IMG/VR virus record: IMGVR_UViG_3300036860_000057
Span: 14,574 to 78,573 of that record
Length of the DNA stretch: 64,000 bases
Reading direction: 5' to 3' (one strand)
From: a virus
Positions within the stretch are counted from its first letter, which is position 1. Every line of letters begins with the position of its first letter. The notes under the pieces were generated by a model. It had not been told where the DNA came from. It saw nothing but the letters and a program-made list of their open reading frames with translations, and did no database searches. The position numbers and the translations under genes are program-made. Shown piece after piece: positions 1 to 64,000 of this stretch.

Positions 1-268
1 TCGGCGTATTAGTCGGCGTGGATGGTGCTTGAGTCTCTGTAGGAACTTCTGTATCAGTGGCAGTTGGTAAGGCAGTGTTCTCTTGAGTTGGCTCATTGGT
101 TGCTGTCTCAGTTGGTGTGAGTTCTGGTGTAAAGAAGGTAACTTGAACTGAAGGTTCCGAAGTAGGAACTGTAGCAGGAAGAGTAGGAAAGGTTCCTGTA
201 GGTGTGGAGACACATCCAGTCCATGTCAATATGGTAATTAGAAATAAAACTCTCTTTAAGTTAACCAA
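1..268 (-). CDS. Pro/Thr-rich lipoprotein, runs off the window start
   Basis: Hand translation from TTG at 268: VNLKRVLFLITILTWTGC (signal plus lipobox-like Cys), then a PT/ET-rich linker; not in the ORF track because it is truncated. Confidence 0.7.
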   Translation of the reverse strand, partial: MVNLKRVLFLITILTWTGCVSTPTGTFPTLPATVPTSEPSVQVTFFTPELTPTETATNEPTQENTALPTATDTEVPTETQAPSTPTNTP

Positions 269-1413
269 TCGTTAAACACCCACCCAGTAATATTTCCTGT
301 CCTAATATATGACCAGTTATCCAGCATATTCTCTACTTCAACGACTGTACCATTCTGAAGAGTAGTCAACACAGGTGACTGGAAATCAGGATGTGTTCTG
401 ACATTCAGTACACGAGTTCCAGTGCTGACTATCTTTTCATTAGGTGGACGATGAGTTTCCATGTAAACATTCAGGCATTCAAATACTCTTCCTCTTACAT
501 CCCACTGCTGCCATACAGGAGAGAGTGCTCCAAAACAAAAGATAGTAGCCCCTACCACATAATAGTCTCTATAGAGTTGACGATCTGCCCATTCCAACAT
601 CTTTTCATAATACAATGCACCGTCTAACTGATGATCATGAGCAGCCCAGTATGCTTGGCACTGAGTCCAAGGCCCTACAGGATAGCCTACCAGCTTATCT
701 ATTACATCTGTGCCAGCCCTATCTAGACCCAATTCAGTCAACACTATCTTGATACGTGTCCAGCCATTAGGCAGGATGTGAGTTCTCCAGACCTTTCTAT
801 AGCGTCCAAACAGCCAGCCCTCTTCATAGGTTGGTGGCATTTCTATTCGCTGATTGGCTAGCATCTGTTCACGTTGATTAGGACCATAGAACATATCCAT
901 GTACAGCCCACCATATTCGTGTAATCCTAAGTAGTTACTATAGAGATCACATGCTTCCAGCGCAGGATAGAAATGTTCCCAAGGATCATTCGTATCAGGC
1001 TTGATAGGTGGGGAGCCAGTTGAGAAGTTGCCTATACATGCAGAGAATCCTTCCTCATGCATGATTCTCTGGCGTTCTGCTTCGAACTTTCCATACTGAA
1101 GCATCCAGTCCCAGTTGCTCATTTCGTTAAATGACTCCCACTTGGCCCAAGGAGTCAGTGTCATAGCAGGACGAAAGGCATCTACCCAATACTTAGCTGC
1201 ACCTACTGGATCAGTGAGAATTCTTCCACTCTCCCATCGAGCGAAGTCATCTGCCTGCCCAAAGTCTCTGGCAATATAAACTTTCGTATCGCCATAGACA
1301 TCATGTATCTGCTTGAGTAGAGAAGGAGAACCTGTTTTTACTACACGTGCATGTGACAGAGCAGGAATGAGTCCTGTGAAGCTATCAATGATAAAGTAGC
1401 CAAGCTTGGTCAC
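256..1413 (-). CDS. Putative glycoside hydrolase (GH-A-like) with C-terminal SH3b domain; possible cell-wall hydrolase
   Basis: FNE, GLHEY and LTELG motifs; C-terminal LNVRTHP...GWV is SH3b-like. Confidence 0.6.
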   Translation of the reverse strand: MTKLGYFIIDSFTGLIPALSHARVVKTGSPSLLKQIHDVYGDTKVYIARDFGQADDFARWESGRILTDPVGAAKYWVDAFRPAMTLTPWAKWESFNEMSNWDWMLQYGKFEAERQRIMHEEGFSACIGNFSTGSPPIKPDTNDPWEHFYPALEACDLYSNYLGLHEYGGLYMDMFYGPNQREQMLANQRIEMPPTYEEGWLFGRYRKVWRTHILPNGWTRIKIVLTELGLDRAGTDVIDKLVGYPVGPWTQCQAYWAAHDHQLDGALYYEKMLEWADRQLYRDYYVVGATIFCFGALSPVWQQWDVRGRVFECLNVYMETHRPPNEKIVSTGTRVLNVRTHPDFQSPVLTTLQNGTVVEVENMLDNWSYIRTGNITGWVFNDWLT

Positions 1414-2670
1414 TTAACCTTCTCCTCCCGGTAGATACTTATCAGCAAACTTCTCAGTCCCTATCTGAATCACCGACCAAGTAGTAGAACTTGAGCAGGA
1501 AGATGTTGATCCCCAATATTCCCCACTCTTCTCTTCGGCTATGCAGAAAAATTTAACAATGTCGCCTACAGTATAGGTCAGACCTGTCAGGTTAGTGGCG
1601 ATGTTGTAATCTCTGGAAGTCCTGATATTCGTGACACGAGTATACTTATAGTATTCATCTGCATTATAAAACGCAGGAAACGATCCACTGGCAGGCGTAG
1701 GAGTCACTACTGATGTTGGTGTGGAAGTAGGTATAGGTGTAGAACTAGGAACACTTCCACCAGAACACACAACAGACAAGTCGTCTAGGTAATTATTATT
1801 GTTTCTGAAAGGCCATAGCCTTATATTATCGTAGAAAATAGTAGTCTTAGTGCTAGTTGCTACGAAGTCATAAGACACTTTCGCCCAGCGATCATACACA
1901 CCATCATCATAACCAAAGGCACGAGATTTCAGCACACCGCCAGCAAAAGCATTCGTTCCGCCAGCAGTGTCTACTAGGATATAGAATGTGGCATTTGCCT
2001 TGTCATCTGTTGTAAATAAATGACTCTTGTGCGGATCAAGATCACCATCTGCACCAGACCATGCTTGAACATAGCCAGTTGCAGTACAGGATGATCCTGG
2101 AACAGTTGTTATTGTCTGATAAATTCCTCCTTCTATGGCACGATAGAAACCAAAGTATTCTACTGCATTCGTTCCACTATGAATTCTCAAGGCATCCTGA
2201 TCTACAGCAGCAGGCTTATATTCTGGTCTGCCTAATTTTAATCCTGTAGGATTGCCAGTTCCTTGTCTGTAAGCAGGACATCCATCACAGTAAAATGCTG
2301 TCCAATCTCTTGGAACAATATGATAGAATCCATCACTATGAAGTTTACTAATATATGGTCCTTCCAGTCCACCATCTTTGAACAAGTTAGTTCCCGTTAT
2401 CTGAGTAGGAACAGCAGTAAGACTTGGCACTACTGTAGGTGTCTTAGTAGCTGAAGGTACAGCAGTGGGAGAGGGGTTTGGCGGGGTTGGGGTGAGGGTA
2501 GCGCTAGCGCTACTGGCAGGGGTAAGTGTTACTATCTTCTTGCAATAGATAGAACCTGATCCATCTGCATAGAGATCAGCTTTACAGTCAGAAGCATTGA
2601 ACTCTGTGTGAGTAGCGCCTGCACAAGCAGTAAGTAAAATAAGTGCAATGAGGATGATGTATCTTTTCAT
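1414..2670 (-). CDS. Secreted lipoprotein with carbohydrate-binding-like domain and S/T/P linkers
   Basis: Signal peptide with LTAC lipobox; NLFKDGGLE...YLDDLSV jelly-roll-like pattern. Confidence 0.6.
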   Translation of the reverse strand: MKRYIILIALILLTACAGATHTEFNASDCKADLYADGSGSIYCKKIVTLTPASSASATLTPTPPNPSPTAVPSATKTPTVVPSLTAVPTQITGTNLFKDGGLEGPYISKLHSDGFYHIVPRDWTAFYCDGCPAYRQGTGNPTGLKLGRPEYKPAAVDQDALRIHSGTNAVEYFGFYRAIEGGIYQTITTVPGSSCTATGYVQAWSGADGDLDPHKSHLFTTDDKANATFYILVDTAGGTNAFAGGVLKSRAFGYDDGVYDRWAKVSYDFVATSTKTTIFYDNIRLWPFRNNNNYLDDLSVVCSGGSVPSSTPIPTSTPTSVVTPTPASGSFPAFYNADEYYKYTRVTNIRTSRDYNIATNLTGLTYTVGDIVKFFCIAEEKSGEYWGSTSSCSSSTTWSVIQIGTEKFADKYLPGGEG

Positions 2671-3005
2671 GAGGCTATCTTACCATATTATGAGGATATG
2701 ATGTAACTGTGAGGATTGTGAAAACTTGCACGCAACTAGTTTTATTATATTATATTCTGTAAAGAATCATATAGTATAAAACTATATAGATTCATTGTAT
2801 GATCTATATAATAATAGTCCTGCTACACTATTCGTTCCGCAGTCCTATTATCATTATACCTAGCAGCATAAAACTGTCAAGTGATTCTAGGAAATTGGAT
2901 GCTTAAAATATTGATTCTAAAATTCCGTGCCTAAATATATGACTTCTTAAATTTAGATGCATTCATATAATATGTGTGTTATAATATTGTTATTCGGAGG
3001 ATATT

Positions 3006-3257
3006 ATGGCAGTGTCTTATGAAAATTATGATCAGGAAAAGTTAGTTCCATTCTCAACTTATAGTAGTCACATTCTCAGTGTGATGGGAACTGTGTTTTC
3101 TCTGCGAGTGATGCTCGAAGATACACTTCCTTATCTTCCAGAAGGGCATCGATTAGTTATTCAAGATTATATCAAGAAAACATCTGAAGAACTGAAGGAA
3201 ATTGAATTTTATATGATGAAAATCGCAGAGAATGAGGCAGACAGTGAAATAAAATGA
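3006..3257 (+). CDS. Hypothetical protein
   Basis: GGAGG RBS; stop overlaps the next ORF. Confidence 0.6.
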   Translation: MAVSYENYDQEKLVPFSTYSSHILSVMGTVFSLRVMLEDTLPYLPEGHRLVIQDYIKKTSEELKEIEFYMMKIAENEADSEIK

Positions 3258-3484
3258 CAGAAAATTGTATTTCTTATAATCCCGATGATGACTCTCCAGT
3301 TGAACCAGAATGGGAAACGCTTGTTGGTCTGATGGCATATAAACTGATGCGAGACAACCAAATGATCCGACATCAGATGGCTTGTAAGGAAGAGAAGGCA
3401 TTACTTTATATGAACTTTGCACATAGTATTTTGCAGTCAGAGGGACTGCTGTTTGTGGATATGGCTGAGGATGATGAAGACTAG
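3254..3484 (+). CDS. Hypothetical protein
   Basis: ATGA overlap with upstream ORF. Confidence 0.55.
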   Translation: MTENCISYNPDDDSPVEPEWETLVGLMAYKLMRDNQMIRHQMACKEEKALLYMNFAHSILQSEGLLFVDMAEDDED

Positions 3485-3505
3485 TTTAATGGGTGAGGGG
3501 ATTAT

Positions 3506-3802
3506 ATGTCAGAAAAGAAAGGCGGGCGTTTAGCTGTAATTTTCGTTCCATTTGATGAAGTTCCTGGGTCTGGGTCTGATCCTCTCGAAGAAATCCTACG
3601 TCTATATGTGCGCTGCACAGGTGAAATACACTATAGATACGAACAAGAGAAAGCTAAGTATCTGGATAAGGTTACATCTCAGACTCAATCTGAGTTACTT
3701 CACATCCACCTGAAAGCCATGCATGATATAATTGACTTGGGCTATAGCCCGCAGGCTGCATCTGAGATGCTGGGCAGACCAACACTGGATCATTTTAAGT
3801 AA
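3506..3802 (+). CDS. Hypothetical protein
   Basis: GAGG RBS, operon context. Confidence 0.6.
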   Translation: MSEKKGGRLAVIFVPFDEVPGSGSDPLEEILRLYVRCTGEIHYRYEQEKAKYLDKVTSQTQSELLHIHLKAMHDIIDLGYSPQAASEMLGRPTLDHFK

Positions 3803-3831
3803 TTGACACTCAGGATGAAAAGGTGTAGAAT
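3803..3831 (+). promoter_or_regulatory. sigma70-type promoter
   Basis: TTGACA-N17-TAGAAT with TG extension. Confidence 0.6.
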
Positions 3832-3861
3832 TACATCTTAAAATTATATAAGGAAAGGCGA

Positions 3862-4110
3862 TTGTTTCAGATGAGATACTTTTTTAGTGTGAACACAGAT
3901 CATTTCGTTACATTTTCTAAGAGTGAGTATGATCCAGACTTTACTGAGATACATTCTCAAAGTGATGTTGAGTCACTGTTCCTGTTTGCAGAACTACCTA
4001 ACAGTAAAAAGATAGATGTTATCTTGCGGGGATTAGATGAAGCATACAGACATGACTATGAAAGCAATCGTATTTTAGAAGAAGCTCGTGATCTTAATAT
4101 TATTGACTAG
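3862..4110 (+). CDS. Hypothetical protein
   Basis: ORF downstream of promoter, AAGG RBS. Confidence 0.5.
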   Translation: MFQMRYFFSVNTDHFVTFSKSEYDPDFTEIHSQSDVESLFLFAELPNSKKIDVILRGLDEAYRHDYESNRILEEARDLNIID

Positions 4111-4115
4111 AAAGG

Positions 4116-4427
4116 GTGTATGAAATGGAATGGTGGATGAAGTCTTTTCGAAGAACTAAAATGTTGCGTAGCATGTCTTTGTGGAAATCCCCTAGTGGTG
4201 AATGGAAAATTGAATGTCACCATAATAAATATCATGGTACTCCTCAAGAAATAATATTACCTTTTAGAACCTACAGAAATTTATCAGAAGATAAAGTCAA
4301 TATGATAATTCGTGCAGCTTGTAATAGTGGAATAATTCCTCTTATCTTGGATGGTATCTTTGATAATAAGACTACTACGATTTCTTTACATAGATACCAC
4401 AATAATCAGTTGTTGACCGAAAAGTAG
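4116..4427 (+). CDS. Hypothetical protein
   Basis: ORF in operon; start uncertain. Confidence 0.45.
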   Translation: MYEMEWWMKSFRRTKMLRSMSLWKSPSGEWKIECHHNKYHGTPQEIILPFRTYRNLSEDKVNMIIRAACNSGIIPLILDGIFDNKTTTISLHRYHNNQLLTEK

Positions 4428-4441
4428 TATTATGATATACT
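4413..4441 (+). promoter_or_regulatory. sigma70-type promoter upstream of structured leader and methyltransferase
   Basis: TTGACC-N17-TATACT. Confidence 0.6.
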
Positions 4442-4445
4442 TTAG

Positions 4446-4544
4446 GTAGTGTGTGGTAGCACTACATTGTAAGGCTATAGCTTGAAACTAAGAGGCTGGC
4501 TGATGACTACCACCATCAGTTGGCCTCTTAGTTTTGGGCTATAG
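4446..4544 (+). ncRNA. Two-hairpin leader RNA with complementary loops (c4-antisense-like architecture)
   Basis: Hairpin GTAGTG/CACTAC with loop TGTGGTAG; 31-bp stem 4475-4544 fully paired using G-U wobbles, loop ACTACCAC. Confidence 0.65.
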
Positions 4545-4568
4545 AAAGTTTATAATTACCATATCGTC

Positions 4569-5804
4569 ATGGAGAATAGAATGTCAGAAGAATACCAGTT
4601 AGTAGTAGTAAGCAATAATAAGAGTATTGCAGAATCAGCTAATAGAAAAGTTAAATATACACCCACTGGACTAATTTTTAGTGGGGAAGAGCTTGTTGAT
4701 GAAGAGCGGGATTATCTGCATAACGCTAATGAGATGTTTAGGGTAGGAATGCAGTGGTGTGAGGGTGATCTTCTTGTTGATGATGATAAGACTCCTTATG
4801 GTGAGATGTATAAAGAGCGAATGAAGTCTACAGGAAAGAAGTATGGCACACTGGCAAATTGGAAGTGGGTAGCCAAGTCAATTGAGTTTTCACGGCGTCG
4901 TGAAAACCTCTCTTGGAACCATCATTATGAAGTAGTCCACTATGATCCAGAGACTCAAGATCGTCTCTTAGATTGGTGTGAGAAGGACCCACACACAGGA
5001 CAGAAGCATTCTGTCAGAGATTTAAGAAATCTTATTAATGCAGCTAAACGAATGGAAGTTGATACTCCCGCTCCCTCTGCTGGGTTGTCAGAGTCAATCT
5101 ATAGTGTATTTCGTGGTGATGTGTGGCAGTTGGGCAATCATCGGATCATGTGTGGAGATTCTTACAATCAAGATGATGTAGATAAACTACTGAGAGATGC
5201 TAAACCAACAGCACTAATCAGTGATCCACCTTATGGAATTGACTACAAGCCTAACTGGAATAAGTGGGATGGATCAGCATCAGACTTTAATCCGGTAGAA
5301 GGTGATGATCAGGACTTCGATCCAACACCTTTCCTAAACTACCTTATTGTCTGCCTATTTGGGGCTAATTATTACAGTCCTAAATTGCCTGTGGGCGGAT
5401 GGTTGTGCTGGGATAAGAGGGCTGGGGATGTAGTAAAGGATTCAATGTTGGGATCACCCTTCGAGTTAGCATGGTATCGATCTATCAGGACTACCAGAAA
5501 AGCTATCATGGTGCGTGTTCTACACGGTGGAGTAGTGAATGCTGATAGCTCAGAAGGCAACAATGAGAAGCGTCACCATCCTACTCAGAAACCTGTACAG
5601 GTTATGCGAGAAATACTAGAAAATCTTACAACTAACTCTGATGTTGTATATGATCCTTTTGCTGGCTCAGGTTCTACGCTCTTGGCCTGTCAGGAAACTG
5701 GAAGAAGTTGCCTAGCAATGGAAATTGATCCTGAGTATGTAGCGATTGTTTTACGGCGCTGGGAAAAAATGACAGGTGAAGTTCCTGTAAGATTGGAGTC
5801 TTAG
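4569..5804 (+). CDS. LmbU-like N-terminal domain fused to beta-class N6A/N4C DNA methyltransferase
   Basis: SDPPY (motif IV), HPTQKP, DPFAGSGST (motif I); N-terminal WCEGD..YG..WKWVA..SRRRENLSWNHH resembles LmbU family. Confidence 0.85.
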   Translation: MENRMSEEYQLVVVSNNKSIAESANRKVKYTPTGLIFSGEELVDEERDYLHNANEMFRVGMQWCEGDLLVDDDKTPYGEMYKERMKSTGKKYGTLANWKWVAKSIEFSRRRENLSWNHHYEVVHYDPETQDRLLDWCEKDPHTGQKHSVRDLRNLINAAKRMEVDTPAPSAGLSESIYSVFRGDVWQLGNHRIMCGDSYNQDDVDKLLRDAKPTALISDPPYGIDYKPNWNKWDGSASDFNPVEGDDQDFDPTPFLNYLIVCLFGANYYSPKLPVGGWLCWDKRAGDVVKDSMLGSPFELAWYRSIRTTRKAIMVRVLHGGVVNADSSEGNNEKRHHPTQKPVQVMREILENLTTNSDVVYDPFAGSGSTLLACQETGRSCLAMEIDPEYVAIVLRRWEKMTGEVPVRLES

Positions 5805-5805
5805 A

Positions 5806-6372
5806 ATGGCAGGGATTACTAGGATTCATATTAAATCTGATTCAAAGTATCTGGAAGAGAGATTAAAAATAGCACACGACTTTGAAGAACAGGCTAATGA
5901 TGTATATCGGAATTTATTTTATAATTTGGAGTTCCCTTTAGCAGATGGAGAAGAAGTTATAGAAGTACCTAAAGGTGACAGATTCGCAAGGTATGACTGG
6001 CAAGAAGGAATAGACATCATACTTGAGTTTAAGTATGGAGATGGTAAGGCTACACTACAGGAGAAGGTACTTACTTATGGGGAAAAGACTACTTTGACTG
6101 TAGAAGAAAATAAAGCTAGTGGTGCTAAAGGGGCATGGTATTACTGTACAGCACAGTATTATTCTGTGTTCTATGTAGTGGATAAAACTAAACCACAACT
6201 AGGATTTAGAGACTGGATAGTAGTCAACTTTGCTGCATTGAAATTACGTAGATATGGTTGGCAAATCCAAGATGGAATAGAAAGAGGAGAAACTTTTAGA
6301 TTTATAGACTTTTCTAAAATTAATTCAGATTGCATAATAGGAAGCAAATTCAAAGGTTCAGGAGCCTTCTAA
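5806..6372 (+). CDS. Hypothetical protein, possible PD-(D/E)xK nuclease-like
   Basis: D..EGID...QEK pattern; directly downstream of the methyltransferase. Confidence 0.4.
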   Translation: MAGITRIHIKSDSKYLEERLKIAHDFEEQANDVYRNLFYNLEFPLADGEEVIEVPKGDRFARYDWQEGIDIILEFKYGDGKATLQEKVLTYGEKTTLTVEENKASGAKGAWYYCTAQYYSVFYVVDKTKPQLGFRDWIVVNFAALKLRRYGWQIQDGIERGETFRFIDFSKINSDCIIGSKFKGSGAF

Positions 6373-6593
6373 TGAACAAATCCAAAGTAACTCGTGAAGT
6401 CTACAAGAAAACTGTTTATCGCTGGTTCGCCAATCTTGGATGTGTAGCCCAAGCACTCACACCTAAGCAACACATTTATCTGATCTGGTACTTTCAGTCC
6501 AAGTGTGTGTGGTCAGTACATTGTAGAAAGACTGGTGATAGACGAGAATTTACAGACCTGGAGGACATGAAACGGCATCTTTCTAGCAAATAG
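6372..6593 (+). CDS. Hypothetical protein
   Basis: Likely start MNKSK after AGGAG, overlapping the upstream stop. Confidence 0.5.
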   Translation: MNKSKVTREVYKKTVYRWFANLGCVAQALTPKQHIYLIWYFQSKCVWSVHCRKTGDRREFTDLEDMKRHLSSK

Positions 6594-6615
6594 AAAATAA
6601 CAAAGGAGAATACAA

Positions 6616-7710
6616 ATGACTGAAGCCAAACTTAGAAAAATAATTTTGTGGATTTCAAAGATTGCGATCTTAGTAATTTCTGCACCAGCTACGCTTGGTG
6701 TGGTTGATCAGGCTTATAGAGGTAAGGTTGTACAAATACTAGGACTAGACCTTCTCTGGTTGATCAAAATTGCTGTATTAGCAATGGTAGAAGGCGCATT
6801 TCTTTATTTCTGGCAACTAGTAGAAGATAACAAAAGTCTACAAACAAAAGAAGAACAGGAACAAAATACTTATATCCTTGCGGCATGGAGTATGTATGGT
6901 GTTTTGTTATTTGTAGGTATTCTACATGGAGAAGGCGCAGCTTCTTTAGTATTTCGTTTTGCTATGGGTCTTCTTATGTATGTAGCTACAAATGATAAAC
7001 TGGCTGCAATGAGAAGAAAATATCAAACAGAGCAAGCCTCTGGTAAAAGAAAATCAAGAAAGGTACGACAGGCAGAGGCTAAAGCAGAAGAAGAAATCTC
7101 TTTACATCTTATCTCTGCAAACAAAGGAAAACAAATTGCAGCTATAGACAGTCAAGAGAATCTGATGATAACAGTAAGTGAGGTTTCTGCTAAGAAAAGA
7201 ATTTTGTTATTGAACAAAGTAGAAATTGTAGATGGTGAGGTGATAGAAATCAAATCACTACCAGCAGGACAACCTGTAACAAATACTGAAGAAGAGAATA
7301 CAAACCAAGAAGAAAAGAAAGAAGAAACCACAACAAAACCGGAACAAACAGAACAAGAAGTAATAGAAACTGATTGTTATGTGATTACTTCACAAGAAAA
7401 TGGTTTTCTAGTCTCTTGTAAGTTGTGCTCTTATTCAGTTCTAAAAACAAATGTTCCAGGGAAAGATACCAAATTATCAGCTATTCGTGCAGCATCAAGA
7501 CATTGTGGTATGCATAAAGAGAAGGAGGAGCCTAAACAACTTCCACCATCTGAATCGGTAGTGATAAGAACTCCTACTGAGGAGGAATTTGAAAAGGCTA
7601 CACAAGAAGTGGTAGAACAATTTAAGGATGGATTGAATTATCTAGCGGAGACACCAACTACTGATCCTGAGAGTAGGTTTCAGCAGCAATCTGGTGCAGG
7701 AGAGTTTTAG
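6616..7710 (+). CDS. Membrane protein with coiled coil and C2H2-like Zn motif
   Basis: About four N-terminal hydrophobic segments; CKLC...HCGMH; AAGGAG RBS. Confidence 0.6.
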   Translation: MTEAKLRKIILWISKIAILVISAPATLGVVDQAYRGKVVQILGLDLLWLIKIAVLAMVEGAFLYFWQLVEDNKSLQTKEEQEQNTYILAAWSMYGVLLFVGILHGEGAASLVFRFAMGLLMYVATNDKLAAMRRKYQTEQASGKRKSRKVRQAEAKAEEEISLHLISANKGKQIAAIDSQENLMITVSEVSAKKRILLLNKVEIVDGEVIEIKSLPAGQPVTNTEEENTNQEEKKEETTTKPEQTEQEVIETDCYVITSQENGFLVSCKLCSYSVLKTNVPGKDTKLSAIRAASRHCGMHKEKEEPKQLPPSESVVIRTPTEEEFEKATQEVVEQFKDGLNYLAETPTTDPESRFQQQSGAGEF

Positions 7711-7717
7711 AAACTAA

Positions 7718-7744
7718 AAGAGGCTACTCAATAAGTAGCCTCTT
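7718..7744. terminator. Bidirectional intrinsic terminator between convergent operons
   Basis: AAGAGGCTACT-caata-AGTAGCCTCTT. Confidence 0.7.
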
Positions 7745-7763
7745 CTGTTATAGACTATAAAAC

Positions 7764-8861
7764 TTAGTTCTTAGATAATGCTACAGCCTGCTTGAATGCT
7801 CCATCCATTGCCTCACCACGATCACCAATTAGAATATTAGTCATCTGCTTGGCTTTATCACCACGATATACATCACTGTGGTTGATCGTCTGAGTAATGG
7901 CTTGGAATCCACCATACACAGTGTCAGCAGCATAGCTGTACTCATTATTTAACTTCTGGAAATTACCACGAGCCTCTAGGCGAAGTTCACCAATGGTTGT
8001 ATTCCTCTTGTCCATCCAATCCTGCTTATCTTGTGCTACTACGCGAGTAGCATTAATCGCCTTGGAAGATGCACCTGCTGGAATGATACGAGCAAGCTCT
8101 AGTTCTCTAGGTTCTGCTACATAAGGAAAGGCAGACACCAGCAGTGAGTCAAGTCCATCTAAAGTCAATGGAGTTCTTAGCATCTGCTCGAATTGATGAA
8201 GTGCCTTGGTTCGTTCTTTCTCAGCAATCACCATCAGATCACGCCTAAATTCTAGCTCACGATGAATGTCTCCATTGTGAGGAATTCGATGCATCTCACG
8301 AGCGCTGCTCATTGCCAGCATATATGTGTTATAGCACACTTCACGAACTGTAGTAATTCCCCAGAAGGCTGCACCAGGGCCAGAACGATCATCTGATACA
8401 TGCAGATAGGTACGTGTCTTCTCAGTCTCAATTCCACCTACTTCATAGTCTTCCATGCGTAGAGTAATGAAGCTGATCTGCCAATCTTTCACCACTGCAC
8501 AAGTCTCAACAGGATATTTCTCGGATACTGGATCGAGGATTTTGCCAAGGTCCCTGTGTTGGATCATCTTGTAGCGATTGCCAATCCCACTGCGAACCAG
8601 TCTTGGTTCAGGGTCAGATGGAATAGGCTCACGCCACATATCGAAACGATTCTTCACAGGAATACGATGCACTTCTGTAGGCTTGCCATTCTCATCATAA
8701 GCCAGAGGATATTCTGAGTAAGCTGGATGCAGAGAATACTCGAAGTTCATTCCTGCCCATTCCAGTGCTTCAGATGCAATCATAGGGGTGTTGAACACCG
8801 GCATTTTCTCGTGCCATGCCCCTGTCTCGTATCCAGCACCAATGTTGAAGTAATCAGGCAT
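7764..8861 (-). CDS. DUF932 (LGT_TIGR03299-like) phage/plasmid protein
   Basis: AWH N-terminus, Y..IQH, TTVREVCYNT motif, GFQAITQ. Confidence 0.75.
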   Translation of the reverse strand: MPDYFNIGAGYETGAWHEKMPVFNTPMIASEALEWAGMNFEYSLHPAYSEYPLAYDENGKPTEVHRIPVKNRFDMWREPIPSDPEPRLVRSGIGNRYKMIQHRDLGKILDPVSEKYPVETCAVVKDWQISFITLRMEDYEVGGIETEKTRTYLHVSDDRSGPGAAFWGITTVREVCYNTYMLAMSSAREMHRIPHNGDIHRELEFRRDLMVIAEKERTKALHQFEQMLRTPLTLDGLDSLLVSAFPYVAEPRELELARIIPAGASSKAINATRVVAQDKQDWMDKRNTTIGELRLEARGNFQKLNNEYSYAADTVYGGFQAITQTINHSDVYRGDKAKQMTNILIGDRGEAMDGAFKQAVALSKN

Positions 8862-8903
8862 TGTTCTTTCCTTTCATATAAGTGTGTTTTATAGTCTAAT
8901 TAT

Positions 8904-8932
8904 ATTATATTCCTATTTTATAGTGTTGTCAA
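8904..8932 (-). promoter_or_regulatory. sigma70 consensus promoter
   Basis: TTGACA-N17-TATAAT on minus strand. Confidence 0.75.
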
Positions 8933-9311
8933 CCAACTTCCCATCTCTGAACTCAACAATTTCTACATAATCAGCAGTTCCTACATCCCAGCGAGGATTG
9001 AAGTTAGGATCATTGAATGTATCAATATAAAGACTCCAATCCTTACTATTTCCATATTGATTAGTGAGGTAATCATAGAAAAGAGATACAGGAGTCATAG
9101 TAACCAAACACGCCTCACATCCAAAGTCTGAAATTTCTCGTGCTCCATAGTGAATTAGATAAGCATGTTGGACGATACTTTCCTTGTCTTTATGAACCCA
9201 ATGTCTGATGTATTCAGCTACATTTTTGGCATTAAATCCATTATCACCTGCAATAACCTTGCAGACTACTTCTCCATCTACTACTACTGAAACGAGTCCT
9301 TGTGTTGCCAT
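8913..9311 (-). CDS. Hypothetical protein
   Basis: AAGGA RBS; CxxC. Confidence 0.65.
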   Translation of the reverse strand: MATQGLVSVVVDGEVVCKVIAGDNGFNAKNVAEYIRHWVHKDKESIVQHAYLIHYGAREISDFGCEACLVTMTPVSLFYDYLTNQYGNSKDWSLYIDTFNDPNFNPRWDVGTADYVEIVEFRDGKLVDNTIK

Positions 9312-9434
9312 TATTGATCCTTTCTAAACATGCACGCCAATATTGAACTACTAAAATCATTAAAACATTCTCTGATTTTCCCAATCAAGTGATTTTACTG
9401 TTCCATACTATGATTTCTAATTACCATATTGATG

Positions 9435-9501
9435 TGGACCTGCTTGGAGTCGAACCAAGTTCTTGTCCCAACCTACGGGACAATCGATACCCATCAGGCC
9501 C
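9435..9501 (-). ncRNA. RNA resembling the tmRNA tRNA-like domain, with no mRNA-like domain
   Basis: GGGCCUG/CAGGUCC-A acceptor with G3-U70; unpaired AUGGGUAUCGA D-loop; 7-bp stem; GAA linker; T arm CUUGG-UUCGACU-CCAAG. Confidence 0.7.
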
Positions 9502-9525
9502 ATTCTCATCTGCCCATATGATATT

Positions 9526-9726
9526 CTAGTTGTGTGCGTAGACGTAGGTTTCAGCAGAGTTACTAGCTCTGGCGAGTTCCCATGTCTTACTCTTCATCAG
9601 CAGCTTCTTCAGTCTGTCTGTCTTAGTTCCCAGAGGAAATTCCCGTAGGAATGGAAACTCTGTGAACCACATTTGACACACACCGGAACCATACAAGAAC
9701 TGAATACGGAATAATTTTCTCATCAT
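9526..9726 (-). CDS. Hypothetical basic protein between two tRNA-like elements
   Basis: AGGAG RBS before ATG 9726; the longer track start overlaps the RNA element. Confidence 0.55.
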   Translation of the reverse strand: MMRKLFRIQFLYGSGVCQMWFTEFPFLREFPLGTKTDRLKKLLMKSKTWELARASNSAETYVYAHN

Positions 9727-9756
9727 ATCTCCTGTGAGTGTGGGCAGATGAGATAA

Positions 9757-9802
9757 TGGTGCAGCAGAGACTCGAACTCTGTGTAGGCCCACCTACCACA
9801 CC
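9757..9802 (-). ncRNA. Minimal tRNA-like RNA (acceptor stem, short hairpin, T arm)
   Basis: GGUGUGG/CUGCACC-A acceptor, UAGG/CCUA hairpin, CAGAG-UUCGAGU-CUCUG T arm. Confidence 0.6.
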
Positions 9803-9863
9803 AGAATATGCACGTCACTGTCTATCTTGATTCTATAATCAGATCAGTGATTGTGTCAAGTGA

Positions 9864-10367
9864 TTAGTATTTGTTATGAAGGTGTTTCCAGACCTTTCCT
9901 AGTTTTATACGAGATATGGCAACTTCACTTACATTGTATATCTTAGCTATTTTACTCTGCTTGATTTTATTGCTATTTAGTAATTTTATTATCTCTATTA
10001 CTTGCTCTTCTGTTAATTTAGCACTACCATGATTCTCTCCAATAGACTTAACAATCCTTCCTTTGGATTTACAGTCTTTCATATTGTCATCTTGTGTACC
10101 TAGTTTGAGGTGATTAGGATTAACACAAGAAGGATTATCACAGAGATGCATCACTAGTTTATTATCCGGTATGTCTCCATTTACTAACATCCACGACAAT
10201 CTGTGTGCTCTGTATCTCTTGTGATCAATAGCAATAATTCCATAATTATGATGATCTTTGTGCCCTAACCATTCCCAGCACTCACTATCTGATTTCTTGT
10301 TTATTTTGCTCCAAAAGTATTCAATTGGATTCATCTTTCCAAATTTGCTCATAATTTGTTCCTTCAT
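9864..10367 (-). CDS. HNH homing endonuclease with C-terminal HTH
   Basis: CWEW, AHRLSW, HLCDNPSCVNPNHL; likely start at MSKF. Confidence 0.9.
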   Translation of the reverse strand: MKEQIMSKFGKMNPIEYFWSKINKKSDSECWEWLGHKDHHNYGIIAIDHKRYRAHRLSWMLVNGDIPDNKLVMHLCDNPSCVNPNHLKLGTQDDNMKDCKSKGRIVKSIGENHGSAKLTEEQVIEIIKLLNSNKIKQSKIAKIYNVSEVAISRIKLGKVWKHLHNKY

Positions 10368-10448
10368 TTACATGCACGTAGAAATATGCACGTCAGAATA
10401 TGAGTATTGACTCAAGTGATTGATCTCTAGTGATCTTTTCTAGTGATT

Positions 10449-10631
10449 TTAGTCTCCCATACTATGGTTCGATAAGGACAGAGAAACGAAAAGTCCCCCA
10501 AAAAACACGCCAATAAGCATTGAAACAAACGTTTCGTCAATGGGCAATCCAGACCAATATCTTATTCCTGTTGATATAATCATCATCATGATAGTTATCA
10601 ACGTTCCCCTACCAACCATTTTCCAGTTCAT
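10449..10631 (-). CDS. Small two-TM membrane protein
   Basis: Two hydrophobic segments, GAGGTG RBS. Confidence 0.55.
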   Translation of the reverse strand: MNWKMVGRGTLITIMMMIISTGIRYWSGLPIDETFVSMLIGVFFGGLFVSLSLSNHSMGD

Positions 10632-10696
10632 TATCTCACCTCACAACTAGAATAATCCCTCTATAGGATGAACTATAGAGGGTGAATAGATTAGCA

Positions 10697-11824
10697 CTAT
10701 AACATAGTAGGCATAATAATGTGCCATGCAGCATACTCAGGTGTAAACTTGATCATGTATCCTATATTAGAAACATTCTTGAAATCAGCACGAATAGAAT
10801 ACCCATCGAACTTAGCAAGAGTTTCCACCAATTGGCTGATCTTGTAGCCTGACTTGATCGACTCACCAATCACATAAGCATCGACTACGCTGTCTGTAGT
10901 ACCCAGATCGCGACTAGTAGCACTCACCCGAATGATCTGCTTATCCTTGTCAGACTCAAGTGATGTGAACTCAGAAAATACTTCAGAACGTTTTAGGACA
11001 ATAGACAGACCATCAGGATCAACTCTCAGTGTATGCAGATCATTGGCAAAGAATATATGAGTGTAGTCAGGAAATTGGCCCTCTGTAAGATGCACGGCGA
11101 ATTCAGCGTTTCCAGACACAATAAACAACATTCCAGCATTGAAAATCAAGTCAATATCTTCCTCATACTTAATCTCATCAGCAAACAGTGACTTGAATTT
11201 CTCAATGGCTGATAGAGGCACGAGTCCCGATACTTTCCCATCGAATGATGGACTCCCAAACTCATATTCTCTGTGAGCCATGCGCTTAGTATCTGATGTT
11301 GTAACCTTGAGGGTGTTGGTATCATACTCGAACCAGACACCACTCAGGGCAGGCAGAACATCATCCTTAGAGGCAGCATACAACACCTCATTCAAGAGCT
11401 TCAACAGCACAGCAGCATTGATCATAATGCTAGGACTATCCTCAGCCTCATTATCTCTAGGCCAAGGAATTAAAGGGAATTCCTCACCGTCGATTCCCTT
11501 GAATGATGCTTTAGTCGCTCCGCAAACAATATTCAATTCCATCGTTCTCTGTACTATGTCTAGCTCGACTCGCTCAGGGGAGAGACGATCTACGAACTTA
11601 GCGAACCTGGTATAGGGAACACAGATTGATCCGTCCTGATCGACTACTGCCCCAACACCTACACGCATATCAGTATCCAGATCAGAAGTCTCAAGATAAA
11701 CACGCCCTGCATGAGTAGAAATTCTCACTGATTCTAGTACAGGCAGTGTTGATTTCTTAGAGACTGTCTTACCAACACGCCTCAGACCATTGGTTAGATT
11801 GTCTTGCAACATTGATACTTTCAT
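10697..11824 (-). CDS. dnaN: DNA polymerase III beta sliding clamp
   Basis: 375 aa; STLPVLE, TSDLD, EFPLIP, LSGV, SDTKRMA, GQFPDY, IIMP match DnaN motifs. Confidence 0.9.
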   Translation of the reverse strand: MKVSMLQDNLTNGLRRVGKTVSKKSTLPVLESVRISTHAGRVYLETSDLDTDMRVGVGAVVDQDGSICVPYTRFAKFVDRLSPERVELDIVQRTMELNIVCGATKASFKGIDGEEFPLIPWPRDNEAEDSPSIMINAAVLLKLLNEVLYAASKDDVLPALSGVWFEYDTNTLKVTTSDTKRMAHREYEFGSPSFDGKVSGLVPLSAIEKFKSLFADEIKYEEDIDLIFNAGMLFIVSGNAEFAVHLTEGQFPDYTHIFFANDLHTLRVDPDGLSIVLKRSEVFSEFTSLESDKDKQIIRVSATSRDLGTTDSVVDAYVIGESIKSGYKISQLVETLAKFDGYSIRADFKNVSNIGYMIKFTPEYAAWHIIMPTML

Positions 11825-11859
11825 TATGTTTATCCTTTTATTGTAACAGGCACGTCGAA

Positions 11860-12228
11860 TTAGATGTTACGTCTAAATGAGAATTGTGCAAGTGGTTTCC
11901 ATGATTCCTTTTGTCTCCAATAGGCAAATGTAGGAATCAATTTCTTATCCTCTACTAGATGACCAATGCGATCCAGTGTGCTGTTGCTAGCCGTACGCAT
12001 CTTACCGATCATTAACTGAGGATCACGAGAAAACATTACTTGTGTCTCCCCTGTATTGAGAGTCACTACCAAGACTCTATATACTTGATTAACTGGTCCC
12101 TCATAAGCATCAGGCAACATAGCATAGCACGCTGAGCAATATCCATCTCCAGCGTCATTCTCCTCTGTAATTTCATTGGCACATACACGGCAAACAGGCA
12201 CGTCAAATTCTTCATTCTCTTGTATCAT
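11860..12228 (-). CDS. Hypothetical Zn-finger protein
   Basis: CRVC...CSAC. Confidence 0.55.
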   Translation of the reverse strand: MIQENEEFDVPVCRVCANEITEENDAGDGYCSACYAMLPDAYEGPVNQVYRVLVVTLNTGETQVMFSRDPQLMIGKMRTASNSTLDRIGHLVEDKKLIPTFAYWRQKESWKPLAQFSFRRNI

Positions 12229-12259
12229 GATAGATATTCCTCTCTGTGTGATTATTAAT

Positions 12260-12308
12260 AGCCTAATTCGAGTATCCTACAACTAAGTAAGATACTCTAG
12301 GTTAAGCT
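12260..12308 (-). other. Intergenic stem with internal loop (RNase III-like site)
   Basis: AGCUUAA/UUAGGCU lower stem, 4/3 internal loop, 11-bp upper stem. Confidence 0.45.
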
Positions 12309-12807
12309 ATAAAGTGTTTTCGTCCCATCCAATAATGATATGTTTCAATCCAATTTCATTAGCTTCTGATACAATTTTATTGAATTGATCCCAGAATGAA
12401 TCACCAATCACAATAAAACTCTCAATCAAGTTATCAGGCTCAACAGTGAGCCATTTACCTTTGTTCACAAACATATTGTATTCATATACCACATTTGGAT
12501 CAATCTTGGTTGGGCCGGGATTATCTAATCGATATTCTTCGATCCAATGCTCTGCAATCTCATCAAAGTTAACCTCAGAGATCGCAGCATTGATCAGATC
12601 AGAGAACATATTAGCTTGACCGCCCAGTGGGTTATCTTCCTCTATGTATTCCTTCAGAGCATCAGCCAGATCATACACGGCGTAATCAGAGTATGGATCA
12701 GAGATCATATCTCGAACCATATCATAGCTATCTTGCTCATTGGATAACCACAGACTGACTAACCATGTCTCATGGTTGTACCATCCGTTGTATTCTTTGT
12801 GTTCCAT
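12307..12807 (-). CDS. Phage hypothetical protein (YNGW-N-ETW motif)
   Basis: AAGGAGTCA RBS before MEHK; motif YNGWYNHETWLVSLW. Confidence 0.65.
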   Translation of the reverse strand: MEHKEYNGWYNHETWLVSLWLSNEQDSYDMVRDMISDPYSDYAVYDLADALKEYIEEDNPLGGQANMFSDLINAAISEVNFDEIAEHWIEEYRLDNPGPTKIDPNVVYEYNMFVNKGKWLTVEPDNLIESFIVIGDSFWDQFNKIVSEANEIGLKHIIIGWDENTL

Positions 12808-12847
12808 CGTTTGACTCCTTGTCAAAATATGCACGTCTCTATTTATA

Positions 12848-12876
12848 ATTATATTCCTAGTTTATAACTAGGTCAA
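12848..12876 (-). promoter_or_regulatory. sigma70 promoter with an inverted repeat in the spacer
   Basis: TTGACC-N17-TATAAT; CCTAGT-N5-ACTAGG inverted repeat. Confidence 0.65.
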
Positions 12877-13036
12877 TACTTCATTACGATATGGTAATTA
12901 GAAATACATGCACGTCTAAAACATGCACGGAGAAATATCAGTATTGAATCTCTGCACTATGATTCTCTGATTCTTCCAACCTAGTGATTTAGTTCTACTT
13001 ACTATGATTTCAGATTGTCCTATTCTCTGCTCGACT

Positions 13037-13273
13037 CTAGTAGTGACCTAGTGTCAATTCAGCGCGTATCTGATTGAACCTATGTACAGATGAACGATAG
13101 GATCGACCTAAACGATCCTTATTGCTTCGAGATACGAAACTAAAGATAGCTAGTTTCCTAATCTCAGGATCAATGTTTTCTGATATACACTGGAAACGTA
13201 TAAACCCTATGCCCAGTTTCCAATTAGCTCGAACTATATGGTAGGCTCGTTTATACTGCTGCTTAGTTGTCAT
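13037..13273 (-). CDS. Hypothetical basic protein
   Basis: GAGGA RBS. Confidence 0.6.
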   Translation of the reverse strand: MTTKQQYKRAYHIVRANWKLGIGFIRFQCISENIDPEIRKLAIFSFVSRSNKDRLGRSYRSSVHRFNQIRAELTLGHY

Positions 13274-13407
13274 GATAATTATCCTCTCACAATTGATTGA
13301 TCATACTCTAATAGCAGAGCGCTAGACTGCGCACAATGTCGCTAATTCTAGCGCTATGGTGATTAAGGTAGGATGCTACCTAGATCGCGGATTAGACGAT
13401 TCTAGGG

Positions 13408-14004
13408 CTATTGTATCTTGTCTACTGATTTATAGGTGTATGGCACACTTCCCACATAACCATAGACTGATCCATATTCACCCTCCAGTTCCTCAACAAA
13501 TAACCCACCATATGCTGATAGGTCTTTGCCGATTGACTCCCCAATGGCTGTAATCTCTTGGCTATCAGTAATGAGAGTTAATCTAGGATCAATATCTTCT
13601 ATTGTCTGGAACACATCAAAGTGAAATCTCTTTATGTCCCACACGTTGACAAATCCCTGATCGCTTTCATATAAATAGACCGATCTGATTGACTCGTCTA
13701 TCAATTCTGGAAACAGAACGTAATCAACTAGATCAACATCATAGCGCCACACCATAGGCAAATCAGATGCATCTGCTAGATCATCACTGTCTAGTCCAAA
13801 CTCGCCAGCATAGGCTAGTTCAGCCTCTGATGTTGCGTCAAAGTCTGGTGGATCACCCCATAGTTGGAGATTATCCCACATATAGGGAACGTATCGGGGA
13901 TTAGATTCAAACTTCCCTAGGTTACTTACTCTAATCTGATAATCCTCAAGATCGTACATATCAGATTCTAATAGATCATTCTCATCATAGAACTTGTTAA
14001 TCAT
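13408..14004 (-). CDS. Acidic hypothetical protein
   Basis: Coupled to upstream ORF; D/E-rich. Confidence 0.65.
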   Translation of the reverse strand: MINKFYDENDLLESDMYDLEDYQIRVSNLGKFESNPRYVPYMWDNLQLWGDPPDFDATSEAELAYAGEFGLDSDDLADASDLPMVWRYDVDLVDYVLFPELIDESIRSVYLYESDQGFVNVWDIKRFHFDVFQTIEDIDPRLTLITDSQEITAIGESIGKDLSAYGGLFVEELEGEYGSVYGYVGSVPYTYKSVDKIQ

Positions 14005-14587
14005 TATCTGACTCCTCTAATAGTCCTAGACTTTCGCAAGCATCGCGAATATCTGACGAGTCAAAATACCCATCTTCAGAATACTTGTTATTATCGCCTA
14101 ACCACGACCATACTTTACTGACATTCTCATCTAAGTTATCAATACTCAAATAACGTAATTCTTGATAGATACAATCACCCTCAGATTCATATTCTTTATT
14201 ACTCCAGTGATCCTCATCTGCTACCGGATATAGATTCAATTTGTCTAACCAACCTTTGATAGCTACAGCCGCAGCAGTAGGTAGACCACACTCATTGATC
14301 ATACGGATCATAAGATTCTCAGTAGGCGTAAACCAGGATGAGAATCGCTCGATTGTGGTATCATCCGAGAAACGTTCGATCATATCTTCAGAGATAACTT
14401 CCCAGTTTGAATCCTCAAGTAAGTTAGATACGTTAGGAGCATAGCTATACATGATTGCCCATGTATCCCCGATAGGTGTATCCCCATGATAGCCAAATCC
14501 ACCCATAGATCGCCGTGAGATTTCACGAGGATCACTAGCATGGATATGCTTGGAACAATAGTCTAATAACTCGATGTCATAAATCAT
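13997..14587 (-). CDS. Acidic hypothetical protein
   Basis: AAGGAGTCA RBS; YPVADED motif. Confidence 0.65.
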   Translation of the reverse strand: MIYDIELLDYCSKHIHASDPREISRRSMGGFGYHGDTPIGDTWAIMYSYAPNVSNLLEDSNWEVISEDMIERFSDDTTIERFSSWFTPTENLMIRMINECGLPTAAAVAIKGWLDKLNLYPVADEDHWSNKEYESEGDCIYQELRYLSIDNLDENVSKVWSWLGDNNKYSEDGYFDSSDIRDACESLGLLEESDND

Positions 14588-14599
14588 GATTTGACTCCT

Positions 14600-14794
14600 T
14601 TATAAATAGAATGGTTTATCTTTGATATAGCTAACACACTTCTTAGTATCTTTGCATGGGGCAGCATAGATAGGAAAGTGCAAGGCAACATAGATCGCCA
14701 TATGCTGATCAATGCTGGCGATCATACTATCAACATCTGAGCTATCCGATAGATGAGATAACTCATTATCAAACTGCAGTAGAATACTAGTCAT
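14600..14794 (-). CDS. Hypothetical protein
   Basis: AAGGA RBS. Confidence 0.5.
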   Translation of the reverse strand: MTSILLQFDNELSHLSDSSDVDSMIASIDQHMAIYVALHFPIYAAPCKDTKKCVSYIKDKPFYL

Positions 14795-14914
14795 AGATTG
14801 ATCCTTAATGCGTCGTGTGAGACGCTACAACAGCCCTAGATTTGATGATACAACAAATCCCCTAGACTAGCCTTGCACTAGTCAGCCGCGTCTAACGGAT
14901 AGGGGATATGATAG

Positions 14915-15541
14915 TTATTTTTTACCGTTACTTGTGAAGTGTTTGACTGTCCAGTCTACCATGTTATCAAATGGGTGACCCTTGCTATTCCACTTGGCTA
15001 CAGTAGACTCCAGCCATTTGCACTCCTCATCATTAAGCATCCGATTCAGTTTGTCAGAATCACTCATTACGTTTCGTACTTGAATCCAATCGATCTTACC
15101 TGAGACGAACGATCCATTATCCTTTGATTTGTTACCGTTAGACTTAGCCTTGCTATTCTCACCCTTTGGGGAATTCACATGCTTAGTCTTGCCGAGTACA
15201 CTGCCCATCACATCATAGGCAATCTCACGGATAGAATTATCAGGAACGATCTCAATATCAATTGGTGTATGCCCATTGGCTAAACCTTGAGACACTAGGT
15301 CAATGTTTCCTTCACTGTCCATCACAGGGACCAAATCCTTAGCGCCCTTAGTGAATCCGGGCAGCATCCCGATAGCGAGGTCATCATTGATCCGCTTAGT
15401 CTTGATCTTGCCATAGCGCAATTCGATATTCTCTGTTTCCAACTGGCGTACATACTTCTCAATATCGTCAGCATATGCTTCCCATTCTCTAACATATCCG
15501 GGAAACATAAAGTGAACTAACTTAACTGTGAATGTGTTCAT
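14915..15541 (-). CDS. Hypothetical protein
   Basis: GGAG RBS before MNTF. Confidence 0.6.
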   Translation of the reverse strand: MNTFTVKLVHFMFPGYVREWEAYADDIEKYVRQLETENIELRYGKIKTKRINDDLAIGMLPGFTKGAKDLVPVMDSEGNIDLVSQGLANGHTPIDIEIVPDNSIREIAYDVMGSVLGKTKHVNSPKGENSKAKSNGNKSKDNGSFVSGKIDWIQVRNVMSDSDKLNRMLNDEECKWLESTVAKWNSKGHPFDNMVDWTVKHFTSNGKK

Positions 15542-15604
15542 GATATTTTTCTCCATATATCTCTAATTAGAATTCTAGCACGATACTCTATAGGATGCAA
15601 GACC

Positions 15605-15847
15605 CTATAGAACGACCTTACGTAGTCTCAACGTTTCCCACTGTGACCACGTTCCATTGTTCTGCATATGGCGCACCACAACATACTTACGATAGTCTAC
15701 TGTGATAAGACCATACTGCAAGCCAATCGATGATCCTACACTGGCGATAGACTTTACCGCACGATAGACAACGTATCTAGTGGGGACTACTGATGCGGCA
15801 TTGTAGTCCATTGTGACGGGCGATTTGACGTTATGCTTAATGACCAT
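15605..15847 (-). CDS. Hypothetical protein
   Basis: AGGAGTCA RBS before MVIK. Confidence 0.55.
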   Translation of the reverse strand: MVIKHNVKSPVTMDYNAASVVPTRYVVYRAVKSIASVGSSIGLQYGLITVDYRKYVVVRHMQNNGTWSQWETLRLRKVVL

Positions 15848-16325
15848 GATCTGACTCCTGTTTAGGTACTGACTTATAAAAGTATCCATAGACACATCGA
15901 GTCCCACCCCGTGTGCAATCATAGGTATCATTCAATACCCCATCTATGACTGCTGCGGAATGCTTAGACACATTGACAACTAACCTACCCATAGGCAATT
16001 CACCGTCTCGAAGGTGTACAGTACATCCTTTGCCTATTTGCATAGTTGATACCCATGTCCAGCCAATCGACTCCATATAACGGCGGATAGTTGGCTTGTA
16101 GACTCCCGTTCTGGCGTTAGACTTGCCTTGCTTGTTCTTACTCTTGTGTTCTGTCTTAGCAAGGTTATTAATAGCCTTGTAGACTGTTTTGTAGTTTTGT
16201 TCGGTAGCTATTGCAATTGCTCTTACTACACAATCTGCGGCTTGTCCTTTATAACCTGCTGCGGATCGCCCACCGTCATTATAATGAAAGGCCATTCCTA
16301 CTACTGGGGGAAGGCTTGCTGTCAT
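15837..16325 (-). CDS. Phage protein with possible Cys-His-Asp triad
   Basis: YNDGGR, DCVVRAIAIA, H...IDG..NDTYD. Confidence 0.6.
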   Translation of the reverse strand: MTASLPPVVGMAFHYNDGGRSAAGYKGQAADCVVRAIAIATEQNYKTVYKAINNLAKTEHKSKNKQGKSNARTGVYKPTIRRYMESIGWTWVSTMQIGKGCTVHLRDGELPMGRLVVNVSKHSAAVIDGVLNDTYDCTRGGTRCVYGYFYKSVPKQESDHGH

Positions 16326-16350
16326 GATTGACTCCTTGAGTGTGATTAGA

Positions 16351-16411
16351 TTTGTGCTCTCATGAATACTCGTTAAGCCCTACCCTAACGAGTATTAGAT
16401 CAGAGTACAAA
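16351..16411 (-). other. Intergenic stem with 5/4 internal loop (RNase III-like site)
   Basis: UUUGUACUCU/AGAGCACAAA lower stem with one mismatch, GAUCU/CAUG loop, 11-bp AAUACUCGUUA/UAACGAGUAUU upper stem. Confidence 0.5.
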
Positions 16412-16413
16412 AC

Positions 16414-16734
16414 TTACTGAGCGTTGTAGTAGTTACGATATAGCTCCATGCCCACAATGTAACCTTGTCCTGTCCATTGGATCACTGTTTCAGGGAAAGG
16501 CTTACCCATATCATACTCTATGCCTCGAACCGCATAGTGCTTAGTCCCTACTAGTGAGAGGCTAATAGTACGATAACGAGTAATCCCGTTCACTTGCCAA
16601 TTATCCTGACAAGTTACACTGTCTGAGAATTGATCTACTGTATAGCTCATGTCCTCATATAATGTAACGAGTCGCCCTGGTTGACAATCTGAAGCATGAA
16701 ACCCTATCAACAACGCGAGTAGTAATGCTGTCAT
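16414..16734 (-). CDS. Hypothetical secreted protein
   Basis: Hydrophobic N-terminus, AAGGAG RBS. Confidence 0.6.
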   Translation of the reverse strand: MTALLLALLIGFHASDCQPGRLVTLYEDMSYTVDQFSDSVTCQDNWQVNGITRYRTISLSLVGTKHYAVRGIEYDMGKPFPETVIQWTGQGYIVGMELYRNYYNAQ

Positions 16735-16753
16735 GTGTGACTCCTTTAAGTCT

Positions 16754-16809
16754 GGACTCTTCAGTGTAGCTAGTTAGCTACAGACTGGGGACAAGCCCCA
16801 GTTTCGTCC
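16754..16809 (-). ncRNA. Type II hammerhead ribozyme HH-A
   Basis: GGAC-GAAA-CUGGGG(cuugu)CCCCAG-UC^UGUAGC(uaacua)GCUACA-CUGAAGA-GUCC; complete core, three stems, GUC cleavage triplet. Confidence 0.92.
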
Positions 16810-16991
16810 TATAGCTCCCATCGGGGAGCATCACCTCGGCGCATCATCTCATCATTGACTAGTTCTAATTCCTTGCGTATCTGATCCTGGTATTCCTCAG
16901 TCTGATACAGATCAGGATCATCAAGAATAATCAGTAAGTCTAGACGCTTCCAAGAGATTTGTTCGTCGTCTAACTTCTGTAGACTTCTCAT
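16809..16991 (-). CDS. Hypothetical protein flanked by two hammerheads
   Basis: AAGGAG RBS before MRSLQK; the track start lies inside HH-B. Confidence 0.6.
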   Translation of the reverse strand: MRSLQKLDDEQISWKRLDLLIILDDPDLYQTEEYQDQIRKELELVNDEMMRRGDAPRWEL

Positions 16992-17006
16992 TATGTGACT
17001 CCTTGT

Positions 17007-17067
17007 TAGGCTCATCAGTACAGGCTATTACCTGTAGACTAGGGAAAGTATCCCTAGTTTCGTCCTA
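17007..17067 (-). ncRNA. Type II hammerhead ribozyme HH-B
   Basis: UAGGAC-GAAA-CUAGGGA(uacuu)UCCCUAG-UC^UACAGG(uaauag)CCUGUA-CUGAUGA-GCCUA; stem II has a bulged A. Confidence 0.88.
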
Positions 17068-17328
17068 TAGACCAAATCCGTTATCAATAAAGAAACGAGT
17101 AAACCCTATTTCAACAATTCCCCATACAGTGGTCTTGATTAGACCCTCGTTGTTATTAAGAAAATATTGCTTACCCCAGTAAGGATCAATCTTGATTTGA
17201 ATAACCGTGAAAGTGTGATTTTTCTGCATATGGAATAACGTACCGTCAATCCTGACAACATCCCCTACTGACAACATAGGATCAGGATTAGTTTTAACTG
17301 GAACTAGAGGCATACGAAACTTAAGCAT
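17065..17328 (-). CDS. Hypothetical protein
   Basis: AAGGAG RBS before MLKFR. Confidence 0.55.
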   Translation of the reverse strand: MLKFRMPLVPVKTNPDPMLSVGDVVRIDGTLFHMQKNHTFTVIQIKIDPYWGKQYFLNNNEGLIKTTVWGIVEIGFTRFFIDNGFGL

Positions 17329-17339
17329 TGGTAGACTCC

Positions 17340-17555
17340 TTATTTCACGAAAGTATAAATAGGGCGATTGTACTGTGCTGCTAATTTCATTAACTCTACT
17401 GCTACCGCCCATTCACAATTGTACTTATTGCATATTGTTTCCACTACTGCTATCTGCTGAGGCGTTCCGCTTAGTCGCATCTTAGACTCTAGTGAATTAG
17501 AGTAAGAGGCTGTAAGTAGGTCGTCTGGGTTGTACTGGCTGATTACTGTGTTCAT
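17340..17555 (-). CDS. Hypothetical protein, first gene of the leftward array
   Basis: ORF downstream of the promoter. Confidence 0.5.
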   Translation of the reverse strand: MNTVISQYNPDDLLTASYSNSLESKMRLSGTPQQIAVVETICNKYNCEWAVAVELMKLAAQYNRPIYTFVK

Positions 17556-17607
17556 CTGATTAGCTCTATGTTGTGTGTGTGTTTGCTTAATCTCGAACTA
17601 TGACAAC

Positions 17608-17636
17608 ATCATAATCTATAATTATAAACTTGTCAA
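17608..17636 (-). promoter_or_regulatory. sigma70 promoter driving the leftward array
   Basis: TTGACA-N17-TATGAT. Confidence 0.7.
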
Positions 17637-17851
17637 GTATTTGATCCTTAAAGAATTCAGATTGGTAATTTGAGTACAATAATAGGGTTTGACTTATGGT
17701 TAGAGTTGTTACCATAAGTTAGGATGATAACGTTATGTTGTTATTTATTTTAATGAGAGCATGAGTGTGCGCCTGCGTGCGTGTGCGTGTGTAATGGTAT
17801 ATTGCATCGACACACACGAGAACTCATACTTTCAACATTTTAATTATTCAC

Positions 17852-17880
17852 TTGCATGAACTAATATATTGATATATACT
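17852..17880 (+). promoter_or_regulatory. Divergent rightward promoter
   Basis: TTGCAT-N17-TATACT. Confidence 0.5.
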
Positions 17881-17898
17881 AGAGAATAGAGAGAAGTA

Positions 17899-18108
17899 AT
17901 GCCCTATATATTAAATGGAACCAAATGTTATTCATCGAAAGAAGCAGCAGAGAAAGCAGATGTATCACTCTCCTATATAGCTCGTATAGCTAAGAAACAT
18001 CAGATTGATGCTATCTTATTTAGAGGTGTATATTTCTTTCCAGTAAAGTCTTTTGTTGAATGGCAGGCTAGAAGAAAGAAACCAGGAAGGCCAAGGAAAA
18101 TAAAATGA
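17899..18108 (+). CDS. Excisionase-like HTH DNA-binding protein with AT-hook
   Basis: YSSKEAAEKADVSLSYIARI HTH; C-terminal KPGRPRK. Confidence 0.7.
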   Translation: MPYILNGTKCYSSKEAAEKADVSLSYIARIAKKHQIDAILFRGVYFFPVKSFVEWQARRKKPGRPRKIK

Positions 18109-18443
18109 ATGTATTTGTGATTTTATATGGTGTTGTTGGTATAGTAATTATAGTTATAGGGGAGATTATTATACTAAGGAAGTCCATGAGTGATTCTGAA
18201 TTTGATTGGCCTAAGCAAATGTTCTTACCTTTGCTCGTTGCACTAAGCTGGCCTATTCTAACTATTCCAGTATTTAATTTCTTGCTTGAGTTCTTAGAAG
18301 ACACAAACATCCGAGTTGCTATCAGAGAATATCTAAATTCCAGAAAGCCCGATACTGCGTATGAAGTGTTGAAAGGAATAGAATTGGATAATGAATTAAC
18401 GAATGAGTATGCTGAGAAGAAGAATTGGAGCTATAGAAAATGA
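18105..18443 (+). CDS. Membrane protein
   Basis: Two hydrophobic segments; ATGA overlap. Confidence 0.6.
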   Translation: MNVFVILYGVVGIVIIVIGEIIILRKSMSDSEFDWPKQMFLPLLVALSWPILTIPVFNFLLEFLEDTNIRVAIREYLNSRKPDTAYEVLKGIELDNELTNEYAEKKNWSYRK

Positions 18444-18844
18444 CCAAAGTATATGTAGTAACACAAGGTAGTTATTCAGACTATAGAATTACAGCGCTAT
18501 TCTCTACTCGTGAATTGGCAGAGATGTTTATCTCAACCTTCTCTAAGCCTTATTCTGATTTTAATGATGTAGTGGGATATGACTTGGATCAATTTGAGGA
18601 ACAGATTCGAGAAGGGCTTCAGCAGATATTTGTCATAATGAATGAGGATGGCACAACTACTCATACTTATGGGATGATTCCATCACAAGAAGATATAGTA
18701 TGTGAAATTAAAAGAAGTGGTGATGGTACACTATATCTGCACATTGTAACTTGGGCTAGAGACGAACAACATGCCATTAAGATTGCAAATGAGAGGCGCT
18801 CAGCCTTGATAGCGTCCAACCAATTTAAGGAAGGAAGGCTATGA
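18440..18844 (+). CDS. Phage hypothetical protein
   Basis: VYVVTQGSYSDY motif; ATGA overlap. Confidence 0.65.
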   Translation: MTKVYVVTQGSYSDYRITALFSTRELAEMFISTFSKPYSDFNDVVGYDLDQFEEQIREGLQQIFVIMNEDGTTTHTYGMIPSQEDIVCEIKRSGDGTLYLHIVTWARDEQHAIKIANERRSALIASNQFKEGRL

Positions 18845-18930
18845 GTAAAGAAGACTGAAGAGACGTTAAAAGATCGACCTGATCTAAAAGAAAAACTAAA
18901 AAGTTTCAGAAAGATATTGGAGGATAAATA

Positions 18931-19260
18931 ATGAGCGGGGAGTTTGGTAGTTATCTAAATGGATATTTCTGGTATCAGATGAAAGTTGGAGCATTGGATT
19001 GTCTTGACGGCGATAAAGAGATTACTAAACTCTGGGGAGAGTTCTTGAATGATTTTTCAGAGATAGCCCATGCTATTGCGTGGTGTGAAGCAGGTGATTC
19101 AGGTGTAGACTATCCTATCCGTGCTACAATGGCCGCACTTCCCAGACTCAAGATAAGACTGGCTGATATTGAAAAGTACCTGGAGCCATTTCAGAAAGTA
19201 GCAGAAGAAGCTGTGAAATTGGAATTGGAGAAAAAAGAAAAGGAAAGAGATAATTCTTGA
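18931..19260 (+). CDS. Hypothetical protein
   Basis: GGAGG RBS. Confidence 0.6.
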   Translation: MSGEFGSYLNGYFWYQMKVGALDCLDGDKEITKLWGEFLNDFSEIAHAIAWCEAGDSGVDYPIRATMAALPRLKIRLADIEKYLEPFQKVAEEAVKLELEKKEKERDNS

Positions 19261-19305
19261 CGAGATTGGTTTTTGATCTTATACTATAGATAAGGAGAAT
19301 GGACA

Positions 19306-19521
19306 GTGTTTGCTGACTTTGTGTTGGTACTAAAAGAACTTGTAGAACTTGATCCTGATATGTTGATTTTCATGGATGGTGATGAAGTCAATATCTATTC
19401 AAAACATCATGGGTTAGTTGATCCTAGTAAACTATCCAAAGAAGCCTTACTAGCAATGGTGAGTCATGGTTGGCGATTTGCTAAGGATGATGAAGACTCA
19501 AATTATTATTTCGAACTATGA
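19306..19521 (+). CDS. Hypothetical protein
   Basis: Follows a TTGACG-N17-TATACT promoter and AAGGAG. Confidence 0.55.
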   Translation: MFADFVLVLKELVELDPDMLIFMDGDEVNIYSKHHGLVDPSKLSKEALLAMVSHGWRFAKDDEDSNYYFEL

Positions 19522-19718
19522 CCATCACTTTCCTTTCCATGCTATTCTTTATGGGGCTTGCGTTATATGCTTATGACCAAGCCTTCTTCTATTTATCAGA
19601 ACATCTTCACTGGAAGGATAATGAGAAGCTGGCGGAGTCCATCATATTTTTATTTGGTGGGATCGCTGCCACTGTTTTTGCACTCTACTGCTTAGGAGAG
19701 TTACTAATTCATGTTTAA
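19518..19718 (+). CDS. Small membrane protein
   Basis: Two hydrophobic segments; ATGA overlap. Confidence 0.55.
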   Translation: MTITFLSMLFFMGLALYAYDQAFFYLSEHLHWKDNEKLAESIIFLFGGIAATVFALYCLGELLIHV

Positions 19719-19965
19719 CTATCGTACCAATAAAATACTCCTGCTCATTGCTCGTGTTCTGTGGATTATGGCAGCAACTAACATCAAGGCTGGTAGCAAG
19801 CTAGAATCCAGACTCAGGGAGATTGGTGCTGAGATAGCACTGTTGCAAAAGGAGATGAAGTGAAGCGTCATCTCCAAGTGCTTAACCAGATCATTGTTAT
19901 CTTAGGTCGTATTGCAGGACAACTAATGAAAATGGCAATCAAAATGGTAAGGAGAGATTATAGAG

Positions 19966-20304
19966 ATGTTTGACTTAAGTAGACTGTTTGACAAGATTCG
20001 TGAACAGAACATGGTGAAGTCTTTGCCAAAGCCAAAGACTCGTCCTGAGACAGATGAAGAGTTTCAACGTCGAGCTTTTCATACTCCTATTTATTGTAAG
20101 GAGTGTGGGTCTGTTATATATCCTGAATGGATACCTACTACATTTAGCCAAAGGACAGGAAAGCCTGAATATTGGGAAAATGTCCAGAAATGTCTAAAGT
20201 GTAATAAACTGACTATTGACTACAAGGTGTATTTATGGCAGGGAGAATATTCCTTTGGAGCACATTTCTCTATTTGTCGCGAGAGTGTAATTATTGATGA
20301 ATGA
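19966..20304 (+). CDS. Zn-ribbon hypothetical protein
   Basis: CKEC...CLKC. Confidence 0.55.
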   Translation: MFDLSRLFDKIREQNMVKSLPKPKTRPETDEEFQRRAFHTPIYCKECGSVIYPEWIPTTFSQRTGKPEYWENVQKCLKCNKLTIDYKVYLWQGEYSFGAHFSICRESVIIDE

Positions 20305-20420
20305 GAAAGCAACCACAGTTATCTGCCAGTGCGGATGCAGTGAGTCTTTTAGGTGTGTCTACAAAACTCGTAGGCCTAAGTATAAAGATGATTTTCACCG
20401 CTATGGCGGTTATATGAAGA

Positions 20421-20768
20421 ATGGGAGGAAATATGGCAGGGTTGACGAGCGCTGATGTCCAACCATTCGTAGATTACCTCCAGCGTGAGCAGGACACTTG
20501 GTTTATCTGCAAGTATATTCCTACTACATATAACACAGCTAGAGGATTGCTGGGGCAGATGCATGAAGAAGTCCACAGTTGGGCTGATCTGTCTTCTACA
20601 CCTTACCAGTATTTCTGGGAACCTGCTTGGGAACGATCTAAGACATTAATGACTATGAAAGATTGGAGTTATATTAGATGGACAGAGCGAGTGAAGGAAA
20701 TAGCAATTTACAAGAAGGAATGGAATTGGGAACTGAACTGGGAGATACTTCCAGAGATTCCATTTTAG
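20421..20768 (+). CDS. Trp-rich hypothetical protein
   Basis: ORF; GGAGG RBS precedes the internal MAGL start. Confidence 0.55.
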   Translation: MGGNMAGLTSADVQPFVDYLQREQDTWFICKYIPTTYNTARGLLGQMHEEVHSWADLSSTPYQYFWEPAWERSKTLMTMKDWSYIRWTERVKEIAIYKKEWNWELNWEILPEIPF

Positions 20769-21019
20769 ACTTACGATATACAATCATCTGCTACAATGAA
20801 GGGAAGATTATCTTCAAGCGCAACACACGTAAGAGAGGTTCAGTACAGTATCACGCTAAAGACAAGGATTGGGATTCTGTTTACCTGAAAGTCAGGTATC
20901 TGCGTGATAATGATGATGTATATAATGAAGGAAAGTATCAATATTTCGCTGAATTTGAGAAGGCATTTCAAGCCTTCACTGAGCCTGAACTAATAGACTA
21001 TCTTTTAGAGGCGAGTTGA
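20678..21019 (+). CDS. Hypothetical protein
   Basis: ORF; start uncertain. Confidence 0.5.
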   Translation: MDRASEGNSNLQEGMELGTELGDTSRDSILDLRYTIICYNEGKIIFKRNTRKRGSVQYHAKDKDWDSVYLKVRYLRDNDDVYNEGKYQYFAEFEKAFQAFTEPELIDYLLEAS

Positions 21020-21219
21020 TGGAGAAGATCATCGATCTAGTAAATGGTGGAGCCTATACTGTAGTTAAGCAGACAGATAAGAGAATTTATTACACTAGAA
21101 ACGGGAAGTCTAAGTATTTTAGTAAGGTTGACGAAGGAAAGAAGTTTCAATTTATGATCAAGAATGTTTATGTGTTTTCTTCACTGGGCAATGACTGGAA
21201 TAAGTTCGGGATGTTCTAA
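21016..21219 (+). CDS. Hypothetical protein
   Basis: Overlapping start/stop. Confidence 0.5.
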   Translation: MMEKIIDLVNGGAYTVVKQTDKRIYYTRNGKSKYFSKVDEGKKFQFMIKNVYVFSSLGNDWNKFGMF

Positions 21220-21755
21220 TGAAAAAATTTAAGATTCTTTCAAAATTAAGAAGATTTATTGTCAATTTTCTGGAAATGATAAACGATCTTTATGATTTTC
21301 CAGATAAAGAAAATTCCAATGATTGGGGATTCTAAAGTATAATATGTATCATCTCAGCAGAATTCAAAACGGTTTTATTAGAGCACTAGGTAGTGCAGCC
21401 AACGAAGAGTCGGCAAAAAATTTGCTATCTCACTATGAGCCTGCACACCCTGAATGGATTCAGCAGGACGACGGAACTTGGCTATCCAAGATTTCTGACT
21501 ATTACTTCTATACTATTGAAGAGGATGGAAAATTCGGTGGTCATTATACTAGCAGAGGAAAGGGATCATAGATACTCAATTATTCAGGAGAAAGATGGCA
21601 ATCAGAAAAAGGTAGATATTTGTGATCTAGTCACAGCAGAATCCCTAGCACTGGAAGCAGAAGAGCTAGGGATTGATGTTCAATGGAAATATTTGGAAGA
21701 CGTTTTAGCACAAGTCATCAGAGATGTATAATAGTGATGTGGAGGTAAATAACAT

Positions 21756-22205
21756 ATGCCCGATTTAGTGAATGACCCAGCATATCAAGCTGCTACGAAA
21801 GAGCCTGAGCCTACTGCTCTTGAAGTGATTATTGCGACTGTGAAGAAATGGGCAGCAGTGCTGTCTGATCCTCGTACAGTGGCAAGTGTGATTACAGTTT
21901 ATGGTACTTTTAAGATGATTGCACTTGCACTAGGCTATGCAGACTCTAAACTCTCTGATAAGGACATCACCGATCTTCTTCAGAGTTCTGCTGCACTTCT
22001 AGTTGCATTTGCAACATTTCTGACTGTGGTAGGTTCGATTGTAACAATTGTAGTCGTGTGGATTCGCAGTTGGACAGAGCGACCATCACGCGGTCTGTCT
22101 CCTTGGCTGAAGAAAGTTTTTCCTGTTGATGAGCCTAAGACAATTGTATCCACAGCCACCATTAGTACAACAACTGTCCCCCCAGATGATGGTGCTGTAG
22201 GCTAA
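21756..22205 (+). CDS. Holin-like membrane protein
   Basis: Two to three TM segments, GGAGG RBS, followed by a hairpin. Confidence 0.5.
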   Translation: MPDLVNDPAYQAATKEPEPTALEVIIATVKKWAAVLSDPRTVASVITVYGTFKMIALALGYADSKLSDKDITDLLQSSAALLVAFATFLTVVGSIVTIVVVWIRSWTERPSRGLSPWLKKVFPVDEPKTIVSTATISTTTVPPDDGAVG

Positions 22206-22235
22206 CCTCTATATTCCCTCTCTTGTGTGTGTGTA

Positions 22236-22271
22236 AGAGGTCCCTGTTGCATCTCCGTAACAGGGACCTCT
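22236..22271 (+). terminator. Stem-loop, probable terminator
   Basis: AGAGGTCCCTGTT...AACAGGGACCTCT. Confidence 0.55.
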
Positions 22272-22343
22272 GCTTGCTTGACAAGAATATAGAATAGGGT
22301 GTATGATCATATATAGGTATCATATTCAAATGGAGAATTCACA

Positions 22344-23669
22344 TTGTTAGTTCCTAAGAAAGCTATCGAAATATTTTCTGATGGTGGAACAGTAGCAGAC
22401 GTAATTCGAGCAAATGTTTTGACAAAACATGGAACACCAGTATCAATTCGTAGATGTCAAGAATGGAAACAGGCATACAGAAATGGGGAAGCAGAGCCTT
22501 ATGAAGAATCAGATGAGATAGTTCTTAAGACAACTATTGTTGAATCTGGGGATAAAGCTACAGTACAGTTTACAACAGATCGTATTACTACACTTGATCA
22601 ACTTCTCAAAGCCTGTGAAGTTGATTTAGATACATGGGAAGTTGAAAAGTGTGAAATCAATAAATATGAGATGGGTAGAAAGCATACTCTGAAGAGTTTA
22701 GAATTTAATGAAGGAAAGATTTCGGGGTATCTTGAAGATAGTGGAACATTAAGTATTCAGCCTATGGTGTCTGTGAAAGTTTGGTTGAAGCGTAGACCAG
22801 AAAAGATATTTGAAGAAGTAATTGAACAGGCTATTGAAAGACTTAAAAACTATTCACCTGTTTATACATCTAGTTATGTGCCACAAACTAAACGTGGATT
22901 TTTGTTTTCTCCACAATTCTACGATCCACATTTTAACAATTTAAGTGTGGATGAATCTCATACAGTAGTTAAGGCTGCTGATGAATTTAAGCATACTGTT
23001 GATTTAATGGTTAGTAAGGCACAGACATTTGGAATGAATATAGATCGCGTGCTACTCCCTATTGGACATGATGCTTTACATTCAGATAATTTACAAGGAA
23101 CAACAACAAAAGGAACCCAACAAGAATTAGCAGGAAATCAACGAACAGCAGTAGATTATATGTGCCAAGCCTATGTACATTTAATTGAGAGGTTTGCTGA
23201 GATTGCACCAGTTGATGTAGAAATAGTACCAGGAAATCATGATCGATTTGTTACTTATTTTCTAGGGAAATACCTGGAGGTATGGTTTAGACAACATTCA
23301 GATGTTTCAGTAGATTCTTCGCAAGGATCAAGAAAATATTATCGTTATGGCAAGACTATGATTTGTATGGAACATGGAGATAGGATTTCACCTAGAGATA
23401 TGATTGGTGTAATGGCAACTGAATCACCAGAGTATTTCTCATCAACAACATGGCGAGAAGTCTGGAGGGGACATTTACACACAGACAAGACTTTATTTAG
23501 CCCAATTACAGAGCAATATGGTGTTACTGTGAGATATATGCCAGCACTCGCAAAAACAAATGAATGGCATTCACTTATGGGCTATGTAGGTAATCATCGT
23601 GCAGCAGAAGGTATGTTTTATCATATATCAGAAGGACCAGCAGGTATTTTTCCTATATTCTTAGATTAA
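22344..23669 (+). CDS. Calcineurin-like metallophosphoesterase
   Basis: DPH, GHD, GNHD, HGD, GHLH motifs. Confidence 0.85.
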   Translation: MLVPKKAIEIFSDGGTVADVIRANVLTKHGTPVSIRRCQEWKQAYRNGEAEPYEESDEIVLKTTIVESGDKATVQFTTDRITTLDQLLKACEVDLDTWEVEKCEINKYEMGRKHTLKSLEFNEGKISGYLEDSGTLSIQPMVSVKVWLKRRPEKIFEEVIEQAIERLKNYSPVYTSSYVPQTKRGFLFSPQFYDPHFNNLSVDESHTVVKAADEFKHTVDLMVSKAQTFGMNIDRVLLPIGHDALHSDNLQGTTTKGTQQELAGNQRTAVDYMCQAYVHLIERFAEIAPVDVEIVPGNHDRFVTYFLGKYLEVWFRQHSDVSVDSSQGSRKYYRYGKTMICMEHGDRISPRDMIGVMATESPEYFSSTTWREVWRGHLHTDKTLFSPITEQYGVTVRYMPALAKTNEWHSLMGYVGNHRAAEGMFYHISEGPAGIFPIFLD

Positions 23670-23684
23670 ATAAAAGGAGATTAT

Positions 23685-23951
23685 ATGAACATCGAACCAC
23701 AAGCACAGAATTGGGAGAGAGATTCTCGAAAAGTTGATCCCAGAGTAGACATCCCTATGGATAACTATGCTACTGTAGCTGAAGATAATCACTACTATGA
23801 TATAGTTTGGCTCTGTAGAGTAGATGCAGAGAAATATCTTACAGATGAAGTCTATCACAACAAGAGGGCAGCAGATGTAACAGTGCAGACGAAGGAAGGT
23901 GTTGTTACAAGACGTGCTGCTATCGATCAGTGCATAATTGGAAAGAACTAA
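23685..23951 (+). CDS. Hypothetical protein
   Basis: AAGGAG RBS. Confidence 0.6.
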   Translation: MNIEPQAQNWERDSRKVDPRVDIPMDNYATVAEDNHYYDIVWLCRVDAEKYLTDEVYHNKRAADVTVQTKEGVVTRRAAIDQCIIGKN

Positions 23952-23954
23952 CTT

Positions 23955-23978
23955 AAAGGAGCCAACTGGCTCCTTTTT
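23955..23978 (+). terminator. Intrinsic terminator
   Basis: AAAGGAGCCA-ac-TGGCTCCTTTTT. Confidence 0.8.
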
Positions 23979-24040
23979 GATTCTTGATTTTAGTAAATTT
24001 TATTGTGGTATGATAATACACCTCATAGAGAGGTGTTTTT

Positions 24041-24808
24041 ATGACTTATGTATCTACATCTGAAAGACGTTTTATAGAGGGCAAAGGACAGAAGTATCTG
24101 AAAAATTCAGAAGTTCGTTGTCAGGCTGTCAGCAAAACCAAGTTGCGTCTAGCTCGTCTACAGCAAGGCAATCCTAGCCTTACTTCTGATGATGTATGGC
24201 CTGAAGCTCAGTGTACACATGCAGCAGAAGAAAACGCTTATTTATGTAAGTATCATGGAGGAAGAACCCCTTCTGTAAAGAGACGTGAAGTGTGGGAGTA
24301 CATGCCTCCAGAACTTCAAGAAAAGTATCTTTCTCTTCAAAATACTTCTGAGTTGATGAATCTCTCCAGAGAACTAAATGAACTAGACGCTAGAAAAGCT
24401 GAATTATATGAGTCTTTAGAGGAATTAGTATTGGGCCAGGAAGCATATGAAGTAGTATATGAGGCGAAGAAGGCTTTAGAAACTGGTAATGTAGTTAAAG
24501 CTGGTGCTTTATTACAAGTGATACTTATGAATCCTCGGTCAGAGGTTTCTGTGCATAATGAAATCAAGGAAGTTATTAAACTAAAGGACAAGGTGACTAG
24601 TACCTACTTTAGTATGTTGAAAGATATGAAGGAGATGGCAACCACTGATCAAGTTGCCTCGATGAAAGAAGAATTTTTTAACATTGTGAAAATTGCAATA
24701 GACAGAAATATTAAAGATGCTAACTTAGTATCTGCAATTTTCAATTCTATTTTTGAGTTGATGTCAAACAAGCACATTGATGTAAAAGCATTAAAAGATG
24801 TCGGATAG
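24041..24808 (+). CDS. Probable terminase small subunit
   Basis: CQA...CKYHGG motif; directly upstream of the large subunit. Confidence 0.6.
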   Translation: MTYVSTSERRFIEGKGQKYLKNSEVRCQAVSKTKLRLARLQQGNPSLTSDDVWPEAQCTHAAEENAYLCKYHGGRTPSVKRREVWEYMPPELQEKYLSLQNTSELMNLSRELNELDARKAELYESLEELVLGQEAYEVVYEAKKALETGNVVKAGALLQVILMNPRSEVSVHNEIKEVIKLKDKVTSTYFSMLKDMKEMATTDQVASMKEEFFNIVKIAIDRNIKDANLVSAIFNSIFELMSNKHIDVKALKDVG

Positions 24809-26561
24809 TAACCTTTCATTAATAGATTCTGGTTGGCAGGAACTTGCTGAAAAGTTCAAGCAGACTTCAGATGAGATAGTTGAACTTCCTACAGACTGGA
24901 TGGAGAAGTATTTTATTATCCCAGAGCCTAGGGAACCTCTAACAGGCGAGATTCTTCCTATTGGTCCAATTCAGTTTGTTGATCACCAGAAGAGAATACT
25001 TAATGAGGCTCTGTCTAAGAAGCCAAGTGGAAAGTTCAAATATGCAAATGTGATTTACTCTGCTCCAAAAAAATCTGGGAAATCAACAACTGCAAGTGCT
25101 GTAGGACTATATCTAGCAGCTAAGACTCCTTATGCTAGGATTTATGCTATAGCAAATGATGAGAAGCAATCTGATGCTAGGCTATTTCTTCCTATTTCTA
25201 TCTGTCTACAAGAGCATAAAACTAAGAAGTTGAAGTTTAAGGATGCCAGAATTATTGAATCACAGGGAAAAGCCATATTATCTAATAATTCAATCATTGA
25301 AGCTATTCCTGTAGATTCTAAGGGCGAGGCTGGTTCGGAGCCAACTGCTGTTATCTTCTCAGAATTATGGGCGTATGACATCCCTGCCAAAAGAAAACTT
25401 TTTACTGAAATGACCATTCCTCCTACTAAATGGGGGAGGTCTATCCGGTGGATTGAAACTTATGCAGGCTATAAAGGTGAATCTGACCTGCTGTGGGAAC
25501 TTTATCAAGAAGCAACAGTAAATGGTTATCCACATCCAGACTTCCTTGATTTAATAGGAAGAGATGGGGAGCCTGTGGTTTGGGTGAATGATGAAGCTAG
25601 TATGTTTTGCTATTGGGATACTGCTCATCGTATGCCTGATCAGATGGGGGAAGCAGGAGAGGCATACTATCGATCTGAAGCTAGGATGTTATCTGCCCTT
25701 GAGTTTGATCGCCTTCACTGGAATCAGTGGGTAGCTTCTGGAGGATCATTTATCCAACCTGAGTGGTGGGACGATTGTGCTGATCGTACTATTCCTAAAC
25801 TAGAACATGGCTCAAAAGTTCCAATGGTGTTGGGAGTGGATGCTGCTTTAAGTGGAGACTGTGCAGCAATTGTGGGAGTTACCAGACACCATCTTCATCC
25901 AGAGACAGATGTAGCTGTGAGATATTGTAAGATAATTAAGCCTTCTCCTGGCAAGCCCATTAATCTTGAAAAGGATATAGGACTAACTGTTAGAGAACTA
26001 AGAGAGCATTACAATATTATATGTGTGGCTTATGACAGTTATCAGATGGAGTCCATTGCACAACGCTACAGAAGAGGAGAGATTGCTGTATCTGCTGAAG
26101 AAGTAGAAGGCATGGACGAGGCTGAAAAGAAAGTCTATACAGATAAACATAGCAGGCTGGCTCAGGCTTGGTGGTATAAATTCTCCCAACATCAGCCTCG
26201 TGCTGTTGCTGATAAGATGTTATATGATATGATAGTGAACAAGCAGGTCCATTGGAATCCAGATGATATGGACTCTCAGATCGCTGAACGAGGATCAGAA
26301 GAAACTCTCACCAAGCATATTAAACATGCTGGTGCTAAAGAAGATGGCAAGTCAAGAAGAATTGAGAAGCTGTCTAATGACGCTAAGGTGGATGCTGCTG
26401 TAGCATTATCAATGGCACTCAATCGGTGTATGACACTGGTGATTGATAACAGAGAGTGGGTACTGAATGATTTGATCAGGGACTACCAGTTGGGTAAAAT
26501 ATCTCACGAAGATTTCAATAAAAGAGCCGAAATGATAGCGACAGCACAAAGAGTTAAATAG
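24798..26561 (+). CDS. terL: Terminase large subunit
   Basis: Walker A APKKSGKS, IFSELW Walker B-like, LGVDAA nuclease motif, YDSYQ, KVDAAVA. Confidence 0.92.
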   Translation: MSDSNLSLIDSGWQELAEKFKQTSDEIVELPTDWMEKYFIIPEPREPLTGEILPIGPIQFVDHQKRILNEALSKKPSGKFKYANVIYSAPKKSGKSTTASAVGLYLAAKTPYARIYAIANDEKQSDARLFLPISICLQEHKTKKLKFKDARIIESQGKAILSNNSIIEAIPVDSKGEAGSEPTAVIFSELWAYDIPAKRKLFTEMTIPPTKWGRSIRWIETYAGYKGESDLLWELYQEATVNGYPHPDFLDLIGRDGEPVVWVNDEASMFCYWDTAHRMPDQMGEAGEAYYRSEARMLSALEFDRLHWNQWVASGGSFIQPEWWDDCADRTIPKLEHGSKVPMVLGVDAALSGDCAAIVGVTRHHLHPETDVAVRYCKIIKPSPGKPINLEKDIGLTVRELREHYNIICVAYDSYQMESIAQRYRRGEIAVSAEEVEGMDEAEKKVYTDKHSRLAQAWWYKFSQHQPRAVADKMLYDMIVNKQVHWNPDDMDSQIAERGSEETLTKHIKHAGAKEDGKSRRIEKLSNDAKVDAAVALSMALNRCMTLVIDNREWVLNDLIRDYQLGKISHEDFNKRAEMIATAQRVK

Positions 26562-26562
26562 A

Positions 26563-27180
26563 ATGGATAAAGTATTTATTTACGGGCTAGTCGATCCTAG
26601 GACGAATCTGATCAGATATATTGGGTGGACGCCTAATGCTAAAATAAGATATGGAAAACACATAAATGAAAGCAAAAGAGAAACCAACCATAAGGCTAAT
26701 TGGATCAAACAACTCTTATCTCTCAATCTAAAACCAGCTTTAATCATTCTTGATGAAGTATCTGTTGAAGATTGGTCATTAGCTGAATCTGCTTGGATAC
26801 TCTATGGGCTGGAACAAGATTGGCCTTTGACTAATATGACACTGGGAGGGGAAGGAACACTAGGTTGTATTCCCTCTAGGGAAACTCGAAATAAGATGAG
26901 AGAATCTGGCAAAAAGAAGATATTTTCTGACGAACATAGGGAAAATATGAGAAGGGCAGGTTTGGGGAAAATACTTTCAAAAGAAGCCAGAAGAAAAGTT
27001 AGTGAAGCAATGAAGGGAGAAAATAATCATCAAGCCGCTCTTACTGAACAGTTAGTTATTGAAATAAGAGAACTTTATGACAGTGGCATGAAAGTGTGTG
27101 ATATTGCCAAGAAATATGAGAAATCTTATTATACAATCTATAATGTGGTTACAAGGCGCAATTGGAATCATATTTCTTAG
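26563..27180 (+). CDS. GIY-YIG homing endonuclease with NUMOD3-like repeats
   Basis: FIYGLVDPR..RYIG; SRETRNKM and SDEHRENM repeats. Confidence 0.85.
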   Translation: MDKVFIYGLVDPRTNLIRYIGWTPNAKIRYGKHINESKRETNHKANWIKQLLSLNLKPALIILDEVSVEDWSLAESAWILYGLEQDWPLTNMTLGGEGTLGCIPSRETRNKMRESGKKKIFSDEHRENMRRAGLGKILSKEARRKVSEAMKGENNHQAALTEQLVIEIRELYDSGMKVCDIAKKYEKSYYTIYNVVTRRNWNHIS

Positions 27181-27189
27181 AGGACAGAC

Positions 27190-29241
27190 ATGGCAGATTT
27201 ACAAAATAGTCTACAGATTGTGTCAGAAATAAAAGAAGTAAACCCAGCAACTATCAGTGATAGATCAGTTGTTGAGACTCCACGTGTTGATGAACGGATG
27301 AATCCGATCAGCCCTCTGGTAATGTTCATAGCCAACAATGCAGATGGTATGATTCCCTGGGGCAAGGCACTTAAGGCCAGAGATGCTCAGCTTCGATCAT
27401 TCTGGTTGGAAGAGTCTTTGTTATCCTCTGCTGTGTTTAGTATGTCAGCGAGAATGGCAGTCTTAGGCTATGAAATAGTCAACTCCGATCCTGATAAGCC
27501 TCGCCAGAAGAATACTATCATGGCAGTTGAAAGAATGCTTCGCAACTCAGATCGTGGTAAGGGTTGGCAGGTGTTTCTAGTTAAACTTCTGGTTGATCTC
27601 TACACTCAGGATAATGGTGCATTTATTGAACTGATCCGTAAAGAGAATCGTCCTGATTCACCTGTGATTAATATTGCTCACCTTGACTCTTACTCTTGTT
27701 ATCGCACAGGTGATCCTCTCATTCCAGTGATCTATCGAGATCGTTTTGGCAATGATCACAAGATGCCTTGGTGGTCTATTCAGACTGTCGAGGAAATGCC
27801 TTCTCCTGTAGAAACAATGTATGGTGCTCAGATGTGTGCAGTGACACGATGTCTGATGGCTGCCCAGATCATTCGTGATGTGGCAATTTATAAAAAGGAA
27901 AAAATTTCAGGACAGTTTGCCAAGGCCCTACACTTTATATCTGGTATTGCTAAAGGCAACGTTGAGGATGGGATTCAATTGGCAAATGAGAATGCCATGA
28001 ACCAGAATCTTACCCACTATATTCAGCCTCCTATCATCTCAACAATTGATCCAGATGCCTCACTAACCCATGTGCAGATTGATCTTGCATCACTGCCTGA
28101 TGGGTTTAATGAAGACCTGACTTTACAATGGTACGTCACACAACTGGCAGTAGCCTTTGGTGTTGACTACCAAGAGTTTGCCCCTCTAACAAGTGGAAGT
28201 ATGGGATCAGGCCAGCAGTCTGAGACACTGCATTTGAAGTCTCGTGGTAAGGGGCCTGCTCTGCTGATCAGTATGCTGGAGCATATTCTAAATGATACAG
28301 GTGTTCTTCCTTCCAATATAAAGTTTCAATTCTTGGTTACAGATGCACAGGCTGATGAAGCTCGTGCTAATGCTAGATTCCTACGTGGTAAGGATCGTGC
28401 TTTGCGTGTGTCTTCTGGTGAATTGGATATTGAAGCTGCTCGTGAATTGGCAAAAGAAGACTCAGATATACCAGTATGGTTATTAGAGTCAATGAAGAAT
28501 CGTCCTATTCCAACACCAGTGAATCAGCAGTTGAATGGTGGTGGAGGCTCTGCACCTGCTCCTAAGCAGAGAACTGCTATCGGGAATGAGAATGTGGAAG
28601 GTGGGTTGAACTCCAGGGCTACTAGAAAGTCCTATGAGAGTGATCTGGTTCGATCTGAGATAATAAAAAGGCTCCTTGAAAGAGGGGATATGAAGGAGAT
28701 TGATCCTTCTGGATTTGTCTATCTTTGTTTAGAGAATGATCCACAAATTACCAGTATACTAAGAGATTATCAGCAACTTATGGATGATCCCAATATTGAA
28801 TGGCAATCTGTTCCCACTTTTCATATTACACTTGCTTATGCTCCAGAAGTAACTTATGCACAACTTCTTGAAGTATCTCAGTCTATTCACATGCCTCAGC
28901 CTATACCAGTTGATCTTGATCATATTCATATGTTTGAAGCAGGGAATGATTCTTTTGCTCGTGCTCTAGTGATGCTAGTGAAGAAGAATGAATATCTAAT
29001 TCAGTTGCAGAAACAAGTTGTAGACATTTTTAATGGAATGGGAATTTTACTATCTCCCTACAGTAATCCTGATGTGTGGACTCCTCATATCACTATTGGG
29101 TATATTCCAAGTAGTGCGGATGTTCCAGAAGTTTTACCACCTATGTATCATAGAATAATAGCAGATAAGACGGTAGTAGGTAAAGGCGACTATGAAAAAT
29201 TTGCAACTATCCAAGCCCCTAAAATGGGTGGTGTATATTAA
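27190..29241 (+). CDS. Portal protein with C-terminal 2H phosphoesterase domain
   Basis: Position after TerL; portal-like N-terminal ~480 aa; FHITLAY and PHITIGY HxT motifs about 88 aa apart. Confidence 0.8.
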   Translation: MADLQNSLQIVSEIKEVNPATISDRSVVETPRVDERMNPISPLVMFIANNADGMIPWGKALKARDAQLRSFWLEESLLSSAVFSMSARMAVLGYEIVNSDPDKPRQKNTIMAVERMLRNSDRGKGWQVFLVKLLVDLYTQDNGAFIELIRKENRPDSPVINIAHLDSYSCYRTGDPLIPVIYRDRFGNDHKMPWWSIQTVEEMPSPVETMYGAQMCAVTRCLMAAQIIRDVAIYKKEKISGQFAKALHFISGIAKGNVEDGIQLANENAMNQNLTHYIQPPIISTIDPDASLTHVQIDLASLPDGFNEDLTLQWYVTQLAVAFGVDYQEFAPLTSGSMGSGQQSETLHLKSRGKGPALLISMLEHILNDTGVLPSNIKFQFLVTDAQADEARANARFLRGKDRALRVSSGELDIEAARELAKEDSDIPVWLLESMKNRPIPTPVNQQLNGGGGSAPAPKQRTAIGNENVEGGLNSRATRKSYESDLVRSEIIKRLLERGDMKEIDPSGFVYLCLENDPQITSILRDYQQLMDDPNIEWQSVPTFHITLAYAPEVTYAQLLEVSQSIHMPQPIPVDLDHIHMFEAGNDSFARALVMLVKKNEYLIQLQKQVVDIFNGMGILLSPYSNPDVWTPHITIGYIPSSADVPEVLPPMYHRIIADKTVVGKGDYEKFATIQAPKMGGVY

Positions 29242-29816
29242 TGCCCCAATATGGCCCTACTGACGAACAGAATCAAGAATACACCGATCTTCAAGAAGAG
29301 ATAGAGAATAAGTTCAAGGATATAGGATCAGAATATAAAAATGGTAATCTCTCATCTGACGAGTTTGAGAAGAAGATGAGAGATGCCATTATTGACCATC
29401 TAACTGCTCTTGCCGTTTTAGGAAAGGGAGGAGAGTTAGATGAAGATGATATAGATGATCTTACTGATTTCACTGATGGAATTCTTGATCTCCTTGAAGA
29501 GTACGTCTTGTTTGTCAGGAACCCAGATGAGTTCTCAGAAGATTACCTGAGATGGCGCTCTGGTCTGTATAGTAATGCTAGACAGGTTTTCATGAGATTT
29601 ACCATGCCTCGTGATATATGGATTATTCTTCCTGAGATGCCAGGAGATAATTGTCTGGGGGATGGAAAATGTGGTTGCAGTTGGGACATTTCAGTATATG
29701 AAGATGGAACAATCGAGGCAACGTGGGTATTGGGTGACACATTTCACTGCGAAATATGCATTTCAAATAGCATTGAGTATAGTCCGTATGTAATATCTGC
29801 TGGTGATCAGGAGTGA
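29241..29816 (+). CDS. Putative minor head (MuF-like) protein
   Basis: After portal; PGDNCLGDGKCGC and HCEIC. Confidence 0.5.
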   Translation: MPQYGPTDEQNQEYTDLQEEIENKFKDIGSEYKNGNLSSDEFEKKMRDAIIDHLTALAVLGKGGELDEDDIDDLTDFTDGILDLLEEYVLFVRNPDEFSEDYLRWRSGLYSNARQVFMRFTMPRDIWIILPEMPGDNCLGDGKCGCSWDISVYEDGTIEATWVLGDTFHCEICISNSIEYSPYVISAGDQE

Positions 29817-30603
29817 TTTGTGGTATAGTATAAATATGGGATTTACAAAAGTTCTTGATTTAATTGGAAATAAATATGGGGATTTTGTAGTTACTAACAG
29901 GATCAAGGGAAGTAAAAACAAACCCGCAAAACAGGAACTTACTTGTTTGGTATGTGGAAATGTAAGAACACCTACTACTAACAATCTTAAAAGATATAAA
30001 TGGAAGCATGAAGAGATTTGTAATAATTGGTATCTTGAAGACTATGACAGAAATCTTATTGGTAAATCTTTTGGATACTTAGATGTGATGTATCGAACAA
30101 GAATAACACCAACTGGCGTTCCTTATTATATGTGCAGGTGTAAATGTGGAAATACCAAAGAAGTTCGAGGAGTTCATATTAAAAGAGGAAAAACTTTAAG
30201 TTGTGGATGTTATAGAAAGAGTCTGTTAACAAAGCACGGACTTTATAAAACACCAGAATACAGAAGATGGTATGTAAACAAGAGGAGAGAAAGACACATC
30301 AAATATGATAGCTATTGGACTCCTCAAATGGCTATTATGTTAAAGGAATCTCAGTCTAGTTGTGTGGTCTGTAAATCCCAAGATAGGCTTGAAATTGATC
30401 ATGTAAATCCTTTATCTGAAGGATATGGATTGTATCCCGGAAACGCTATTATTTTATGTCGCCTGTGTAATAGAACAAAGAAAGTTAGTAGGTTAGATGA
30501 TCTTCCCCCAGACTGGTCTGATAAGATCATAGATGCTATGCTAGACTTCAAAATCCTCTGGCAAAGCAGACACAGTATTAAGCTAGAGACAGAGACTATA
30601 TAG
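29803..30603 (+). CDS. HNH endonuclease with Zn-ribbon repeats
   Basis: CRCKCG, SCGC, CVVC..IDHVNP..CRLCN. Confidence 0.85.
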   Translation: MIRSDLWYSINMGFTKVLDLIGNKYGDFVVTNRIKGSKNKPAKQELTCLVCGNVRTPTTNNLKRYKWKHEEICNNWYLEDYDRNLIGKSFGYLDVMYRTRITPTGVPYYMCRCKCGNTKEVRGVHIKRGKTLSCGCYRKSLLTKHGLYKTPEYRRWYVNKRRERHIKYDSYWTPQMAIMLKESQSSCVVCKSQDRLEIDHVNPLSEGYGLYPGNAIILCRLCNRTKKVSRLDDLPPDWSDKIIDAMLDFKILWQSRHSIKLETETI

Positions 30604-30612
30604 TCTCTGTCT
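30587..30612. repeat. Perfect 26-bp palindrome, possible terminator
   Basis: AGACAGAGACTAT|ATAGTCTCTGTCT followed by TTATTT. Confidence 0.75.
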
Positions 30613-30665
30613 TTATTTCCCCACAAAATTTTAACAATGATAACCATTCTCATATAATTTCAAAT

Positions 30666-31184
30666 ATGGCAGTCCAGATAAAATTCATTCCCATTTCACC
30701 GGGACCTGACTTTCTAGCTAAGAAAGGAACAGCTACAATCCAAGCATTGGAAAGGGGAATGCAGGGACCTATTGCTAATCAATTAAAAGATGCGATGGAA
30801 AAACGTGTCAGTAATTGGCAGCATAAACCAGGAATGGCAGTAGAATTTAGTTCCCTTGTTACTCGCCTTTCATTATTGGTGAAACCATCTGGTCCTGGAC
30901 TGAAGCAGTGGAAGATAGTGTCTGGTGGTGCAAGATCACATACCATTACTCCTAAGAAAAAGAGTAGATTATTCATTCATGGTGGTATTGGTGGATACAA
31001 GTCCAAGACTGCACCGGGAAATGTATATGGAAGATCATCAAGTTACAGTGGCAACTCCTTTTGGGCAAGTAGTGTACAACATCCCGGAGTCCAGCCCCGC
31101 AAGTTTGAAGAGAATGTAGTCAATGATGAGAAGGCTAAGATTGAAGCCAGTCTACAGCGAATTGTAGATGGAGCAATAAAATGA
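30666..31184 (+). CDS. Putative virion morphogenesis (neck/tail completion) protein
   Basis: HTITPK...VQHPG..PRKF motif typical of gp10-like proteins. Confidence 0.5.
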   Translation: MAVQIKFIPISPGPDFLAKKGTATIQALERGMQGPIANQLKDAMEKRVSNWQHKPGMAVEFSSLVTRLSLLVKPSGPGLKQWKIVSGGARSHTITPKKKSRLFIHGGIGGYKSKTAPGNVYGRSSSYSGNSFWASSVQHPGVQPRKFEENVVNDEKAKIEASLQRIVDGAIK

Positions 31185-32746
31185 GTGATGAGTTAGTTGA
31201 TATGGTAGCAGAGAAGGCAGTGGAAGATCAAGGCTTTCTGGAGAAAGTTTCTGAGAAAATAACCTCTGTTATCTTGAAGGCAGTTTGGTCAACGGCTTTT
31301 GTAAATGATCTTCCTGACAGTTCGTTCCTTCACATTCTCCCTGGTGGAAAGAAAGACTCAGAAGGAAAAACTACTCCCCGCGACCTTCGTATGTTCCCTT
31401 ATAAGAATGCCAGTGGAGAGGTTGACCTTCCCCATCTTCGTAACGCCATTGCTAGAATTCCACAGAGTAACAGAATTGATGATGCTACCAAGAGTAGACT
31501 TCAAGCCAGAGCACGTAAACTTCTAGGTGGTCAGAAAGACTCCAGTGTAGGATTCTTCAAGGACACTAAAGGTGATTGGTGGTTTCTTGGTATCTACAGC
31601 AACAAGTTTGAAGATCGTGACGAAGAAATCCTAAGTGAGAAGTCTCATCTTGAATATATTCAGTGGCTGAAGGATTCTGGATTCAAGCCAGTTATTACAG
31701 TTCTTCACCAGCCTAAGATGCCACAAGTTTTTTGGCCTGTGGTGTTTGATAAGTTTGAAGATAAACCAGACAAATTGAGTGCTATTGTAAAAGGAATTTA
31801 TAAGGATTTTGGGTTTGCAGAAGCACAACGAGTGATGTATGTCAATGGGTTTACTGTTGTAGCAGCTAAGGTTTTTGAAGATAAGAAACATATTGCAGAA
31901 ACACTTTCTAAGGAATCTGACTTAGGAATGTCTCACGGTTTTATCGTCAGAGATTTCTCTGATAATATTGTGAATAAATATCGTACCTTCGAAATGTCTG
32001 TATTAAAGAGGAAAAGAGCAGCGAATTTTATTACATTGTCGTTGTTCGCTGCAAAGGAAAAATTAGGTATGGCAGATTCTAAAGGATTCAGCGACGATGA
32101 TCGTCAATTTCTAGCTGTTGCTTATGGAGAGGAAGTTGCAGATTCCATTGAGCAAGGAACTAAGAATATTGAAGAGATGCTTCGTGAGGCTGGTCTAAAC
32201 TTCAAGGATTTTACAGAGGATGAACCAGTGAAGAGAGAAGAGAAGGAAATCGAGAAGGCTGTAAAGCCTGATATGATGGAAGAAGAGGATGAGGAAGACG
32301 AGGAAGATGCTTCCAAGAAGAAGGAAGTAGAAGAAGTAGCCGATGAGGTTACGGTTATCTCTCCTGAACTCGTTGCTGAAGTTGTCAAGGCTCTCAATCT
32401 CGAACAGCTTCAGGAAGTCCTTGGTGGATTTGCTCAGGCTGTTAAGTCTCTTCAAGAAACAATTGAAGGTCAGGCTAAGGAAATTGAAGCTCTGAAGTCT
32501 GTTACTAAAGATATTCCTGAGATGAAGAAGTCAGAAGACGAGCGTATTTCTGCGCAGCTTACACCTTCTATCAACTGGTCACTTCTTGGTCTGGGCGTGT
32601 CCAAGTCTAAGGAAAATATTCTAGGTGAGGAAGAGAAAGAAGAATTACAGAAGAATGCCCCAGTAGGTGAAGAAGATGGACGTAAGGGCGATGCTATGTA
32701 TGAGTTCTTTCTCAAAACTGCCACAAATGGGAGTCAAGGAAAGTAA
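31181..32746 (+). CDS. Prohead protease/scaffold protein
   Basis: DRDEE, MSHGF, FEMSV HK97-protease-like motifs; acidic coiled-coil C-terminus; precedes the capsid gene. Confidence 0.7.
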   Translation: MSDELVDMVAEKAVEDQGFLEKVSEKITSVILKAVWSTAFVNDLPDSSFLHILPGGKKDSEGKTTPRDLRMFPYKNASGEVDLPHLRNAIARIPQSNRIDDATKSRLQARARKLLGGQKDSSVGFFKDTKGDWWFLGIYSNKFEDRDEEILSEKSHLEYIQWLKDSGFKPVITVLHQPKMPQVFWPVVFDKFEDKPDKLSAIVKGIYKDFGFAEAQRVMYVNGFTVVAAKVFEDKKHIAETLSKESDLGMSHGFIVRDFSDNIVNKYRTFEMSVLKRKRAANFITLSLFAAKEKLGMADSKGFSDDDRQFLAVAYGEEVADSIEQGTKNIEEMLREAGLNFKDFTEDEPVKREEKEIEKAVKPDMMEEEDEEDEEDASKKKEVEEVADEVTVISPELVAEVVKALNLEQLQEVLGGFAQAVKSLQETIEGQAKEIEALKSVTKDIPEMKKSEDERISAQLTPSINWSLLGLGVSKSKENILGEEEKEELQKNAPVGEEDGRKGDAMYEFFLKTATNGSQGK

Positions 32747-34210
32747 ATGGGAATCCAAATTGATGTTAATGATTTAGTGCAAGCACTGAAGGTTGTGCAG
32801 TCACAGAAGGGAGGAACAGGTTACAAACACGACCTTCCGACTCCCATCTCACCTACTACCAATCTTCTGCATGGTCCTAATGGTTTGTTTGGACAGGCTG
32901 GGATTGATCGTCAGGTCTTTTCCACTCGTGTCCAGCCCACAGGACTTTCGGCTGTAATTCCTGCCAGAGCATCCAATGATACTAATCCTATTGTTGGGTA
33001 TATCACAGGTTTTACGGATGATGAGGATGCTGCTGAGAAGTCTGCTGTCTGTGATGATCCCTTGCAGGCAGGTGTTTACAAGACATGCTTCCAAGGCAGT
33101 GCATTTGGACGTATTGAACGCAAGACTCAGACGCTTGAATTGAATGCTCTCGGAGCACGTACCAATCGTGGTGAATACAACGATCTCTTCCTAGTCAATG
33201 ATCCATTTGGCGAGGGTGATTTTGGTACACCCACAGTTGCTCGTGACTTCCAGAGTGTTCTCCAGAGTGAAGTTAATGCTCGTCTGGCCCTGCTGGGTGT
33301 GGCCTTCCAGAACAAAATTGGCACAATGAACTGGACTGGCAACCCATCTAACAACACTTCTGGTGGTTATGCTGAATATCTTGGACTTGAGAGTTTGGTG
33401 ACTGCTACTCATGTTGATGTCTTGAACAACAACGTTAGCTGCCCTTCACTCGCATCTGATGTCAAGAACTTCAACTATCACTCTGTTGAAGGCAACAGCG
33501 CCGAACTGTTTTCAGTTCTGACAATGCTCTATCGTTTTGTTCGTCACAATGCTCGTACAATGGGCTTTGAGCCTGTTACTTGGGCCTTTGTGATGCGATC
33601 AGATGCCTTTCAGCAGATTACTGATGTGTGGCCCTGCGTTTACGCAACATATCGTTGTGCTGGATCAGCAGGCACACCAAACAACACTGATGCTCTTGTC
33701 ATGCGCCAGATGTCAATTGACATGCAGAATGGTCAGTATCTCATGATTGATAATGTCAGAATTCCTGTAATTCTGGATGACTATCTGACTGAGTATACTA
33801 ATACTACAAATGCCAATGTTCCTTCTGGTTCATTTGCATCGGATATTTATCTCCTGCCACTGACAGTGAAGGGCAACCTTCAGGTTCTCTTCTACGAATA
33901 CTTTAACTTTGATGGTCCGAATGGTGCTATGCAGGCTGTTCGTGATGGCAGATTGGGGAATGAAGTCTATTCGAGCGATGGTGGGAAGTTCCTGTGGACA
34001 CATGAGCGTACACTTTGGTGTGTTGACTGGGCTGCAAAGATTGAGCCTCGCTTGAGACTGCTCACGCCTCATTTGGCTGGTCGTCTCCAGAACGTGATCT
34101 ATGCTCCGTTGCAGCACGTCCGTGAGGCTGTTCCTGGTGCTCCATATTACGTCAACGGAGGCAACCAAACTGGATCATTCAGCCCATATGCTGTAGCTGA
34201 TTTGACCTAA
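32747..34210 (+). CDS. Major capsid protein
   Basis: Size, position after protease/scaffold, strong terminator downstream. Confidence 0.8.
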   Translation: MGIQIDVNDLVQALKVVQSQKGGTGYKHDLPTPISPTTNLLHGPNGLFGQAGIDRQVFSTRVQPTGLSAVIPARASNDTNPIVGYITGFTDDEDAAEKSAVCDDPLQAGVYKTCFQGSAFGRIERKTQTLELNALGARTNRGEYNDLFLVNDPFGEGDFGTPTVARDFQSVLQSEVNARLALLGVAFQNKIGTMNWTGNPSNNTSGGYAEYLGLESLVTATHVDVLNNNVSCPSLASDVKNFNYHSVEGNSAELFSVLTMLYRFVRHNARTMGFEPVTWAFVMRSDAFQQITDVWPCVYATYRCAGSAGTPNNTDALVMRQMSIDMQNGQYLMIDNVRIPVILDDYLTEYTNTTNANVPSGSFASDIYLLPLTVKGNLQVLFYEYFNFDGPNGAMQAVRDGRLGNEVYSSDGGKFLWTHERTLWCVDWAAKIEPRLRLLTPHLAGRLQNVIYAPLQHVREAVPGAPYYVNGGNQTGSFSPYAVADLT

Positions 34211-34232
34211 TCCTCAGACTTAACTAGACAAT

Positions 34233-34264
34233 AAGGACAGTGAGATTGACTTCACTGTCCTTTT
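34233..34264 (+). terminator. Intrinsic terminator
   Basis: AAGGACAGTGA...TCACTGTCCTTTT. Confidence 0.8.
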
Positions 34265-34296
34265 GATTTATAATAAAGATAAGAAAGGAAGATTAC

Positions 34297-34542
34297 ATGA
34301 CCCACTCTACTCTTACATGGTTCAGTGGTGTAATTAAGCCAAGCCAATCAGAAGATCAGATTCTAATTGCAATGCCAACTCTAAATGGTGACAAGATAGA
34401 AGTAATACCAGATTTATTTAGGTACAACAAGAAACAAGATGTATTTACTTCTCGCGCCATTCCAGGACATGTAGATAGGAAAGATGTTAGATATTGGGCC
34501 TATGTGCCACTCTATTTGGAAGATCACGAAGGAAAAGGTTGA
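34297..34542 (+). CDS. Hypothetical protein
   Basis: AAGGA RBS. Confidence 0.55.
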   Translation: MTHSTLTWFSGVIKPSQSEDQILIAMPTLNGDKIEVIPDLFRYNKKQDVFTSRAIPGHVDRKDVRYWAYVPLYLEDHEGKG

Positions 34543-34567
34543 CAAGTGTTGAAAATTGTGCTATCAT
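34539..34567 (+). promoter_or_regulatory. Promoter of the tRNA cluster
   Basis: TTGACA-N17-TATCAT with TG extension. Confidence 0.65.
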
Positions 34568-34627
34568 GAAATTAGATGTACCTCTATGTGTGTAGTGTGT
34601 TCGACTCCTTTTATTGTGTAAGTGTAG

Positions 34628-34672
34628 ATGTGGTTCGGGGATAACCACATAAAACACCTCCGTTCTTTAACA
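34628..34672 (+). promoter_or_regulatory. boxB-like hairpin plus boxA antitermination-like element
   Basis: ATGTGGTT/AACCACAT hairpin, then CGTTCTTTAACA just before tRNA-Gly. Confidence 0.55.
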
Positions 34673-34679
34673 ATTTAAT

Positions 34680-34751
34680 GCGTGTGTGGTGTTAATGGTA
34701 GCATCACACTCTTCCAAAGTGAAGGTTAGGGTTCGAGTCCCTACACACGCA
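34680..34751 (+). tRNA. tRNA-Gly(TCC)
   Basis: GCGTGTG/CACACGC acceptor, anticodon loop CTTCCAA, GTTCGAGTC T arm. Confidence 0.9.
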
Positions 34752-34918
34752 CAAGCTGGGGTGTTCCCAGCATAGCAAGGAGACACTTATGTACTTCGTG
34801 CCGCTTCTCTCGTCTACAGGTCAAATCCTCCCCGATTGGCTTAGGCAAAAGAAGCTATCGTCACCGTAGTAAAGTGTAACTTCCGGCTATAAGGGAGGGT
34901 GAAAGTCCCTCCCACCAT

Positions 34919-34989
34919 ACATCTGTGATCTAATGGTAAGAGCACAATCTCCAAAATTGTGAATCCTCGTCCGAATCGAGGCAGATGTG
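34919..34989 (+). tRNA. tRNA-Trp(CCA), atypical T loop
   Basis: ACATCTG/CAGATGT acceptor, ACAAT-CTCCAAA-ATTGT anticodon arm, T loop TCCGAAT. Confidence 0.8.
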
Positions 34990-35023
34990 CTGACCAGTTA
35001 TCATCATTCCAAAGGAGGAATAA

Positions 35024-35179
35024 ATGTTCAACTGGGGCCGTATAAGAACGGTGCTATTGGGGTTGCTTCTTATTGCAGCAGGACTAATTCTGGCGTTCAA
35101 TCTGAACTTCACCAACATGAATTATGTCCTTGCTGTACTGGCAATCTTCGATGGCGTTCTATGGATTATATTTCCATAG
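35024..35179 (+). CDS. 51-aa two-TM membrane protein (not in ORF track)
   Basis: AAGGAGG RBS; MFNWGRIRTVLLGLLLIAAGLILAFNLNFTNMNYVLAVLAIFDGVLWIIFP. Confidence 0.65.
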   Translation: MFNWGRIRTVLLGLLLIAAGLILAFNLNFTNMNYVLAVLAIFDGVLWIIFP

Positions 35180-35296
35180 AAAAATGGAAGGTCTGATACT
35201 GGAGTAAGATGTTCGAACCATCAGCCTTCCAGTTGCCCATGAGGGCATTTTCCTGCGGATTGAGGGGAGTGAACTGAAGGCACTCCCCTCTTTATT

Positions 35297-35368
35297 GCCA
35301 ACATAGCACAATGGTAGTGCAAATCTTTTGTAAAGATTAGGCTGAGAGTTCGAATCCCTCTGTTGGCT
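35297..35368 (+). tRNA. tRNA-Thr(TGT)
   Basis: GCCAACA/TGTTGGC acceptor, AATCT-TTTGTAA-AGATT anticodon arm, GTTCGAATC. Confidence 0.9.
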
Positions 35369-35555
35369 CTTAGGGCAGTAAGTGTGGGGCAAGGCTTAGG
35401 CATAACCTTGAATATCTGTACTGCCCTATATAAATTATGAGAGACATATTATTTATTGTTGTATATGTAGCTGGTGAGTTAGTTGCAGTCCTGACAGATT
35501 GTGTAATTCTTGTTGGTGCAGTTCTGTACGTCATATTGAAATGGTAATTATAGAT

Positions 35556-35613
35556 GGGCCAATTATTCCGGTGAATGCTAGCTATGGCGGATTCGACTCC
35601 CGCTTGGTCCGCC
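35556..35613 (+). ncRNA. Truncated tRNA-like RNA with G3-U70
   Basis: GGGCCAA/TTGGTCC acceptor, GCGGA-TTCGACT-CCCGC T arm, shortened middle. Confidence 0.5.
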
Positions 35614-35827
35614 GTAACCTGTACGGCGCAGAGGAGACGACACTCAATCAGTGCCAATGTTGAAGGTAAGATAGTTAAGCCCAGTAAATGTCTGGTATCC
35701 CAGAGGCCATGCTACTGAGAATATAACTGGCTGTGAAACTGATTAGCCGCCTTATTCAAGAGGAACACAAGAAATAGATCGACGTACTTTCCTTCACTAT
35801 TTAATCTTAGGATCAATAGCTGCTATC

Positions 35828-36430
35828 ATGCCAATTCATTTACAGACAGCACCTACCCCATCGTGGATAGTTGGCGTAGGCAATTCTATTACACGAGGAT
35901 ATAAAGCAACCAATTTGCGAGGATATGTGTATATGCTTGCAAAACGGCTAGAACTTCCCTCTGTTAACACCTCGAAAGGTGGAGCACTCAATCAGAATCT
36001 ATATGGACAATCTGTACGAGCTAAATCAGTCTTAGACTCTAGTACATTAACTGGTGCAGGACTAGTTGTGTGTACTACTGGAATTAGAGAACTGCACTAT
36101 ACTATTCCTGATCAGATGGACACCACACTTGATTATATTCTTGCTAATACTCAGGCAATTGCAAATTGGTGGGCAGACATGCGACCAGGAACAGTGATGG
36201 TGGTGTTGCCTCCTGTTGAGAATGGATCGGGGCAGCAGGGAATGAGTCGTGTGGTTACAGAAGCATTTCTTAGTAAATTGATTTATCCTGCTGTAGCACT
36301 TGACTGGTATCAACAAGATAAGTTGCATGATATAGGAACTCCCAATTCTTGGTGGTACAACTGGGATCACCCTAACACGACAGGTCATGTAGGTATGGCA
36401 GATGCAGTGATAAGTTATTTACAGCAATAA
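35828..36430 (+). CDS. SGNH/GDSL hydrolase-like protein
   Basis: GVGNSITRG block I, WDHPNTTGH block V. Confidence 0.7.
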   Translation: MPIHLQTAPTPSWIVGVGNSITRGYKATNLRGYVYMLAKRLELPSVNTSKGGALNQNLYGQSVRAKSVLDSSTLTGAGLVVCTTGIRELHYTIPDQMDTTLDYILANTQAIANWWADMRPGTVMVVLPPVENGSGQQGMSRVVTEAFLSKLIYPAVALDWYQQDKLHDIGTPNSWWYNWDHPNTTGHVGMADAVISYLQQ

Positions 36431-36582
36431 TAGTATTTTATATTCAGACCAAAATAATCTAGAATCATATTACACAGCCAGATTGGTGCTAATTTTCTCC
36501 CGGCACTGATCTGGTTGTTTATGTTTTAGGAACCTTCCTTATTAAACTATAATTGTCATAGTGGAAATAAGGAGATATTAAA

Positions 36583-37203
36583 ATGACAGTTGGAGAAATG
36601 GCAATAAGTGGAGAGGTATCAGCACGGCTAATTAAAGGTCATGTGCAAGCCCCTCTATCGTGGAAAATTCGTAATTCGCTTCGTCCTTCATTTATTTCAG
36701 GTTTACTTGGTTATAAAGCAGCCCAGACACTCTCTAATCTGACAGGAATCCCTACTCTTGTAGCTGATCTCAGAGCAGTCAAGATTGATGGTAGGACTGG
36801 TCAGAGAATTGATTATGGCGTAGTTAGTAGAAAACTAGTAACTACAGCTTTTGTCAACTTCCTGGTGGATATGCTTCAGGTAGACACTACTGAGATTGGA
36901 GACTTCAAGTTTCATGACAGTGGTGTAGGAACAACTGCTGAGAATGCTGGTGATACAGGAATTGAGACAACTGATGGTGAGTCTCGTGCTACTGGTTCCC
37001 AGACAGAGGGTGCATCAGCTAATATTTACAAGTCAGTTGGAACGATTGCTTATACGACTACTAAAGCAATCACTGAGCATGGTGTGTTTAGTCAATCCAC
37101 TGGTGGAACGTTGATGGATCGTTCTGTGTTTACTGCTATCAATGTGGTCAACGGCGATCAAATTGAATTCACATATTCGCTGACTGCAAGTAGCGGTGGC
37201 TAA
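36583..37203 (+). CDS. Putative virion structural protein
   Basis: ITEHGVF...GTLMDRSVF..INV..GD motif seen in phage structural proteins. Confidence 0.6.
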   Translation: MTVGEMAISGEVSARLIKGHVQAPLSWKIRNSLRPSFISGLLGYKAAQTLSNLTGIPTLVADLRAVKIDGRTGQRIDYGVVSRKLVTTAFVNFLVDMLQVDTTEIGDFKFHDSGVGTTAENAGDTGIETTDGESRATGSQTEGASANIYKSVGTIAYTTTKAITEHGVFSQSTGGTLMDRSVFTAINVVNGDQIEFTYSLTASSGG

Positions 37204-37766
37204 GAGCCTCTCTTATTAAGTTGTTGCATTAAATCATAAGATGCTCTTTGTTTTTCAATATCTAAATTATATTCAGGAATAGGTAATAGTTCTTGATGTG
37301 TAATGGCAATTAGAGCCTGCCTCTTCTTTCGTATGAGATAAGGCTCTATTTGTTTTAACAGTGTAAGGGCAGCATCAGAGTTTATTTGTATTTGGTATCT
37401 GGTTGTGTGTTTTCTATTTGATGGCTCCCACACAACTATAGAACCAACACCAATTTGATCAAGAATCCATTGCATTACAAAAATATTATTATTTGTAAAT
37501 GCAACACGAATAGATATTTTGTTTCTGCTTTTATACATAAATATTGATCCATCAGCATCAATAAAGCCCGCAATGTAGGCCGATATAGTTGGAACTAATA
37601 CGTTGCACTGTGATCCAGATCGGTATCGGGCTTCTCCAGAACATTTCCTTGAGCAAAACACTTGCTCATAGTCTGGATAGAATCTACTTGTTTGTCCAGG
37701 AGGACATACATCAAACTCTTCTTTACAAGAAGGGCAGATTTTCTTAATTGGAATTGTCTTTGCCAT
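37200..37766 (-). CDS. LAGLIDADG homing endonuclease with N-terminal Zn finger
   Basis: YIAGFIDADGSI; CPSC...FCSRKC; PYLIRKKRQA. Confidence 0.85.
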   Translation of the reverse strand: MAKTIPIKKICPSCKEEFDVCPPGQTSRFYPDYEQVFCSRKCSGEARYRSGSQCNVLVPTISAYIAGFIDADGSIFMYKSRNKISIRVAFTNNNIFVMQWILDQIGVGSIVVWEPSNRKHTTRYQIQINSDAALTLLKQIEPYLIRKKRQALIAITHQELLPIPEYNLDIEKQRASYDLMQQLNKRGS

Positions 37767-37829
37767 GATTAATCTCCTTAATTATATTAATATTGTATTT
37801 ACTTACAATACAACATTTGGAGAATATCT

Positions 37830-39863
37830 GTGGCAATAACCTTCGTTAATGCTGGTGCTGAGGCTGCTGCTGGAAGTGGCAACATCACACTCAATGCGCC
37901 CGCCAGTCCTCAAACTAATGACATCTGGATAGCTGTGATTCACACGTCTGATCAGAATGCTATGACGATGGATGCTGCTTGGACACAGATATATCAAGGC
38001 AATGGTGGAAGCACTACTAGTAGATTAGCTGTATTTTGGTTCAGATATGCAGGAAGTAACCCAACACTTACTGTCACACACACAAGTGGACAAACTATTA
38101 TTGGTGGAATAGCCTCCTTCAGAGGATGTGTGACATCAGGAAGCCCGGTGGACACAACTGGTGCTGGTGGTTCTGGCACTGATGCTTCTATTGAACACAC
38201 TACCATTACTCCTACTCATGATAACTGTATGCTGGTTGCCTGTAATGGTGCGGCTGATGATAATAATCGTTCTACTCTTCCTACTGGTTTTACAGCAGGG
38301 TTTGAAGATTCTTCTGGTGGTACACAAAATTGCTATCAAGATGCCACTGGTAATCCTGATGGAAGTGTAGCATGTCACTGGAAAGTTCACACTACAGGAT
38401 CAGCAGGAACAGTTACAGATACAATGGCTGCTTCTGATCCTTGGGCCAGTGTTCTGACATCATTAAAGCCGTTTCTTGCTCAGTCAGTAGCAGGAACTCT
38501 TACTTCTTCTGGAGCAATAGCCAAGAAAGATAAGAAGACACTATCAGGAACACTAACATCTGCTGGTGCTATAGCTAAAAAAACACTCAATAATATACTT
38601 GCTGGAACACTTACCAGTTCAGGGATTATAACTAAGAAGGACAAGAAGGTATTGGCTGGAACTCTTACCTCTTCTGGAACAGCCTTTGAGAAAATAAAGA
38701 AGGTATTGGCTGGAACTTTAACTAGCTCAGGTTCTTTAGTAAGAAAGACTAAGAAGGTTCTTAGTGGTGTATTGTCTTCTGCTGGATCACTTGCTACTCA
38801 ATTTATTCCTGGTGGTAATTTATATACAAAATCTATAGAGGGAACTCTAACCTCTGCTGGAACACTTGTCAAGAAAACCAGCAAGCAATTGTCAGGCACT
38901 TTAACATCTGCTGGAACCTTATCTAAGAAGGCTCTTAAGTCATTAGCTGGTACATTATCTTCTTCTGGAACTTTGTTTGAGAAGATCAAGAAAACTCTTG
39001 CAGGCACTCTAACTTCATCTGGTTCAGTGTCAAAGAAAACACTCAAGTCATTTAGTGGCACACTTAATGAGTCAGGTGTTGTGTTTAAGAAATCTATCAA
39101 GTTCTTTGCAGGCACTCTAACCAGTTCTGGAACAGTATTTGAGAAGATCAAGAAGTCTTTGGGTGGAACCCTAACATCAACAGGTACTCTATCACGCAAG
39201 ACTCTCAAAGTTTTAAGCGGTATCTTAGCTACTGCTGGCGATCTCTCTACTCAGTTTATCTCTGGTTCTGGTGGATTCTTTACCAAATCAGTGAGTGGTG
39301 TCCTTACTACTTCTGGGACAATTTCTAAGAAGACATCTCACAAGTTATCTGGAACATTCACATCTTCTGGTGTTGTAATAAAGAAGAGCTATAAATCATT
39401 CTCTGGAGTGCTGACATCTTCTGGAAGTTTAATTCGTAAGACTAAGAAATCTCTGTCAGGAGTTATAACTAGCTCTGGTGCTCTGACTGTTAGAAGAATA
39501 TTTTCTAAGACACTATCTGGTACATTATCCTTTACTGGTAGTATTTCAAAGATTACTCATAAAAGATTATCTGGTGTATTATCTAGTACAGGAAATGTAA
39601 CAAAACTTACTCGATACTTCCTGTCAAGGGCCATTAGTTTTTCTGGGTCATTAATAGGATTTATTCCACCGGATATAGGGTTTGGTGTAGTAACTGTCCT
39701 TCAAAAGAGGACAACGAGCGTATCTGTATCACTGGATGAGTTCTATGAGATAGATGTGGAAGAAATCAGTGATCAGGTAGTGGCGGAAGATAATGAAATC
39801 TATGGAATATCTGTAGAACTGATTAATGTCTTTGAAGTTGAAATTGAAGAATACTCTATATAG
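37830..39863 (+). CDS. Putative virion fibre protein with ~19-aa tandem repeats
   Basis: About 20 copies of K..L(S/A)GTLTS(S/A)G...KK; acidic C-terminus. Confidence 0.65.
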   Translation: MAITFVNAGAEAAAGSGNITLNAPASPQTNDIWIAVIHTSDQNAMTMDAAWTQIYQGNGGSTTSRLAVFWFRYAGSNPTLTVTHTSGQTIIGGIASFRGCVTSGSPVDTTGAGGSGTDASIEHTTITPTHDNCMLVACNGAADDNNRSTLPTGFTAGFEDSSGGTQNCYQDATGNPDGSVACHWKVHTTGSAGTVTDTMAASDPWASVLTSLKPFLAQSVAGTLTSSGAIAKKDKKTLSGTLTSAGAIAKKTLNNILAGTLTSSGIITKKDKKVLAGTLTSSGTAFEKIKKVLAGTLTSSGSLVRKTKKVLSGVLSSAGSLATQFIPGGNLYTKSIEGTLTSAGTLVKKTSKQLSGTLTSAGTLSKKALKSLAGTLSSSGTLFEKIKKTLAGTLTSSGSVSKKTLKSFSGTLNESGVVFKKSIKFFAGTLTSSGTVFEKIKKSLGGTLTSTGTLSRKTLKVLSGILATAGDLSTQFISGSGGFFTKSVSGVLTTSGTISKKTSHKLSGTFTSSGVVIKKSYKSFSGVLTSSGSLIRKTKKSLSGVITSSGALTVRRIFSKTLSGTLSFTGSISKITHKRLSGVLSSTGNVTKLTRYFLSRAISFSGSLIGFIPPDIGFGVVTVLQKRTTSVSVSLDEFYEIDVEEISDQVVAEDNEIYGISVELINVFEVEIEEYSI

Positions 39864-39871
39864 GAAATAGA

Positions 39872-40168
39872 ATGGCTGCTAATACATATGTTATTGATAG
39901 TTCGTTTAAGTTGGAGGCTGAGTTTACTAATGAGAGTGGAGTAGCTGATCCAACTACAGTGATATTCAAGATCAAGAAACCAGATGGAACAATCACTACT
40001 TATACTTATGGAGTAGATGCTGAAGTGATTCGAGAAAGTCTGGGGGTGTATTATATGATCGTAACAGTAGATACCCCTGGCAACTGGTGGTATAAAATAA
40101 TGGGAACAGAAGCATTGATAGCTGCCACAGAAGGATCATTTGTAGGATTACAATCCAAATTCGATTAA
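39872..40168 (+). CDS. Small Ig-like structural protein
   Basis: DPT...KKPDG...GVY...G.WWY pattern. Confidence 0.55.
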   Translation: MAANTYVIDSSFKLEAEFTNESGVADPTTVIFKIKKPDGTITTYTYGVDAEVIRESLGVYYMIVTVDTPGNWWYKIMGTEALIAATEGSFVGLQSKFD

Positions 40169-40173
40169 ACAAC

Positions 40174-40202
40174 AAGGCTCTGAAAAGAGCCTCTTGCTTT
40201 TA
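40174..40202 (+). terminator. Probable terminator
   Basis: AGGCTC-tgaaaa-GAGCCT then CTTGCTTTT. Confidence 0.5.
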
Positions 40203-40247
40203 TAGAAGAGAAGGTGTAAAATATTGTTAAAAGATTGAGAGAGTTAT

Positions 40248-41225
40248 ATGCAGTTAAAAGGCAGAATTTTTATTACAGGTGGTTCTGGATCACTTGGAAC
40301 CGCCATTCTGGAACGTGCTGAAAGAGAAAAGTGGGATGCAGAGTTTACCATCTTAGCTCGTAATGAGACTAAGATGTCACAAACATTAAAGAGATTTCCT
40401 GGTGTAAGGGGTGAGATTGGTGACATTAGGGATTTGGCATGGTTGGGTACAATTTTCCCAGGACACGATCTAGTTATACACACTGCTGCTATTAAACAAG
40501 TACCTACAGCAGAGGTAAATGTCAGAGAAGCATTTCTGACAAATGTACAAGGGTCACAAAATGTGGCAATGGCGGCAGTAGAGTCTGGTGTTGGAAAAGT
40601 TATAGGAATTTCAACAGACAAAGCCTGCCAGCCCACAACCATTTATGGCTGTACAAAATATTTAATGGAAGGACTATTTAGAGAAGCCAATAAATGGGCT
40701 GACAATACTAGATTTAATTTGGTGCGATATGGAAATGTACTAAGATCAAACGCCAGTGTAGTCCCCCTGTTTGAAAGACTCATCTCTGAAGACAAGCCAT
40801 TTACTATAACTGATCTAAGGATGACACGTTTCTGGCTTAGTATGAACGAAGCTATTGATTTGATTATTACGTCTGTATTGTGGCCTGATTGGGGAATTAC
40901 TTTAGTTCCTAAGCCCCCAGCACTATCAATGATAGACTTAGCTCGCTATATGGATGGAAGTAGAAAAATTATTGAGGTTGGTATAAGACCAGGAGAAAAG
41001 GTACACGAACAACTGATAAATTCGAGTGAGTCATTACATACTATTGATACAGGAGATTTATTTGTGGTATTCCCTCCTACTGTAGAAGTTAATAGCAATC
41101 TTCCTCTTGGTTATGAATATGTGAGTAATGATCCATCTTATTATTTAAGTAAAGAGAAATTATATAAAATGCTTGATGAATATAATCCATATGGTGGAAA
41201 ACAATGGTTGCTGTCAGAAATTTAA
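40248..41225 (+). CDS. NDP-sugar 4,6-dehydratase (PseB/CapD-like)
   Basis: ITGGSGSLG, HTAAIKQVP, ISTDKA, YGCTK, VRYGNV, MTRF, GIRPGEK. Confidence 0.9.
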   Translation: MQLKGRIFITGGSGSLGTAILERAEREKWDAEFTILARNETKMSQTLKRFPGVRGEIGDIRDLAWLGTIFPGHDLVIHTAAIKQVPTAEVNVREAFLTNVQGSQNVAMAAVESGVGKVIGISTDKACQPTTIYGCTKYLMEGLFREANKWADNTRFNLVRYGNVLRSNASVVPLFERLISEDKPFTITDLRMTRFWLSMNEAIDLIITSVLWPDWGITLVPKPPALSMIDLARYMDGSRKIIEVGIRPGEKVHEQLINSSESLHTIDTGDLFVVFPPTVEVNSNLPLGYEYVSNDPSYYLSKEKLYKMLDEYNPYGGKQWLLSEI

Positions 41226-41815
41226 TTGGGAAGAGAGGGAATCAAGTGTACTTCTCAGAAATCCTCAACTCAAGTAATCAGTATGCCTACACAGAAGAAC
41301 TGGACTGGATTCGTGATTTTGCATCAGAAGTTGATATGAGTCCATCTGCACCAATCTACAATTATGTAATGTTAGGTGCTGGGCCTGGAGTGTTTGCTGT
41401 AGCACTTGCAGAAGGGAATAAACTTATTCCAATTGAGATTGTTGATAACAATACAACTCACTGGGTTCAGCAACATCTAATGGCATTAAATTCATTCAAT
41501 GAGATTCTTTATGTTATTAGTGATAGTGCTGTAAGGGGAAAGTCTTATCGTGGAAGACCTATAGACCTTCTAATTGTGGACGCCGCTCATGATGAAGTAA
41601 GTGTTACTAAGGATATTCAGGCATGGACTCCTCACGTAAGAATAGGCGGTCATATATTTTTCCATGATTACCTAGAAAGAGAAGGTGGATTTAATGGACT
41701 AGGAAAATGGGAGCCTTATGGTGTTGCTCGTGCAGTATGGAAAAATCTAAATTTAGATTATTGGAAGTGGGTAGACGATGTAGGAATTAGTAGAATTTAT
41801 AGAAAGGTCAAGTAG
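41204..41815 (+). CDS. Class I SAM methyltransferase (Methyltransf_24-like)
   Basis: LGAGPG, IDLLIVDAAH, GGHIFFHDY. Confidence 0.8.
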   Translation: MVAVRNLIGKRGNQVYFSEILNSSNQYAYTEELDWIRDFASEVDMSPSAPIYNYVMLGAGPGVFAVALAEGNKLIPIEIVDNNTTHWVQQHLMALNSFNEILYVISDSAVRGKSYRGRPIDLLIVDAAHDEVSVTKDIQAWTPHVRIGGHIFFHDYLEREGGFNGLGKWEPYGVARAVWKNLNLDYWKWVDDVGISRIYRKVK

Positions 41816-42504
41816 TGGAAGGATTTCCTCCTGTTTATATTTTATTAACTACCTATAAGCGTACTGACACAGCACTCAGAACTATTCGTAACATTAAAGA
41901 GAAACTAGTCTATCCTAACTACGGATGGTATATCTCAGATGATGGAAGTAGTGATGAGCATGTTGGTTCTGTGATGGAAGAGATAGGAACAGACTACCAT
42001 CGCTATTTCTATAATTCTAACCGAAAAGGTGTTGGACACGGAATGAACTACTGCCTTCAACACTTGTGGAGCATGGGGATAGAACTGGTAGTTTCAATGG
42101 AAGATGACTGGGAACTCAACAACCCACTTGATCTTGTTCCTTATGTAAAGACATTAATAGATCATCCTGAGAATGGTCTTATTCGTTTTGGATATTTGGC
42201 TGAAGGATTACTCGCTGAAAATGTGTTCCAAGAAGGACTGATGTATTGGAATCTAAAGAATAATGGATTTACCTATCGCTATGCTGGACATCCTCATTTG
42301 AAGCACAAGCGTTTTCATGACATATATGGATACTATGATGAGGGTTGGCCTGCTGGGGTTACAGAGCTTTCTATGTGTGGGAAAACCAACTTGAAGCAAG
42401 AGGGACCAAATCTCCTTTATCCTGCTGACTGCAAAGCCAATGGACTTTTCTCACATATTGGCACAGTGAGTCTAAAAGATATTAAACCGGGAGAATACGA
42501 ATGA
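41815..42504 (+). CDS. GT2 glycosyltransferase
   Basis: TTYKR, SDDGS, MEDDW. Confidence 0.8.
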   Translation: MEGFPPVYILLTTYKRTDTALRTIRNIKEKLVYPNYGWYISDDGSSDEHVGSVMEEIGTDYHRYFYNSNRKGVGHGMNYCLQHLWSMGIELVVSMEDDWELNNPLDLVPYVKTLIDHPENGLIRFGYLAEGLLAENVFQEGLMYWNLKNNGFTYRYAGHPHLKHKRFHDIYGYYDEGWPAGVTELSMCGKTNLKQEGPNLLYPADCKANGLFSHIGTVSLKDIKPGEYE

Positions 42505-43322
42505 TTCTTGTCCTAGGCCAAGGACTCTTAGGTTCGTGGATATGTGCTCGTTATCCTAAAGATACAATAGGATTATCTCACAGAGAGCTAGATGTAACAG
42601 ACGAATTTTCTATTGAAAATGTTTTATATTATCACCATCCAGACGCGGTGATTAATGCTACGGGGATTGTGAAGAGTCGTACATCTGATGAAAAATTGAT
42701 GAACTCAATTAATGGAGTAGCACCTAATCATATTGCATCTGTGTGTGATGTTCTAGGAATTAGAATGATCCAAGCTTCCACTGATTGTGTATTTAGTGGA
42801 AACAGAGGAAACTATACTGAAGTAGATGCTCCTGATTGTACAGATATTTATGGACAATCTAAGTTAAAAGGTGAAGTAACTAACTCACCACACCTTACTG
42901 TGAGAACATCTTTCATAGGCTGGCCTGATACAAGTGGCAGAGGATTGTTAGCGAATTTTATACTAAGTCCAAAAACTAATTATCCAGGCTACAGGAACTC
43001 CTATTGGAATGGGTTTACTGTGCCTGTGCTGGCGGATTATTTGATTGAACTAGCATATGGTAGACAAACGGGATTGATGCACTTGTATGGACAGAAAGTA
43101 TCTAAATATGAGGTACTGAATGCGTTCTACAGAGAATTTGAACTTTATAAACTAGGTTACAGAATTATTCCCACAAATTTAGAGAAAGGCTATGATCGAT
43201 CACTGTCATCTGTTCGACACGATCATCCTATTATTGTAGGTGGAACTAATCTTGAAGAAGGGATGGGGTTAATGAAATCATGGGAGAAGAAATACCAGGA
43301 GTATCTGTCGTTGTTCCTGTAG
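42501..43322 (+). CDS. RmlD-like NDP-4-keto-6-deoxysugar reductase
   Basis: STDCVFSG, YGQSKLKGE, RTSFIG. Confidence 0.85.
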   Translation: MILVLGQGLLGSWICARYPKDTIGLSHRELDVTDEFSIENVLYYHHPDAVINATGIVKSRTSDEKLMNSINGVAPNHIASVCDVLGIRMIQASTDCVFSGNRGNYTEVDAPDCTDIYGQSKLKGEVTNSPHLTVRTSFIGWPDTSGRGLLANFILSPKTNYPGYRNSYWNGFTVPVLADYLIELAYGRQTGLMHLYGQKVSKYEVLNAFYREFELYKLGYRIIPTNLEKGYDRSLSSVRHDHPIIVGGTNLEEGMGLMKSWEKKYQEYLSLFL

Positions 43323-43981
43323 GACCACAGAAAGAATATCTTAATTATCTAAAAGAATGTGTTTATAGTATATCTGACCAAATGTTTCCACAAGATGAAA
43401 TTGTTCTTGTTGATGATATGGCTAACCTTAATGAACATGTAGATATGTGGAGTGCTAGGTCAAAAGGGACAATTAGATATACTAGGAACGACTGGCTCCT
43501 AGGATGCGCGGATAGTTGGAATCGTGGTGTGGCACTTGCTAAGAATGATTTAGTATTGTTGATGGGAAGTGATGATGTTCTGCTCCCCGACGCTTTAGAT
43601 GCACTGAGAGAAGCATATGTAGAGAATAATGGCAACGCAGCATGGTATAATCTGACTATCCAAATAGATGAAGGACCAGATACAGGCACTCATACTGTGT
43701 TCAATAATGCAGCAGCAGTGACCAAAGAACTATGGAAACTAACAGGTGGGTTTCCTCCCAGTGCTTTTGCTGCTCCAGATGCACTATTGATTTCTATTAT
43801 GATGGTGCATATGTCTGATAGACTAATTCAAGTGAAGGAAGGAGCACCTCTGTATTGGTGTAGAGTGCATGATGCACAGGACACACAGAGAATGGCAGGC
43901 CCTTTCAATTGGGAAGTTATTCAAATTAGAAATGTAGAAACTGCCAGATGGAAGGAACCAACATGGACTGGCCTAACGTAG
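43280..43981 (+). CDS. GT2 glycosyltransferase
   Basis: SVVVPV, VLVDD, WNRG, GSDD, GGF. Confidence 0.8.
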   Translation: MGEEIPGVSVVVPVGPQKEYLNYLKECVYSISDQMFPQDEIVLVDDMANLNEHVDMWSARSKGTIRYTRNDWLLGCADSWNRGVALAKNDLVLLMGSDDVLLPDALDALREAYVENNGNAAWYNLTIQIDEGPDTGTHTVFNNAAAVTKELWKLTGGFPPSAFAAPDALLISIMMVHMSDRLIQVKEGAPLYWCRVHDAQDTQRMAGPFNWEVIQIRNVETARWKEPTWTGLT

Positions 43982-44685
43982 TGGTGATCATGACAACCTA
44001 TTTTCCAGATGGAGAAGAGGGCAAACAGCGTTTACTTCATGCAACAATTCCCACATTTAACTCTTGGGAAGCGCACTTAAAATATTCAGCATATCCCGGA
44101 GGTGAAGGGATTCACGTGGTACAGGCTGATGATGGCACTAGTAAAGAAAACTATGTGACCTTTGGGTGGTTTAGAGGATATTTATGTACAAGCACTCTTC
44201 AAAAAAGAAAAGGTGTGGGCGCATCATTAAATTCTGGATTTAGGCGTGCTTATGAAGTATTTGGTCCAGATACAATCGTCCTTTATGCAGTCGATGACTG
44301 GGCACTAACACAAGATTTTGACATCTCTCCTTGGGTGCAGTTATTACTTGAGCGAGAAGAAGTAGGAATGGTACGTCTAGGGCCTCCCCATCCCAATACA
44401 TCTGGTGTTGTACAAGCATATACTGAGAATTGGCAAGGATGGGGGCTACATTTATATAGAACAGATTATGCTTTTGGACATCGACCAGCACTTTACCATA
44501 AACGTATGATTGACTACTATGGATGGTTTAAGGAAGATTGCAGTGCTTTGGAGTGTGAGAAAGATTATTCTGACAGATTTGTTGAGAAGGCTTTAGGACC
44601 AAATATTGTTCTGGCACTTCCTCATCCTTGGCAACATCTCGAAAGCATTGAGCTAGCATACATTGATCCCAAAGATGAAAACTAA
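43948..44685 (+). CDS. GT2 glycosyltransferase, paralogue of 41815..42504
   Basis: MTTY, ADDGT, KGVG, VDDW, YGWF. Confidence 0.8.
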   Translation: MEGTNMDWPNVVVIMTTYFPDGEEGKQRLLHATIPTFNSWEAHLKYSAYPGGEGIHVVQADDGTSKENYVTFGWFRGYLCTSTLQKRKGVGASLNSGFRRAYEVFGPDTIVLYAVDDWALTQDFDISPWVQLLLEREEVGMVRLGPPHPNTSGVVQAYTENWQGWGLHLYRTDYAFGHRPALYHKRMIDYYGWFKEDCSALECEKDYSDRFVEKALGPNIVLALPHPWQHLESIELAYIDPKDEN

Positions 44686-44769
44686 AATTACTTTATTATG
44701 TGTTCTATTGACAGTTGCAGCATTGTTTGTTAAGATATATAGACCTCGTGTATATTTGGAGTTGGGATA

Positions 44770-45459
44770 GTGACACTTAGATTAAAATGGCCTGTAGACA
44801 GCAGCATCATCACACAACCTTTTGGAGCCAACCCACAGTATTATGGCCCACTACTAGGGAAGCTGGGCTGTGGGCATGAAGGAATTGATTTTCGTGCTGG
44901 ACTTGGTGCGAATGTGTATGCTTGCGCTGATGGAGAGGTGTATGCAGTTTATTATGGTGGGGCATATGGCAACCAAGTCAGACTGTTACACACAGATGGC
45001 TATAGAACTATTTATGCACATCTTCAACAGTCTAAGGTTAGAATTGGGGATAGGGTTTTAGCAGGGCAACTGATTGGCTTAGCTGATTCTACAGGCAACT
45101 CTACTGGAAGTCATTTGCACGTAACATTGAAGAAAGATGGAGCTACTCTCAGAGGAGAGACTAAATATCCTAATGATATTATTGATATTACTCCATTCCT
45201 AACATTTCCTTTAGCAAATCTGCCTGCTATTATTCCTCCTGCTACAATGAGGTTGAGAACTAAAGCTAATTTGAATCTTCGAGCAGGCCCAGGGCTAAGC
45301 TATCAGATTCTAGCACTATTGAAGTTCACTGCTGTTATAGAGTGCCTCGATCCTGTAGAGACAACTAGAGAGAAAATTGGCAGAGCTACTCAATGGATAC
45401 ATGTAAGACTTGGGATGTTGTCTGGATGGGTGAATGCGTTATATGTTGAAGAAATCTAG
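44770..45459 (+). CDS. M23 peptidase with SH3b domain (endolysin-like)
   Basis: HEGID, YAHL, STGSHLH; LNLRAGPG...GWV. Confidence 0.85.
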   Translation: MTLRLKWPVDSSIITQPFGANPQYYGPLLGKLGCGHEGIDFRAGLGANVYACADGEVYAVYYGGAYGNQVRLLHTDGYRTIYAHLQQSKVRIGDRVLAGQLIGLADSTGNSTGSHLHVTLKKDGATLRGETKYPNDIIDITPFLTFPLANLPAIIPPATMRLRTKANLNLRAGPGLSYQILALLKFTAVIECLDPVETTREKIGRATQWIHVRLGMLSGWVNALYVEEI

Positions 45460-45712
45460 TTTAGGCAGCCCACGCACATATATTATATTTTCTCATAGTG
45501 AGACTCCAGGGACTTATTATGAAGAGATAAGCGGTTTAGAATCTAAATTTAAGTTCTTCTGCCCAGTATGTGGATTATATTGGTACACTGATTCTTATCT
45601 CCCTATGATGGGAGATGAAATACCTCATGAAATTCCATTTATCTGTCACTATGGAAGAAATGGCTGTGGGTTTAGAAACTTGATTGTGTTCGTAAGACCA
45701 GAAAGGATATAA
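45434..45712 (+). CDS. Small Cys-rich hypothetical protein
   Basis: CPVC, CH....GC. Confidence 0.5.
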   Translation: MRYMLKKSSLGSPRTYIIFSHSETPGTYYEEISGLESKFKFFCPVCGLYWYTDSYLPMMGDEIPHEIPFICHYGRNGCGFRNLIVFVRPERI

Positions 45713-45713
45713 A

Positions 45714-45965
45714 ATGGAGTTTGAAATTTACTTGCCTCCTGCCTGTGCCTGTTGTGATGACAGAGGGGAAGAATATCTCTATGATAAACAACGAGGAATG
45801 GATGAAGTAATAGTCTGTCACATATGTAAAGGAAAGATTCTAGAAGTACAAAGACAAACAAATCAAAGTTGGATGCGTTGTATAGAAGCACTGAGAAATG
45901 GTGAATTAAGTGTAGCACAGGCTGTTAAATGGTTAGATAATCAATATTCAAAAAGGAGAAAATAA
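45714..45965 (+). CDS. Small Zn-finger protein
   Basis: CACC...CHICKG. Confidence 0.55.
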   Translation: MEFEIYLPPACACCDDRGEEYLYDKQRGMDEVIVCHICKGKILEVQRQTNQSWMRCIEALRNGELSVAQAVKWLDNQYSKRRK

Positions 45966-45966
45966 A

Positions 45967-46221
45967 ATGTCAGTAGTAGCGAAGTTCAAGTTGAATAGTT
46001 ATGAGACTTTTGTTCAAATTAAATATCCTAATGGAAATCCAGAAGAAGTTCGTAATATGAAGCTTTCAGTTGTTACATCTGGGAGTGAAGAAAATAAGAA
46101 GTTCTTTGCTTCAACTCCTTCAGGAAATATTCAGCTATCCACTGTTAGTCCTGAAGTCTGGGAAGAGTTCGAGTTGAATGAAGAATACTATGTCACATTT
46201 ACTAAGGTTGATAAAGAGTAA
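45967..46221 (+). CDS. Phage hypothetical protein
   Basis: AAGGAG RBS; AKF...EENKKFF..TPSG...YYVTF. Confidence 0.65.
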   Translation: MSVVAKFKLNSYETFVQIKYPNGNPEEVRNMKLSVVTSGSEENKKFFASTPSGNIQLSTVSPEVWEEFELNEEYYVTFTKVDKE

Positions 46222-46263
46222 ATTCTTACTTATGGTAATCCCGGTAGTAGAAAGTAAAGAGAG

Positions 46264-46500
46264 ATGAGCAGAGTGTATATTCCATGTCAACATAGCGAAT
46301 ATAGAGTTCTAAGAGATAAGAATAGATTCGATCCTGATGATGCTTTTATCATACTTGATCCAGAAGAAAAAGAAGAGACAAGAATAGTTGTGTTATGTAG
46401 AGCATGTTATGACTCTTTATCTTATAGTGTGCTAACTAGATTTAATAGAGATAGTCAGAAAACACAGCCCTATACAACAGTAAATAAAGTTGGAAAGTAA
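46264..46500 (+). CDS. Hypothetical protein
   Basis: CQH...CRAC. Confidence 0.5.
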   Translation: MSRVYIPCQHSEYRVLRDKNRFDPDDAFIILDPEEKEETRIVVLCRACYDSLSYSVLTRFNRDSQKTQPYTTVNKVGK

Positions 46501-46506
46501 ATATAA

Positions 46507-46815
46507 ATGAAACTTGTTAAGAACCCAGAAAAGACTCAGCGCTGTTTCTTTACAGTAAAAGAGAGTGATACAGGAACAGGTCATTATTGGGAAGGCTGGT
46601 GTGAGGGAGATAAAGATTCAGATCGATTTGAGGATAATAAGCCTTTAGAACTTCTTCCAGAAAATTTTATTGGATCATCCATCATAGAAGTAGTACCAAC
46701 TTGTCCTGATTGTGGACTTGGTGTGATTTACAGAGATGGTGGGTGGTACTGTGAAGACTGCCTAGTTGTTGATCTTCACACATGGGAAGATGAAGGAGGA
46801 AGTAGTGGACTATAA
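46507..46815 (+). CDS. Zn-ribbon hypothetical protein
   Basis: CPDC...CEDC. Confidence 0.55.
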   Translation: MKLVKNPEKTQRCFFTVKESDTGTGHYWEGWCEGDKDSDRFEDNKPLELLPENFIGSSIIEVVPTCPDCGLGVIYRDGGWYCEDCLVVDLHTWEDEGGSSGL

Positions 46816-47044
46816 ATTATATCCTAAAGACGACGCATTACATAATGGGACATGGAATCTATATGAGCACGATGGACTATTTAGTGTTATGTTCAAGGAC
46901 ACATTCGGTCATATCGGATCACTAACAGATCATCAGATTTCAGAGGATGGTATTGTGAGTCCTTCAGTAGTATGTCCTAAAGATGGGTGCTCTTATCACG
47001 AGCACATACGCCTTGAGGGGTGGGTCCCTGTAAATAGGGGTTGA
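46766..47044 (+). CDS. Hypothetical metal-binding protein
   Basis: GH...VSPSVVCP..GC.YH; start likely GTG after AAGGAGG. Confidence 0.5.
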   Translation: MLIFTHGKMKEEVVDYKLYPKDDALHNGTWNLYEHDGLFSVMFKDTFGHIGSLTDHQISEDGIVSPSVVCPKDGCSYHEHIRLEGWVPVNRG

Positions 47045-47045
47045 T

Positions 47046-47288
47046 ATGATTAGTGAAATTGAATTTGATAAGACATGGAGTGATTACGATCCTTTCTCCG
47101 ATCATGATCATGGAAATGACATGTGTGCTGGTTGCTTTACGTATACTGTAACTTGTCATCACTGTCATATGGGACTAATGCACAGTAATTTCATAAGTGT
47201 TGATGATGAACAGATGATTGAGTTTTTGTGTGATCAGTGTGGAAAATATTTTGTAGATAACTACCAGCAGAAAAGGTATGTTGCTTGA
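47046..47288 (+). CDS. Small Cys-rich protein
   Basis: CAGC, CHHC, CDQC. Confidence 0.5.
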   Translation: MISEIEFDKTWSDYDPFSDHDHGNDMCAGCFTYTVTCHHCHMGLMHSNFISVDDEQMIEFLCDQCGKYFVDNYQQKRYVA

Positions 47289-49618
47289 GAATCAAGATTT
47301 GGCCCGAAATAAATCCTGTAGATCATGGTGAAGGGGGAATACGTCGAGTCATTGAGGCTCAGTATAAATATCTTCCAGAACTTGGTATAGAAATTGTAGA
47401 GGACATTCACAAGGCTGATCTGGTGAATGTCCATGCTGATTCACTTAAGACTGATCTTCCCATTGCAGCATCCTCACATGGATTATATTGGGCTGGATAT
47501 GACTGGGATAACTGGTGTTACGAAGCCAATGCTAAACTCATCAATGTAATGAAGAGGGCTGCTGCTACATCTGCCCCTTCCAAGTGGGTAGCACATTCAT
47601 TTCAACGAGGGATGTTACTTGATCCGTTCGTTCTTTATCATGGTGTAGACATAGATGAGTGGCAACCTAAAAAGAATCTAGGCTATGTGTTATGGGCTAA
47701 GAACAGAACAGACGCTATCTGTACACCAGAGCCATTGAATACACTGGCGATGCTTGCTCCAAGTGTTCCATTCCTAACTACCTTTGGTGTGCCAAGTGAT
47801 AATGTAAAAGTATTAGGAGCAGTAAATCATGAACAATCTAAGACTCTTATTCAGAACGCTGGAATCTATCTGGCAACCGTTTTGGAAACGGGTGGGATTA
47901 CTTGCTTGGAAGCTATGGCTTCTGGTGTGCCATGTTTGGGATTTAATTGGGGAGCTAATTCGGAAATTATTGTCCACCAAGAAACAGGCTATTTGGTGGA
48001 GCCGGGTGACTACAACGGATTACTTGAAGGACTCCAATACTGTCTCGATCACAGAGATAGACTGGGCAGCGCAGCAAGAGAGCACATCATGGGAAATTAT
48101 ACTTGGGAAAGACGGATCAGAGATTATATACCTTTCTATGAACGGTCTTTACGAGTTGGGCAATCTGGAAAAACTGGGAAAGTAAGCGTCATCATCACAG
48201 CTTACAACTTGGAAGAATATCTTGCCAGTTCCATTGAGTCTGTGCTGAATCAGTCCTATAAAGACTTCGAATTAATCATTGTAGATGACAACTCACCAGA
48301 TAATTGTGGGAGAATAGCAGACGAGTATGCCACAAAAGATTCCCGAATTAAAGTTATCCATAATCCCTATAATGCCTATCTTGCAGAAGCTAGGAATATC
48401 GGTATATCACATTCAAATGGAGAGTATATTCTTCCGCTTGATGCTGATGATCGTCTTGCACCAGACAGCTTACTTAATATGGTTGGAGCACTGGAGAAAA
48501 ACAAGAACATTGACACTTCGACTGGAAGCATGGAACTAGTTGAGCCAGATGGCAGAAGATGGACTTCTGGTTGGCCTACTGAGACTCCTTCCTATGATGG
48601 TCAGATCAAAAGTATGAACCAAGTTCCCTATGCCTCGATGTATCGCAGATGGGTATGGGAACGTACTGGTGGTTATCGTAGGAGAATGAAATCTGCTGAA
48701 GATGCAGAGTTTTGGACTAGGGCTTATTCCTATGGCGCTGTACCAGCTAAAGTAACTGATAAGCCTACATTAATATATAGTAGTCGTCCTGAGTCCATGT
48801 CACATAAAATTCCTACACCTGATTACAATAGGTGGTACACCTGGAGGAAATATCCTGAGTTCACTCCATTTGGCTGCTCAGGTACTCCTCCTTTCAATCG
48901 TCCTGCATGGCCCGTACAGATGTATGGTCCACCTAAGATTTCTGTGGTAATTCCTGTAGGGCCTGGACATGCAGATAAACTGCAAAATGCATTAGATAGT
49001 TTAGTTGCCCAAACTTACCAAGATTGGCGCTGTGTGATTGTGAATGATACGGGACAGAAGTGGATTGAAGGAGGGAAGTTAATTAACAGGCATTTGAAAG
49101 GCTGCCCCTTTGCAGAGATTGTAGATAGTGATGGAAGTAAACCAAGAGGCCCAGCTTGGTCAAGAAATAGAGGTATTGAAAAAGTTACTACCAAGTACAT
49201 TTCATTTTTGGATGCTGATGATTGGTTTCAGCCATTAGCATTAGATGTTCTTTACAAGACTGTTAAAGAATTTGGAGGATATGCTTACGGAGATTTCTTT
49301 GATCACGAAGGAAACTATAAAGAGTCATCAGACTGGGATTGTGACTCCCTCAAAGAAAAAATGCTAGGACCAGTTGTGTCTGGACTTTTTCTTACTTCTG
49401 ATGTAAAATTAGTTAAAGGATTTGATGAGAATCTTCCGGGATTTGAGGATTGGTCGATGCAACTTTCACTCTTGGAAAAGGGGATATGTGGCACAAGAAT
49501 CCGTTATCCTGTTTTCACCTATGATTATCTATCTGGCAGTAGAAGAGAAAATGACGTAAAAGAGGCAGATAGATTGGTTAAAGAAATAAGAAAGAAACAT
49601 AGAGGGCTGTATGGGTAA
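47285..49618 (+). CDS. Three-domain glycosyltransferase (GT4-GT2-GT2)
   Basis: ETGGITCLEAMASG (GT4); SVIITAYN..VDDNSPD..LDADD; SVVIPV..VND..FLDADD. Confidence 0.9.
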   Translation: MRIKIWPEINPVDHGEGGIRRVIEAQYKYLPELGIEIVEDIHKADLVNVHADSLKTDLPIAASSHGLYWAGYDWDNWCYEANAKLINVMKRAAATSAPSKWVAHSFQRGMLLDPFVLYHGVDIDEWQPKKNLGYVLWAKNRTDAICTPEPLNTLAMLAPSVPFLTTFGVPSDNVKVLGAVNHEQSKTLIQNAGIYLATVLETGGITCLEAMASGVPCLGFNWGANSEIIVHQETGYLVEPGDYNGLLEGLQYCLDHRDRLGSAAREHIMGNYTWERRIRDYIPFYERSLRVGQSGKTGKVSVIITAYNLEEYLASSIESVLNQSYKDFELIIVDDNSPDNCGRIADEYATKDSRIKVIHNPYNAYLAEARNIGISHSNGEYILPLDADDRLAPDSLLNMVGALEKNKNIDTSTGSMELVEPDGRRWTSGWPTETPSYDGQIKSMNQVPYASMYRRWVWERTGGYRRRMKSAEDAEFWTRAYSYGAVPAKVTDKPTLIYSSRPESMSHKIPTPDYNRWYTWRKYPEFTPFGCSGTPPFNRPAWPVQMYGPPKISVVIPVGPGHADKLQNALDSLVAQTYQDWRCVIVNDTGQKWIEGGKLINRHLKGCPFAEIVDSDGSKPRGPAWSRNRGIEKVTTKYISFLDADDWFQPLALDVLYKTVKEFGGYAYGDFFDHEGNYKESSDWDCDSLKEKMLGPVVSGLFLTSDVKLVKGFDENLPGFEDWSMQLSLLEKGICGTRIRYPVFTYDYLSGSRRENDVKEADRLVKEIRKKHRGLYG

Positions 49619-50375
49619 GATTAAAGATTTAACAGGACAAAAGTTTGGAAAGCTTGTTGTTTTGTATAAAGATGAAGACAGACAAGGGCGTGTCTGTTGG
49701 GTATGCAAATGTGATTGTGGAAATCTAAAATCAATTGAAAGCAGACATCTTAAAAATGGTAATACTAAAAGTTGTGGGTGTCTTCAAAAAGAGAGGGCAT
49801 CTGAAATACATAGGAAAGATTTAGTTGGCAGTAAGTTTGGAAGATGGTCTGTTTTGGAACATAAGGGAGTAAATCAGAATCAAAATTCCCTTTATCTTTG
49901 TCAGTGTGTATGTGGAAATGAAAAGATAATTAGGTCAGATATATTGGTATCGGGGAGTACTAAAAGTTGTGGTTGTTATCACAAAGAATCTGCAAGAAAT
50001 AGAATGACAACACACGGACTTTCAAAAACAACAGAGTATATTAGGCACAATAAACTAAAGAGAAGGGAAAGAGAGAAACTATTAGATTCTTACTGGACTC
50101 TTGAGATGGAGATAGTATTACAGAAGTTTCAGCCAGTGTGTATAGTCTGTGGTGGTACTGATCGTCTGGCAACAGATCATGTGCTACCATTATCTAAGTC
50201 AAATGGACTTAAGCCAGGGAATGCTGTTCGTCTTTGTATTCACTGTAACTCAAGTAAGTTGAACAAGAAGCCTCACGATCTCCCTCCAGATATGAGGGGG
50301 AAGATTCTCAAATCAGCACTAGAATTTAAGAGACACTGGGAAAGATCAGTGTCTCTTTTTATTTATAGTACATAA
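49611..50375 (+). CDS. HNH endonuclease, paralogue of 29803..30603
   Basis: DLTGQKFG, CKCDCG, SCGC, TDHVLP..CIHCN. Confidence 0.85.
   Translation: MGKIKDLTGQKFGKLVVLYKDEDRQGRVCWVCKCDCGNLKSIESRHLKNGNTKSCGCLQKERASEIHRKDLVGSKFGRWSVLEHKGVNQNQNSLYLCQCVCGNEKIIRSDILVSGSTKSCGCYHKESARNRMTTHGLSKTTEYIRHNKLKRREREKLLDSYWTLEMEIVLQKFQPVCIVCGGTDRLATDHVLPLSKSNGLKPGNAVRLCIHCNSSKLNKKPHDLPPDMRGKILKSALEFKRHWERSVSLFIYST
50328..50360 (+). terminator. Intrinsic terminator within the 3' end of the HNH gene
   Basis: AAGAGACACTG...CAGTGTCTCTTTTT. Confidence 0.65.
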
Positions 50376-50460
50376 GACTACTAATTTTTTAACAGACTAA
50401 ACCTCAGATATACTAACTACAGGAGTTGAACCGCTCCACTATATTGAAAGGTAGAAACAC

Positions 50461-50967
50461 ATGTGTGGCTGTAAAAATGGCGGAGGAAAAAAATCAGTAA
50501 GTGTTAAGGACTCATCTTCTAACAATCCCTCAAACATGACAGAAGATCAGAGTGACCTTGTATTTATACAATACACTGGTACTGATTCGAATAAGGTAAC
50601 ACTTAGAAGTAAGTATAAGAGAAGTGAACGCTATGGATATTCAGTAGACGAGCCTAATTTTTGGGCTTATAGAGCCGATGTCCCTTGGCTATCAGCCCTG
50701 AGTATCTTCAAAGTAGTGGATGATCCAACCAGAAGTTCAGTAGTAAATGACCTTCCACCTCTTGAGAGTAACACAGTGGCTCCAGACTTCTCTGAGATTC
50801 CAGTAGATGTGCTTCCGGTTGATCCTATTATCCTAGCTAACTTGAAGAAGAACGGCTATGATAAGTTACAATCGGTAAAACTAGCCTCAGATGGAGAACT
50901 CCTGTCTCTAAAGGGAATGGGAGATAAGAGGCTGAAAGACCTGAGATTGGCGTTGAATGGTATATAA
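50461..50967 (+). CDS. Protein with C-terminal HhH/alpha-CTD-like domain
   Basis: MCGC start; LKKNGY...ELLSLKGMGDK. Confidence 0.6.
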   Translation: MCGCKNGGGKKSVSVKDSSSNNPSNMTEDQSDLVFIQYTGTDSNKVTLRSKYKRSERYGYSVDEPNFWAYRADVPWLSALSIFKVVDDPTRSSVVNDLPPLESNTVAPDFSEIPVDVLPVDPIILANLKKNGYDKLQSVKLASDGELLSLKGMGDKRLKDLRLALNGI

Positions 50968-51271
50968 ATTTATAGATGCGCCTGTACTGTGGTTCATTGT
51001 AGCACTTTTAGCAACTTGGAGAATTTCCTCTATTGTACATCATGAGAAAATCTTTTCTCCCTTCAGGAGACTTATTGGTGTCAAGGAAATTACAGAAGAA
51101 GATTGGTCTTATCCTGATACATTTATAGGCAGCTTAATCGAATGTTTCTGGTGTACATCGGTTTGGATCGGGATAGCTACCGCTATAGCTATGTTCTTAG
51201 CACCTTTTCTTCTTATTCCATTCGCTCTGAGCGCTTTTGCAATCATCATCAATAAATATGTGAGCGATTAA
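50957..51271 (+). CDS. DUF1360-like membrane protein
   Basis: LATWR...E.IF.PFR...LIECFWCTSVW. Confidence 0.7.
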   Translation: MVYKFIDAPVLWFIVALLATWRISSIVHHEKIFSPFRRLIGVKEITEEDWSYPDTFIGSLIECFWCTSVWIGIATAIAMFLAPFLLIPFALSAFAIIINKYVSD

Positions 51272-51285
51272 TAGGGAGAAATTAA

Positions 51286-51711
51286 ATGGTAACCCCCATG
51301 CCTGACGAAAGAATCTGGGAATTGAAGTTACAGCACGTCTCTGAACAGATAGGAAGTCTCAGCAAACAAGTTGATGACAAGCTGAGTGGTCTGGCAGAGG
51401 TATTGAAATCTGTAAACGAGAATTTCGTGAAGATATTGGATGATCACGAAGGAAGGCTCCGCAAGCAAGCTGAAGTAGACAGTAACCAAGCCAGTGAAAT
51501 ATCACAACTTAGAGAAAAGATGGCTTGGTTTGGTGGTGAGCTAACTGCTGTAAAAGTCATCATGGAGAAAATTGATAAGAAACAAGAGGAACGCCTTGCT
51601 TCCGAGAATGATAACCTGAAGAAGATTTCTTGGGAACTCTTTAAGATAGTCATGGCTGCTGGTACTGGTGGTGGTGCTGTTTATGCTGCTAAATCAATGG
51701 GATTGTTTTAA
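51286..51711 (+). CDS. Coiled-coil protein with hydrophobic C-terminus
   Basis: DHEGRLR; apolar tail. Confidence 0.55.
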   Translation: MVTPMPDERIWELKLQHVSEQIGSLSKQVDDKLSGLAEVLKSVNENFVKILDDHEGRLRKQAEVDSNQASEISQLREKMAWFGGELTAVKVIMEKIDKKQEERLASENDNLKKISWELFKIVMAAGTGGGAVYAAKSMGLF

Positions 51712-52958
51712 TGGCTCGTTCCGATATAGTGACTCAAGTTCCTCTTGATCGTGCAGCTAAGATCATGGGAATTGATCCCTATCATTTCAACCAGATTACT
51801 ACTGTTCGCAGGCCAGAAACTAATGCCTGTGCAGATATTTGGTTTCAATACACAGAACAGCGTGTAGGACAGCTTTCTCGTGATGACTTCGCTGTTGCAC
51901 TAAAGCAGGCAGAAGATACTATTACTCACTATCTTGGTTACACATTAATTCCTCAATGGGTTGTAGATGAAGAACAGCCTATTACTAAGCCAGCTTCTCC
52001 AGAGATGGTCAATATTTCAGGCAGGAATTCTCGTGGTCAAGCTAAATCTGTTGTTACTAACAGAGGATTTGTGATTGCTGGTGGTATCAGAACCAAAACT
52101 CTGATAGAGGCTAATACTCCTATTATCTATTCTGATAATAATGGAGATGGTTATGTTGAATTCTGCACAGTAACAGTCAATACTACTGTAACTGATCCAG
52201 AAGAGATTCACGTTTATTTTCCTGGATTAGATGGCTCAGATAAATGGGAGATTAGACCAATCTCAGTTTCCATTTCTGGTGGTATTGCCACTATTACTTT
52301 CTATCGTTATCTTGTTCCTTTACCTGATCAGTGGACAGTTGATCCAGATGCAGGAGATATTTTACGAAACATAAACGGAGACGACATAAATGCCTTTCTT
52401 CCCGATGTGGATGTCTATCGTGTGTATAATGATGTTTCTTCACAAGCAACTCTCTATGCGGAAGGAACCTGTCTTAATTGTAGTGGAACAGGATGTGAAG
52501 CCTGTGGATGGACAACCAATACGGCATGTCTAAGAGTCAGAGACAGCCGAAGAGGAATAGTTACTTATAGTTCTGCTACTTGGAATGAAGATACTGAGCA
52601 GTTTGACTTCAATCTAAACTGTTTCACACGAGATGCTGATAAGATTATTCTCAACTATTATGCTGGTCTGGTGAATAATGATATGGATCAGCCTCACTTA
52701 TGGATGAGTCATATGTGGGAGAGAATGGTTGTTTACTATTCACTGACCTTGATAGATCGTGAGATGAATGGCTGTGAGAATAGCAGGAACATCTGGCTCC
52801 GTCAGAACGAAGATTTAGGTGAGGCTGTGTCTTCTGGAAATTCGTCTAAAACTCACACACTAACAGGCAGGCAGGCAGGAAATCCTCTTGGTACAACCCG
52901 CGCAGGAATCAATCTTTGGAGAGCAATAGAGTCAAACAGACTCTTGCAAGGCCATTAG
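51711..52958 (+). CDS. Putative head-tail adaptor
   Basis: AEDTITHYLGY, YYAG motifs; position before tail genes. Confidence 0.55.
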   Translation: MARSDIVTQVPLDRAAKIMGIDPYHFNQITTVRRPETNACADIWFQYTEQRVGQLSRDDFAVALKQAEDTITHYLGYTLIPQWVVDEEQPITKPASPEMVNISGRNSRGQAKSVVTNRGFVIAGGIRTKTLIEANTPIIYSDNNGDGYVEFCTVTVNTTVTDPEEIHVYFPGLDGSDKWEIRPISVSISGGIATITFYRYLVPLPDQWTVDPDAGDILRNINGDDINAFLPDVDVYRVYNDVSSQATLYAEGTCLNCSGTGCEACGWTTNTACLRVRDSRRGIVTYSSATWNEDTEQFDFNLNCFTRDADKIILNYYAGLVNNDMDQPHLWMSHMWERMVVYYSLTLIDREMNGCENSRNIWLRQNEDLGEAVSSGNSSKTHTLTGRQAGNPLGTTRAGINLWRAIESNRLLQGH

Positions 52959-52997
52959 TCATTTTAATTTGACTTATTTTATCCATAGAATATAAGT

Positions 52998-53333
52998 ATG
53001 AATTATGAAATAGTTGTCTATGACAATCAAGGATGGAGAGAGTTTAGAAAAGTGCCCTTTGGAACTCAGCCCACCAAGTACAGCGAGGGCATCCTTATAG
53101 GCCCGCCTTCTATAGAGAGCTTGAATATCCCAAAATCAAAGAAAAAGGAACTTAATAATTTTCTTGTTGATTCTGGAATTGTGTCATACGAAAATCTTTT
53201 AGGAAACAAGAGACATCTGTTAAACTTTATCTATGATCTAGGATTAAAAGATCAGAAAGAAATCGAACTTAGAAATTCTGTCATAGGATTATATCAAAGA
53301 GAGTTAGTAGAAGCTGACTCAGAGGAAGATTAA
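52998..53333 (+). CDS. Hypothetical protein
   Basis: GILIGPP; operon context. Confidence 0.55.
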   Translation: MNYEIVVYDNQGWREFRKVPFGTQPTKYSEGILIGPPSIESLNIPKSKKKELNNFLVDSGIVSYENLLGNKRHLLNFIYDLGLKDQKEIELRNSVIGLYQRELVEADSEED

Positions 53334-54845
53334 ATGGCTACTGTAGCTAAGAAAGGTTTATCTCGCGTCTGGGCATTTGACGGTGGTGCAGGGCCTACTG
53401 TTGCACCAGCACTTCTAGCTCTTGCTGCTGCTCAGGCGATTGAGAAAAATTATGGTGATATAACACGAGTTGAAGTGCCTAGTTCTACTGAACGTGGTGC
53501 TTATGATGTTGTAGATGAGTTCCAGAGTGGTGAAGAGAATGCCACATTCAGTACGATGCTTCGTTATACACTCGAACCATCATTGATGAAGAAGATTTCT
53601 GATAAGAAATGTCTGCTTGATCTTCAAATCCACATCGGTAAATGTACTGATCCTCGCGACTTCCTTCATGGATGGGAATCCGGCAAAATTGTCGTTCTTG
53701 AGAGAGCACATGTTACTACACACTCTACATCTGAAATTGGATCAATGGTATCAGATGATGAAGGTGTGATTGACGAAACTGTTGAAATCTCTGCCAGCAA
53801 TTACTACGAAATTGGCCCAATGAACTATGCTGAACGGGCAGCAGGCAATGTCACTAATGAAGTTATTGCTATTGTAGTCTGTGACTCTCCTTCCTGTGGC
53901 GATTGTGATGATCCTTCAGATGGTTGTCAGAAAGTTTACTATATCACTGGCCCTGCTGGTACATCTCCTGGTCTTCTTCCAGAGGTTGGTGTGTCGGGTG
54001 ATGGCCTATCAACAGTCTCACATGAGACTCCTATCTCAACTCTAGCAATTGGTGAGAATCCTACTGGTGCTGCTTGTGTAAGCGATAATCTGGTTGTAAC
54101 TTCTAATGCCAGTCTGAGCCTGCACTATGCTGACTTGGATGATCTGCAAGATGGAACTGCAACATGGGCCGAAGTAGCTACTGGATTTGTGGCAGCTAAG
54201 GGACCAAATGCCATTGATAGTTACTCACCCTTTGATACTTGGATTGTGGGAGATGGTGGTTATATCTACTTCACTGACGATCCTACATCTGGTGTTGAAG
54301 TTCAAGATGCTGGTACAGCAACCTCTCAAAATCTAAATGCTGTGGACGCATTTTCTACTCAAATTGTAGTGGCGGTTGGGGATAGCAATGCAGTTGTCTT
54401 CACTCTAAATGGTGGGCAGACTTGGCAAAGTGTAGTTGGTCCAGCAGTAGGTGTTGATCTTCTTACAGTAGCTATTCGTGGTGAGAAAGAATGGTGGGTT
54501 GGTACTGCTGATGGCAAAATTTATTATACCAAAGATCGTGGAGATCACTGGACTTTGAGTTACACTCAGACTGGTGGTGGAAACATCTACAAGATCATTT
54601 GGGCCAGCAATACTGTAGGCTTTGCTGCTGGTGCAAACTCAACTCCAAATGGTCGTGTTTATCGTAGTATTGATGGTGGAAATAGCTGGAAGATTCAGCC
54701 TGACAGCACATCCACACTCACAACTAGTGACAAGATTGGAACCCTGGCAGTCTGCAAGAAAGATGTCAATACTCTGTACGCTGGTGGACTGGCTGACAAT
54801 GGTGGAGATGGTATCATTCTCAAGGGTTCAACTTCATACGTCTAA
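53334..54845 (+). CDS. Putative major tail protein with C-terminal BNR/YCF48-like beta-propeller
   Basis: Precedes chaperones and tape measure; TLNGGQTW, TKDRGDHW, SIDGGNSW Asp-box repeats. Confidence 0.65.
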   Translation: MATVAKKGLSRVWAFDGGAGPTVAPALLALAAAQAIEKNYGDITRVEVPSSTERGAYDVVDEFQSGEENATFSTMLRYTLEPSLMKKISDKKCLLDLQIHIGKCTDPRDFLHGWESGKIVVLERAHVTTHSTSEIGSMVSDDEGVIDETVEISASNYYEIGPMNYAERAAGNVTNEVIAIVVCDSPSCGDCDDPSDGCQKVYYITGPAGTSPGLLPEVGVSGDGLSTVSHETPISTLAIGENPTGAACVSDNLVVTSNASLSLHYADLDDLQDGTATWAEVATGFVAAKGPNAIDSYSPFDTWIVGDGGYIYFTDDPTSGVEVQDAGTATSQNLNAVDAFSTQIVVAVGDSNAVVFTLNGGQTWQSVVGPAVGVDLLTVAIRGEKEWWVGTADGKIYYTKDRGDHWTLSYTQTGGGNIYKIIWASNTVGFAAGANSTPNGRVYRSIDGGNSWKIQPDSTSTLTTSDKIGTLAVCKKDVNTLYAGGLADNGGDGIILKGSTSYV

Positions 54846-54866
54846 TAGACAGAAAGGCTATACAAC

Positions 54867-55454
54867 GTGGTAAGTGATGGTGTAATTGAAATTGCTAAGG
54901 AACTGGACAGAGAGGTAAAACTAATACAAGAAGACCCTGATCTGGTAACACTCGTAAATGGAATCGTCCTAAGAACGAAACCAGTTCCTTATAAGCTCAT
55001 TACAAAGTTAGATAAGAAGTACAAACTCCCTCCTATTCCCTTCATTGTGGATGAAGAGAGAGGAAGAAAAATCCCTAATCCTGACGATCCTGCCTACGAA
55101 GAAGAGTGTAGACTAGTTAGTGAGGAGAAGGGAATGGCAATGTTGGAGCTTCTGACTGGATTTGGTACTGAGCTAGTCAGTGTTCCTAATAGAATGCAAT
55201 TACCTGAAGATACTGGCTGGTCTGATGATCTATCAGCCTTCATGGATGAAGATGAAATTCCATCGTCAGGAAAAGCTCGTTATGTGGCTTGGTTGACTTA
55301 TTATGCTCTGCTCGATGCAGGTGATATGAACAGAGTGGCAGAGAAGATCAAGAATAAGATGGGTGTTTCCACTGAGGGGGTAGCTGAAGCTATTAGCAGA
55401 TTTCCAGGTGACGAGGGGCGGTCAGCCGATACAGGAGATAGAACTCAAGTCTAG
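54867..55454 (+). CDS. Tail assembly chaperone (G-like)
   Basis: Position; PNPDDPAY. Confidence 0.65.
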   Translation: MVSDGVIEIAKELDREVKLIQEDPDLVTLVNGIVLRTKPVPYKLITKLDKKYKLPPIPFIVDEERGRKIPNPDDPAYEEECRLVSEEKGMAMLELLTGFGTELVSVPNRMQLPEDTGWSDDLSAFMDEDEIPSSGKARYVAWLTYYALLDAGDMNRVAEKIKNKMGVSTEGVAEAISRFPGDEGRSADTGDRTQV

Positions 55455-55692
55455 GCTTCAAGTTGATATAAATGCAGAGGATATTCCTGGTTTAATTCCT
55501 CGTTTCTATGTGATTGAAGCCTGTAATCACGCAAACTATCGTTTTCATGGTAATTGGAACAGACTAGCGCCTGAAGAAAAAGAAGAAATCGTTGCTCACT
55601 ATATCATGATGAACATCATAGAGAATAATAAGAATGATATAGTGGCCCAAGAAATTGAGCGGAAGAAAAAGAAGAACAAACCAAGGGGCTAG
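55402..55692 (+). CDS. Tail chaperone extension (T-like), probably reached by +1 frameshift
   Basis: Overlapping +1 frame, no RBS, TTT-C site at 55401-55404. Confidence 0.55.
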   Translation, partial: FQVTRGGQPIQEIELKSRLQVDINAEDIPGLIPRFYVIEACNHANYRFHGNWNRLAPEEKEEIVAHYIMMNIIENNKNDIVAQEIERKKKKNKPRG

Positions 55693-55711
55693 CTAAACAC
55701 TAGCCCCTTTT
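55683..55711 (+). terminator. Terminator-like hairpin before the tape measure gene
   Basis: AAGGGGCTAG...CTAGCCCCTTTT. Confidence 0.65.
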
Positions 55712-55722
55712 AATGAGATAAC

Positions 55723-58700
55723 ATGGCAGATATTGGTGTAAGATTAGTTATCCTAGGAATGGCAGAATTCCGTAATGGAATGCGTACTGCTCAGGGTGAT
55801 CTGTCTGGTTTTGAAAAAGCTACCAGAAGTCTCAGTGGTATAGGTCAAACCATAGGAACTACTCTAACTAAAGTAGGAACTCAAGTTTCAAATCTTGGTC
55901 GTGATCTGACTATGTTTGTCACTGGCCCTTTGTTGTTGCTTGGTGGTGGTCTATTAAAGGCTGGTATAGATTTTGAAGACGCTTTTGCTGGAGTAACCAA
56001 AACAGTTGATGATCTTGCTACACCAATGGGAGAATTAACTGATGCTGGTGTTAAGCTAAGAGAAGAGTTTGTAAATCTTTCTACTACTATTCCAGTAACA
56101 GGACAGGATTTAGCCCATCTAGGGCAGATCGCTGGTCAGTTTGGTGAGACTAAAGATACTGTTATTGATATGGTTAAGACTCTTGCTATGTTGAGAGAGG
56201 CTACTGACCTAACAGCAGAAGAACAGCAGCAGGCATTTGCTCAGATCGCTAAAATTGCCCACCTGTCTGCCGATGAATATGATAATATGGCTTCTGCTCT
56301 TGTGTTTTTGGGCAACAACTTCCCCACAACTGAATCTCGTGTAGTAGCCTTTACTGAGCGCATTGTTGGTACTGCAACAGCACTTGGCATTGCAATTGAT
56401 CAGACCCTAGCTTGGGGTGCTGCTGTAACATCATCTGGTATTCAGGCTGAGACAGGTGCTACTGCACTACGTAGAGTTTTGCTGGACATGGCTCTTGCAT
56501 CTAAGACAGCAGGTGGTGGTGTAGTGGATATGTCAGAAGATATATCCAATGCCAGTGAAAAGATTACCAAACTCCAACAAAATATTGCGGTAACTACTCA
56601 GAGAGTATCTGAGTTTACCGATAAGACACACGAATCTACCAAGATGGCTGCTGATTTCAGCCTTCAGAACATGAATAATGACCTCCAAGAACAGCAAGAG
56701 TTATTGGAGGGCCTTAATACCATTAATGGCAAAGTTTTTGAGGGGGGGTCAGAAAACCTTCAGAACTTTGCAGCAGTGGCAAACGAGGCATTTGCTCAAT
56801 CAGGTCAAAGTGCTGCTGCTTTTGCAGCACAGTTTGGCTTATTGCCTAGTGTACTAGCAGATGGCAGAATCTCAGCACAAGAGTTTGGGGATGCATTTAA
56901 GAATGATGCATCAGCCTCTCTTGAATTGTTTATCAAGGGACTATCTAAGATGTCTGCTATCGATCAGATTGCAGCCCTTGATGCACTAGGATTAAGTGGT
57001 CAGCGTGTTGGCGCAACTCTACTGAACTTGGCTCAGAACACTGACCTTCTTGGAGAAGCATTAGATGGTGCTGGGGATGCGTTTGCAGAGGGAACAGCAC
57101 TACAGGAAGAATTTGCTAAAAGAACGGCAACTGTCAAGAGTGACATCCAGATTCTAAAGAATCAATTCACTGCTCTTGGAATCACAATCTTTAATCTTGT
57201 AAGAGATGATCTCAGAAATATTATTGAAGCGGTTGGAAATCTTATTGATAGATTCTCAGAACTTGACCCTGCTGTACAGAAAAATATATTATTGTTTGCT
57301 GGTATAGCAGCAGCAATTGGGCCTATTCTATTTGTTATTGGGCAACTTATTACTTTCATAGGCGCTGTAATTACTAGCCTTGTTGCACTATCTGGTGCTA
57401 TTGTCCCCGTTACTATAGGATTAGCGGCTGCTGCTCTTGCATTTGCTGTTTTTGGTCCTAGTGTAATTGAATCAATACAGCCTGTAATAAACAAGGTTAA
57501 AGAACTAATTGGTATTATTCTAGGTATTCCACAGCCTGGATCAATAGAAGCTCCTACCCTACCTGAAGGTGGTCGATCTGATACTGCTGCACAGCAGGCA
57601 GCAAGAGCGCCTGATCTTCCTGATCCTACTCTTATCGAAAGAATCCAAGCAGCGATGGCTAATCTTCGAGAGAGTCTACATATTCCTCCAGAGACTATTG
57701 AGACTATCAATAAACTTCGTGCCGCTTTTGCTACAGCAGGAAAAGTAATTTCATCAGTAGTTGAGGCGATAAAGAGATCAATTGACTCTACTCTTGGACC
57801 ATCATTCAAAGCATTATTTGATACTCTGACTGAGACGCTTCATTCATTTGGACTGGACTGGTCAGATGTGTGGAATGGAGTTCTTACCATTATTAGTGCT
57901 GTAGCAATAGTTATTGGTGGTGTAATTATAGCTATTATTGCAGCTATAGTGGGTATCGTAAATGCAGTAGCATCAGCGCTTACAGTCTTTATTGCCTTTT
58001 GGCAAGAAGCTAAAGTAGCTATTGAAGACTTCATTGCTGGTATAACTAAAGGACTAGAGGGATTCAAGACCACTATTCAAGGTATTATGCAAGGCGATGT
58101 TCAAATGATCTTGGAAGGGCTAGTAATGTCCTTCCAAGGATTCATGCAATCTGGTCTAGCTGCTGTAAATATCCTTGTAAATGGTGTCATAGGTGCATTT
58201 AGTGTTTTGGCAGCATTCATCTTTGGCCTGTTTGCTGGAATTGCATCCTTTCTAGGAGAGTTCTGGGCACAGCTTACTGGTGACTCTAATAATGCCTTAC
58301 TTCTAATTGCAGCACAGTTTACTGTGCTACGGGACGGTGTAATCCAGCTTGTAGGAGAACTTGTAGCTGCTGTAACAGGATTCTTCCAGATGCTATTTGA
58401 CACTTTAGTAGGGAGCAGTATCATACCCGATCTGGTTAATGCGGTTATAGAGAACTTTGTCAGGATGGGTATAGAAGTATCTAATGAGATTACTAGTTTA
58501 ATTGCCCTTGCAATTCAGAAATTTACTGAATTAAAGAATCAGATAGTAAATATTATTACAGAAGCACAGAAAACTGTAGGACAAAAAATAAAGATGATGG
58601 GAGATGATATTTCTAATGCTATGGGAACTGCTGCTAAAGCTGTGCTTAAACTGTTAAATGCGTTTCAAAGTCTTCTAGGTTGGTTAATGGCAAATGCCGA

Positions 58701-59067
58701 AAAGATTATTACTTTAGCGGGATCAATTGGGGGTTCTGTAACAGACATGTCTGCTGCTGGTAGAGAGTCGCCTAAATTTGGAACAGAACATGCATTTGAT
58801 AGTCTGAAGACTTGGCTTGACACCAACACGAATAAATTGGCATCTGATATTAACTCTATTGGAAATACTTTAACTATGAATTTAGCTTCTGCTAATAATG
58901 ACCAACTTCTTGGGGCCTTGAACAGTGTGGCTGCACCTGCTGGAGATGTATCAAATGTCAACACTGACAACAGCATCACCAACAACATTCAGGGCATACC
59001 CGTTAAAAGTGAAACAGACTTAGCTGCATTAATAGATCAGCGCATTCGAGCAGCGAGAGGAAGATAG
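55723..59067 (+). CDS. Tape measure protein (TP901-like)
   Basis: DFEDAFAGVTKTVD, LGNNFPTTE, long Ala/Ile-rich amphipathic region. Confidence 0.92.
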   Translation: MADIGVRLVILGMAEFRNGMRTAQGDLSGFEKATRSLSGIGQTIGTTLTKVGTQVSNLGRDLTMFVTGPLLLLGGGLLKAGIDFEDAFAGVTKTVDDLATPMGELTDAGVKLREEFVNLSTTIPVTGQDLAHLGQIAGQFGETKDTVIDMVKTLAMLREATDLTAEEQQQAFAQIAKIAHLSADEYDNMASALVFLGNNFPTTESRVVAFTERIVGTATALGIAIDQTLAWGAAVTSSGIQAETGATALRRVLLDMALASKTAGGGVVDMSEDISNASEKITKLQQNIAVTTQRVSEFTDKTHESTKMAADFSLQNMNNDLQEQQELLEGLNTINGKVFEGGSENLQNFAAVANEAFAQSGQSAAAFAAQFGLLPSVLADGRISAQEFGDAFKNDASASLELFIKGLSKMSAIDQIAALDALGLSGQRVGATLLNLAQNTDLLGEALDGAGDAFAEGTALQEEFAKRTATVKSDIQILKNQFTALGITIFNLVRDDLRNIIEAVGNLIDRFSELDPAVQKNILLFAGIAAAIGPILFVIGQLITFIGAVITSLVALSGAIVPVTIGLAAAALAFAVFGPSVIESIQPVINKVKELIGIILGIPQPGSIEAPTLPEGGRSDTAAQQAARAPDLPDPTLIERIQAAMANLRESLHIPPETIETINKLRAAFATAGKVISSVVEAIKRSIDSTLGPSFKALFDTLTETLHSFGLDWSDVWNGVLTIISAVAIVIGGVIIAIIAAIVGIVNAVASALTVFIAFWQEAKVAIEDFIAGITKGLEGFKTTIQGIMQGDVQMILEGLVMSFQGFMQSGLAAVNILVNGVIGAFSVLAAFIFGLFAGIASFLGEFWAQLTGDSNNALLLIAAQFTVLRDGVIQLVGELVAAVTGFFQMLFDTLVGSSIIPDLVNAVIENFVRMGIEVSNEITSLIALAIQKFTELKNQIVNIITEAQKTVGQKIKMMGDDISNAMGTAAKAVLKLLNAFQSLLGWLMANAEKIITLAGSIGGSVTDMSAAGRESPKFGTEHAFDSLKTWLDTNTNKLASDINSIGNTLTMNLASANNDQLLGALNSVAAPAGDVSNVNTDNSITNNIQGIPVKSETDLAALIDQRIRAARGR

Positions 59068-60030
59068 ATGACAGCACGTAACATGCGATCTTCTCTAAAA
59101 GAGAAGGTTGTATACATCTCTCCTGATGGATTGGTATACAATCTACACGATACTGCTCTGGAAACTCTTATTACTATGACTGGCTGGGGCATACCTGCTG
59201 TGGGAAAGGCAACTACTAAAGGCCCATTTCAGCATGGAGTCACTCCTTTAACTCTGCGTGTTCCGCCTCGTAAAATCACAATGACGATTCACAATCGATC
59301 ATGTGACAGAGATTCCTACTGGCAGAGTCGAGAAGACTTAATCAATGTCATTCGCTACAATCGTGGTGGTCTGGACTCTCCAGAAGTAGGGCATCTGAGA
59401 TGGTATCGTTCGGATGGTCAGATCAGACAATTGGATGTCATTCTGGCTGGTGGACCTGAGTTTACACCACTTAGAAATGGCTGGGCTGAATTCTCTTTTC
59501 AGGATGTGTTGGTATGGGAGGCAGATAATCCAATTATCTATAATCCATTGATCAACAACCAAACATTTGTAGGCTTTGAGTGTACACCAATCATAGGACT
59601 TCAATTTGGCTTTGTTTTTGGTAGAACGAATATTGTATTCAATGGATCATACTGTAGCAGTCTGACAGATATATCCGTCCCTTATCCTGGTAACTGGATG
59701 GAATTTCCTAGAATTATTGTTACTGGGCCAGGAACTAATTTTTCTATAACACACAACGAATTAGGATGGACTCTTGAACTAGAAAATTACACAATAGCTG
59801 CTGGAGAAACTATTACGTTTGATCTAACCTATGGTAAAAAGACTATCACCAACAATCTTGGTGACTCTTTGCTAGGGTATCTTAGTTCAAATAGCGAGAT
59901 AGGGTTGTTTTCGATCCAGCCTGATCCAATTGTAGCAAATGGAATCAACACTTTTAGTGTTTTCATCGAAGATGGTACAACTGACACAAACGTGTTGTTC
60001 AATTATAATGATCGTTATATAGCGATTTAA
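59068..60030 (+). CDS. Distal tail protein (Dit)
   Basis: Follows tape measure; P.QHG...PRKI, ADNPIIY, PRIIVTGP. Confidence 0.75.
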   Translation: MTARNMRSSLKEKVVYISPDGLVYNLHDTALETLITMTGWGIPAVGKATTKGPFQHGVTPLTLRVPPRKITMTIHNRSCDRDSYWQSREDLINVIRYNRGGLDSPEVGHLRWYRSDGQIRQLDVILAGGPEFTPLRNGWAEFSFQDVLVWEADNPIIYNPLINNQTFVGFECTPIIGLQFGFVFGRTNIVFNGSYCSSLTDISVPYPGNWMEFPRIIVTGPGTNFSITHNELGWTLELENYTIAAGETITFDLTYGKKTITNNLGDSLLGYLSSNSEIGLFSIQPDPIVANGINTFSVFIEDGTTDTNVLFNYNDRYIAI

Positions 60031-60039
60031 GGAACTTTA

Positions 60040-61575
60040 ATGGCAGAAGATTCAGCATTTTGGCAAGGAACTACAGTAGGAGATGCAGCATCAACTGATG
60101 TATGGAGTGCTCCATATAACGACGCTGAATTCTCAGACATCTATAGCAAGATTCTTGGCAGTAATGTAGCCAAGGGATATGTCATACCTACTTATGGAAA
60201 TGATTTGAAAGTATCAGCAAATTCTCCTGTTGCATTAAATGTTCTAATAGCAACTGGAGCCTTATTTATTCGTGGACGAATCTATGAAACGACTGCACAG
60301 ATCACTGCCACAATAGAAGCTGCTGATGTAACTAACCCTAGACTGGATCGTGTTATTGCTAGAGTCAGTTTATCCTCATCAGTACAAACTATTCGAATTG
60401 TTGTACTGAAAGGCACGGCAGCAGCCACGCCTGCTCTACCTGCACTTACTCAGAATGCCACAACTTACGAAATATCATTAGGATATGTGTGGGTAGCTGC
60501 CAATGCCACAACTATTTCTGATGCAGATGTTCATGACGAGCGTGAATTTGCAGTTAACTTTAGAGAGGCTGCTTATAAAACTGCAATTAACCTGGTACGA
60601 AATTCAGAGTTTCTAGGAGATATTCAATCTCGTATCTATGCTCCTGCTGACTGGGATTTAGTATTAAGTCCTAGTGCCATCTTAACTGCAACCAAGCCTG
60701 CTCAGATGGTGCGGGGAAACTATATATCTATTACATCAGATGCAGCTTCAGAAGGGATTTCTCAAACTATTCCAGTTACTCCTTCTACACCTTATGCTAT
60801 AAAAGCCCTGATAAATGTTACTGCTGGGGATGTAGGTCAGATTGTGGTAACTACTAACTCTGCTTCTCCTAGTACCATTACCAGAACAATTAGACGAACT
60901 GGAACTGATCTGGAAGAAAGAATCTTCTATCCAACTGAATCTGATGCTACTACCATGACTATAAAGTTATTGGCAGTCAATAGCACAGATGTAATTAAGT
61001 TTGGTCAGGTACTCTGTCTTCCTGGCTATAATGCTGGCCCTTATCGAATGTGCAGTTATAATGAAGATATGATCCTATTGGATCGTCTTATTCTAACTGC
61101 AACCCAAGCTAATCTTGATTTCCAGAATATTCCATCCGGCTATCGTGCTATCAAGATTGTAGCATCACTTCGTACTGGCACAGCAGCAACTTCAGAAAAT
61201 ATCACGCTAAGAATTAACAATGATTCTGGTGCTAATTATGATGCTGTACTAGCAATAAATTCACACTCAGCAACATTAACTACTGTGGAAAATGTTGCCC
61301 AAACATCTGCTGTGCTTGCACAAATTCCCGCTAATACCGCACCCGCCAATACGTTTGGAAACTTGGAATTAAAGGTATTAGATTATGACAATACATCGCG
61401 GAACAAGGCAGGCAGTAGCCAATCCAGCGCAAAACTTAATACCACTACTGGAAACATAAAGACTTCACAATCGAGCTTCTTTTGGAGAAGTAACTCAGTA
61501 GTTACCAGAATCACTTTGATTTCTTCTTCTTCCTTTTCTATCGGGTCAATGATCGAAATCTATTTATTGAGATAA
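60040..61575 (+). CDS. Minor tail/baseplate protein, paralogue 1
   Basis: AADVTNPRLDRV...GTAAATP..P.LTQ shared with the next gene; CBM-like middle. Confidence 0.7.
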   Translation: MAEDSAFWQGTTVGDAASTDVWSAPYNDAEFSDIYSKILGSNVAKGYVIPTYGNDLKVSANSPVALNVLIATGALFIRGRIYETTAQITATIEAADVTNPRLDRVIARVSLSSSVQTIRIVVLKGTAAATPALPALTQNATTYEISLGYVWVAANATTISDADVHDEREFAVNFREAAYKTAINLVRNSEFLGDIQSRIYAPADWDLVLSPSAILTATKPAQMVRGNYISITSDAASEGISQTIPVTPSTPYAIKALINVTAGDVGQIVVTTNSASPSTITRTIRRTGTDLEERIFYPTESDATTMTIKLLAVNSTDVIKFGQVLCLPGYNAGPYRMCSYNEDMILLDRLILTATQANLDFQNIPSGYRAIKIVASLRTGTAATSENITLRINNDSGANYDAVLAINSHSATLTTVENVAQTSAVLAQIPANTAPANTFGNLELKVLDYDNTSRNKAGSSQSSAKLNTTTGNIKTSQSSFFWRSNSVVTRITLISSSSFSIGSMIEIYLLR

Positions 61576-61576
61576 T

Positions 61577-63100
61577 ATGACAGAATTAAGTTCCTTTTGG
61601 TTTGGTACAGGAGTAGGAGATGCTCCTGCTGATGATAATTCAAGTCAAGAATATAGTGACATCTTTAGTAAGTTTCTGGGAAGTCACTATGCGGCTGGAT
61701 ATGTATTTCCTGGATATGGAACTAATCTAAGAGTCCAGGCCAATAGTCCTGCTGCTATGAATGTTATCTTGAAATCTGGTGCTGCCTTAGTTCAAGGCAG
61801 AATTTATGAAAATACTGCTGATAACACACTGACCATAGCAGCCGCAGATGTTACAAATCCTAGATTAGATCGTGTAGTAATTCAGATTACGTTTAGTGAC
61901 ACAACTGGTCAAACCATTCGTGCTGTAGTTCTAACAGGCACGCCTGCCGCTACACCTTCACTACCTGCACTGACCCAAAACGCCACTACCTATGAAGTAC
62001 CATTATTTTATATATGGGTTGCTGCTAGTGCTACTACAATTGGTGATGAAAGCATTCACGATGAGCGAACCTTTGCTCATAATTTTGAGGATCAATTCTT
62101 CTCTGAATCTATCTTACGTCATGCAGAGTTCTTAGCCCCTATTTCCACTTCCAGAATTTATCCCCCTGCTGCATGGACAACCGTAGGAACTATCACAGGA
62201 ATTGTGACAGACACCAAACCAAGCCAGCAGCCAAGAGGAAATTCTATTAAAATTACTGCTGGTGCAGCTAGCTCCGGTATTCAGCAAATCAATCCTGTGC
62301 TGCCTTCAAGTAGATATACTTTTCGTGTGCTCACTAAAGTAACAGCAGGCGATGTAGGTAAGATTGTTATCACTACCAATGCTGCTTCTCCGGGAACTAT
62401 TACCAGAGAAGTAAGAAGAACTGGCGTGTGGCTAGAAGAAATAATTAGCTACAACACTGAAGCAGATGCTACTACTATGACAGTTCAGCTTGAGGCCGCT
62501 AATAATACTGACATTGTATGGTATGGACAGTCTCTACTAGTGAATGGATATATTACTGGTCCATATAAGCCAATTAATTATGGGCAAGAGGTATTAATAG
62601 ATAACTTTACTATCACATCTAATAGTACTCTTACTCTAGGTATTCCACAAGACCTTCCCTATAAGAATATCAGAATACTTATTTCCAGTAGATCAAGCAA
62701 TAACCCTGGTGTAAATGTATCTATCTCAATCAGTCTTACATTCAATGGTGACTCTGGATCAAACTATGATTCTATTTTTCTAGAACAATCACATAGTGGA
62801 TCAAAAGCCACTGGTGAGGGCCTTGCTAGTACATCTATTATTGCTGCTCGTGATCCCAGTGATTTTGCTCCCGCGAATGTCTTTGGCTCAACTGAATTTA
62901 TTATATCAGACTATAAAGGAAGCAATCACAAAGCTGTTTTAGGAGAATCTGCTGCCAAGCTAGCAGCCAGCACAGGAAACCTATTAATATTAAGAGGCTC
63001 TGGTTGGTGGAGAAATACAGCAGCCATTACTACTATAGATATAGCAAACAATACCAATTTTCTATCTGGAAGTTCCGTCTCTGTGTATCTTTTTAATTAA
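61577..63100 (+). CDS. Minor tail/baseplate protein, paralogue 2
   Basis: Full-length similarity to 60040..61575. Confidence 0.7.
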   Translation: MTELSSFWFGTGVGDAPADDNSSQEYSDIFSKFLGSHYAAGYVFPGYGTNLRVQANSPAAMNVILKSGAALVQGRIYENTADNTLTIAAADVTNPRLDRVVIQITFSDTTGQTIRAVVLTGTPAATPSLPALTQNATTYEVPLFYIWVAASATTIGDESIHDERTFAHNFEDQFFSESILRHAEFLAPISTSRIYPPAAWTTVGTITGIVTDTKPSQQPRGNSIKITAGAASSGIQQINPVLPSSRYTFRVLTKVTAGDVGKIVITTNAASPGTITREVRRTGVWLEEIISYNTEADATTMTVQLEAANNTDIVWYGQSLLVNGYITGPYKPINYGQEVLIDNFTITSNSTLTLGIPQDLPYKNIRILISSRSSNNPGVNVSISISLTFNGDSGSNYDSIFLEQSHSGSKATGEGLASTSIIAARDPSDFAPANVFGSTEFIISDYKGSNHKAVLGESAAKLAASTGNLLILRGSGWWRNTAAITTIDIANNTNFLSGSSVSVYLFN

Positions 63101-63378
63101 GGACAATACCAGACATTAATGTATCTTCCACCAGAGGACAATTTATCATTTCTGATACCATGAACTCCTCTATTAATAGAACAATAAGGGGCAATAGTAT
63201 CATATGAAGGAATATGTACTCTGATTCTGGAGTCCGAGAGCCAAAAAGAAACCAAGGGGGTAGGTGCTGAATCATAAACAACTACAGAACCCCTAGCAAG
63301 AAAGATTCCTATTGAAGATGAAAACATAAATGTTACCAGCAGAACCAATGAAATGATAAACAATTTAATCTTTAACAT
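63097..63378 (-). CDS. Small membrane/secreted protein (moron-like)
   Basis: AAGGAG RBS, own TTGACA-N16-TATAAT promoter near 63399-63426, N-terminal TM. Confidence 0.6.
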   Translation of the reverse strand: MLKIKLFIISLVLLVTFMFSSSIGIFLARGSVVVYDSAPTPLVSFWLSDSRIRVHIPSYDTIAPYCSINRGVHGIRNDKLSSGGRYINVWYCP

Positions 63379-63426
63379 GATCTATCTCCTTATCTATAAT
63401 TATAAACTTATCTACAGGATTGTCAA

Positions 63427-64000
63427 GTGGTAGTTTTTGGTCCGTATTATGATATTCACATATTTGATACAACAGGAACTCGTCAACTTGTATTAGATGG
63501 GTGGGAATATCTTGAATATAATCAGCGTGTAAGCTCACCTTGGAGCCACATTATACGAATCACCGTCTCCATTGAAGATGATCGAGTAGACTTCTTCAGA
63601 GAGACGATGACTCGTGATTGGATTATAGAAATATATAGAACTAATATCTTCGATAATACCAGAGATTTAGTGTACGAAGGATTCAATCGAACCATTGTAG
63701 ATCAAATCAAGCAGGATGGTTCCATAGTCTTTACATTATATGGCACTGGTTATCTGGATTTAATTAAAAGAAGAATAGTTGTTCCTGCTGCTGGACAAGA
63801 AACCAGTGAGAAGACTGGTATAGCTGGGACAGTAATGCAAGCATTTGTAGATGAACAGTGTATCAATCCTACAGATACAACCCGATCATTCTCAGGGCTT
63901 TCTGCTGGGACTGGAACAGGCATAGGCTCTACAGCGACTTATGCTGCAAGATATACTAATCTGTTTACCGTTATCTCTCGATTGTCTGAACAGGGCGATG
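63427..64000 (+). CDS. Minor tail protein (ReqiPepy6 Gp37-like), truncated by window end
   Basis: Hand translation is open to the end: VVVFGPYYDIHIFDTTGTRQLVLDGWEYLEY...LIKRRIV. Confidence 0.65.
   Translation, partial: MVVFGPYYDIHIFDTTGTRQLVLDGWEYLEYNQRVSSPWSHIIRITVSIEDDRVDFFRETMTRDWIIEIYRTNIFDNTRDLVYEGFNRTIVDQIKQDGSIVFTLYGTGYLDLIKRRIVVPAAGQETSEKTGIAGTVMQAFVDEQCINPTDTTRSFSGLSAGTGTGIGSTATYAARYTNLFTVISRLSEQGD

Follow-up and report, generated by a model that had tools for sequence, protein, structure and literature searches.

The early mRNA of phage T7 is processed by RNase III, as reportedly described by Dunn and Studier. Hammerhead cleavage yields a 2',3'-cyclic phosphate and a 5'-OH, and the acceptor/T-arm half of a tRNA is the part that RNase P and RNase Z recognise. 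Clustered type II hammerheads that flank single genes in phages and prophages have been found to cleave in vitro and in vivo (Perreault 2011, PMC3088659). In mitochondrial tRNA punctuation and at plant mitochondrial t-elements, tRNA-like structures recruit RNase P and RNase Z and so make mRNA ends (Forner 2007, PMC1920247). A reduced tmRNA occurs in jakobid mitochondria (mentioned in PMC3590771), and theta (HDV-like) ribozymes adjoin tRNAs in phages (PMC10879173).

The window, a stretch of 64,000 nucleotides from an IMG/VR record, takes in the leftward block of early or accessory genes of an uncultured tailed phage, whose genome measures about 78.6 kb. Among the products of this phage are PolA, DnaB, DnaG and a sliding clamp, and a search of the genome, with an uninformative control, turned up no RNA polymerase of its own. 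Nineteen co-oriented minus-strand ORFs span 17555 to 7764, in line with the roughly 20 leftward genes of an earlier, sequence-only reading of this DNA. All of the RNA elements which that reading listed are present where it placed them (Table 1), and nearly all are housed, as it had said, between a stop codon and an (A)AGGAG-type ribosome binding site (RBS). Its view that the longer junctions carry structured RNA needs trimming. The mean whole-junction z is about -1.6 in the array and about -0.6 at other co-oriented junctions, an enrichment that is modest rather than dramatic, and the long junctions J11, J15, J16 and J17 are accounted for by a repeated promoter/CGTGCAT module and not by processing elements. 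We conclude that the array is a genuine mosaic, known in part, whose RNA elements are mostly of familiar kinds and are spread over several transcripts, and not the one new coordinated system that had been proposed as undescribed. The most novel piece of the mosaic is a miniature tmRNA. The overall explanation that we favour, and consider fairly probable, is that several sigma-70 transcripts carry hammerheads, a tRNA-like cassette and a mixed set of hairpins in their stop-to-RBS gaps.

Table 1. Features of the leftward array, from its head to its end (window coordinates).
Feature	Position	Strand	Basis or detail
Sigma-70-like promoter heading the array, TTGACA-17-TATGAT	17608-17636	-	11/12 matches, intergenic
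HH_b, type II hammerhead	17007-17067	-	core, fold and R1 score; predicted cut 3' of C17037
60-aa ORF between the two hammerheads	16809-16991	-	ORF call
HH_a, type II hammerhead, core CUGAAGA	16754-16809	-	core, fold and R1; predicted cut 3' of C16783
Long imperfect hairpin, 24 bp, RNase III-like geometry	16351-16411	-	z -6.2; junction z -5.2
11-bp hairpin overlapping a stop codon	15586-15612	-	fold
Predicted three-way junction, 19 bp, then U-rich run	14857-14907	-	z -3.3
12-bp hairpin	13318-13355	-	fold
Junction with promoter/operator repeat	12806-13036	-	AATCACT box, three CGTGCAT, promoter 12876-12848
20-bp hairpin with internal loop, RNase III-like geometry	12260-12308	-	z -5.5
10-bp hairpin past the sliding-clamp gene, U-rich tail, terminator-like	10657-10682	-	fold and terminator scan
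Promoter/operator repeat module, two CGTGCAT, upstream of HNH endonuclease gene	10368-10448	-	
Promoter (9859-9830) and CGTGCAT motif	9803-9863	-	consensus match
46-nt tRNA top-half minihelix	9757-9802	-	fold reading and strict descriptor
13-bp duplex, 5' arm	9741-9753	-	in MFE and centroid fold
66-aa ORF with AGGAG RBS	9526-9726	-	ORF call
13-bp duplex, 3' arm	9504-9516	-	in MFE and centroid fold
67-nt tmRNA-like RNA, tRNA-like domain only	9435-9501	-	descriptor; R2 58.9 bits, E 1.6e-13 (core matched by construction)
Promoter/operator repeat module upstream of 132-aa ORF	9312-9434	-	repeat
Consensus sigma-70 promoter, DUF932 gene	8904-8932	-	12/12 matches
Bidirectional intrinsic terminator ending the array	7716-7746	.	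z -6.1

Judged from their sequences, both hammerheads are genuine, canonical type II ribozymes, and self-cleavage is predicted for each. Both have the full conserved core (CUGAAGA or CUGAUGA, GAAA, GUC) and perfect stems I and III of 7-8 bp. HH_a and HH_b fold as three-way junctions (z -3.0 and -3.6, respectively, against dinucleotide shuffles) with the type II topology, in which loops close stems I and III and stem II is open. Stem II is GGAC/GUCC in HH_a; that of HH_b has a C-A mismatch or bulge at a position where 116/116 comparison hammerheads have U. The Rfam model Hammerhead_II (RF02276), which expects a 2-bp stem II and a pseudoknot, scores HH_b at 25.4 bits, below its gathering score of 37, and HH_a has no match in Rfam at E<=1. 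A model, R1, built from 60 independent, unrelated phage hammerheads in IMG/VR gives HH_a 56.9 bits (E 3e-11) and HH_b 47.1 bits (E 6e-9), scores in which the cores match by construction because the training sequences were fetched with a core pattern taken from the window's own hammerheads. The training hammerheads covary strongly (97.6% of cells paired; 0/500 shuffles equally good), and R1 has no further match elsewhere in the 78.6-kb genome.

The UAG stop of an upstream 87-aa ORF overlaps the 5' end of HH_b, and an RBS lies 5 nt downstream of HH_b. This stop-to-RBS placement is already known, because it is the norm for the class (Perreault 2011, PMC3088659). Of the 116 comparison hammerheads, 105 lie directly against the stop codon of an ORF that has 50 codons or more, and 100 have an RBS plus start no more than 60 nt away. 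The ORF between the window's two hammerheads has no match in Pfam or PHROG. By their cores, perfect stems I and III, R1 scores and class-typical placement, the two hammerheads of the sequence-only reading stand.

From the sequences, folds, family memberships and promoter matches described here, we infer each of the cleavage events in this array and any effect on mRNA stability. The two hammerheads would self-cleave after C17037 and after C16783, parting the first genes of an 11-gene promoter-proximal unit. Each cut would leave the upstream piece with the stem III hairpin and a 2',3'-cyclic phosphate at its end, and the downstream piece with a 5'-OH and the stem I hairpin at its start; the 60-aa ORF would be freed on a 254-nt RNA (17036-16783). 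The phage genome encodes no RNase III, RtcB, RNA ligase or SmpB; thus, processing must use self-cleavage and host enzymes.

Judged from sequence and fold, the two tRNA mimics are tRNA-derived, and cleavage by RNase P and RNase Z is predicted. In each, a 7-bp acceptor is stacked on a 5-bp T stem with G53-C61 and a UUCRANY loop, the T arms being canonical (UUCGANU). Both are missing the D arm, the anticodon arm is missing or atypical, and neither is called as a canonical tRNA by ARAGORN or the Rfam tRNA model. With our strict descriptor the genome yields five distinct tRNA-derived elements, compared with an average of 0.01 over 200 shuffles, and at least three more anticodon-less mimics lie outside the array. 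The minihelix consists of the acceptor, a 4-bp hairpin, the T arm, a discriminator A and a U at position -1. Its sole match in Rfam is mascRNA (RF01684), at 26.1 bits and thus below the gathering score of 42.5.

The minihelix and the 67-nt element flank the 66-aa ORF, whose ends pair as a 13-bp duplex (z -4.3), and the leader of the promoter at 9859-9830 stops at the first base of the minihelix. Stop-RBS slots are likewise filled by minihelices, on the same strand as the hammerheads, in two unrelated phage contigs (2 cases in 1.9 Mb, with 0.05 expected). We postulate a promoter-proximal cassette in which the minihelix is followed by the clamped 66-aa ORF and then by the miniature tmRNA. At each tRNA-like element, host RNase P would make the 5' cut, with 3' trimming left to RNase Z or an exonuclease, giving two small tRNA-like RNAs and one mRNA with paired ends. 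An encoded CCA is absent from all of the phage's own tRNA genes, which fits an RNase Z host pathway; like the U at position -1, it is supporting context for such cleavage.

The 67-nt element carries the G3-U70 pair and A73 of alanine identity. It has no anticodon, no mRNA-like domain and no tag reading frame, ARAGORN finds no tmRNA there, and the Rfam tmRNA model (RF00023, gathering score 47 bits) gives no match at E<=10. We found 49 unique relatives in other phages in IMG/VR. G3-U70 and A73 are invariant across the 47 aligned relatives, family covariation extends to 98.3% of cells, and 11/15 relative-bearing loci tested pass the RF00023 gathering score (47-79 bits over about 80 nt). R2, a model of this phage family, aligns the window element over its full length, with a loop in place of the inner hairpin; the core matches R2 by construction, because the family was fetched with a pattern from the window element. 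The element thus belongs, as a short form, to a family of tmRNA-like RNAs that have kept the tRNA-like domain only. Because of this membership it is probably an independent RNA product, functioning as a mimic of the tRNA-like domain of tmRNA with alanine identity. The sequence-only reading, which took both mimics for processing elements, is upheld as to their tRNA-like nature, but probably not as to the main role of the 67-nt element.

We can also imagine that the tRNA-like elements are primarily effectors and that mRNA cutting is a by-product, which we regard as quite possible though short of probable. The 67-nt RNA could be an alanine-accepting tmRNA mimic without the mRNA-like domain, serving SmpB, AlaRS, EF-Tu or stalled ribosomes as a decoy or minimal rescuer, and the 46-nt minihelix a second small RNA or decoy. 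The alanine determinants speak for this, with A73 occurring in 49/49 relatives without being required by the search, as do the RF00023 scores of the relatives and the mimics outside the array. The context of the relatives can be read in two ways: 14/48 lie beside tRNA genes, which speaks for effectors, but 30/48 follow the end of an ORF and 11/48 have an ORF on either side, an arrangement that suits punctuation as well. Moreover, the window element is a shorter variant, unrecognised by the Rfam tmRNA model, the phage encodes no SmpB, and the clamp, set precisely against both elements, suggests that the freed mRNA is of importance.

The hairpins are more heterogeneous. Five stems and the three-way junction all fold, by thermodynamic prediction, better than dinucleotide shuffles (z -3.0 to -6.2). 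The junction, which the sequence-only reading had called multi-way, is predicted to fold as a three-way junction and matches no known family in Rfam at E<=1. Several stems hold G-U pairs that favour the transcribed strand. The 24-bp hairpin, which includes one G-U pair, begins 2 nt past a stop codon; the 20-bp hairpin starts within one and folds at -24.3 kcal/mol on the minus strand versus -17.2 on the plus strand. These two have an RNase III-like length (about 20 bp or more), and the stems of 10-12 bp do not. Two smaller hairpins (13360-13407) lie just upstream of the 12-bp hairpin, and a 12-mer, CATCCTATAGAG, is common to the 11-bp and 10-bp hairpins. The terminator pattern of a G+C-rich hairpin and a U tract is present in the element that ends the array, weakly in the 10-bp hairpin, and in none of the other stems. 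The stems of the sequence-only reading all fold, but only two are RNase III-like in length and one resembles a terminator. We suspect a mixed bag of two candidate RNase III sites or 3' stabilisers and one leaky terminator.

It is unlikely, though far from negligible, that the hairpins are not nuclease sites but leaky terminators or attenuators, 3'-end protectors, protein-binding operators or incidental palindromes around a YTATAG gene-end motif. TATAG ends 5/19 genes, and CTATAG is at the base of several hairpins, including one with 31-bp arms outside the array (4475-4544). The short length of three stems, the terminator-scan match of the 10-bp hairpin and the U-rich run after the three-way junction point the same way. 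However, most stems are missing a U tract, the two stems of 20-24 bp have internal loops and resemble T7 RNase III sites, and G-U pairs render several stems specific to the transcribed strand.

Four near-consensus sigma-70 promoters (17636-17608, 12876-12848, 9859-9830 and 8932-8904) are called in the block; the calls are consensus matches, and their total number is not above that in shuffles. Transcription of the block by host RNA polymerase would begin at four or more promoters of sigma-70 type, and there would therefore be several transcripts, not one. The sequence-only reading had proposed one long early transcript, cut at interchangeable modules, with 5'-OH and 5'-P ends that tune the stability of each gene's mRNA in a coordinated system. 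Different kinds of element do fill equivalent stop-to-RBS slots, hammerheads and minihelices do share one strand in two other phage contigs, and the end chemistries are established biochemistry. Nevertheless, we consider the proposal improbable, and its single transcript does not survive the four promoters and the repeated promoter/operator module within the array. In addition, the tRNA mimics have a promoter-proximal cassette of their own, at a distance of 7 kb from the hammerheads, RNase III needs a longer duplex than most stems offer, and the family of the 67-nt element is often found beside tRNA genes (14/48). Finally, it is very improbable that the tRNA-like elements are functionless, decaying tRNA genes, as their missing functional anticodon arms and their rejection by ARAGORN and the Rfam tRNA model might suggest, given acceptor and T arms that are perfect around a middle swapped for compact hairpins, the recurrence of the 67-nt type, with covariation, in 49 unique phage copies, and the exact 13-bp clamp that abuts both elements.

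The preferred reading, a mosaic on several transcripts, has parallels in several described systems. The window hammerheads are of the same ribozyme type as the clustered type II hammerheads, in tandem around a small gene and intercistronic, and their spacing of about 250 nt is that of pairs in other IMG/VR contigs. They differ in scoring below the Rfam gathering score, in the stem II mismatch of HH_b, and in having a stem II of 4-5 bp and no evident loop I/tail pseudoknot (compare Perreault 2011, PMC3088659). Theta ribozymes (PMC10879173) are likewise small ribozymes that form RNA ends in tailed phages, but they are of another class and are tied to tRNA 3' maturation, not mRNA junctions; none was found in the sequence of the window phage.

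The RNase III sites of T7 are imperfect hairpins of about 20 bp, with an internal loop, that separate early genes of one orientation, and the array hairpins, if cut, would similarly leave 3' hairpins on upstream messages. In contrast to T7, only two of the six array stems have such geometry and are candidate sites, the phage is unrelated, and no RNA polymerase of its own was detected (with an uninformative control search).

For the action of the minihelix, mitochondrial tRNA punctuation and plant mitochondrial t-elements are the closest model, as tRNA-like structures between ORFs on polycistronic RNA (PMC1920247). Here, however, the setting is a bacteriophage, only the acceptor/T-arm half is present, and a duplex clamping the mRNA ends accompanies it. 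MALAT1 mascRNA (RF01684) is also small and tRNA-like, and RNase P and RNase Z release it from a longer transcript; its weak match to the minihelix, below the gathering score, reflects no evolutionary relation, and the analogy is one of mechanism only. The 67-nt RNA shares with tmRNA (RF00023) G3-U70, A73, a stemless D-loop analogue ending in UCGA, a helix at the position of helix 2a and the T arm, but it is without the mRNA-like domain, tag reading frame and pseudoknots, and the phage supplies no SmpB. At 67 nt, the window copy is shorter than its phage relatives, which themselves match RF00023 over only about 80 nt.

Based on our results, we conclude that the leftward gene array is a mosaic, in which a known ribozyme arrangement, tRNA-derived elements and mixed hairpins are distributed over several transcription units. 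The sequence-only reading had proposed a single early transcript cut into units by hammerheads, tRNA mimics and RNase III stems. Its observation is confirmed: the elements are present where it placed them, each folds better than dinucleotide shuffles (z -1.4 to -6.2), and the slots between a stop codon and an (A)AGGAG ribosome binding site (RBS) house nearly all of them. The about 20 co-oriented genes that it counted correspond to 19 minus-strand ORFs (17555-7764), almost all without a known family (the exceptions are a sliding clamp, an HNH endonuclease, DUF7249 and DUF932). Structure over whole junctions is only moderately stronger in the array than in the rest of the genome. The interpretation placed on these elements is partly supported.

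The source record in IMG/VR (78,573 bp, completeness judged about 99%), of which the window covers bases 14574-78573, encodes a phage gene set with a family A DNA polymerase, DnaB-type helicase, DnaG-type primase, sliding clamp, terminase and tape-measure protein. No close relative was found among GenBank phages in near or distant mode, where the sole match was a mobile HNH gene, or in IMG/VR by clamp, clamp alignment or terminase; JGI metagenomes and GTDB genomes gave only cellular matches at the dnaN level and no phage relatives. Clamp relatives at 45-75% identity do exist (P0002-P0005). The best cellular matches of the clamp (10697-11824, minus strand) are from Anaerolineae/Chloroflexi at 31-34% identity and may hint weakly at the host. 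The late region carries polysaccharide-biosynthesis and multi-domain glycosyltransferase genes (40248-41225 and 47285-49618, plus strand), and between leftward genes lies a stretch of 962 nt (2191-3152, minus strand) with no ORF of at least 50 codons and no Rfam match at the gathering threshold. A genome search found no encoded RNase III, RtcB, RNA ligase or SmpB and no detectable phage RNA polymerase, so processing must rest on self-cleavage and host enzymes.

The proposal of one transcript is not borne out. The array has four near-consensus sigma-70 promoters, and within it four of the numbered junctions (J11, J15, J16 and J17) have a repeat module in common, from an AATCACT box to CGTGCATRTT. 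CGTGCAT occurs 9 times, compared to 1.5 expected, and 7 of the 9 copies fall within 9326-12929. CGTGCATRTT and the AATCACT upstream of it probably form a promoter/operator repeat, or else a conserved 5' end of the transcript, that serves short gene cassettes. These four long junctions are explained by the promoter/operator modules and not by processing elements. The first unit, of 11 genes, contains the hammerheads and most stems, and a separate short cassette holds the tRNA-like elements. A 12-mer shared by the hairpins at 15586-15612 and 10657-10682, CATCCTATAGAG, was considered as a phage-polymerase promoter and rejected; it has just two exact copies, a number no higher than chance predicts, and the search for a T7-like polymerase was negative.

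Structured RNAs and transcription signals of the array, with related elements elsewhere (window positions unless a locus or the genome is named)
Feature	Position	Strand	Remarks
Near-consensus sigma-70 promoters	17636-17608; 12876-12848; 9859-9830; 8932-8904	-	
Hammerhead HH_b	17007-17067		
Hammerhead HH_a	16754-16809		
Hairpin, 24 bp	16351-16411	-	RNase III-like geometry
Multi-way junction	14857-14907		folds as three-way junction; matches no family
Hairpin, 20 bp with internal loop	12260-12308	-	RNase III-like geometry
Hairpin	10657-10682		terminator-like
Top-half minihelix, 46 nt	9757-9802		
Exact 13-nt inverted repeats	9741-9753 / 9504-9516		2-3 nt from tRNA-like elements
Miniature tmRNA-like element, 67 nt	9435-9501		
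Bidirectional intrinsic terminator	7716-7746	both	closes array
Anticodon-less mimic, 46 nt, minihelix-like	35186-35231	+	outside array
Anticodon-less mimic, 56 nt, G3-U70	35556-35611	+	outside array
Anticodon-less mimic, 64-nt tRNA, anticodon arm capped by GCAA	genome 12522-12585	-	1988-2051 bases before window start
Top-half minihelix	L039:6005-6046	-	high-GC phage contig with type II hammerheads on same strand
Top-half minihelix	L097:11062-11104	-	high-GC phage contig with type II hammerheads on same strand
Miniature tmRNA-like relative	L156:5273-5352	-	phage contig
Miniature tmRNA-like relative	L174:5624-5700	+	phage contig

Both hammerheads are genuine. Each has, in order, GAAAC, a stem III hairpin, GUC, a stem I hairpin and CUGA(U/A)GA; stem II is open, which gives the type II topology. 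The helices of stems I and III are perfect, 7-8 bp long and different in sequence between the two copies. With the Rfam Hammerhead_II model, HH_b scores 25.4 bits and HH_a gives no match. Neither reaches the gathering score of 37 because the model is built around a stem II of 2 bp plus a pseudoknot, and hammerheads with the identical core were therefore collected from IMG/VR by pattern. At least 120 contigs match the core, many with 2-5 copies, and stems are well formed in 129 of 165 matches. A covariance model from 60 of these (R1), whose stems covary strongly, gives 56.9 bits for HH_a and 47.1 bits for HH_b. It finds no further match in the 78.6 kb genome, and a relaxed descriptor covering all three hammerhead topologies also returns only these two. 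A type III match spanning both (17.3 bits) results from the tandem arrangement of two similar type II copies, and no junction has an Rfam match at E<=1 to twister, twister-sister, pistol, hatchet or HDV-like ribozymes.

The placement of the pair is also typical. In the comparison set, 105 of 116 hammerheads immediately adjoin a real-sized ORF at its stop codon (58 overlap or touch the stop, as HH_a and HH_b do), and an RBS and start codon follow within 60 nt in 100 of the 116. Cuts are predicted 3' of C17037 and C16783, and together would release a 254-nt RNA with a 60-aa ORF, which has no homologues among the collected IMG/VR loci. Four hammerhead-bearing contigs carry homologues of a 162-aa ORF at 60% identity. 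These homologues lie on the strand opposite the hammerhead and their upstream junction is short and unstructured, so they have no bearing on element swapping; flank matching among the hammerhead loci as a whole is biased, each having been chosen for its hammerhead. In prophages, multiple hammerheads flank single genes and cleavage has been shown (Perreault et al. 2011, PMC3088659), and on this precedent the hammerhead part is already known. It is another example, with nothing new beyond that. Elsewhere in the window, a 683-aa protein (27190-29241, plus strand), called portal from sequence alone, carries at its C-terminus a LigT-like 2H phosphoesterase domain (PF13563, 29.8 bits). The substrates of 2H enzymes are 2',3'-cyclic phosphates, the end chemistry that hammerheads leave, and a link between the two is speculative.

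The long stems had been taken as processing sites. Two have the geometry expected of RNase III substrates, and G-U pairs make them stabler on the transcribed strand; one is terminator-like, and the remaining stems are 10-12 bp. The longest hairpin in the window (4475-4544, plus strand; 31-nt arms, 81% complementary, junction z -7.0) is outside the array, between two rightward genes, and precedes a DNA methylase; each of its ends has CTATAG. CTATAG forms the base of several hairpins and is not over-represented genome-wide (30 copies, 22 expected). Genes end in (C/T)TATAG, a Leu codon and then UAG, in 5 of 19 array genes (17065, 16809, 15605, 12307 and 10697).

The two tRNA mimics proved to be tRNA-derived. 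A strict acceptor-plus-T-arm descriptor finds 5 distinct genomic elements, compared to 0.01 in shuffles, and a relaxed one adds two further anticodon-less mimics in the plus-strand tRNA cluster. The three mimics outside the array are all within or near tRNA clusters, and none is a strong match to the miniature tmRNA model. The array minihelix has U at position -1, and its start lies about 20 nt past a near-consensus promoter. Similar minihelices of 42-43 nt occupy stop-to-RBS slots on the hammerhead strand of two unrelated phage contigs, a co-occurrence seen twice with 0.05 expected (1.9 Mb); a search with the gene adjoining one of them (L097) returned only that gene. An encoded CCA is missing from all of the phage's own tRNA genes, consistent with a host in which RNase Z is used.

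The 67-nt element has G3-U70, A73 and a stemless D-loop analogue. Patterns modelled on it recovered 49 unique IMG/VR RNAs (74-86 nt), all with a full acceptor stem and all with A73, even though the pattern did not require A73. Eleven of 15 tested loci exceed the Rfam tmRNA gathering score over only about 80 nt, and the helices of the family covary; these relatives are tmRNAs without the mRNA-like domain. The Rfam tmRNA model does not reach the window element, and ARAGORN misses the relatives. A model of 47 relatives (R2) scores the window copy at 58.9 bits (E 1.6e-13). It is a shorter variant, in which a 7-nt loop caps the helix where relatives carry an inner hairpin. Among 48 relatives with enough flank, 30 come after the end of an ORF, 11 are enclosed by two ORFs and 14 have tRNA genes as neighbours. 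The miniature tmRNA model has no match in 0.87 Mb of hammerhead-bearing loci. A literature search found no publication on phage tmRNA-like RNAs reduced to the tRNA-like domain, and this family of at least 49 is apparently new to the literature.

This RNA and the cassette around it are the most novel component of the array. A 66-aa ORF, with no homologues among the collected IMG/VR loci, is flanked by the minihelix and the 67-nt element, and the 13-nt repeats pair in both MFE and centroid folds. We raise the possibility, which we consider rather unlikely, that 9435-9863 is self-contained and that phage tRNA-like RNAs serve as both punctuation and effectors beside hammerheads. One short transcript would yield three products through host tRNA-processing enzymes: the 46-nt minihelix; an mRNA with both ends sealed in a 13-bp duplex, which would confer protection and possibly permit ligation; and a 67-nt mimic of the tmRNA tRNA-like domain, with alanine identity and no anticodon, which would be an effector of an apparently undescribed family and act on host trans-translation. 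We infer that the tRNA-derived elements would inevitably be excised, as we infer cleavage at every site and any tuning of stability through end chemistry.

The miniature tmRNA connects this phage DNA to a recurrent, apparently unreported phage RNA family that could show how ribosome rescue is exploited or blocked by phages, and the predicted sites are precise enough for direct testing. To our knowledge, detailed accounts of how phage mRNAs are processed are limited to a few models, such as T7, where RNase III acts; here a single genome would combine host-independent cutting by hammerheads with host tRNA-processing signals at gene boundaries.

Follow-up and report, generated by a model that had tools for sequence, protein, structure and literature searches.

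Trans-translation is the main route of ribosome rescue and quality control in bacteria, and full-length tmRNA genes are carried by phages such as the cluster C mycobacteriophages and phage G, with permuted forms in marine and crAss-like phages. A molecule resembling the tag-less RNA of phage DS6A reportedly inhibits tmRNA, a result ascribed to Mao et al. (2009) that concerns E. coli, not natural infection. The RNA itself, which corresponds to the tRNA-like domain (TLD) of tmRNA, is listed by Hudson, Lau and Williams (2014) as "Mycobacterium phage DS6A (TLD only)" (PMC4131195), who report that a molecule of this type, chargeable or not, strongly inhibits tmRNA, perhaps through titration of SmpB (PMC4131195). 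The 2025 tmRNA database paper likewise states that expression of the DS6A form in E. coli leads to inhibition of the endogenous tmRNA, and it covers CDS-less plastid forms of about 65 bp in Mallomonadaceae and discusses the jakobid mitochondrial form (PMC11915505). In standard tmRNA, the G-U third acceptor pair is the determinant for alanyl-tRNA synthetase (AlaRS), the deformed D-arm contacts SmpB extensively and the 5' end is made by RNase P (PMC3985003). Surveys of isolated phages with ARAGORN recovered full-length tmRNA in about 2% of genomes (PMC9004378); TLD-only forms are invisible to ARAGORN, the tool of those surveys.

Here we describe a 67-nt element on the minus strand of viral record IMGVR_UViG_3300036860_000057 (78.6 kb, rated 99% complete), located at 9435-9501 of the window, i.e. 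the whole stretch of 64,000 nt that was analyzed. As judged from its sequence, the element is a real phage gene for a TLD-only mini-tmRNA belonging to the family of the DS6A RNA. More precisely, it is a compact, divergent, short single-hairpin variant of this known kind.

Anatomy of the element

The element lies in a 214-nt gap with minus-strand ORFs on either side (9526-9792 and 8913-9311), and its parts are collected in Table 1 together with the surrounding features. Read from 9501 to 9435, sequence and fold match exactly what the sequence-only reading had described, namely the acceptor stem with G3-U70 and A73, the stemless GG..UCGA D-loop, the 3-nt linker and the T arm. Its remark that CCA is not encoded is likewise correct, as A73 is followed by CA, leaving CCA incompletely encoded. 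The acceptor strands pair in the same register in the alignments to the Rfam tmRNA family RF00023 and to R1, a covariance model of the viral family (see below), and the T arm matches the consensus GGUUCGAnUCC of the tmRNA TLD. Between the D-loop and the linker there are 21 nt, wholly inside one hairpin, which occupies the place of the tmRNA pseudoknots and tag reading frame and leaves no space for a resume codon, a tag frame or pseudoknots. Inclusion of a G-U closure extends the helix of this P2 hairpin to 8 bp, and the smaller, 5-nt loop that results is favored by the computed fold. The first P2 pair is U-A, as in 17 of the 101 family members aligned. Few forms are as short as the element, and among the short forms none has a longer or more stable P2 cap.

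Table 1. Positions of the element, its parts and the neighboring features in the window
Feature	Position	Strand	Remarks
TLD-only (tag-less) mini-tmRNA gene	9435..9501	-	67 nt, G1 to A73; R1 60.8 bits
Acceptor stem, 5' strand G1-G7, holds G3	9495..9501	-	pairs with 9436-9442
Stemless tmRNA-type D-loop	9484..9494	-	11 nt, GG..UCGA; sequence, R1, RF00023
P2-equivalent helix	9463..9483	-	7 bp + 7-nt loop or 8 bp + 5-nt loop; fold -11.2 kcal/mol
Linker GAA	9460..9462	-	3 nt; family consensus GAC; middle A at least 90% conserved
T arm	9443..9459	-	5-bp stem + 7-nt loop UUCGACU; sequence, R1, RF00023
Acceptor 3' strand with U70 and A73	9435..9442	-	3' strand 9442-9436, A73 at 9435
Second minimal tRNA-like element	9757-9802	-	46 nt; just after promoter-like site
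Sigma-70-type promoter-like site	9830..9859	-	TTGACA, 18 nt, TAGAAT; 11/12, consensus match only
Perfect 13-bp inverted repeat	arms 9504-9516, 9741-9753		flanks 66-aa ORF

We assign the minus strand because of G3-U70 and the R1 scores of the two strands, 60.8 bits for minus and 13.1 bits for plus. A descriptor of the fixed features gave a single match in the window and none in 100 shuffles, and the pairs that it leaves free, four in the acceptor, three in the T stem and seven in the hairpin, are all standard. Furthermore, all 19 pairs modelled in R1 are intact, and the fold energy has a z of -3.4. The structure is beyond chance.

Standard annotation leaves the locus blank. The three calls that ARAGORN makes in the window are ordinary tRNAs at other sites, with no tRNA, tmRNA or tag at 9435-9501, nothing is reported there at Rfam gathering thresholds, and a permissive Rfam scan over 351 nt returned only tRNA-Sec at 13.8 bits. 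The absence of tmRNA from the latter is due to a filter effect, as a scan of the element alone against 4227 Rfam families recovers RF00023 as the best family, at 20.7 bits and with a gathering score of 47. Second is mascRNA (RF01684) with 20.5 bits, and the Rfam tRNA models rank under tmRNA. The RF00023 alignment runs over model positions 1-374 with 310 positions deleted, and places acceptor, D-loop (model positions 8-26), P2, linker and T arm in register. Though far under the gathering score, this match represents independent support for the tmRNA reading. The identity put forward in the sequence-only reading, a tmRNA TLD without the mRNA-like domain, is borne out by the top rank of RF00023 and by 60.8 bits on R1. 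In the tool check that it had named, Rfam places tmRNA first, yet under the gathering score, and the locus goes uncalled by ARAGORN.

BLAST of the element against phages yielded T-arm matches only, in addition to the permuted tmRNA of the crAss-like phage cr130_1, and an exact search of viral contigs with a 22-mer from its 3' half was negative. The cr130_1 gene (locus L002, 2472-2740) is a permuted two-piece tmRNA that scores 54.4 bits on RF04321; the 3' end of its acceptor piece and the next 15 nt resemble the element and its 3' flank, with 82% identity over 45 nt.

The viral family

We searched IMG/VR with a descriptor comprising the G3-U70/A73 acceptor end, the T arm, 15-45 nt, a GGnnUYGA D-loop and a GGG start, which was made from the element, so that about 22 positions agree with the family by construction. 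The same architecture is present in at least 120 viral contigs. According to ARAGORN, 119 of the 120 listed matches are not tRNAs, and a perfect 7-bp acceptor is found in 116 of them, only three of these pairs being fixed by the descriptor. A73 is followed by C in 107 and by CC in 31 of the 120 listed matches; with C common and CC rare, an incomplete CCA is the rule among them. Of 17 loci tested with RF00023, 15 pass the gathering score of this model, at 51.6-72.4 bits and always over model positions 1-374 with the middle deleted.

Lengths among the listed viral matches range from 57 to 86 nt and are mostly 76-80 nt. In the long members P2 contains an inner hairpin (AAAGCCGCACGCGGA type), which is present in most members and in DS6A and absent from the element. 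Direct closure of P2, as in the element, is seen in about 10 of the 105 unique viral members listed, including those at loci L007, L008, L026, L074, L075, L089, L108 and L118. Thus, the missing inner hairpin is a subclass trait and not an exclusion from the family.

Covariation in the family is strong. In a seed of 30 viral sequences, 96.7% of cells are paired and compensatory changes occur at 14 of 19 pairs; none of 500 shuffles reached the observed covariation score or percentage paired, and no slid register came near. For 101 sequences aligned to the model, an alignment that is model-fitted, the corresponding values are 96.4% and 15 of 19. G3-U70 is kept in 100 of the 101 aligned members, including DS6A and two second copies outside the descriptor selection, while in the remaining members G3-U70, A73 and the D-loop motif are fixed by the descriptor.

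R1, the covariance model built from the 30-sequence viral seed with the element left out, scores the element at 60.8 bits with an E of 4.7e-14 (minus strand), the top value of the single-hairpin subclass. Viral family members reach 36-95 bits and true TLD-only RNAs of genome assemblies 51-84 bits, and the DS6A element (L124, 28478-28557) reaches 61.1 bits. Scores for a 72-nt group from Eremiobacterota are 33-45 bits and for descriptor matches with poor acceptor stems in bacterial genomes 22-36 bits, and the tRNAs in the window reach at most 21.8 bits (tRNA-Gly), tRNA-Trp scoring 8.4 bits. Since DS6A falls outside the descriptor yet attains 61.1 bits, and the look-alikes stay at 22-36 bits, circularity is controlled and 60.8 bits reflect real membership.

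Domain-only homologues elsewhere in phages, for which the sequence-only reading had suggested a search, are provided both by the at least 120 viral contigs matching the descriptor and by DS6A with its 61.1 bits. A one-off deletion remnant or att-site fragment, which that reading had named as the outcome that would undo it, is not what we see: at least 120 loci are alike, the structure is complete and the 99%-complete genome has no tyrosine integrase. The novelty that it implied does not stand, as TLD-only forms entered the literature in 2009-2014 with DS6A, and the function that it proposed, SmpB titration or a block of trans-translation, had already been put forward as a hypothesis for DS6A (PMC4131195, PMC11915505).

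TLD-only genes are common in uncultured phages and are found in a few cultured phages and in many bacterial assemblies. A cultured example is Streptomyces phage pSt2308 (PV588686.1, 33356-33433; H66), which holds a full-length, unannotated TLD-only copy that is 79.5% identical to that of L104. ARAGORN made no correct call on the TLD-only members, and the short forms also stay under Rfam thresholds. Full-length tmRNAs were called by ARAGORN over three members (L015 2976-3318, L076 4100-4442 and L117 10221-10616). We rejected those at L015 and L117, where the tags of 24-30 aa are implausible, Rfam aligns the 80-nt part only and the TLD 3' end is reused; the calls over the three members are probably artefacts, liable to mislead surveys. 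We found no paper in the literature on this RNA family at such scale.

Most of the genes stand alone, with a tRNA gene within 500 nt of only 25 of the 120 listed elements. Neighboring genes vary by clade: one clade has the RNA beside genes for capsid, protease and portal, in another a phrog_284 exonuclease gene ends exactly at the RNA start, and genes for endonuclease VII, YqaJ and helicase occur as well; no constant protein partner was found among the family loci examined. About 63% of members are co-oriented with each flanking ORF, as estimated from crude ORF calls. Two contigs carry two TLD-only copies each, L099 (5-81 and 1317-1392) and L029 (1298-1374 and 3208-3288), the second copies being found by the model and not by the descriptor. 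Between the copies of L099 there is a DUF3800-VIII RNA (RF03075, 796-867), and L053 has a GOLLD RNA (RF02032, 201.8 bits, 5769-6207, plus strand) some 400 nt from its TLD-only RNA at 5274-5353.

Several related elements were encountered outside the viral set. The 72-nt group occurs in MAGs of Eremiobacterota, Vulcanimicrobiota and Baltobacteraceae (L130, L132, L143, L152, L157, L172, L175, L193, L209 and about 40 loci more), often in two to four copies per contig. Its body is TLD-like, with G3-U70, A73, a long stemless UCGA-type D-loop and a GCC tail, and the bulged helix of about 8 bp ends in a conserved anticodon-like loop, YUGAYAC/A and also CCGUCAC or UCGAGAC; ARAGORN takes a few members for tRNA-Ile, Val, Asp or Ser. 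Possibly, the group represents an unusual tRNA-like family with alanine identity. An 87-nt, nearly identical element of Acidobacteria/Acidiferrum MAGs (L128, L133, L139, L158, L165, L167, L176, L207 and L211) has a TLD-like 3' half, a 6/7 acceptor and, in most copies, an encoded CCA, and scores 28.8 bits on R1 (L128). In addition, a contig with a Bathyarchaeia MAG label (L148, CAZVMT010000001.1, 219-295) holds a long-type TLD-only RNA of 72.5 bits, which shares 17 of its 18 5'-terminal nt with the element at 9435-9501 as well as the 3' acceptor strand and T loop. The 8 kb fetched from this contig and the window have no proteins in common. A tmRNA domain of bacterial type within a bin labelled archaeal points to a misbinned phage contig.

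Genomic setting and proposed role

The element is surrounded by genes for an HNH endonuclease, a DnaN-like clamp and a DUF932 protein, along with small ORFs. Along the minus strand the order is promoter-like site, second tRNA-like element, a 66-aa ORF (9726-9526) without family match between the arms of the inverted repeat, and the TLD. The promoter-like site could, by its consensus match, drive a unit that includes the RNA, and no terminator-like site was found within 8800-10500. In the second tRNA-like element, the 7-bp acceptor includes U-G and G-U pairs and is combined with a 4-bp hairpin, a T arm of 5 bp whose loop is UUCGAGU, and the discriminator A; this second element scores 13.2 bits on R1 and lacks G3-U70. 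One arm of the repeat starts 3 nt after it and the other stops 2 nt short of the TLD; the repeat would be predicted to clamp the ends of an excised small mRNA. Such an arrangement points to a common transcript and to release by enzymes of tRNA processing.

Searches with the 132-aa neighbor, with the DnaN-like clamp and with an alignment of five clamps recovered no relatives of the locus in viral contigs, and a metagenome search for related loci gave a single locus, 28% identical. The clamp search returned four phage-type relatives (P0002-P0005), and the cellular homologues of the clamp lean to Chloroflexota, which hints weakly at the host. Neither SmpB nor a full-length tmRNA was found in the phage genome, and consequently any SmpB partner must be that of the host. 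Elsewhere in the window (16754-17067, minus strand), a chimeric Rfam match to hammerhead type III was noted, with 17.3 bits, an E of 0.71 and both the CUGAUGAG and CGAAAC cores.

We propose that the RNA would be transcribed with the leftward genes from the promoter-like site, its 5' end being cut by RNase P as in tmRNA and tRNA, its 3' end trimmed and the CCA completed by the host CCA-adding enzyme. G3-U70 and A73 would then permit charging by the host AlaRS, and the deformed D-loop and the elbow would bind host SmpB. Processing, CCA addition, alanylation and SmpB binding are here modelled on established tmRNA biology. Having neither resume codon nor tag frame, the RNA would be a competitor of host tmRNA for SmpB, and probably for AlaRS, EF-Tu and stalled ribosomes as well, with the outcome that SsrA tagging and trans-translation would be lowered during infection. 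By analogy to the DS6A work, from which these last steps are drawn, competition with host tmRNA and reduced tagging would rather probably be the net effect.

The same anatomy and family evidence would also be compatible with a tag-less rescue, in which the alanyl-TLD with SmpB enters the stalled ribosome and accepts the nascent chain, one alanine being added, before the ribosome is freed by another route, for example drop-off with peptidyl-tRNA hydrolase or an ArfB-type factor. If so, phage proteins made on truncated or processed mRNAs would leave the ribosome free of a degradation tag. We know of no release mechanism for such a rescue, and regard it as unlikely. Jakobid mitochondria keep a CDS-less tmRNA along with a targeted SmpB, for which help with incomplete mRNAs has been argued (PMC11915505), but tag-less forms argue against bacterial-type trans-translation (PMC3985003), and inhibition irrespective of chargeability, as reported in the 2014 paper (PMC4131195), is also difficult to reconcile with rescue. 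A different role, named as the alternative in the sequence-only reading and considered by us quite unlikely as the main one, is that of a processing or punctuation signal, with the TLD recruiting RNase P and 3' tRNA-processing enzymes to cut a polycistronic transcript, so that the small-ORF mRNA would receive its 3' end and the following mRNA its 5' end, and with the released RNA being jobless. The cassette layout supports such a role, the two tRNA-like elements bracketing a 66-aa ORF that is clamped by the 13-bp repeat, with a promoter-like site upstream and no terminator-like site in the same interval, as do the second-best Rfam match to mascRNA and the co-orientation, by crude ORF calls, of about 63% of the members. 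However, RNase P requires only the acceptor/T-arm minihelix, and retention of G3-U70 in 100 of 101 aligned members goes beyond this need; DS6A also keeps A73 and the UCGA-type D-loop, and the second element of the cassette does without G3-U70 and reaches just 13.2 bits on R1. Processing and TLD roles are in any case not mutually exclusive.

Two other identities were weighed for the element. Phages often integrate into ssrA and carry fragments (PMC9004378), the score falls under the Rfam gathering threshold, and the 3' half and flank resemble the acceptor piece of the cr130_1 permuted tmRNA, so that a dead remnant, be it a tmRNA deletion relic, an ssrA att fragment or a chance fold, was considered. 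It is very unlikely: both acceptor strands are present with 19 of 19 pairs intact, the middle is a perfect closed helix without a scar, there are at least 100 independent members with compensatory changes, and the descriptor gave no match in the 100 shuffles. The attachment-site idea was rejected on the grounds of the complete structure and the lack of a tyrosine integrase, the search being for the tyrosine type only. Least probable, to the point of being hardly credible, is a D-armless decoding tRNA that would use the P2 loop as anticodon loop, with U33 and the anticodon AGG, and insert alanine at CCU codons. The loop can indeed be drawn with 7 nt and U as second base, and the 72-nt Eremiobacterota family joins a TLD-like body to anticodon-loop-shaped loops, but position 37 is U and not a purine, the stem has 7-8 bp and not 5, the fold prefers a 5-nt loop, and short members cap the same helix with 4-6-nt loops (UUCG, GCAA) that are unable to decode. 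A canonical tRNA (RF00005) was likewise rejected, given the missing D stem, the 7-8-bp stem, U37 and the lack of an ARAGORN tRNA call.

Returning to competition with host tmRNA, by imitating just that end of tmRNA to which SmpB and AlaRS bind, a phage RNA of this sort would offer a compact natural means to inhibit or modify trans-translation. The idea has been published for one phage, DS6A, and the element adds a very short, divergent form from an unrelated phage. Why phages alter trans-translation and which minimal RNA features SmpB demands are open to test, and for the latter a natural ligand of 67 nt would be a convenient tool. A wider view, which we offer tentatively and regard as doubtful, is that tag-less mini-tmRNAs might be a widespread, largely unannotated phage takeover tool that switches off or redirects trans-translation. 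In the present phage such an RNA would sit in a processing cassette of promoter, tRNA-like element, stem-clamped ORF and TLD, in which the same RNase P cut might free the inhibitor and trim the neighboring mRNAs, shielding proteins from stop-less messages from SsrA tagging.

Comparison with known systems

Among RNAs with a similar outline, mascRNA/MEN-beta types (RF01684) and alanine-accepting minihelices share the acceptor and T-arm mimicry of the element. The former are eukaryotic and unrelated by descent, and G3-U70 minihelices are classic AlaRS substrates; unlike the element, both lack the conserved tmRNA D-loop and P2. Standard tmRNA (RF00023) is matched end to end in the TLD, whereas its pseudoknots, resume codon, tag frame and stop are missing in the element, which therefore provides no tag template.

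A tmRNA of jakobid mitochondria was reportedly described by Jacob et al. (2004). The CDS-less tmRNAs of these mitochondria and of Mallomonadaceae plastids are, as the element, natural, TLD-sized and without tag frame. They differ in their vertical descent from full tmRNA and in their imported SmpB, and they are thought to aid rescue rather than to compete with a resident full-length tmRNA.

The closest counterpart is the TLD-only RNA of DS6A (tmID 11587 of the tmRNA Website). DS6A is temperate, has an integrase and infects M. tuberculosis, in contrast to the present phage, in which no tyrosine integrase was found. The DS6A RNA is 80 nt long with an inner hairpin in P2 (CCGCACGCGG type, common to most of the family), whereas the element has 67 nt, with a loop of 5-7 nt closing P2 directly as it does in about 10% of members; its linker GAA takes the place of the GAC usual in the family. 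Neither record annotates its copy, and both copies have a homologous DnaN-like clamp gene nearby, gp34 in DS6A (L124, 28680-29831) and 10697-11824 in the window, the two proteins being 25% identical (E 2e-10). The distance from TLD to clamp, on the same strand, is 123 nt in DS6A and 1196 nt here; since no more than these two among about 120 listed loci show the pairing, it may be a coincidence. Beyond their surroundings, the two RNAs have in common the 7-bp acceptor with G3-U70 and A73, the stemless UCGA-type D-loop with P2 directly after, a short linker and the T arm, both dispense with tag frame and pseudoknots, and their scores on R1 are 61.1 bits for DS6A and 60.8 bits for the element.

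What the first reader, a model, noticed from the sequence alone, without database searches (positions are those of the whole stretch)
16754..17067. Tandem type II hammerhead ribozymes that would excise a single small gene
Seen: both have full cores (CUGAAGA or CUGAUGA, GAAA, GUC) and different but fully paired stems I and III, i.e. covariation between the copies. In both, the UAG stop of the upstream ORF overlaps the 5' strand of stem II (CUAUAGGACGAAAC) and AAGGAG follows within 10 nt. Predicted cuts are 17037/17036 and 16783/16782, releasing a 254-nt RNA that encodes one 60-aa protein and has 5'-OH and 2',3'-cyclic phosphate ends. Inference: monocistron production; a terminating ribosome could gate folding; such ends are RtcB-ligatable, so a circular mRNA is possible.
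Basis: partly seen in the sequence, partly recalled or inferred. Interest (0 to 1): 0.92.

Follow-up and report, generated by a model that had tools for sequence, protein, structure and literature searches.

The report
Two hammerhead ribozymes flanking phage gene
Two genuine self-cutting RNA motifs (type II hammerhead ribozymes) sit on either side of a 60-codon gene in an uncultured soil phage and probably cut one long early message into gene-sized pieces. This layout has been described in phages since 2011 and is common, so this is a clean new example, not a new kind of system.

Summary
On the minus strand, 17067-17007 and 16810-16754 each carry a complete hammerhead core with hairpin stems I and III and an open stem II. 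A covariance model built from 92 other phage type II hammerheads, without these two, finds exactly these two sites in the 78.6-kb genome (57.4 and 46.5 bits).

Perreault et al. 2011 already described clustered hammerheads flanking single prophage genes, proposed processing into single-gene mRNAs, and looked for circles without finding them.

In IMG/VR contigs I found 214 such ribozymes:
- 27 of 96 adjacent pairs lie under 400 nt apart, around unrelated small ORFs.
- The stop codon touching the ribozyme is a feature of the whole class (64 of 143 at 0 or -1).

Nothing here supports a circular mRNA or ribosome gating, and no RNA data exist for this phage. The upstream copy has a one-base deletion in stem II and may cut more slowly. 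Rfam's curated threshold misses both copies and most of this subclass. This scan has reported the same layout before on many other genomes.

The parts
17007..17067 (-). Type II hammerhead ribozyme, copy 1 (upstream). The predicted cut lies between 17037 and 17036. Stem II has a one-base deletion (GCC instead of GUCC).
   Evidence: Sequence. Class model R1 scores 46.5 bits, E 2.1e-11. RF02276 scores 25.4 bits, below its cut-off of 37. The minimum-energy fold is the three-way junction.
16754..16810 (-). Type II hammerhead ribozyme, copy 2 (downstream). The predicted cut lies between 16783 and 16782. The core is CUGAAGA (N7 = A) and stem II is a perfect GGAC/GUCC.
   Evidence: Sequence. R1 scores 57.4 bits, E 1.4e-14. 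The minimum-energy fold equals the hammerhead fold, with ensemble frequency 0.42.
16809..16991 (-). 60-aa ORF between the two ribozymes. AAGGAG lies at 17004-16999, and its UAG shares its G with stem II of copy 2. It matches no known family.
   Evidence: ORF list. No Pfam or PHROG match. An 87%-identical relative of the same length exists elsewhere.
16783..17036 (-). Predicted 254-nt excised RNA. It starts with a 5'-OH and the stem I hairpin and ends with the stem III hairpin and GUC with a 2',3'-cyclic phosphate.
   Evidence: Coordinates. The fold keeps both terminal hairpins.
17065..17328 (-). Upstream 87-aa ORF. Its UAG overlaps stem II of copy 1.
   Evidence: No family and no relatives in viral contigs.
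16414..16734 (-). Downstream 106-aa ORF. AAGGAG lies at 16746-16741, 7 nt after copy 2.
   Evidence: No family and no relatives.
17608..17636 (-). Likely promoter of the leftward operon (TTGACA, 17 nt spacer, TATGAT; 11 of 12 consensus positions). It lies about 540 nt upstream of copy 1.
   Evidence: Consensus scan. No terminator-like site was found on the minus strand between 18200 and 13800.

Best explanation
These are two type II hammerhead ribozymes in consecutive gaps between genes of an early, leftward, multi-gene transcript of an uncultured 78.6-kb soil phage.

Proposed mechanism:
1. The transcript starts at the promoter near 17608-17636.
2. Each ribozyme folds as it is made and cuts itself after the C of GUC.
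3. The message falls into three pieces: genes 1-2; a 254-nt single-gene mRNA for the 60-aa protein; and the downstream genes.
4. Because the topology is type II, each upstream piece keeps its stop codon and ends in the stem III hairpin with a 2',3'-cyclic phosphate.
5. Each downstream piece begins with a 5'-OH and the stem I hairpin, with its ribosome-binding site left single-stranded.

The likely result is that the stability and translation of neighbouring genes become independent of each other.

Shown: the motifs, their class membership and their geometry. Inferred: cleavage in vivo, and the effect on expression.
For: - Both copies have complete cores and paired stems.
- The class model, built without them, finds only these two sites: 57.4 and 46.5 bits.
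- In the 92-sequence alignment 98.1% of cells are paired, against 69% in shuffles and 30-43% when partners are slid. There are 426 double-change cells.
- In the unselected pattern hits, 153 of 157 have a stem I of at least 5 bp.
- Stem II also covaries in the other ribozymes found in the fetched loci that lack GGAC/GUCC.
- The minimum-energy folds equal the hammerhead fold.
- The ribozymes lie on the same strand as the genes, with a strong promoter upstream and no terminator between.
- The context matches the class. The stop codon ends at 0 or -1 in 64 of 143 cases, and the start codon lies 10-35 nt downstream in 117 of 127.
- 27 of 96 adjacent pairs are under 400 nt apart and enclose one small unrelated ORF.
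- Published work shows tandem prophage hammerheads all cleaving in vitro (PMC3088659) and type II hammerheads cleaving in vivo in Desulfovibrio vulgaris (PMC8782182).
Against: - There is no RNA evidence for this phage.
- Copy 1 has a one-base deletion in stem II and scores 11 bits lower than copy 2.
- Both copies offer only 3 bp of complementarity between loop I and the 3' tail, less than the pseudoknot of 4 bp or more that the literature links to fast cleavage.
- Neither copy reaches Rfam's curated score.
- The effect of cleavage on mRNA stability depends on the host and is unknown. From my own knowledge, 5'-OH ends are degraded by RNase J1 in Bacillus.
Confidence: 0.7

Rival explanations
1. 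Cleavage is gated by translation. A ribosome terminating on the UAG that shares its G with stem II covers the first 10-12 nt of the ribozyme. Cutting would then happen only when the upstream gene is not being translated, or only after the ribosome leaves. This would link processing to translation. It is a refinement of the main explanation rather than an alternative to it.
For: - The stop codon overlaps stem II in both copies.
- Across the class, the stop codon ends at 0 or -1 in 64 of 143 cases and within -4 to 0 in 98 of 143. No ORF end was found inside the ribozyme up to +12, the limit scanned; no stop codon can form in the fixed GGACGAAAC.
Against: - The same pattern follows from plain genome compaction.
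- The A before GGAC is a conserved ribozyme position in at least 90% of sequences, even where the stop codon lies further upstream. UAG, UAA and UGA can therefore be embedded there at no cost.
- No kinetic or expression data exist.
Confidence: 0.15
2. The excised 254-nt RNA is joined into a circular mRNA. The joining would be done either by the hammerhead that its own two ends can rebuild through stem II, or by a host ligase such as RtcB.
For: - The ends have the right chemistry.
- The joined ends, folded in isolation, form a hammerhead at -21.6 kcal/mol.
- Stem II of copy 2's 5' half is identical to that of copy 1, so the hybrid is as good as copy 1 itself.
Against: - The phage has no RtcB.
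- The end-to-end stem II is absent from the minimum-energy fold of the whole RNA, whether linear or circular.
- Only 53 of 96 adjacent pairs, and 16 of 32 close pairs, in other phages have compatible stem II strands, so circles are not a conserved need.
- The ORF has a stop codon and 254 is not a multiple of 3, so endless translation is not possible.
- Perreault et al. looked for circular or spliced products and found none.
Confidence: 0.04
3. One or both motifs no longer cut. They would instead act only as hairpin-rich spacers between genes that stabilise the RNA, or as short conserved boundaries at which small genes are exchanged between phages.
For: - Copy 1 has a defective stem II.
- The enclosed genes across the class are unrelated small ORFs of unknown function in variable early regions.
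- The next gap between genes in this operon carries a long plain hairpin instead of a ribozyme.
Against: - Every conserved core base is intact in both copies.
- The three stems are kept by compensatory changes.
- A stem II of one or two base pairs is reported as active in natural type II hammerheads.
Confidence: 0.1

Closest known systems
Clustered hammerhead ribozymes flanking single genes or short gene blocks in prophages (Clostridium scindens, Azorhizobium caulinodans, Agrobacterium tumefaciens; Perreault et al. 2011, PMC3088659)
   Same: - Several hammerheads lie on one multi-gene phage transcript.
- They bracket individual genes of varying identity.
- Processing to single-gene mRNAs was proposed.
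- Circles were considered.
   Different: - This case is a free phage genome from a soil metagenome.
- There are only two copies.
- The 254-nt spacing is at the short end of the range (8 of 96 pairs at 200-300 nt).
- Nothing has been tested experimentally.
Type II hammerhead ribozyme, Rfam RF02276
   Same: - The same permuted topology: stem II open, stems I and III capped.
- The same core.
- A conserved A before stem II.
   Different: - Both copies fall below the curated score.
- They belong to a subclass with a 4-bp GGAC/GUCC stem II.
- The subclass shows no enrichment for a loop I/3'-tail pseudoknot.
- Rfam's threshold misses most of the subclass: it flags 3 of 44.
Type II hammerheads of Desulfovibrio vulgaris, shown to cleave in vivo by cyPhyRNA-seq (PMC8782182)
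   Same: Type II motifs near phage-like genes. They show that this topology cuts inside bacteria.
   Different: They are single, dispersed loci in a bacterial chromosome, not a pair around one gene.
Hammerhead-processed circular RNAs (Avsunviroidae, plant satellite RNAs, retrozymes)
   Same: Two cuts release a unit-length RNA with 5'-OH and 2',3'-cyclic phosphate ends that can rebuild a hammerhead.
   Different: - Those RNAs replicate and are ligated by known host ligases.
- They are mostly non-coding, and their circles have been shown.
- Here the template is DNA, the unit encodes a protein, and no circle is shown.
Engineered ribozyme insulators such as RiboJ (from my own knowledge, not checked here)
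   Same: A hammerhead placed just before a ribosome-binding site gives the downstream gene a defined 5' end that does not depend on the upstream sequence.
   Different: Those are synthetic parts. The natural function is inferred by analogy only.

Membership tests
Hammerhead ribozyme (catalytic class) | Conserved core: C3 U4 G5 A6 N7 G8 A9, G12 A13 A14, the A15.1-U16.1 pair, a non-G base at position 17, and the G10.1-C11.1 pair | tested here: met
   Both copies carry every position. The cores are CUGAUGA and CUGAAGA, with GAAA, A...U and GUC, and G after the core pairing with C before GAAA. N7 = A occurs in 6 of 157 class members.
Hammerhead ribozyme (catalytic class) | Three helices around the core, supported by covariation | tested here: met
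   The minimum-energy folds show three stems. In the class alignment 98.1% of cells are paired, with 426 double changes. The two copies differ by four compensatory pairs. Stem II of copy 1 is imperfect: a bulged A or a shifted register.
Hammerhead ribozyme (catalytic class) | Self-cleavage 3' of position 17, giving 2',3'-cyclic phosphate and 5'-OH ends | not testable with these tools
   No sequencing run on record as RNA holds this phage.
Type II topology (Perreault et al. 2011) | Stems I and III closed by loops, and stem II formed by the two ends of the motif | tested here: met
   The order of elements is GGAC, GAAAC, hairpin, GUC, hairpin, CUGANGA, G(U)CC.
Type II topology (Perreault et al. 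2011) | Pseudoknot of 4 bp or more between loop I and the 3' tail. The paper reports it for the majority of type II examples and links it to fast cleavage; it is not universal. | tested here: not met
   The best contiguous complementarity is 3 bp in each copy. In the GGAC/GUCC subclass it is no more frequent than in shuffled tails (10% against 9% with 4 bp or more). This is not a defining feature of the class, but it bears on the cleavage rate.
Rfam RF02276 Hammerhead_II (curated model) | Score at or above the gathering cut-off of 37 bits | tested here: not met
   Copy 1 scores 25.4 bits. Copy 2 is not reported. This is an operating threshold of one model. The same threshold flags only 3 of 44 clear class members in 13 loci.
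Clustered phage hammerheads between genes | Same strand as the genes, placed between a stop codon and the next ribosome-binding site, in several copies on one transcript | tested here: met
.

The most novel reading that the evidence does not exclude
The 254-nt RNA cut out by the two ribozymes is rejoined into a circular, translatable mRNA for the 60-aa protein. The joining would be done by the hammerhead that its own ends can rebuild, or by a host ligase. This would be the first protein-coding RNA circle made by ribozymes in a bacteriophage.
Probability: 0.04. Interest if true: 0.8.

Novelty: new member of a known kind. Interest (0 to 1): 0.25.

Why it matters
For this locus the value is in annotation. 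It adds two unannotated ribozymes, and a likely processing map, to the early operon of an uncultured phage.

Three points reach a little further:
1. Rfam's curated threshold misses most of a large phage subclass of type II hammerheads, so standard pipelines under-report them.
2. In this subclass the upstream stop codon is built into the first bases of the ribozyme in nearly half of the cases, and the next start codon follows within 10-35 nt. The ribozyme therefore fills the whole gap between genes. I found no mention of this in the 2011 paper. It gives a simple way to test whether translation and cleavage interact.
3. Ribozyme pairs around one tiny gene are frequent enough to serve as a test set for the unresolved question of what these ribozymes do for phages.

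Tried and rejected
- Rfam at its gathering score over the whole window found only tRNAs.
- An Rfam E-value search of the region gave a 17.3-bit type III alignment. It joins copy 1's stem I and cut site to copy 2's GGACGAAAC across a 198-nt loop. This is a possible alternative pairing, but it is weak and uses the same cut site, so I did not pursue it.
- blastn of 1.3 kb against 50,697 phage records gave no match.
- Searches for relatives of the 60-aa, 106-aa and 87-aa proteins in viral contigs found none.
- Two searches of metagenome contigs, with the 60-aa protein and with its 87% relative, found none.
The DNA around the 87%-identical relative P0002 could therefore not be read, and I could not test whether relatives of this phage keep the two ribozymes.
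- Sequencing runs: no RNA holder was listed. There are four soil DNA runs. Laying them gave only three 151-166-nt contig pieces outside the ribozymes and no variants.
- RtcB was sought in the phage and is absent.
- Loop I/3'-tail pseudoknot: no enrichment in the subclass.
- Adjacent pairs showed no preference for compatible stem II strands: 53 of 96. The sample was collected with a GGAC/GUCC pattern, so this count is biased.
- The 60-aa protein has no similarity to 30-odd other ORFs enclosed by ribozyme pairs.
- The shared AAGGAGTCAC after both copies is the operon's usual ribosome-binding site, not part of a ribozyme cassette.
- The supplements of the 2011 paper held as text do not contain the alignments. 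I could not check whether this exact subclass was in its data set.

Full report
**What is there**

The window is bases 14574-78573 of a 78.6-kb IMG/VR virus record rated 99% complete. DNA runs that hold it are soil metagenomes.

Reading the minus strand of 16500-17400 shows two elements with the same order of parts:
- a stop codon UAG whose G is the first base of GGAC
- GAAAC
- a hairpin
- GUC
- a second hairpin
- CUGAUGA (copy 1) or CUGAAGA (copy 2)
- G(U)CC
- 5-8 nt further on, AAGGAG and an ATG

This is the circular permutation called type II: stems I and III are capped and stem II is formed by the two ends of the motif.

- The cuts fall after C 17037 and after C 16783.
- The product is 254 nt.
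- The ORF 16991-16809 encodes 60 aa.

The two copies differ by three compensatory pairs in stem I and one in stem III.

**Is it more than chance?**

Rfam at its curated thresholds reports no hammerhead in the window. On short stretches, RF02276 gives copy 1 25.4 bits against a cut-off of 37 and does not report copy 2. I therefore built an independent test.

1. A core pattern with no requirement for stems was scanned over IMG/VR.
2. Of 157 distinct hits, 153 have at least 5 contiguous pairs in stem I and 146 have at least 3 in the variable part of stem III. Shuffled inserts almost never reach these values.
3. Ninety-two of the hits, excluding the window's copies, were aligned (A1). In this alignment 98.1% of cells are paired, against 69% after shuffling and 30-43% with slid partners. 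There are 426 double-change cells.
4. The covariance model built from A1 (R1) finds exactly two sites in the window and in the whole genome: 16744-16815 at 57.4 bits (E 1.4e-14) and 16998-17071 at 46.5 bits (E 2.1e-11). Both scores lie inside the range for class members.
5. The minimum-energy fold of each copy is the hammerhead three-way junction.
6. The other ribozymes found in the fetched loci that lack GGAC/GUCC show stem II covarying as well: GGUC/GACC, AGAC/GUCU, GAGC/GCUC and others.

The motifs are real type II hammerheads.

**A weakness in copy 1**

Copy 1 reads GAGCC where the class has GAGUCC. Its stem II is therefore either G-C, a bulged A, then CCUA/UAGG, or the shifted register that the folding program chooses. 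Natural type II hammerheads with a stem II of one or two pairs are reported to be active (PMC3088659), so I expect activity, perhaps slower.

Both copies offer only 3 bp between loop I and the 3' tail. In this subclass such complementarity is no more common than in shuffled tails. Conserved instead are a U-G pair that closes loop I and an A on each flank of stem II. The tertiary contact in this subclass is therefore probably not the published pseudoknot.

**Context**

The ribozymes lie on the coding strand of a leftward block of small genes:
- An 11-of-12 sigma-70-type promoter lies at 17636-17608.
- No terminator-like site on that strand occurs down to 13800.
- The flanking proteins (71, 87, 60, 106, 162, 108, 213 and 196 aa) have no Pfam family. 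Only one has a PHROG match, and that family has no known function. This is typical of early phage genes.
- The 60-aa ORF has a 60-aa relative at 87% identity in another assembly, which supports it as a real gene.
- AAGGAGTCA is the usual ribosome-binding site of this operon, not part of the ribozyme.

**How general the layout is**

A descriptor scan of the fetched loci found 214 type II hammerheads and none in reversed controls. One strand of one locus carries up to nine.

Of 96 adjacent same-strand pairs:
- 8 are 200-300 nt apart
- 19 are 300-400 nt apart

The enclosed ORFs (54-121 aa) are unrelated to each other and to the window's protein.

For 143 ribozymes with an upstream ORF of at least 40 codons:
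- The stop codon ends exactly on the first G of stem II in 34 cases and one base before it in 30.
- It lies within 4 nt in 98 cases.
- No ORF end was found inside the ribozyme up to +12, the limit of the scan; no stop codon can form in the fixed GGACGAAAC.

The next start codon lies 10-35 nt after the ribozyme in 117 of 127 cases.

**What is already known**

Perreault et al. 2011 (PMC3088659) reported the following:
- Type II hammerheads occur naturally.
[quoted passage not shown] - Three tandem arrangements cleaved in vitro as expected.
- Spliced or circular products were considered but not detected.

A 2019 review still lists the function as suggested, not established (PMC6765202). Type II hammerheads near phage-like genes cleave in vivo in Desulfovibrio vulgaris (PMC8782182).

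This scan has already reported the same layout in many other genomes, with the same verdict. I reached my verdict from my own tests and from the paper itself.

**Most likely mechanism**

Both ribozymes cut as the RNA is made, dividing the early transcript into three pieces. Because of the type II order of parts, each upstream piece keeps its stop codon about 28 nt from the new 3' end. That piece ends in the stem III hairpin with a cyclic phosphate. Each downstream piece starts with a 5'-OH and the stem I hairpin, and its ribosome-binding site is unpaired in the predicted folds.

This should make neighbouring genes independent of each other in stability and translation. That consequence is inference. 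The direction of the stability effect depends on the host's RNases.

**Rivals**

- **Ribosome gating** is compatible with the overlap but not required by it. The A before GGAC is a conserved ribozyme position whatever the distance to the stop codon, and compaction alone explains the abutment.
- **A circle** is chemically possible. The joined ends fold as a hammerhead in isolation. However:
  - The phage has no RtcB.
  - The end-to-end helix is absent from the predicted fold of the whole RNA.
  - Only about half of adjacent pairs elsewhere have compatible stem II strands.
  - The ORF has a stop codon.
- **A dead relic** is unlikely, given the intact cores and the compensated stems.

**Verdict**

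This is a correct and careful observation of a known kind of element. The locus is a clean, compact example: two copies, 254 nt apart, around one 60-aa gene. It is not new in kind.

The by-products with some wider use are the under-detection by Rfam (3 of 44 flagged) and the class-wide statistics on stop and start codon positions.

Noticed in passing
window 16326-16420 (-): The next gap between genes in the same operon folds into a long irregular hairpin of about 25 pairs (-29.1 kcal/mol, z -4.24, 0 of 200 shuffles as stable). It has no U tract. It may be an RNase III-type processing or stabilising site rather than a terminator.
   Followed up: partly
window 27190-29241 (+), residues 518-650: A 683-aa protein ends in a 2H phosphoesterase domain (PF13563, 29.8 bits, above its cut-off; LigT_PEase weaker). 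Enzymes of this fold act on 2',3'-cyclic phosphate ends, the kind hammerheads make. Any link is speculation. I did not test whether the N-terminal part is the portal protein.
   Followed up: partly
window 9758-9802 (-): A weak Rfam match to mascRNA-menRNA, a tRNA-like RNA processed by RNase P (26.1 bits, E 0.08, below its cut-off). The leftward array may use several kinds of RNA processing signal.
   Followed up: no
loci L005-L097 (13 IMG/VR loci): Rfam RF02276 at its gathering score reports 3 of the 44 type II hammerheads that the class model R1 finds there. Standard annotation therefore misses most of the GGAC/GUCC subclass.
   Followed up: yes
alignment A1 and 157 pattern hits in IMG/VR loci: Many class members have a 3' tail AUCAG (or GUCAG where the core is CUGAC). 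The tail is complementary to the core's CUGAU or CUGAC as well as to loop I. Others have AG...GACUY, complementary to GAGUC. These could be alternative hairpins that form after cleavage. The window's copies lack them.
   Followed up: partly
fetched IMG/VR loci; e.g. L123, L054, L085, L009, L020, L105 hold several each: Arrays of up to nine type II hammerheads lie on one strand of a single fetched locus, with different stem II sequences at successive ribozymes in some phages (e.g. L123, L105).
   Followed up: partly
window 10697-11824 (-), 7764-8861 (-), 4569-5804 (+): The phage encodes a DNA polymerase III beta clamp (three domains), a DUF932 protein and an N6/N4 DNA methylase. There are three tRNA genes (Gly, Trp, Thr) at 34680-35369.
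   Followed up: no
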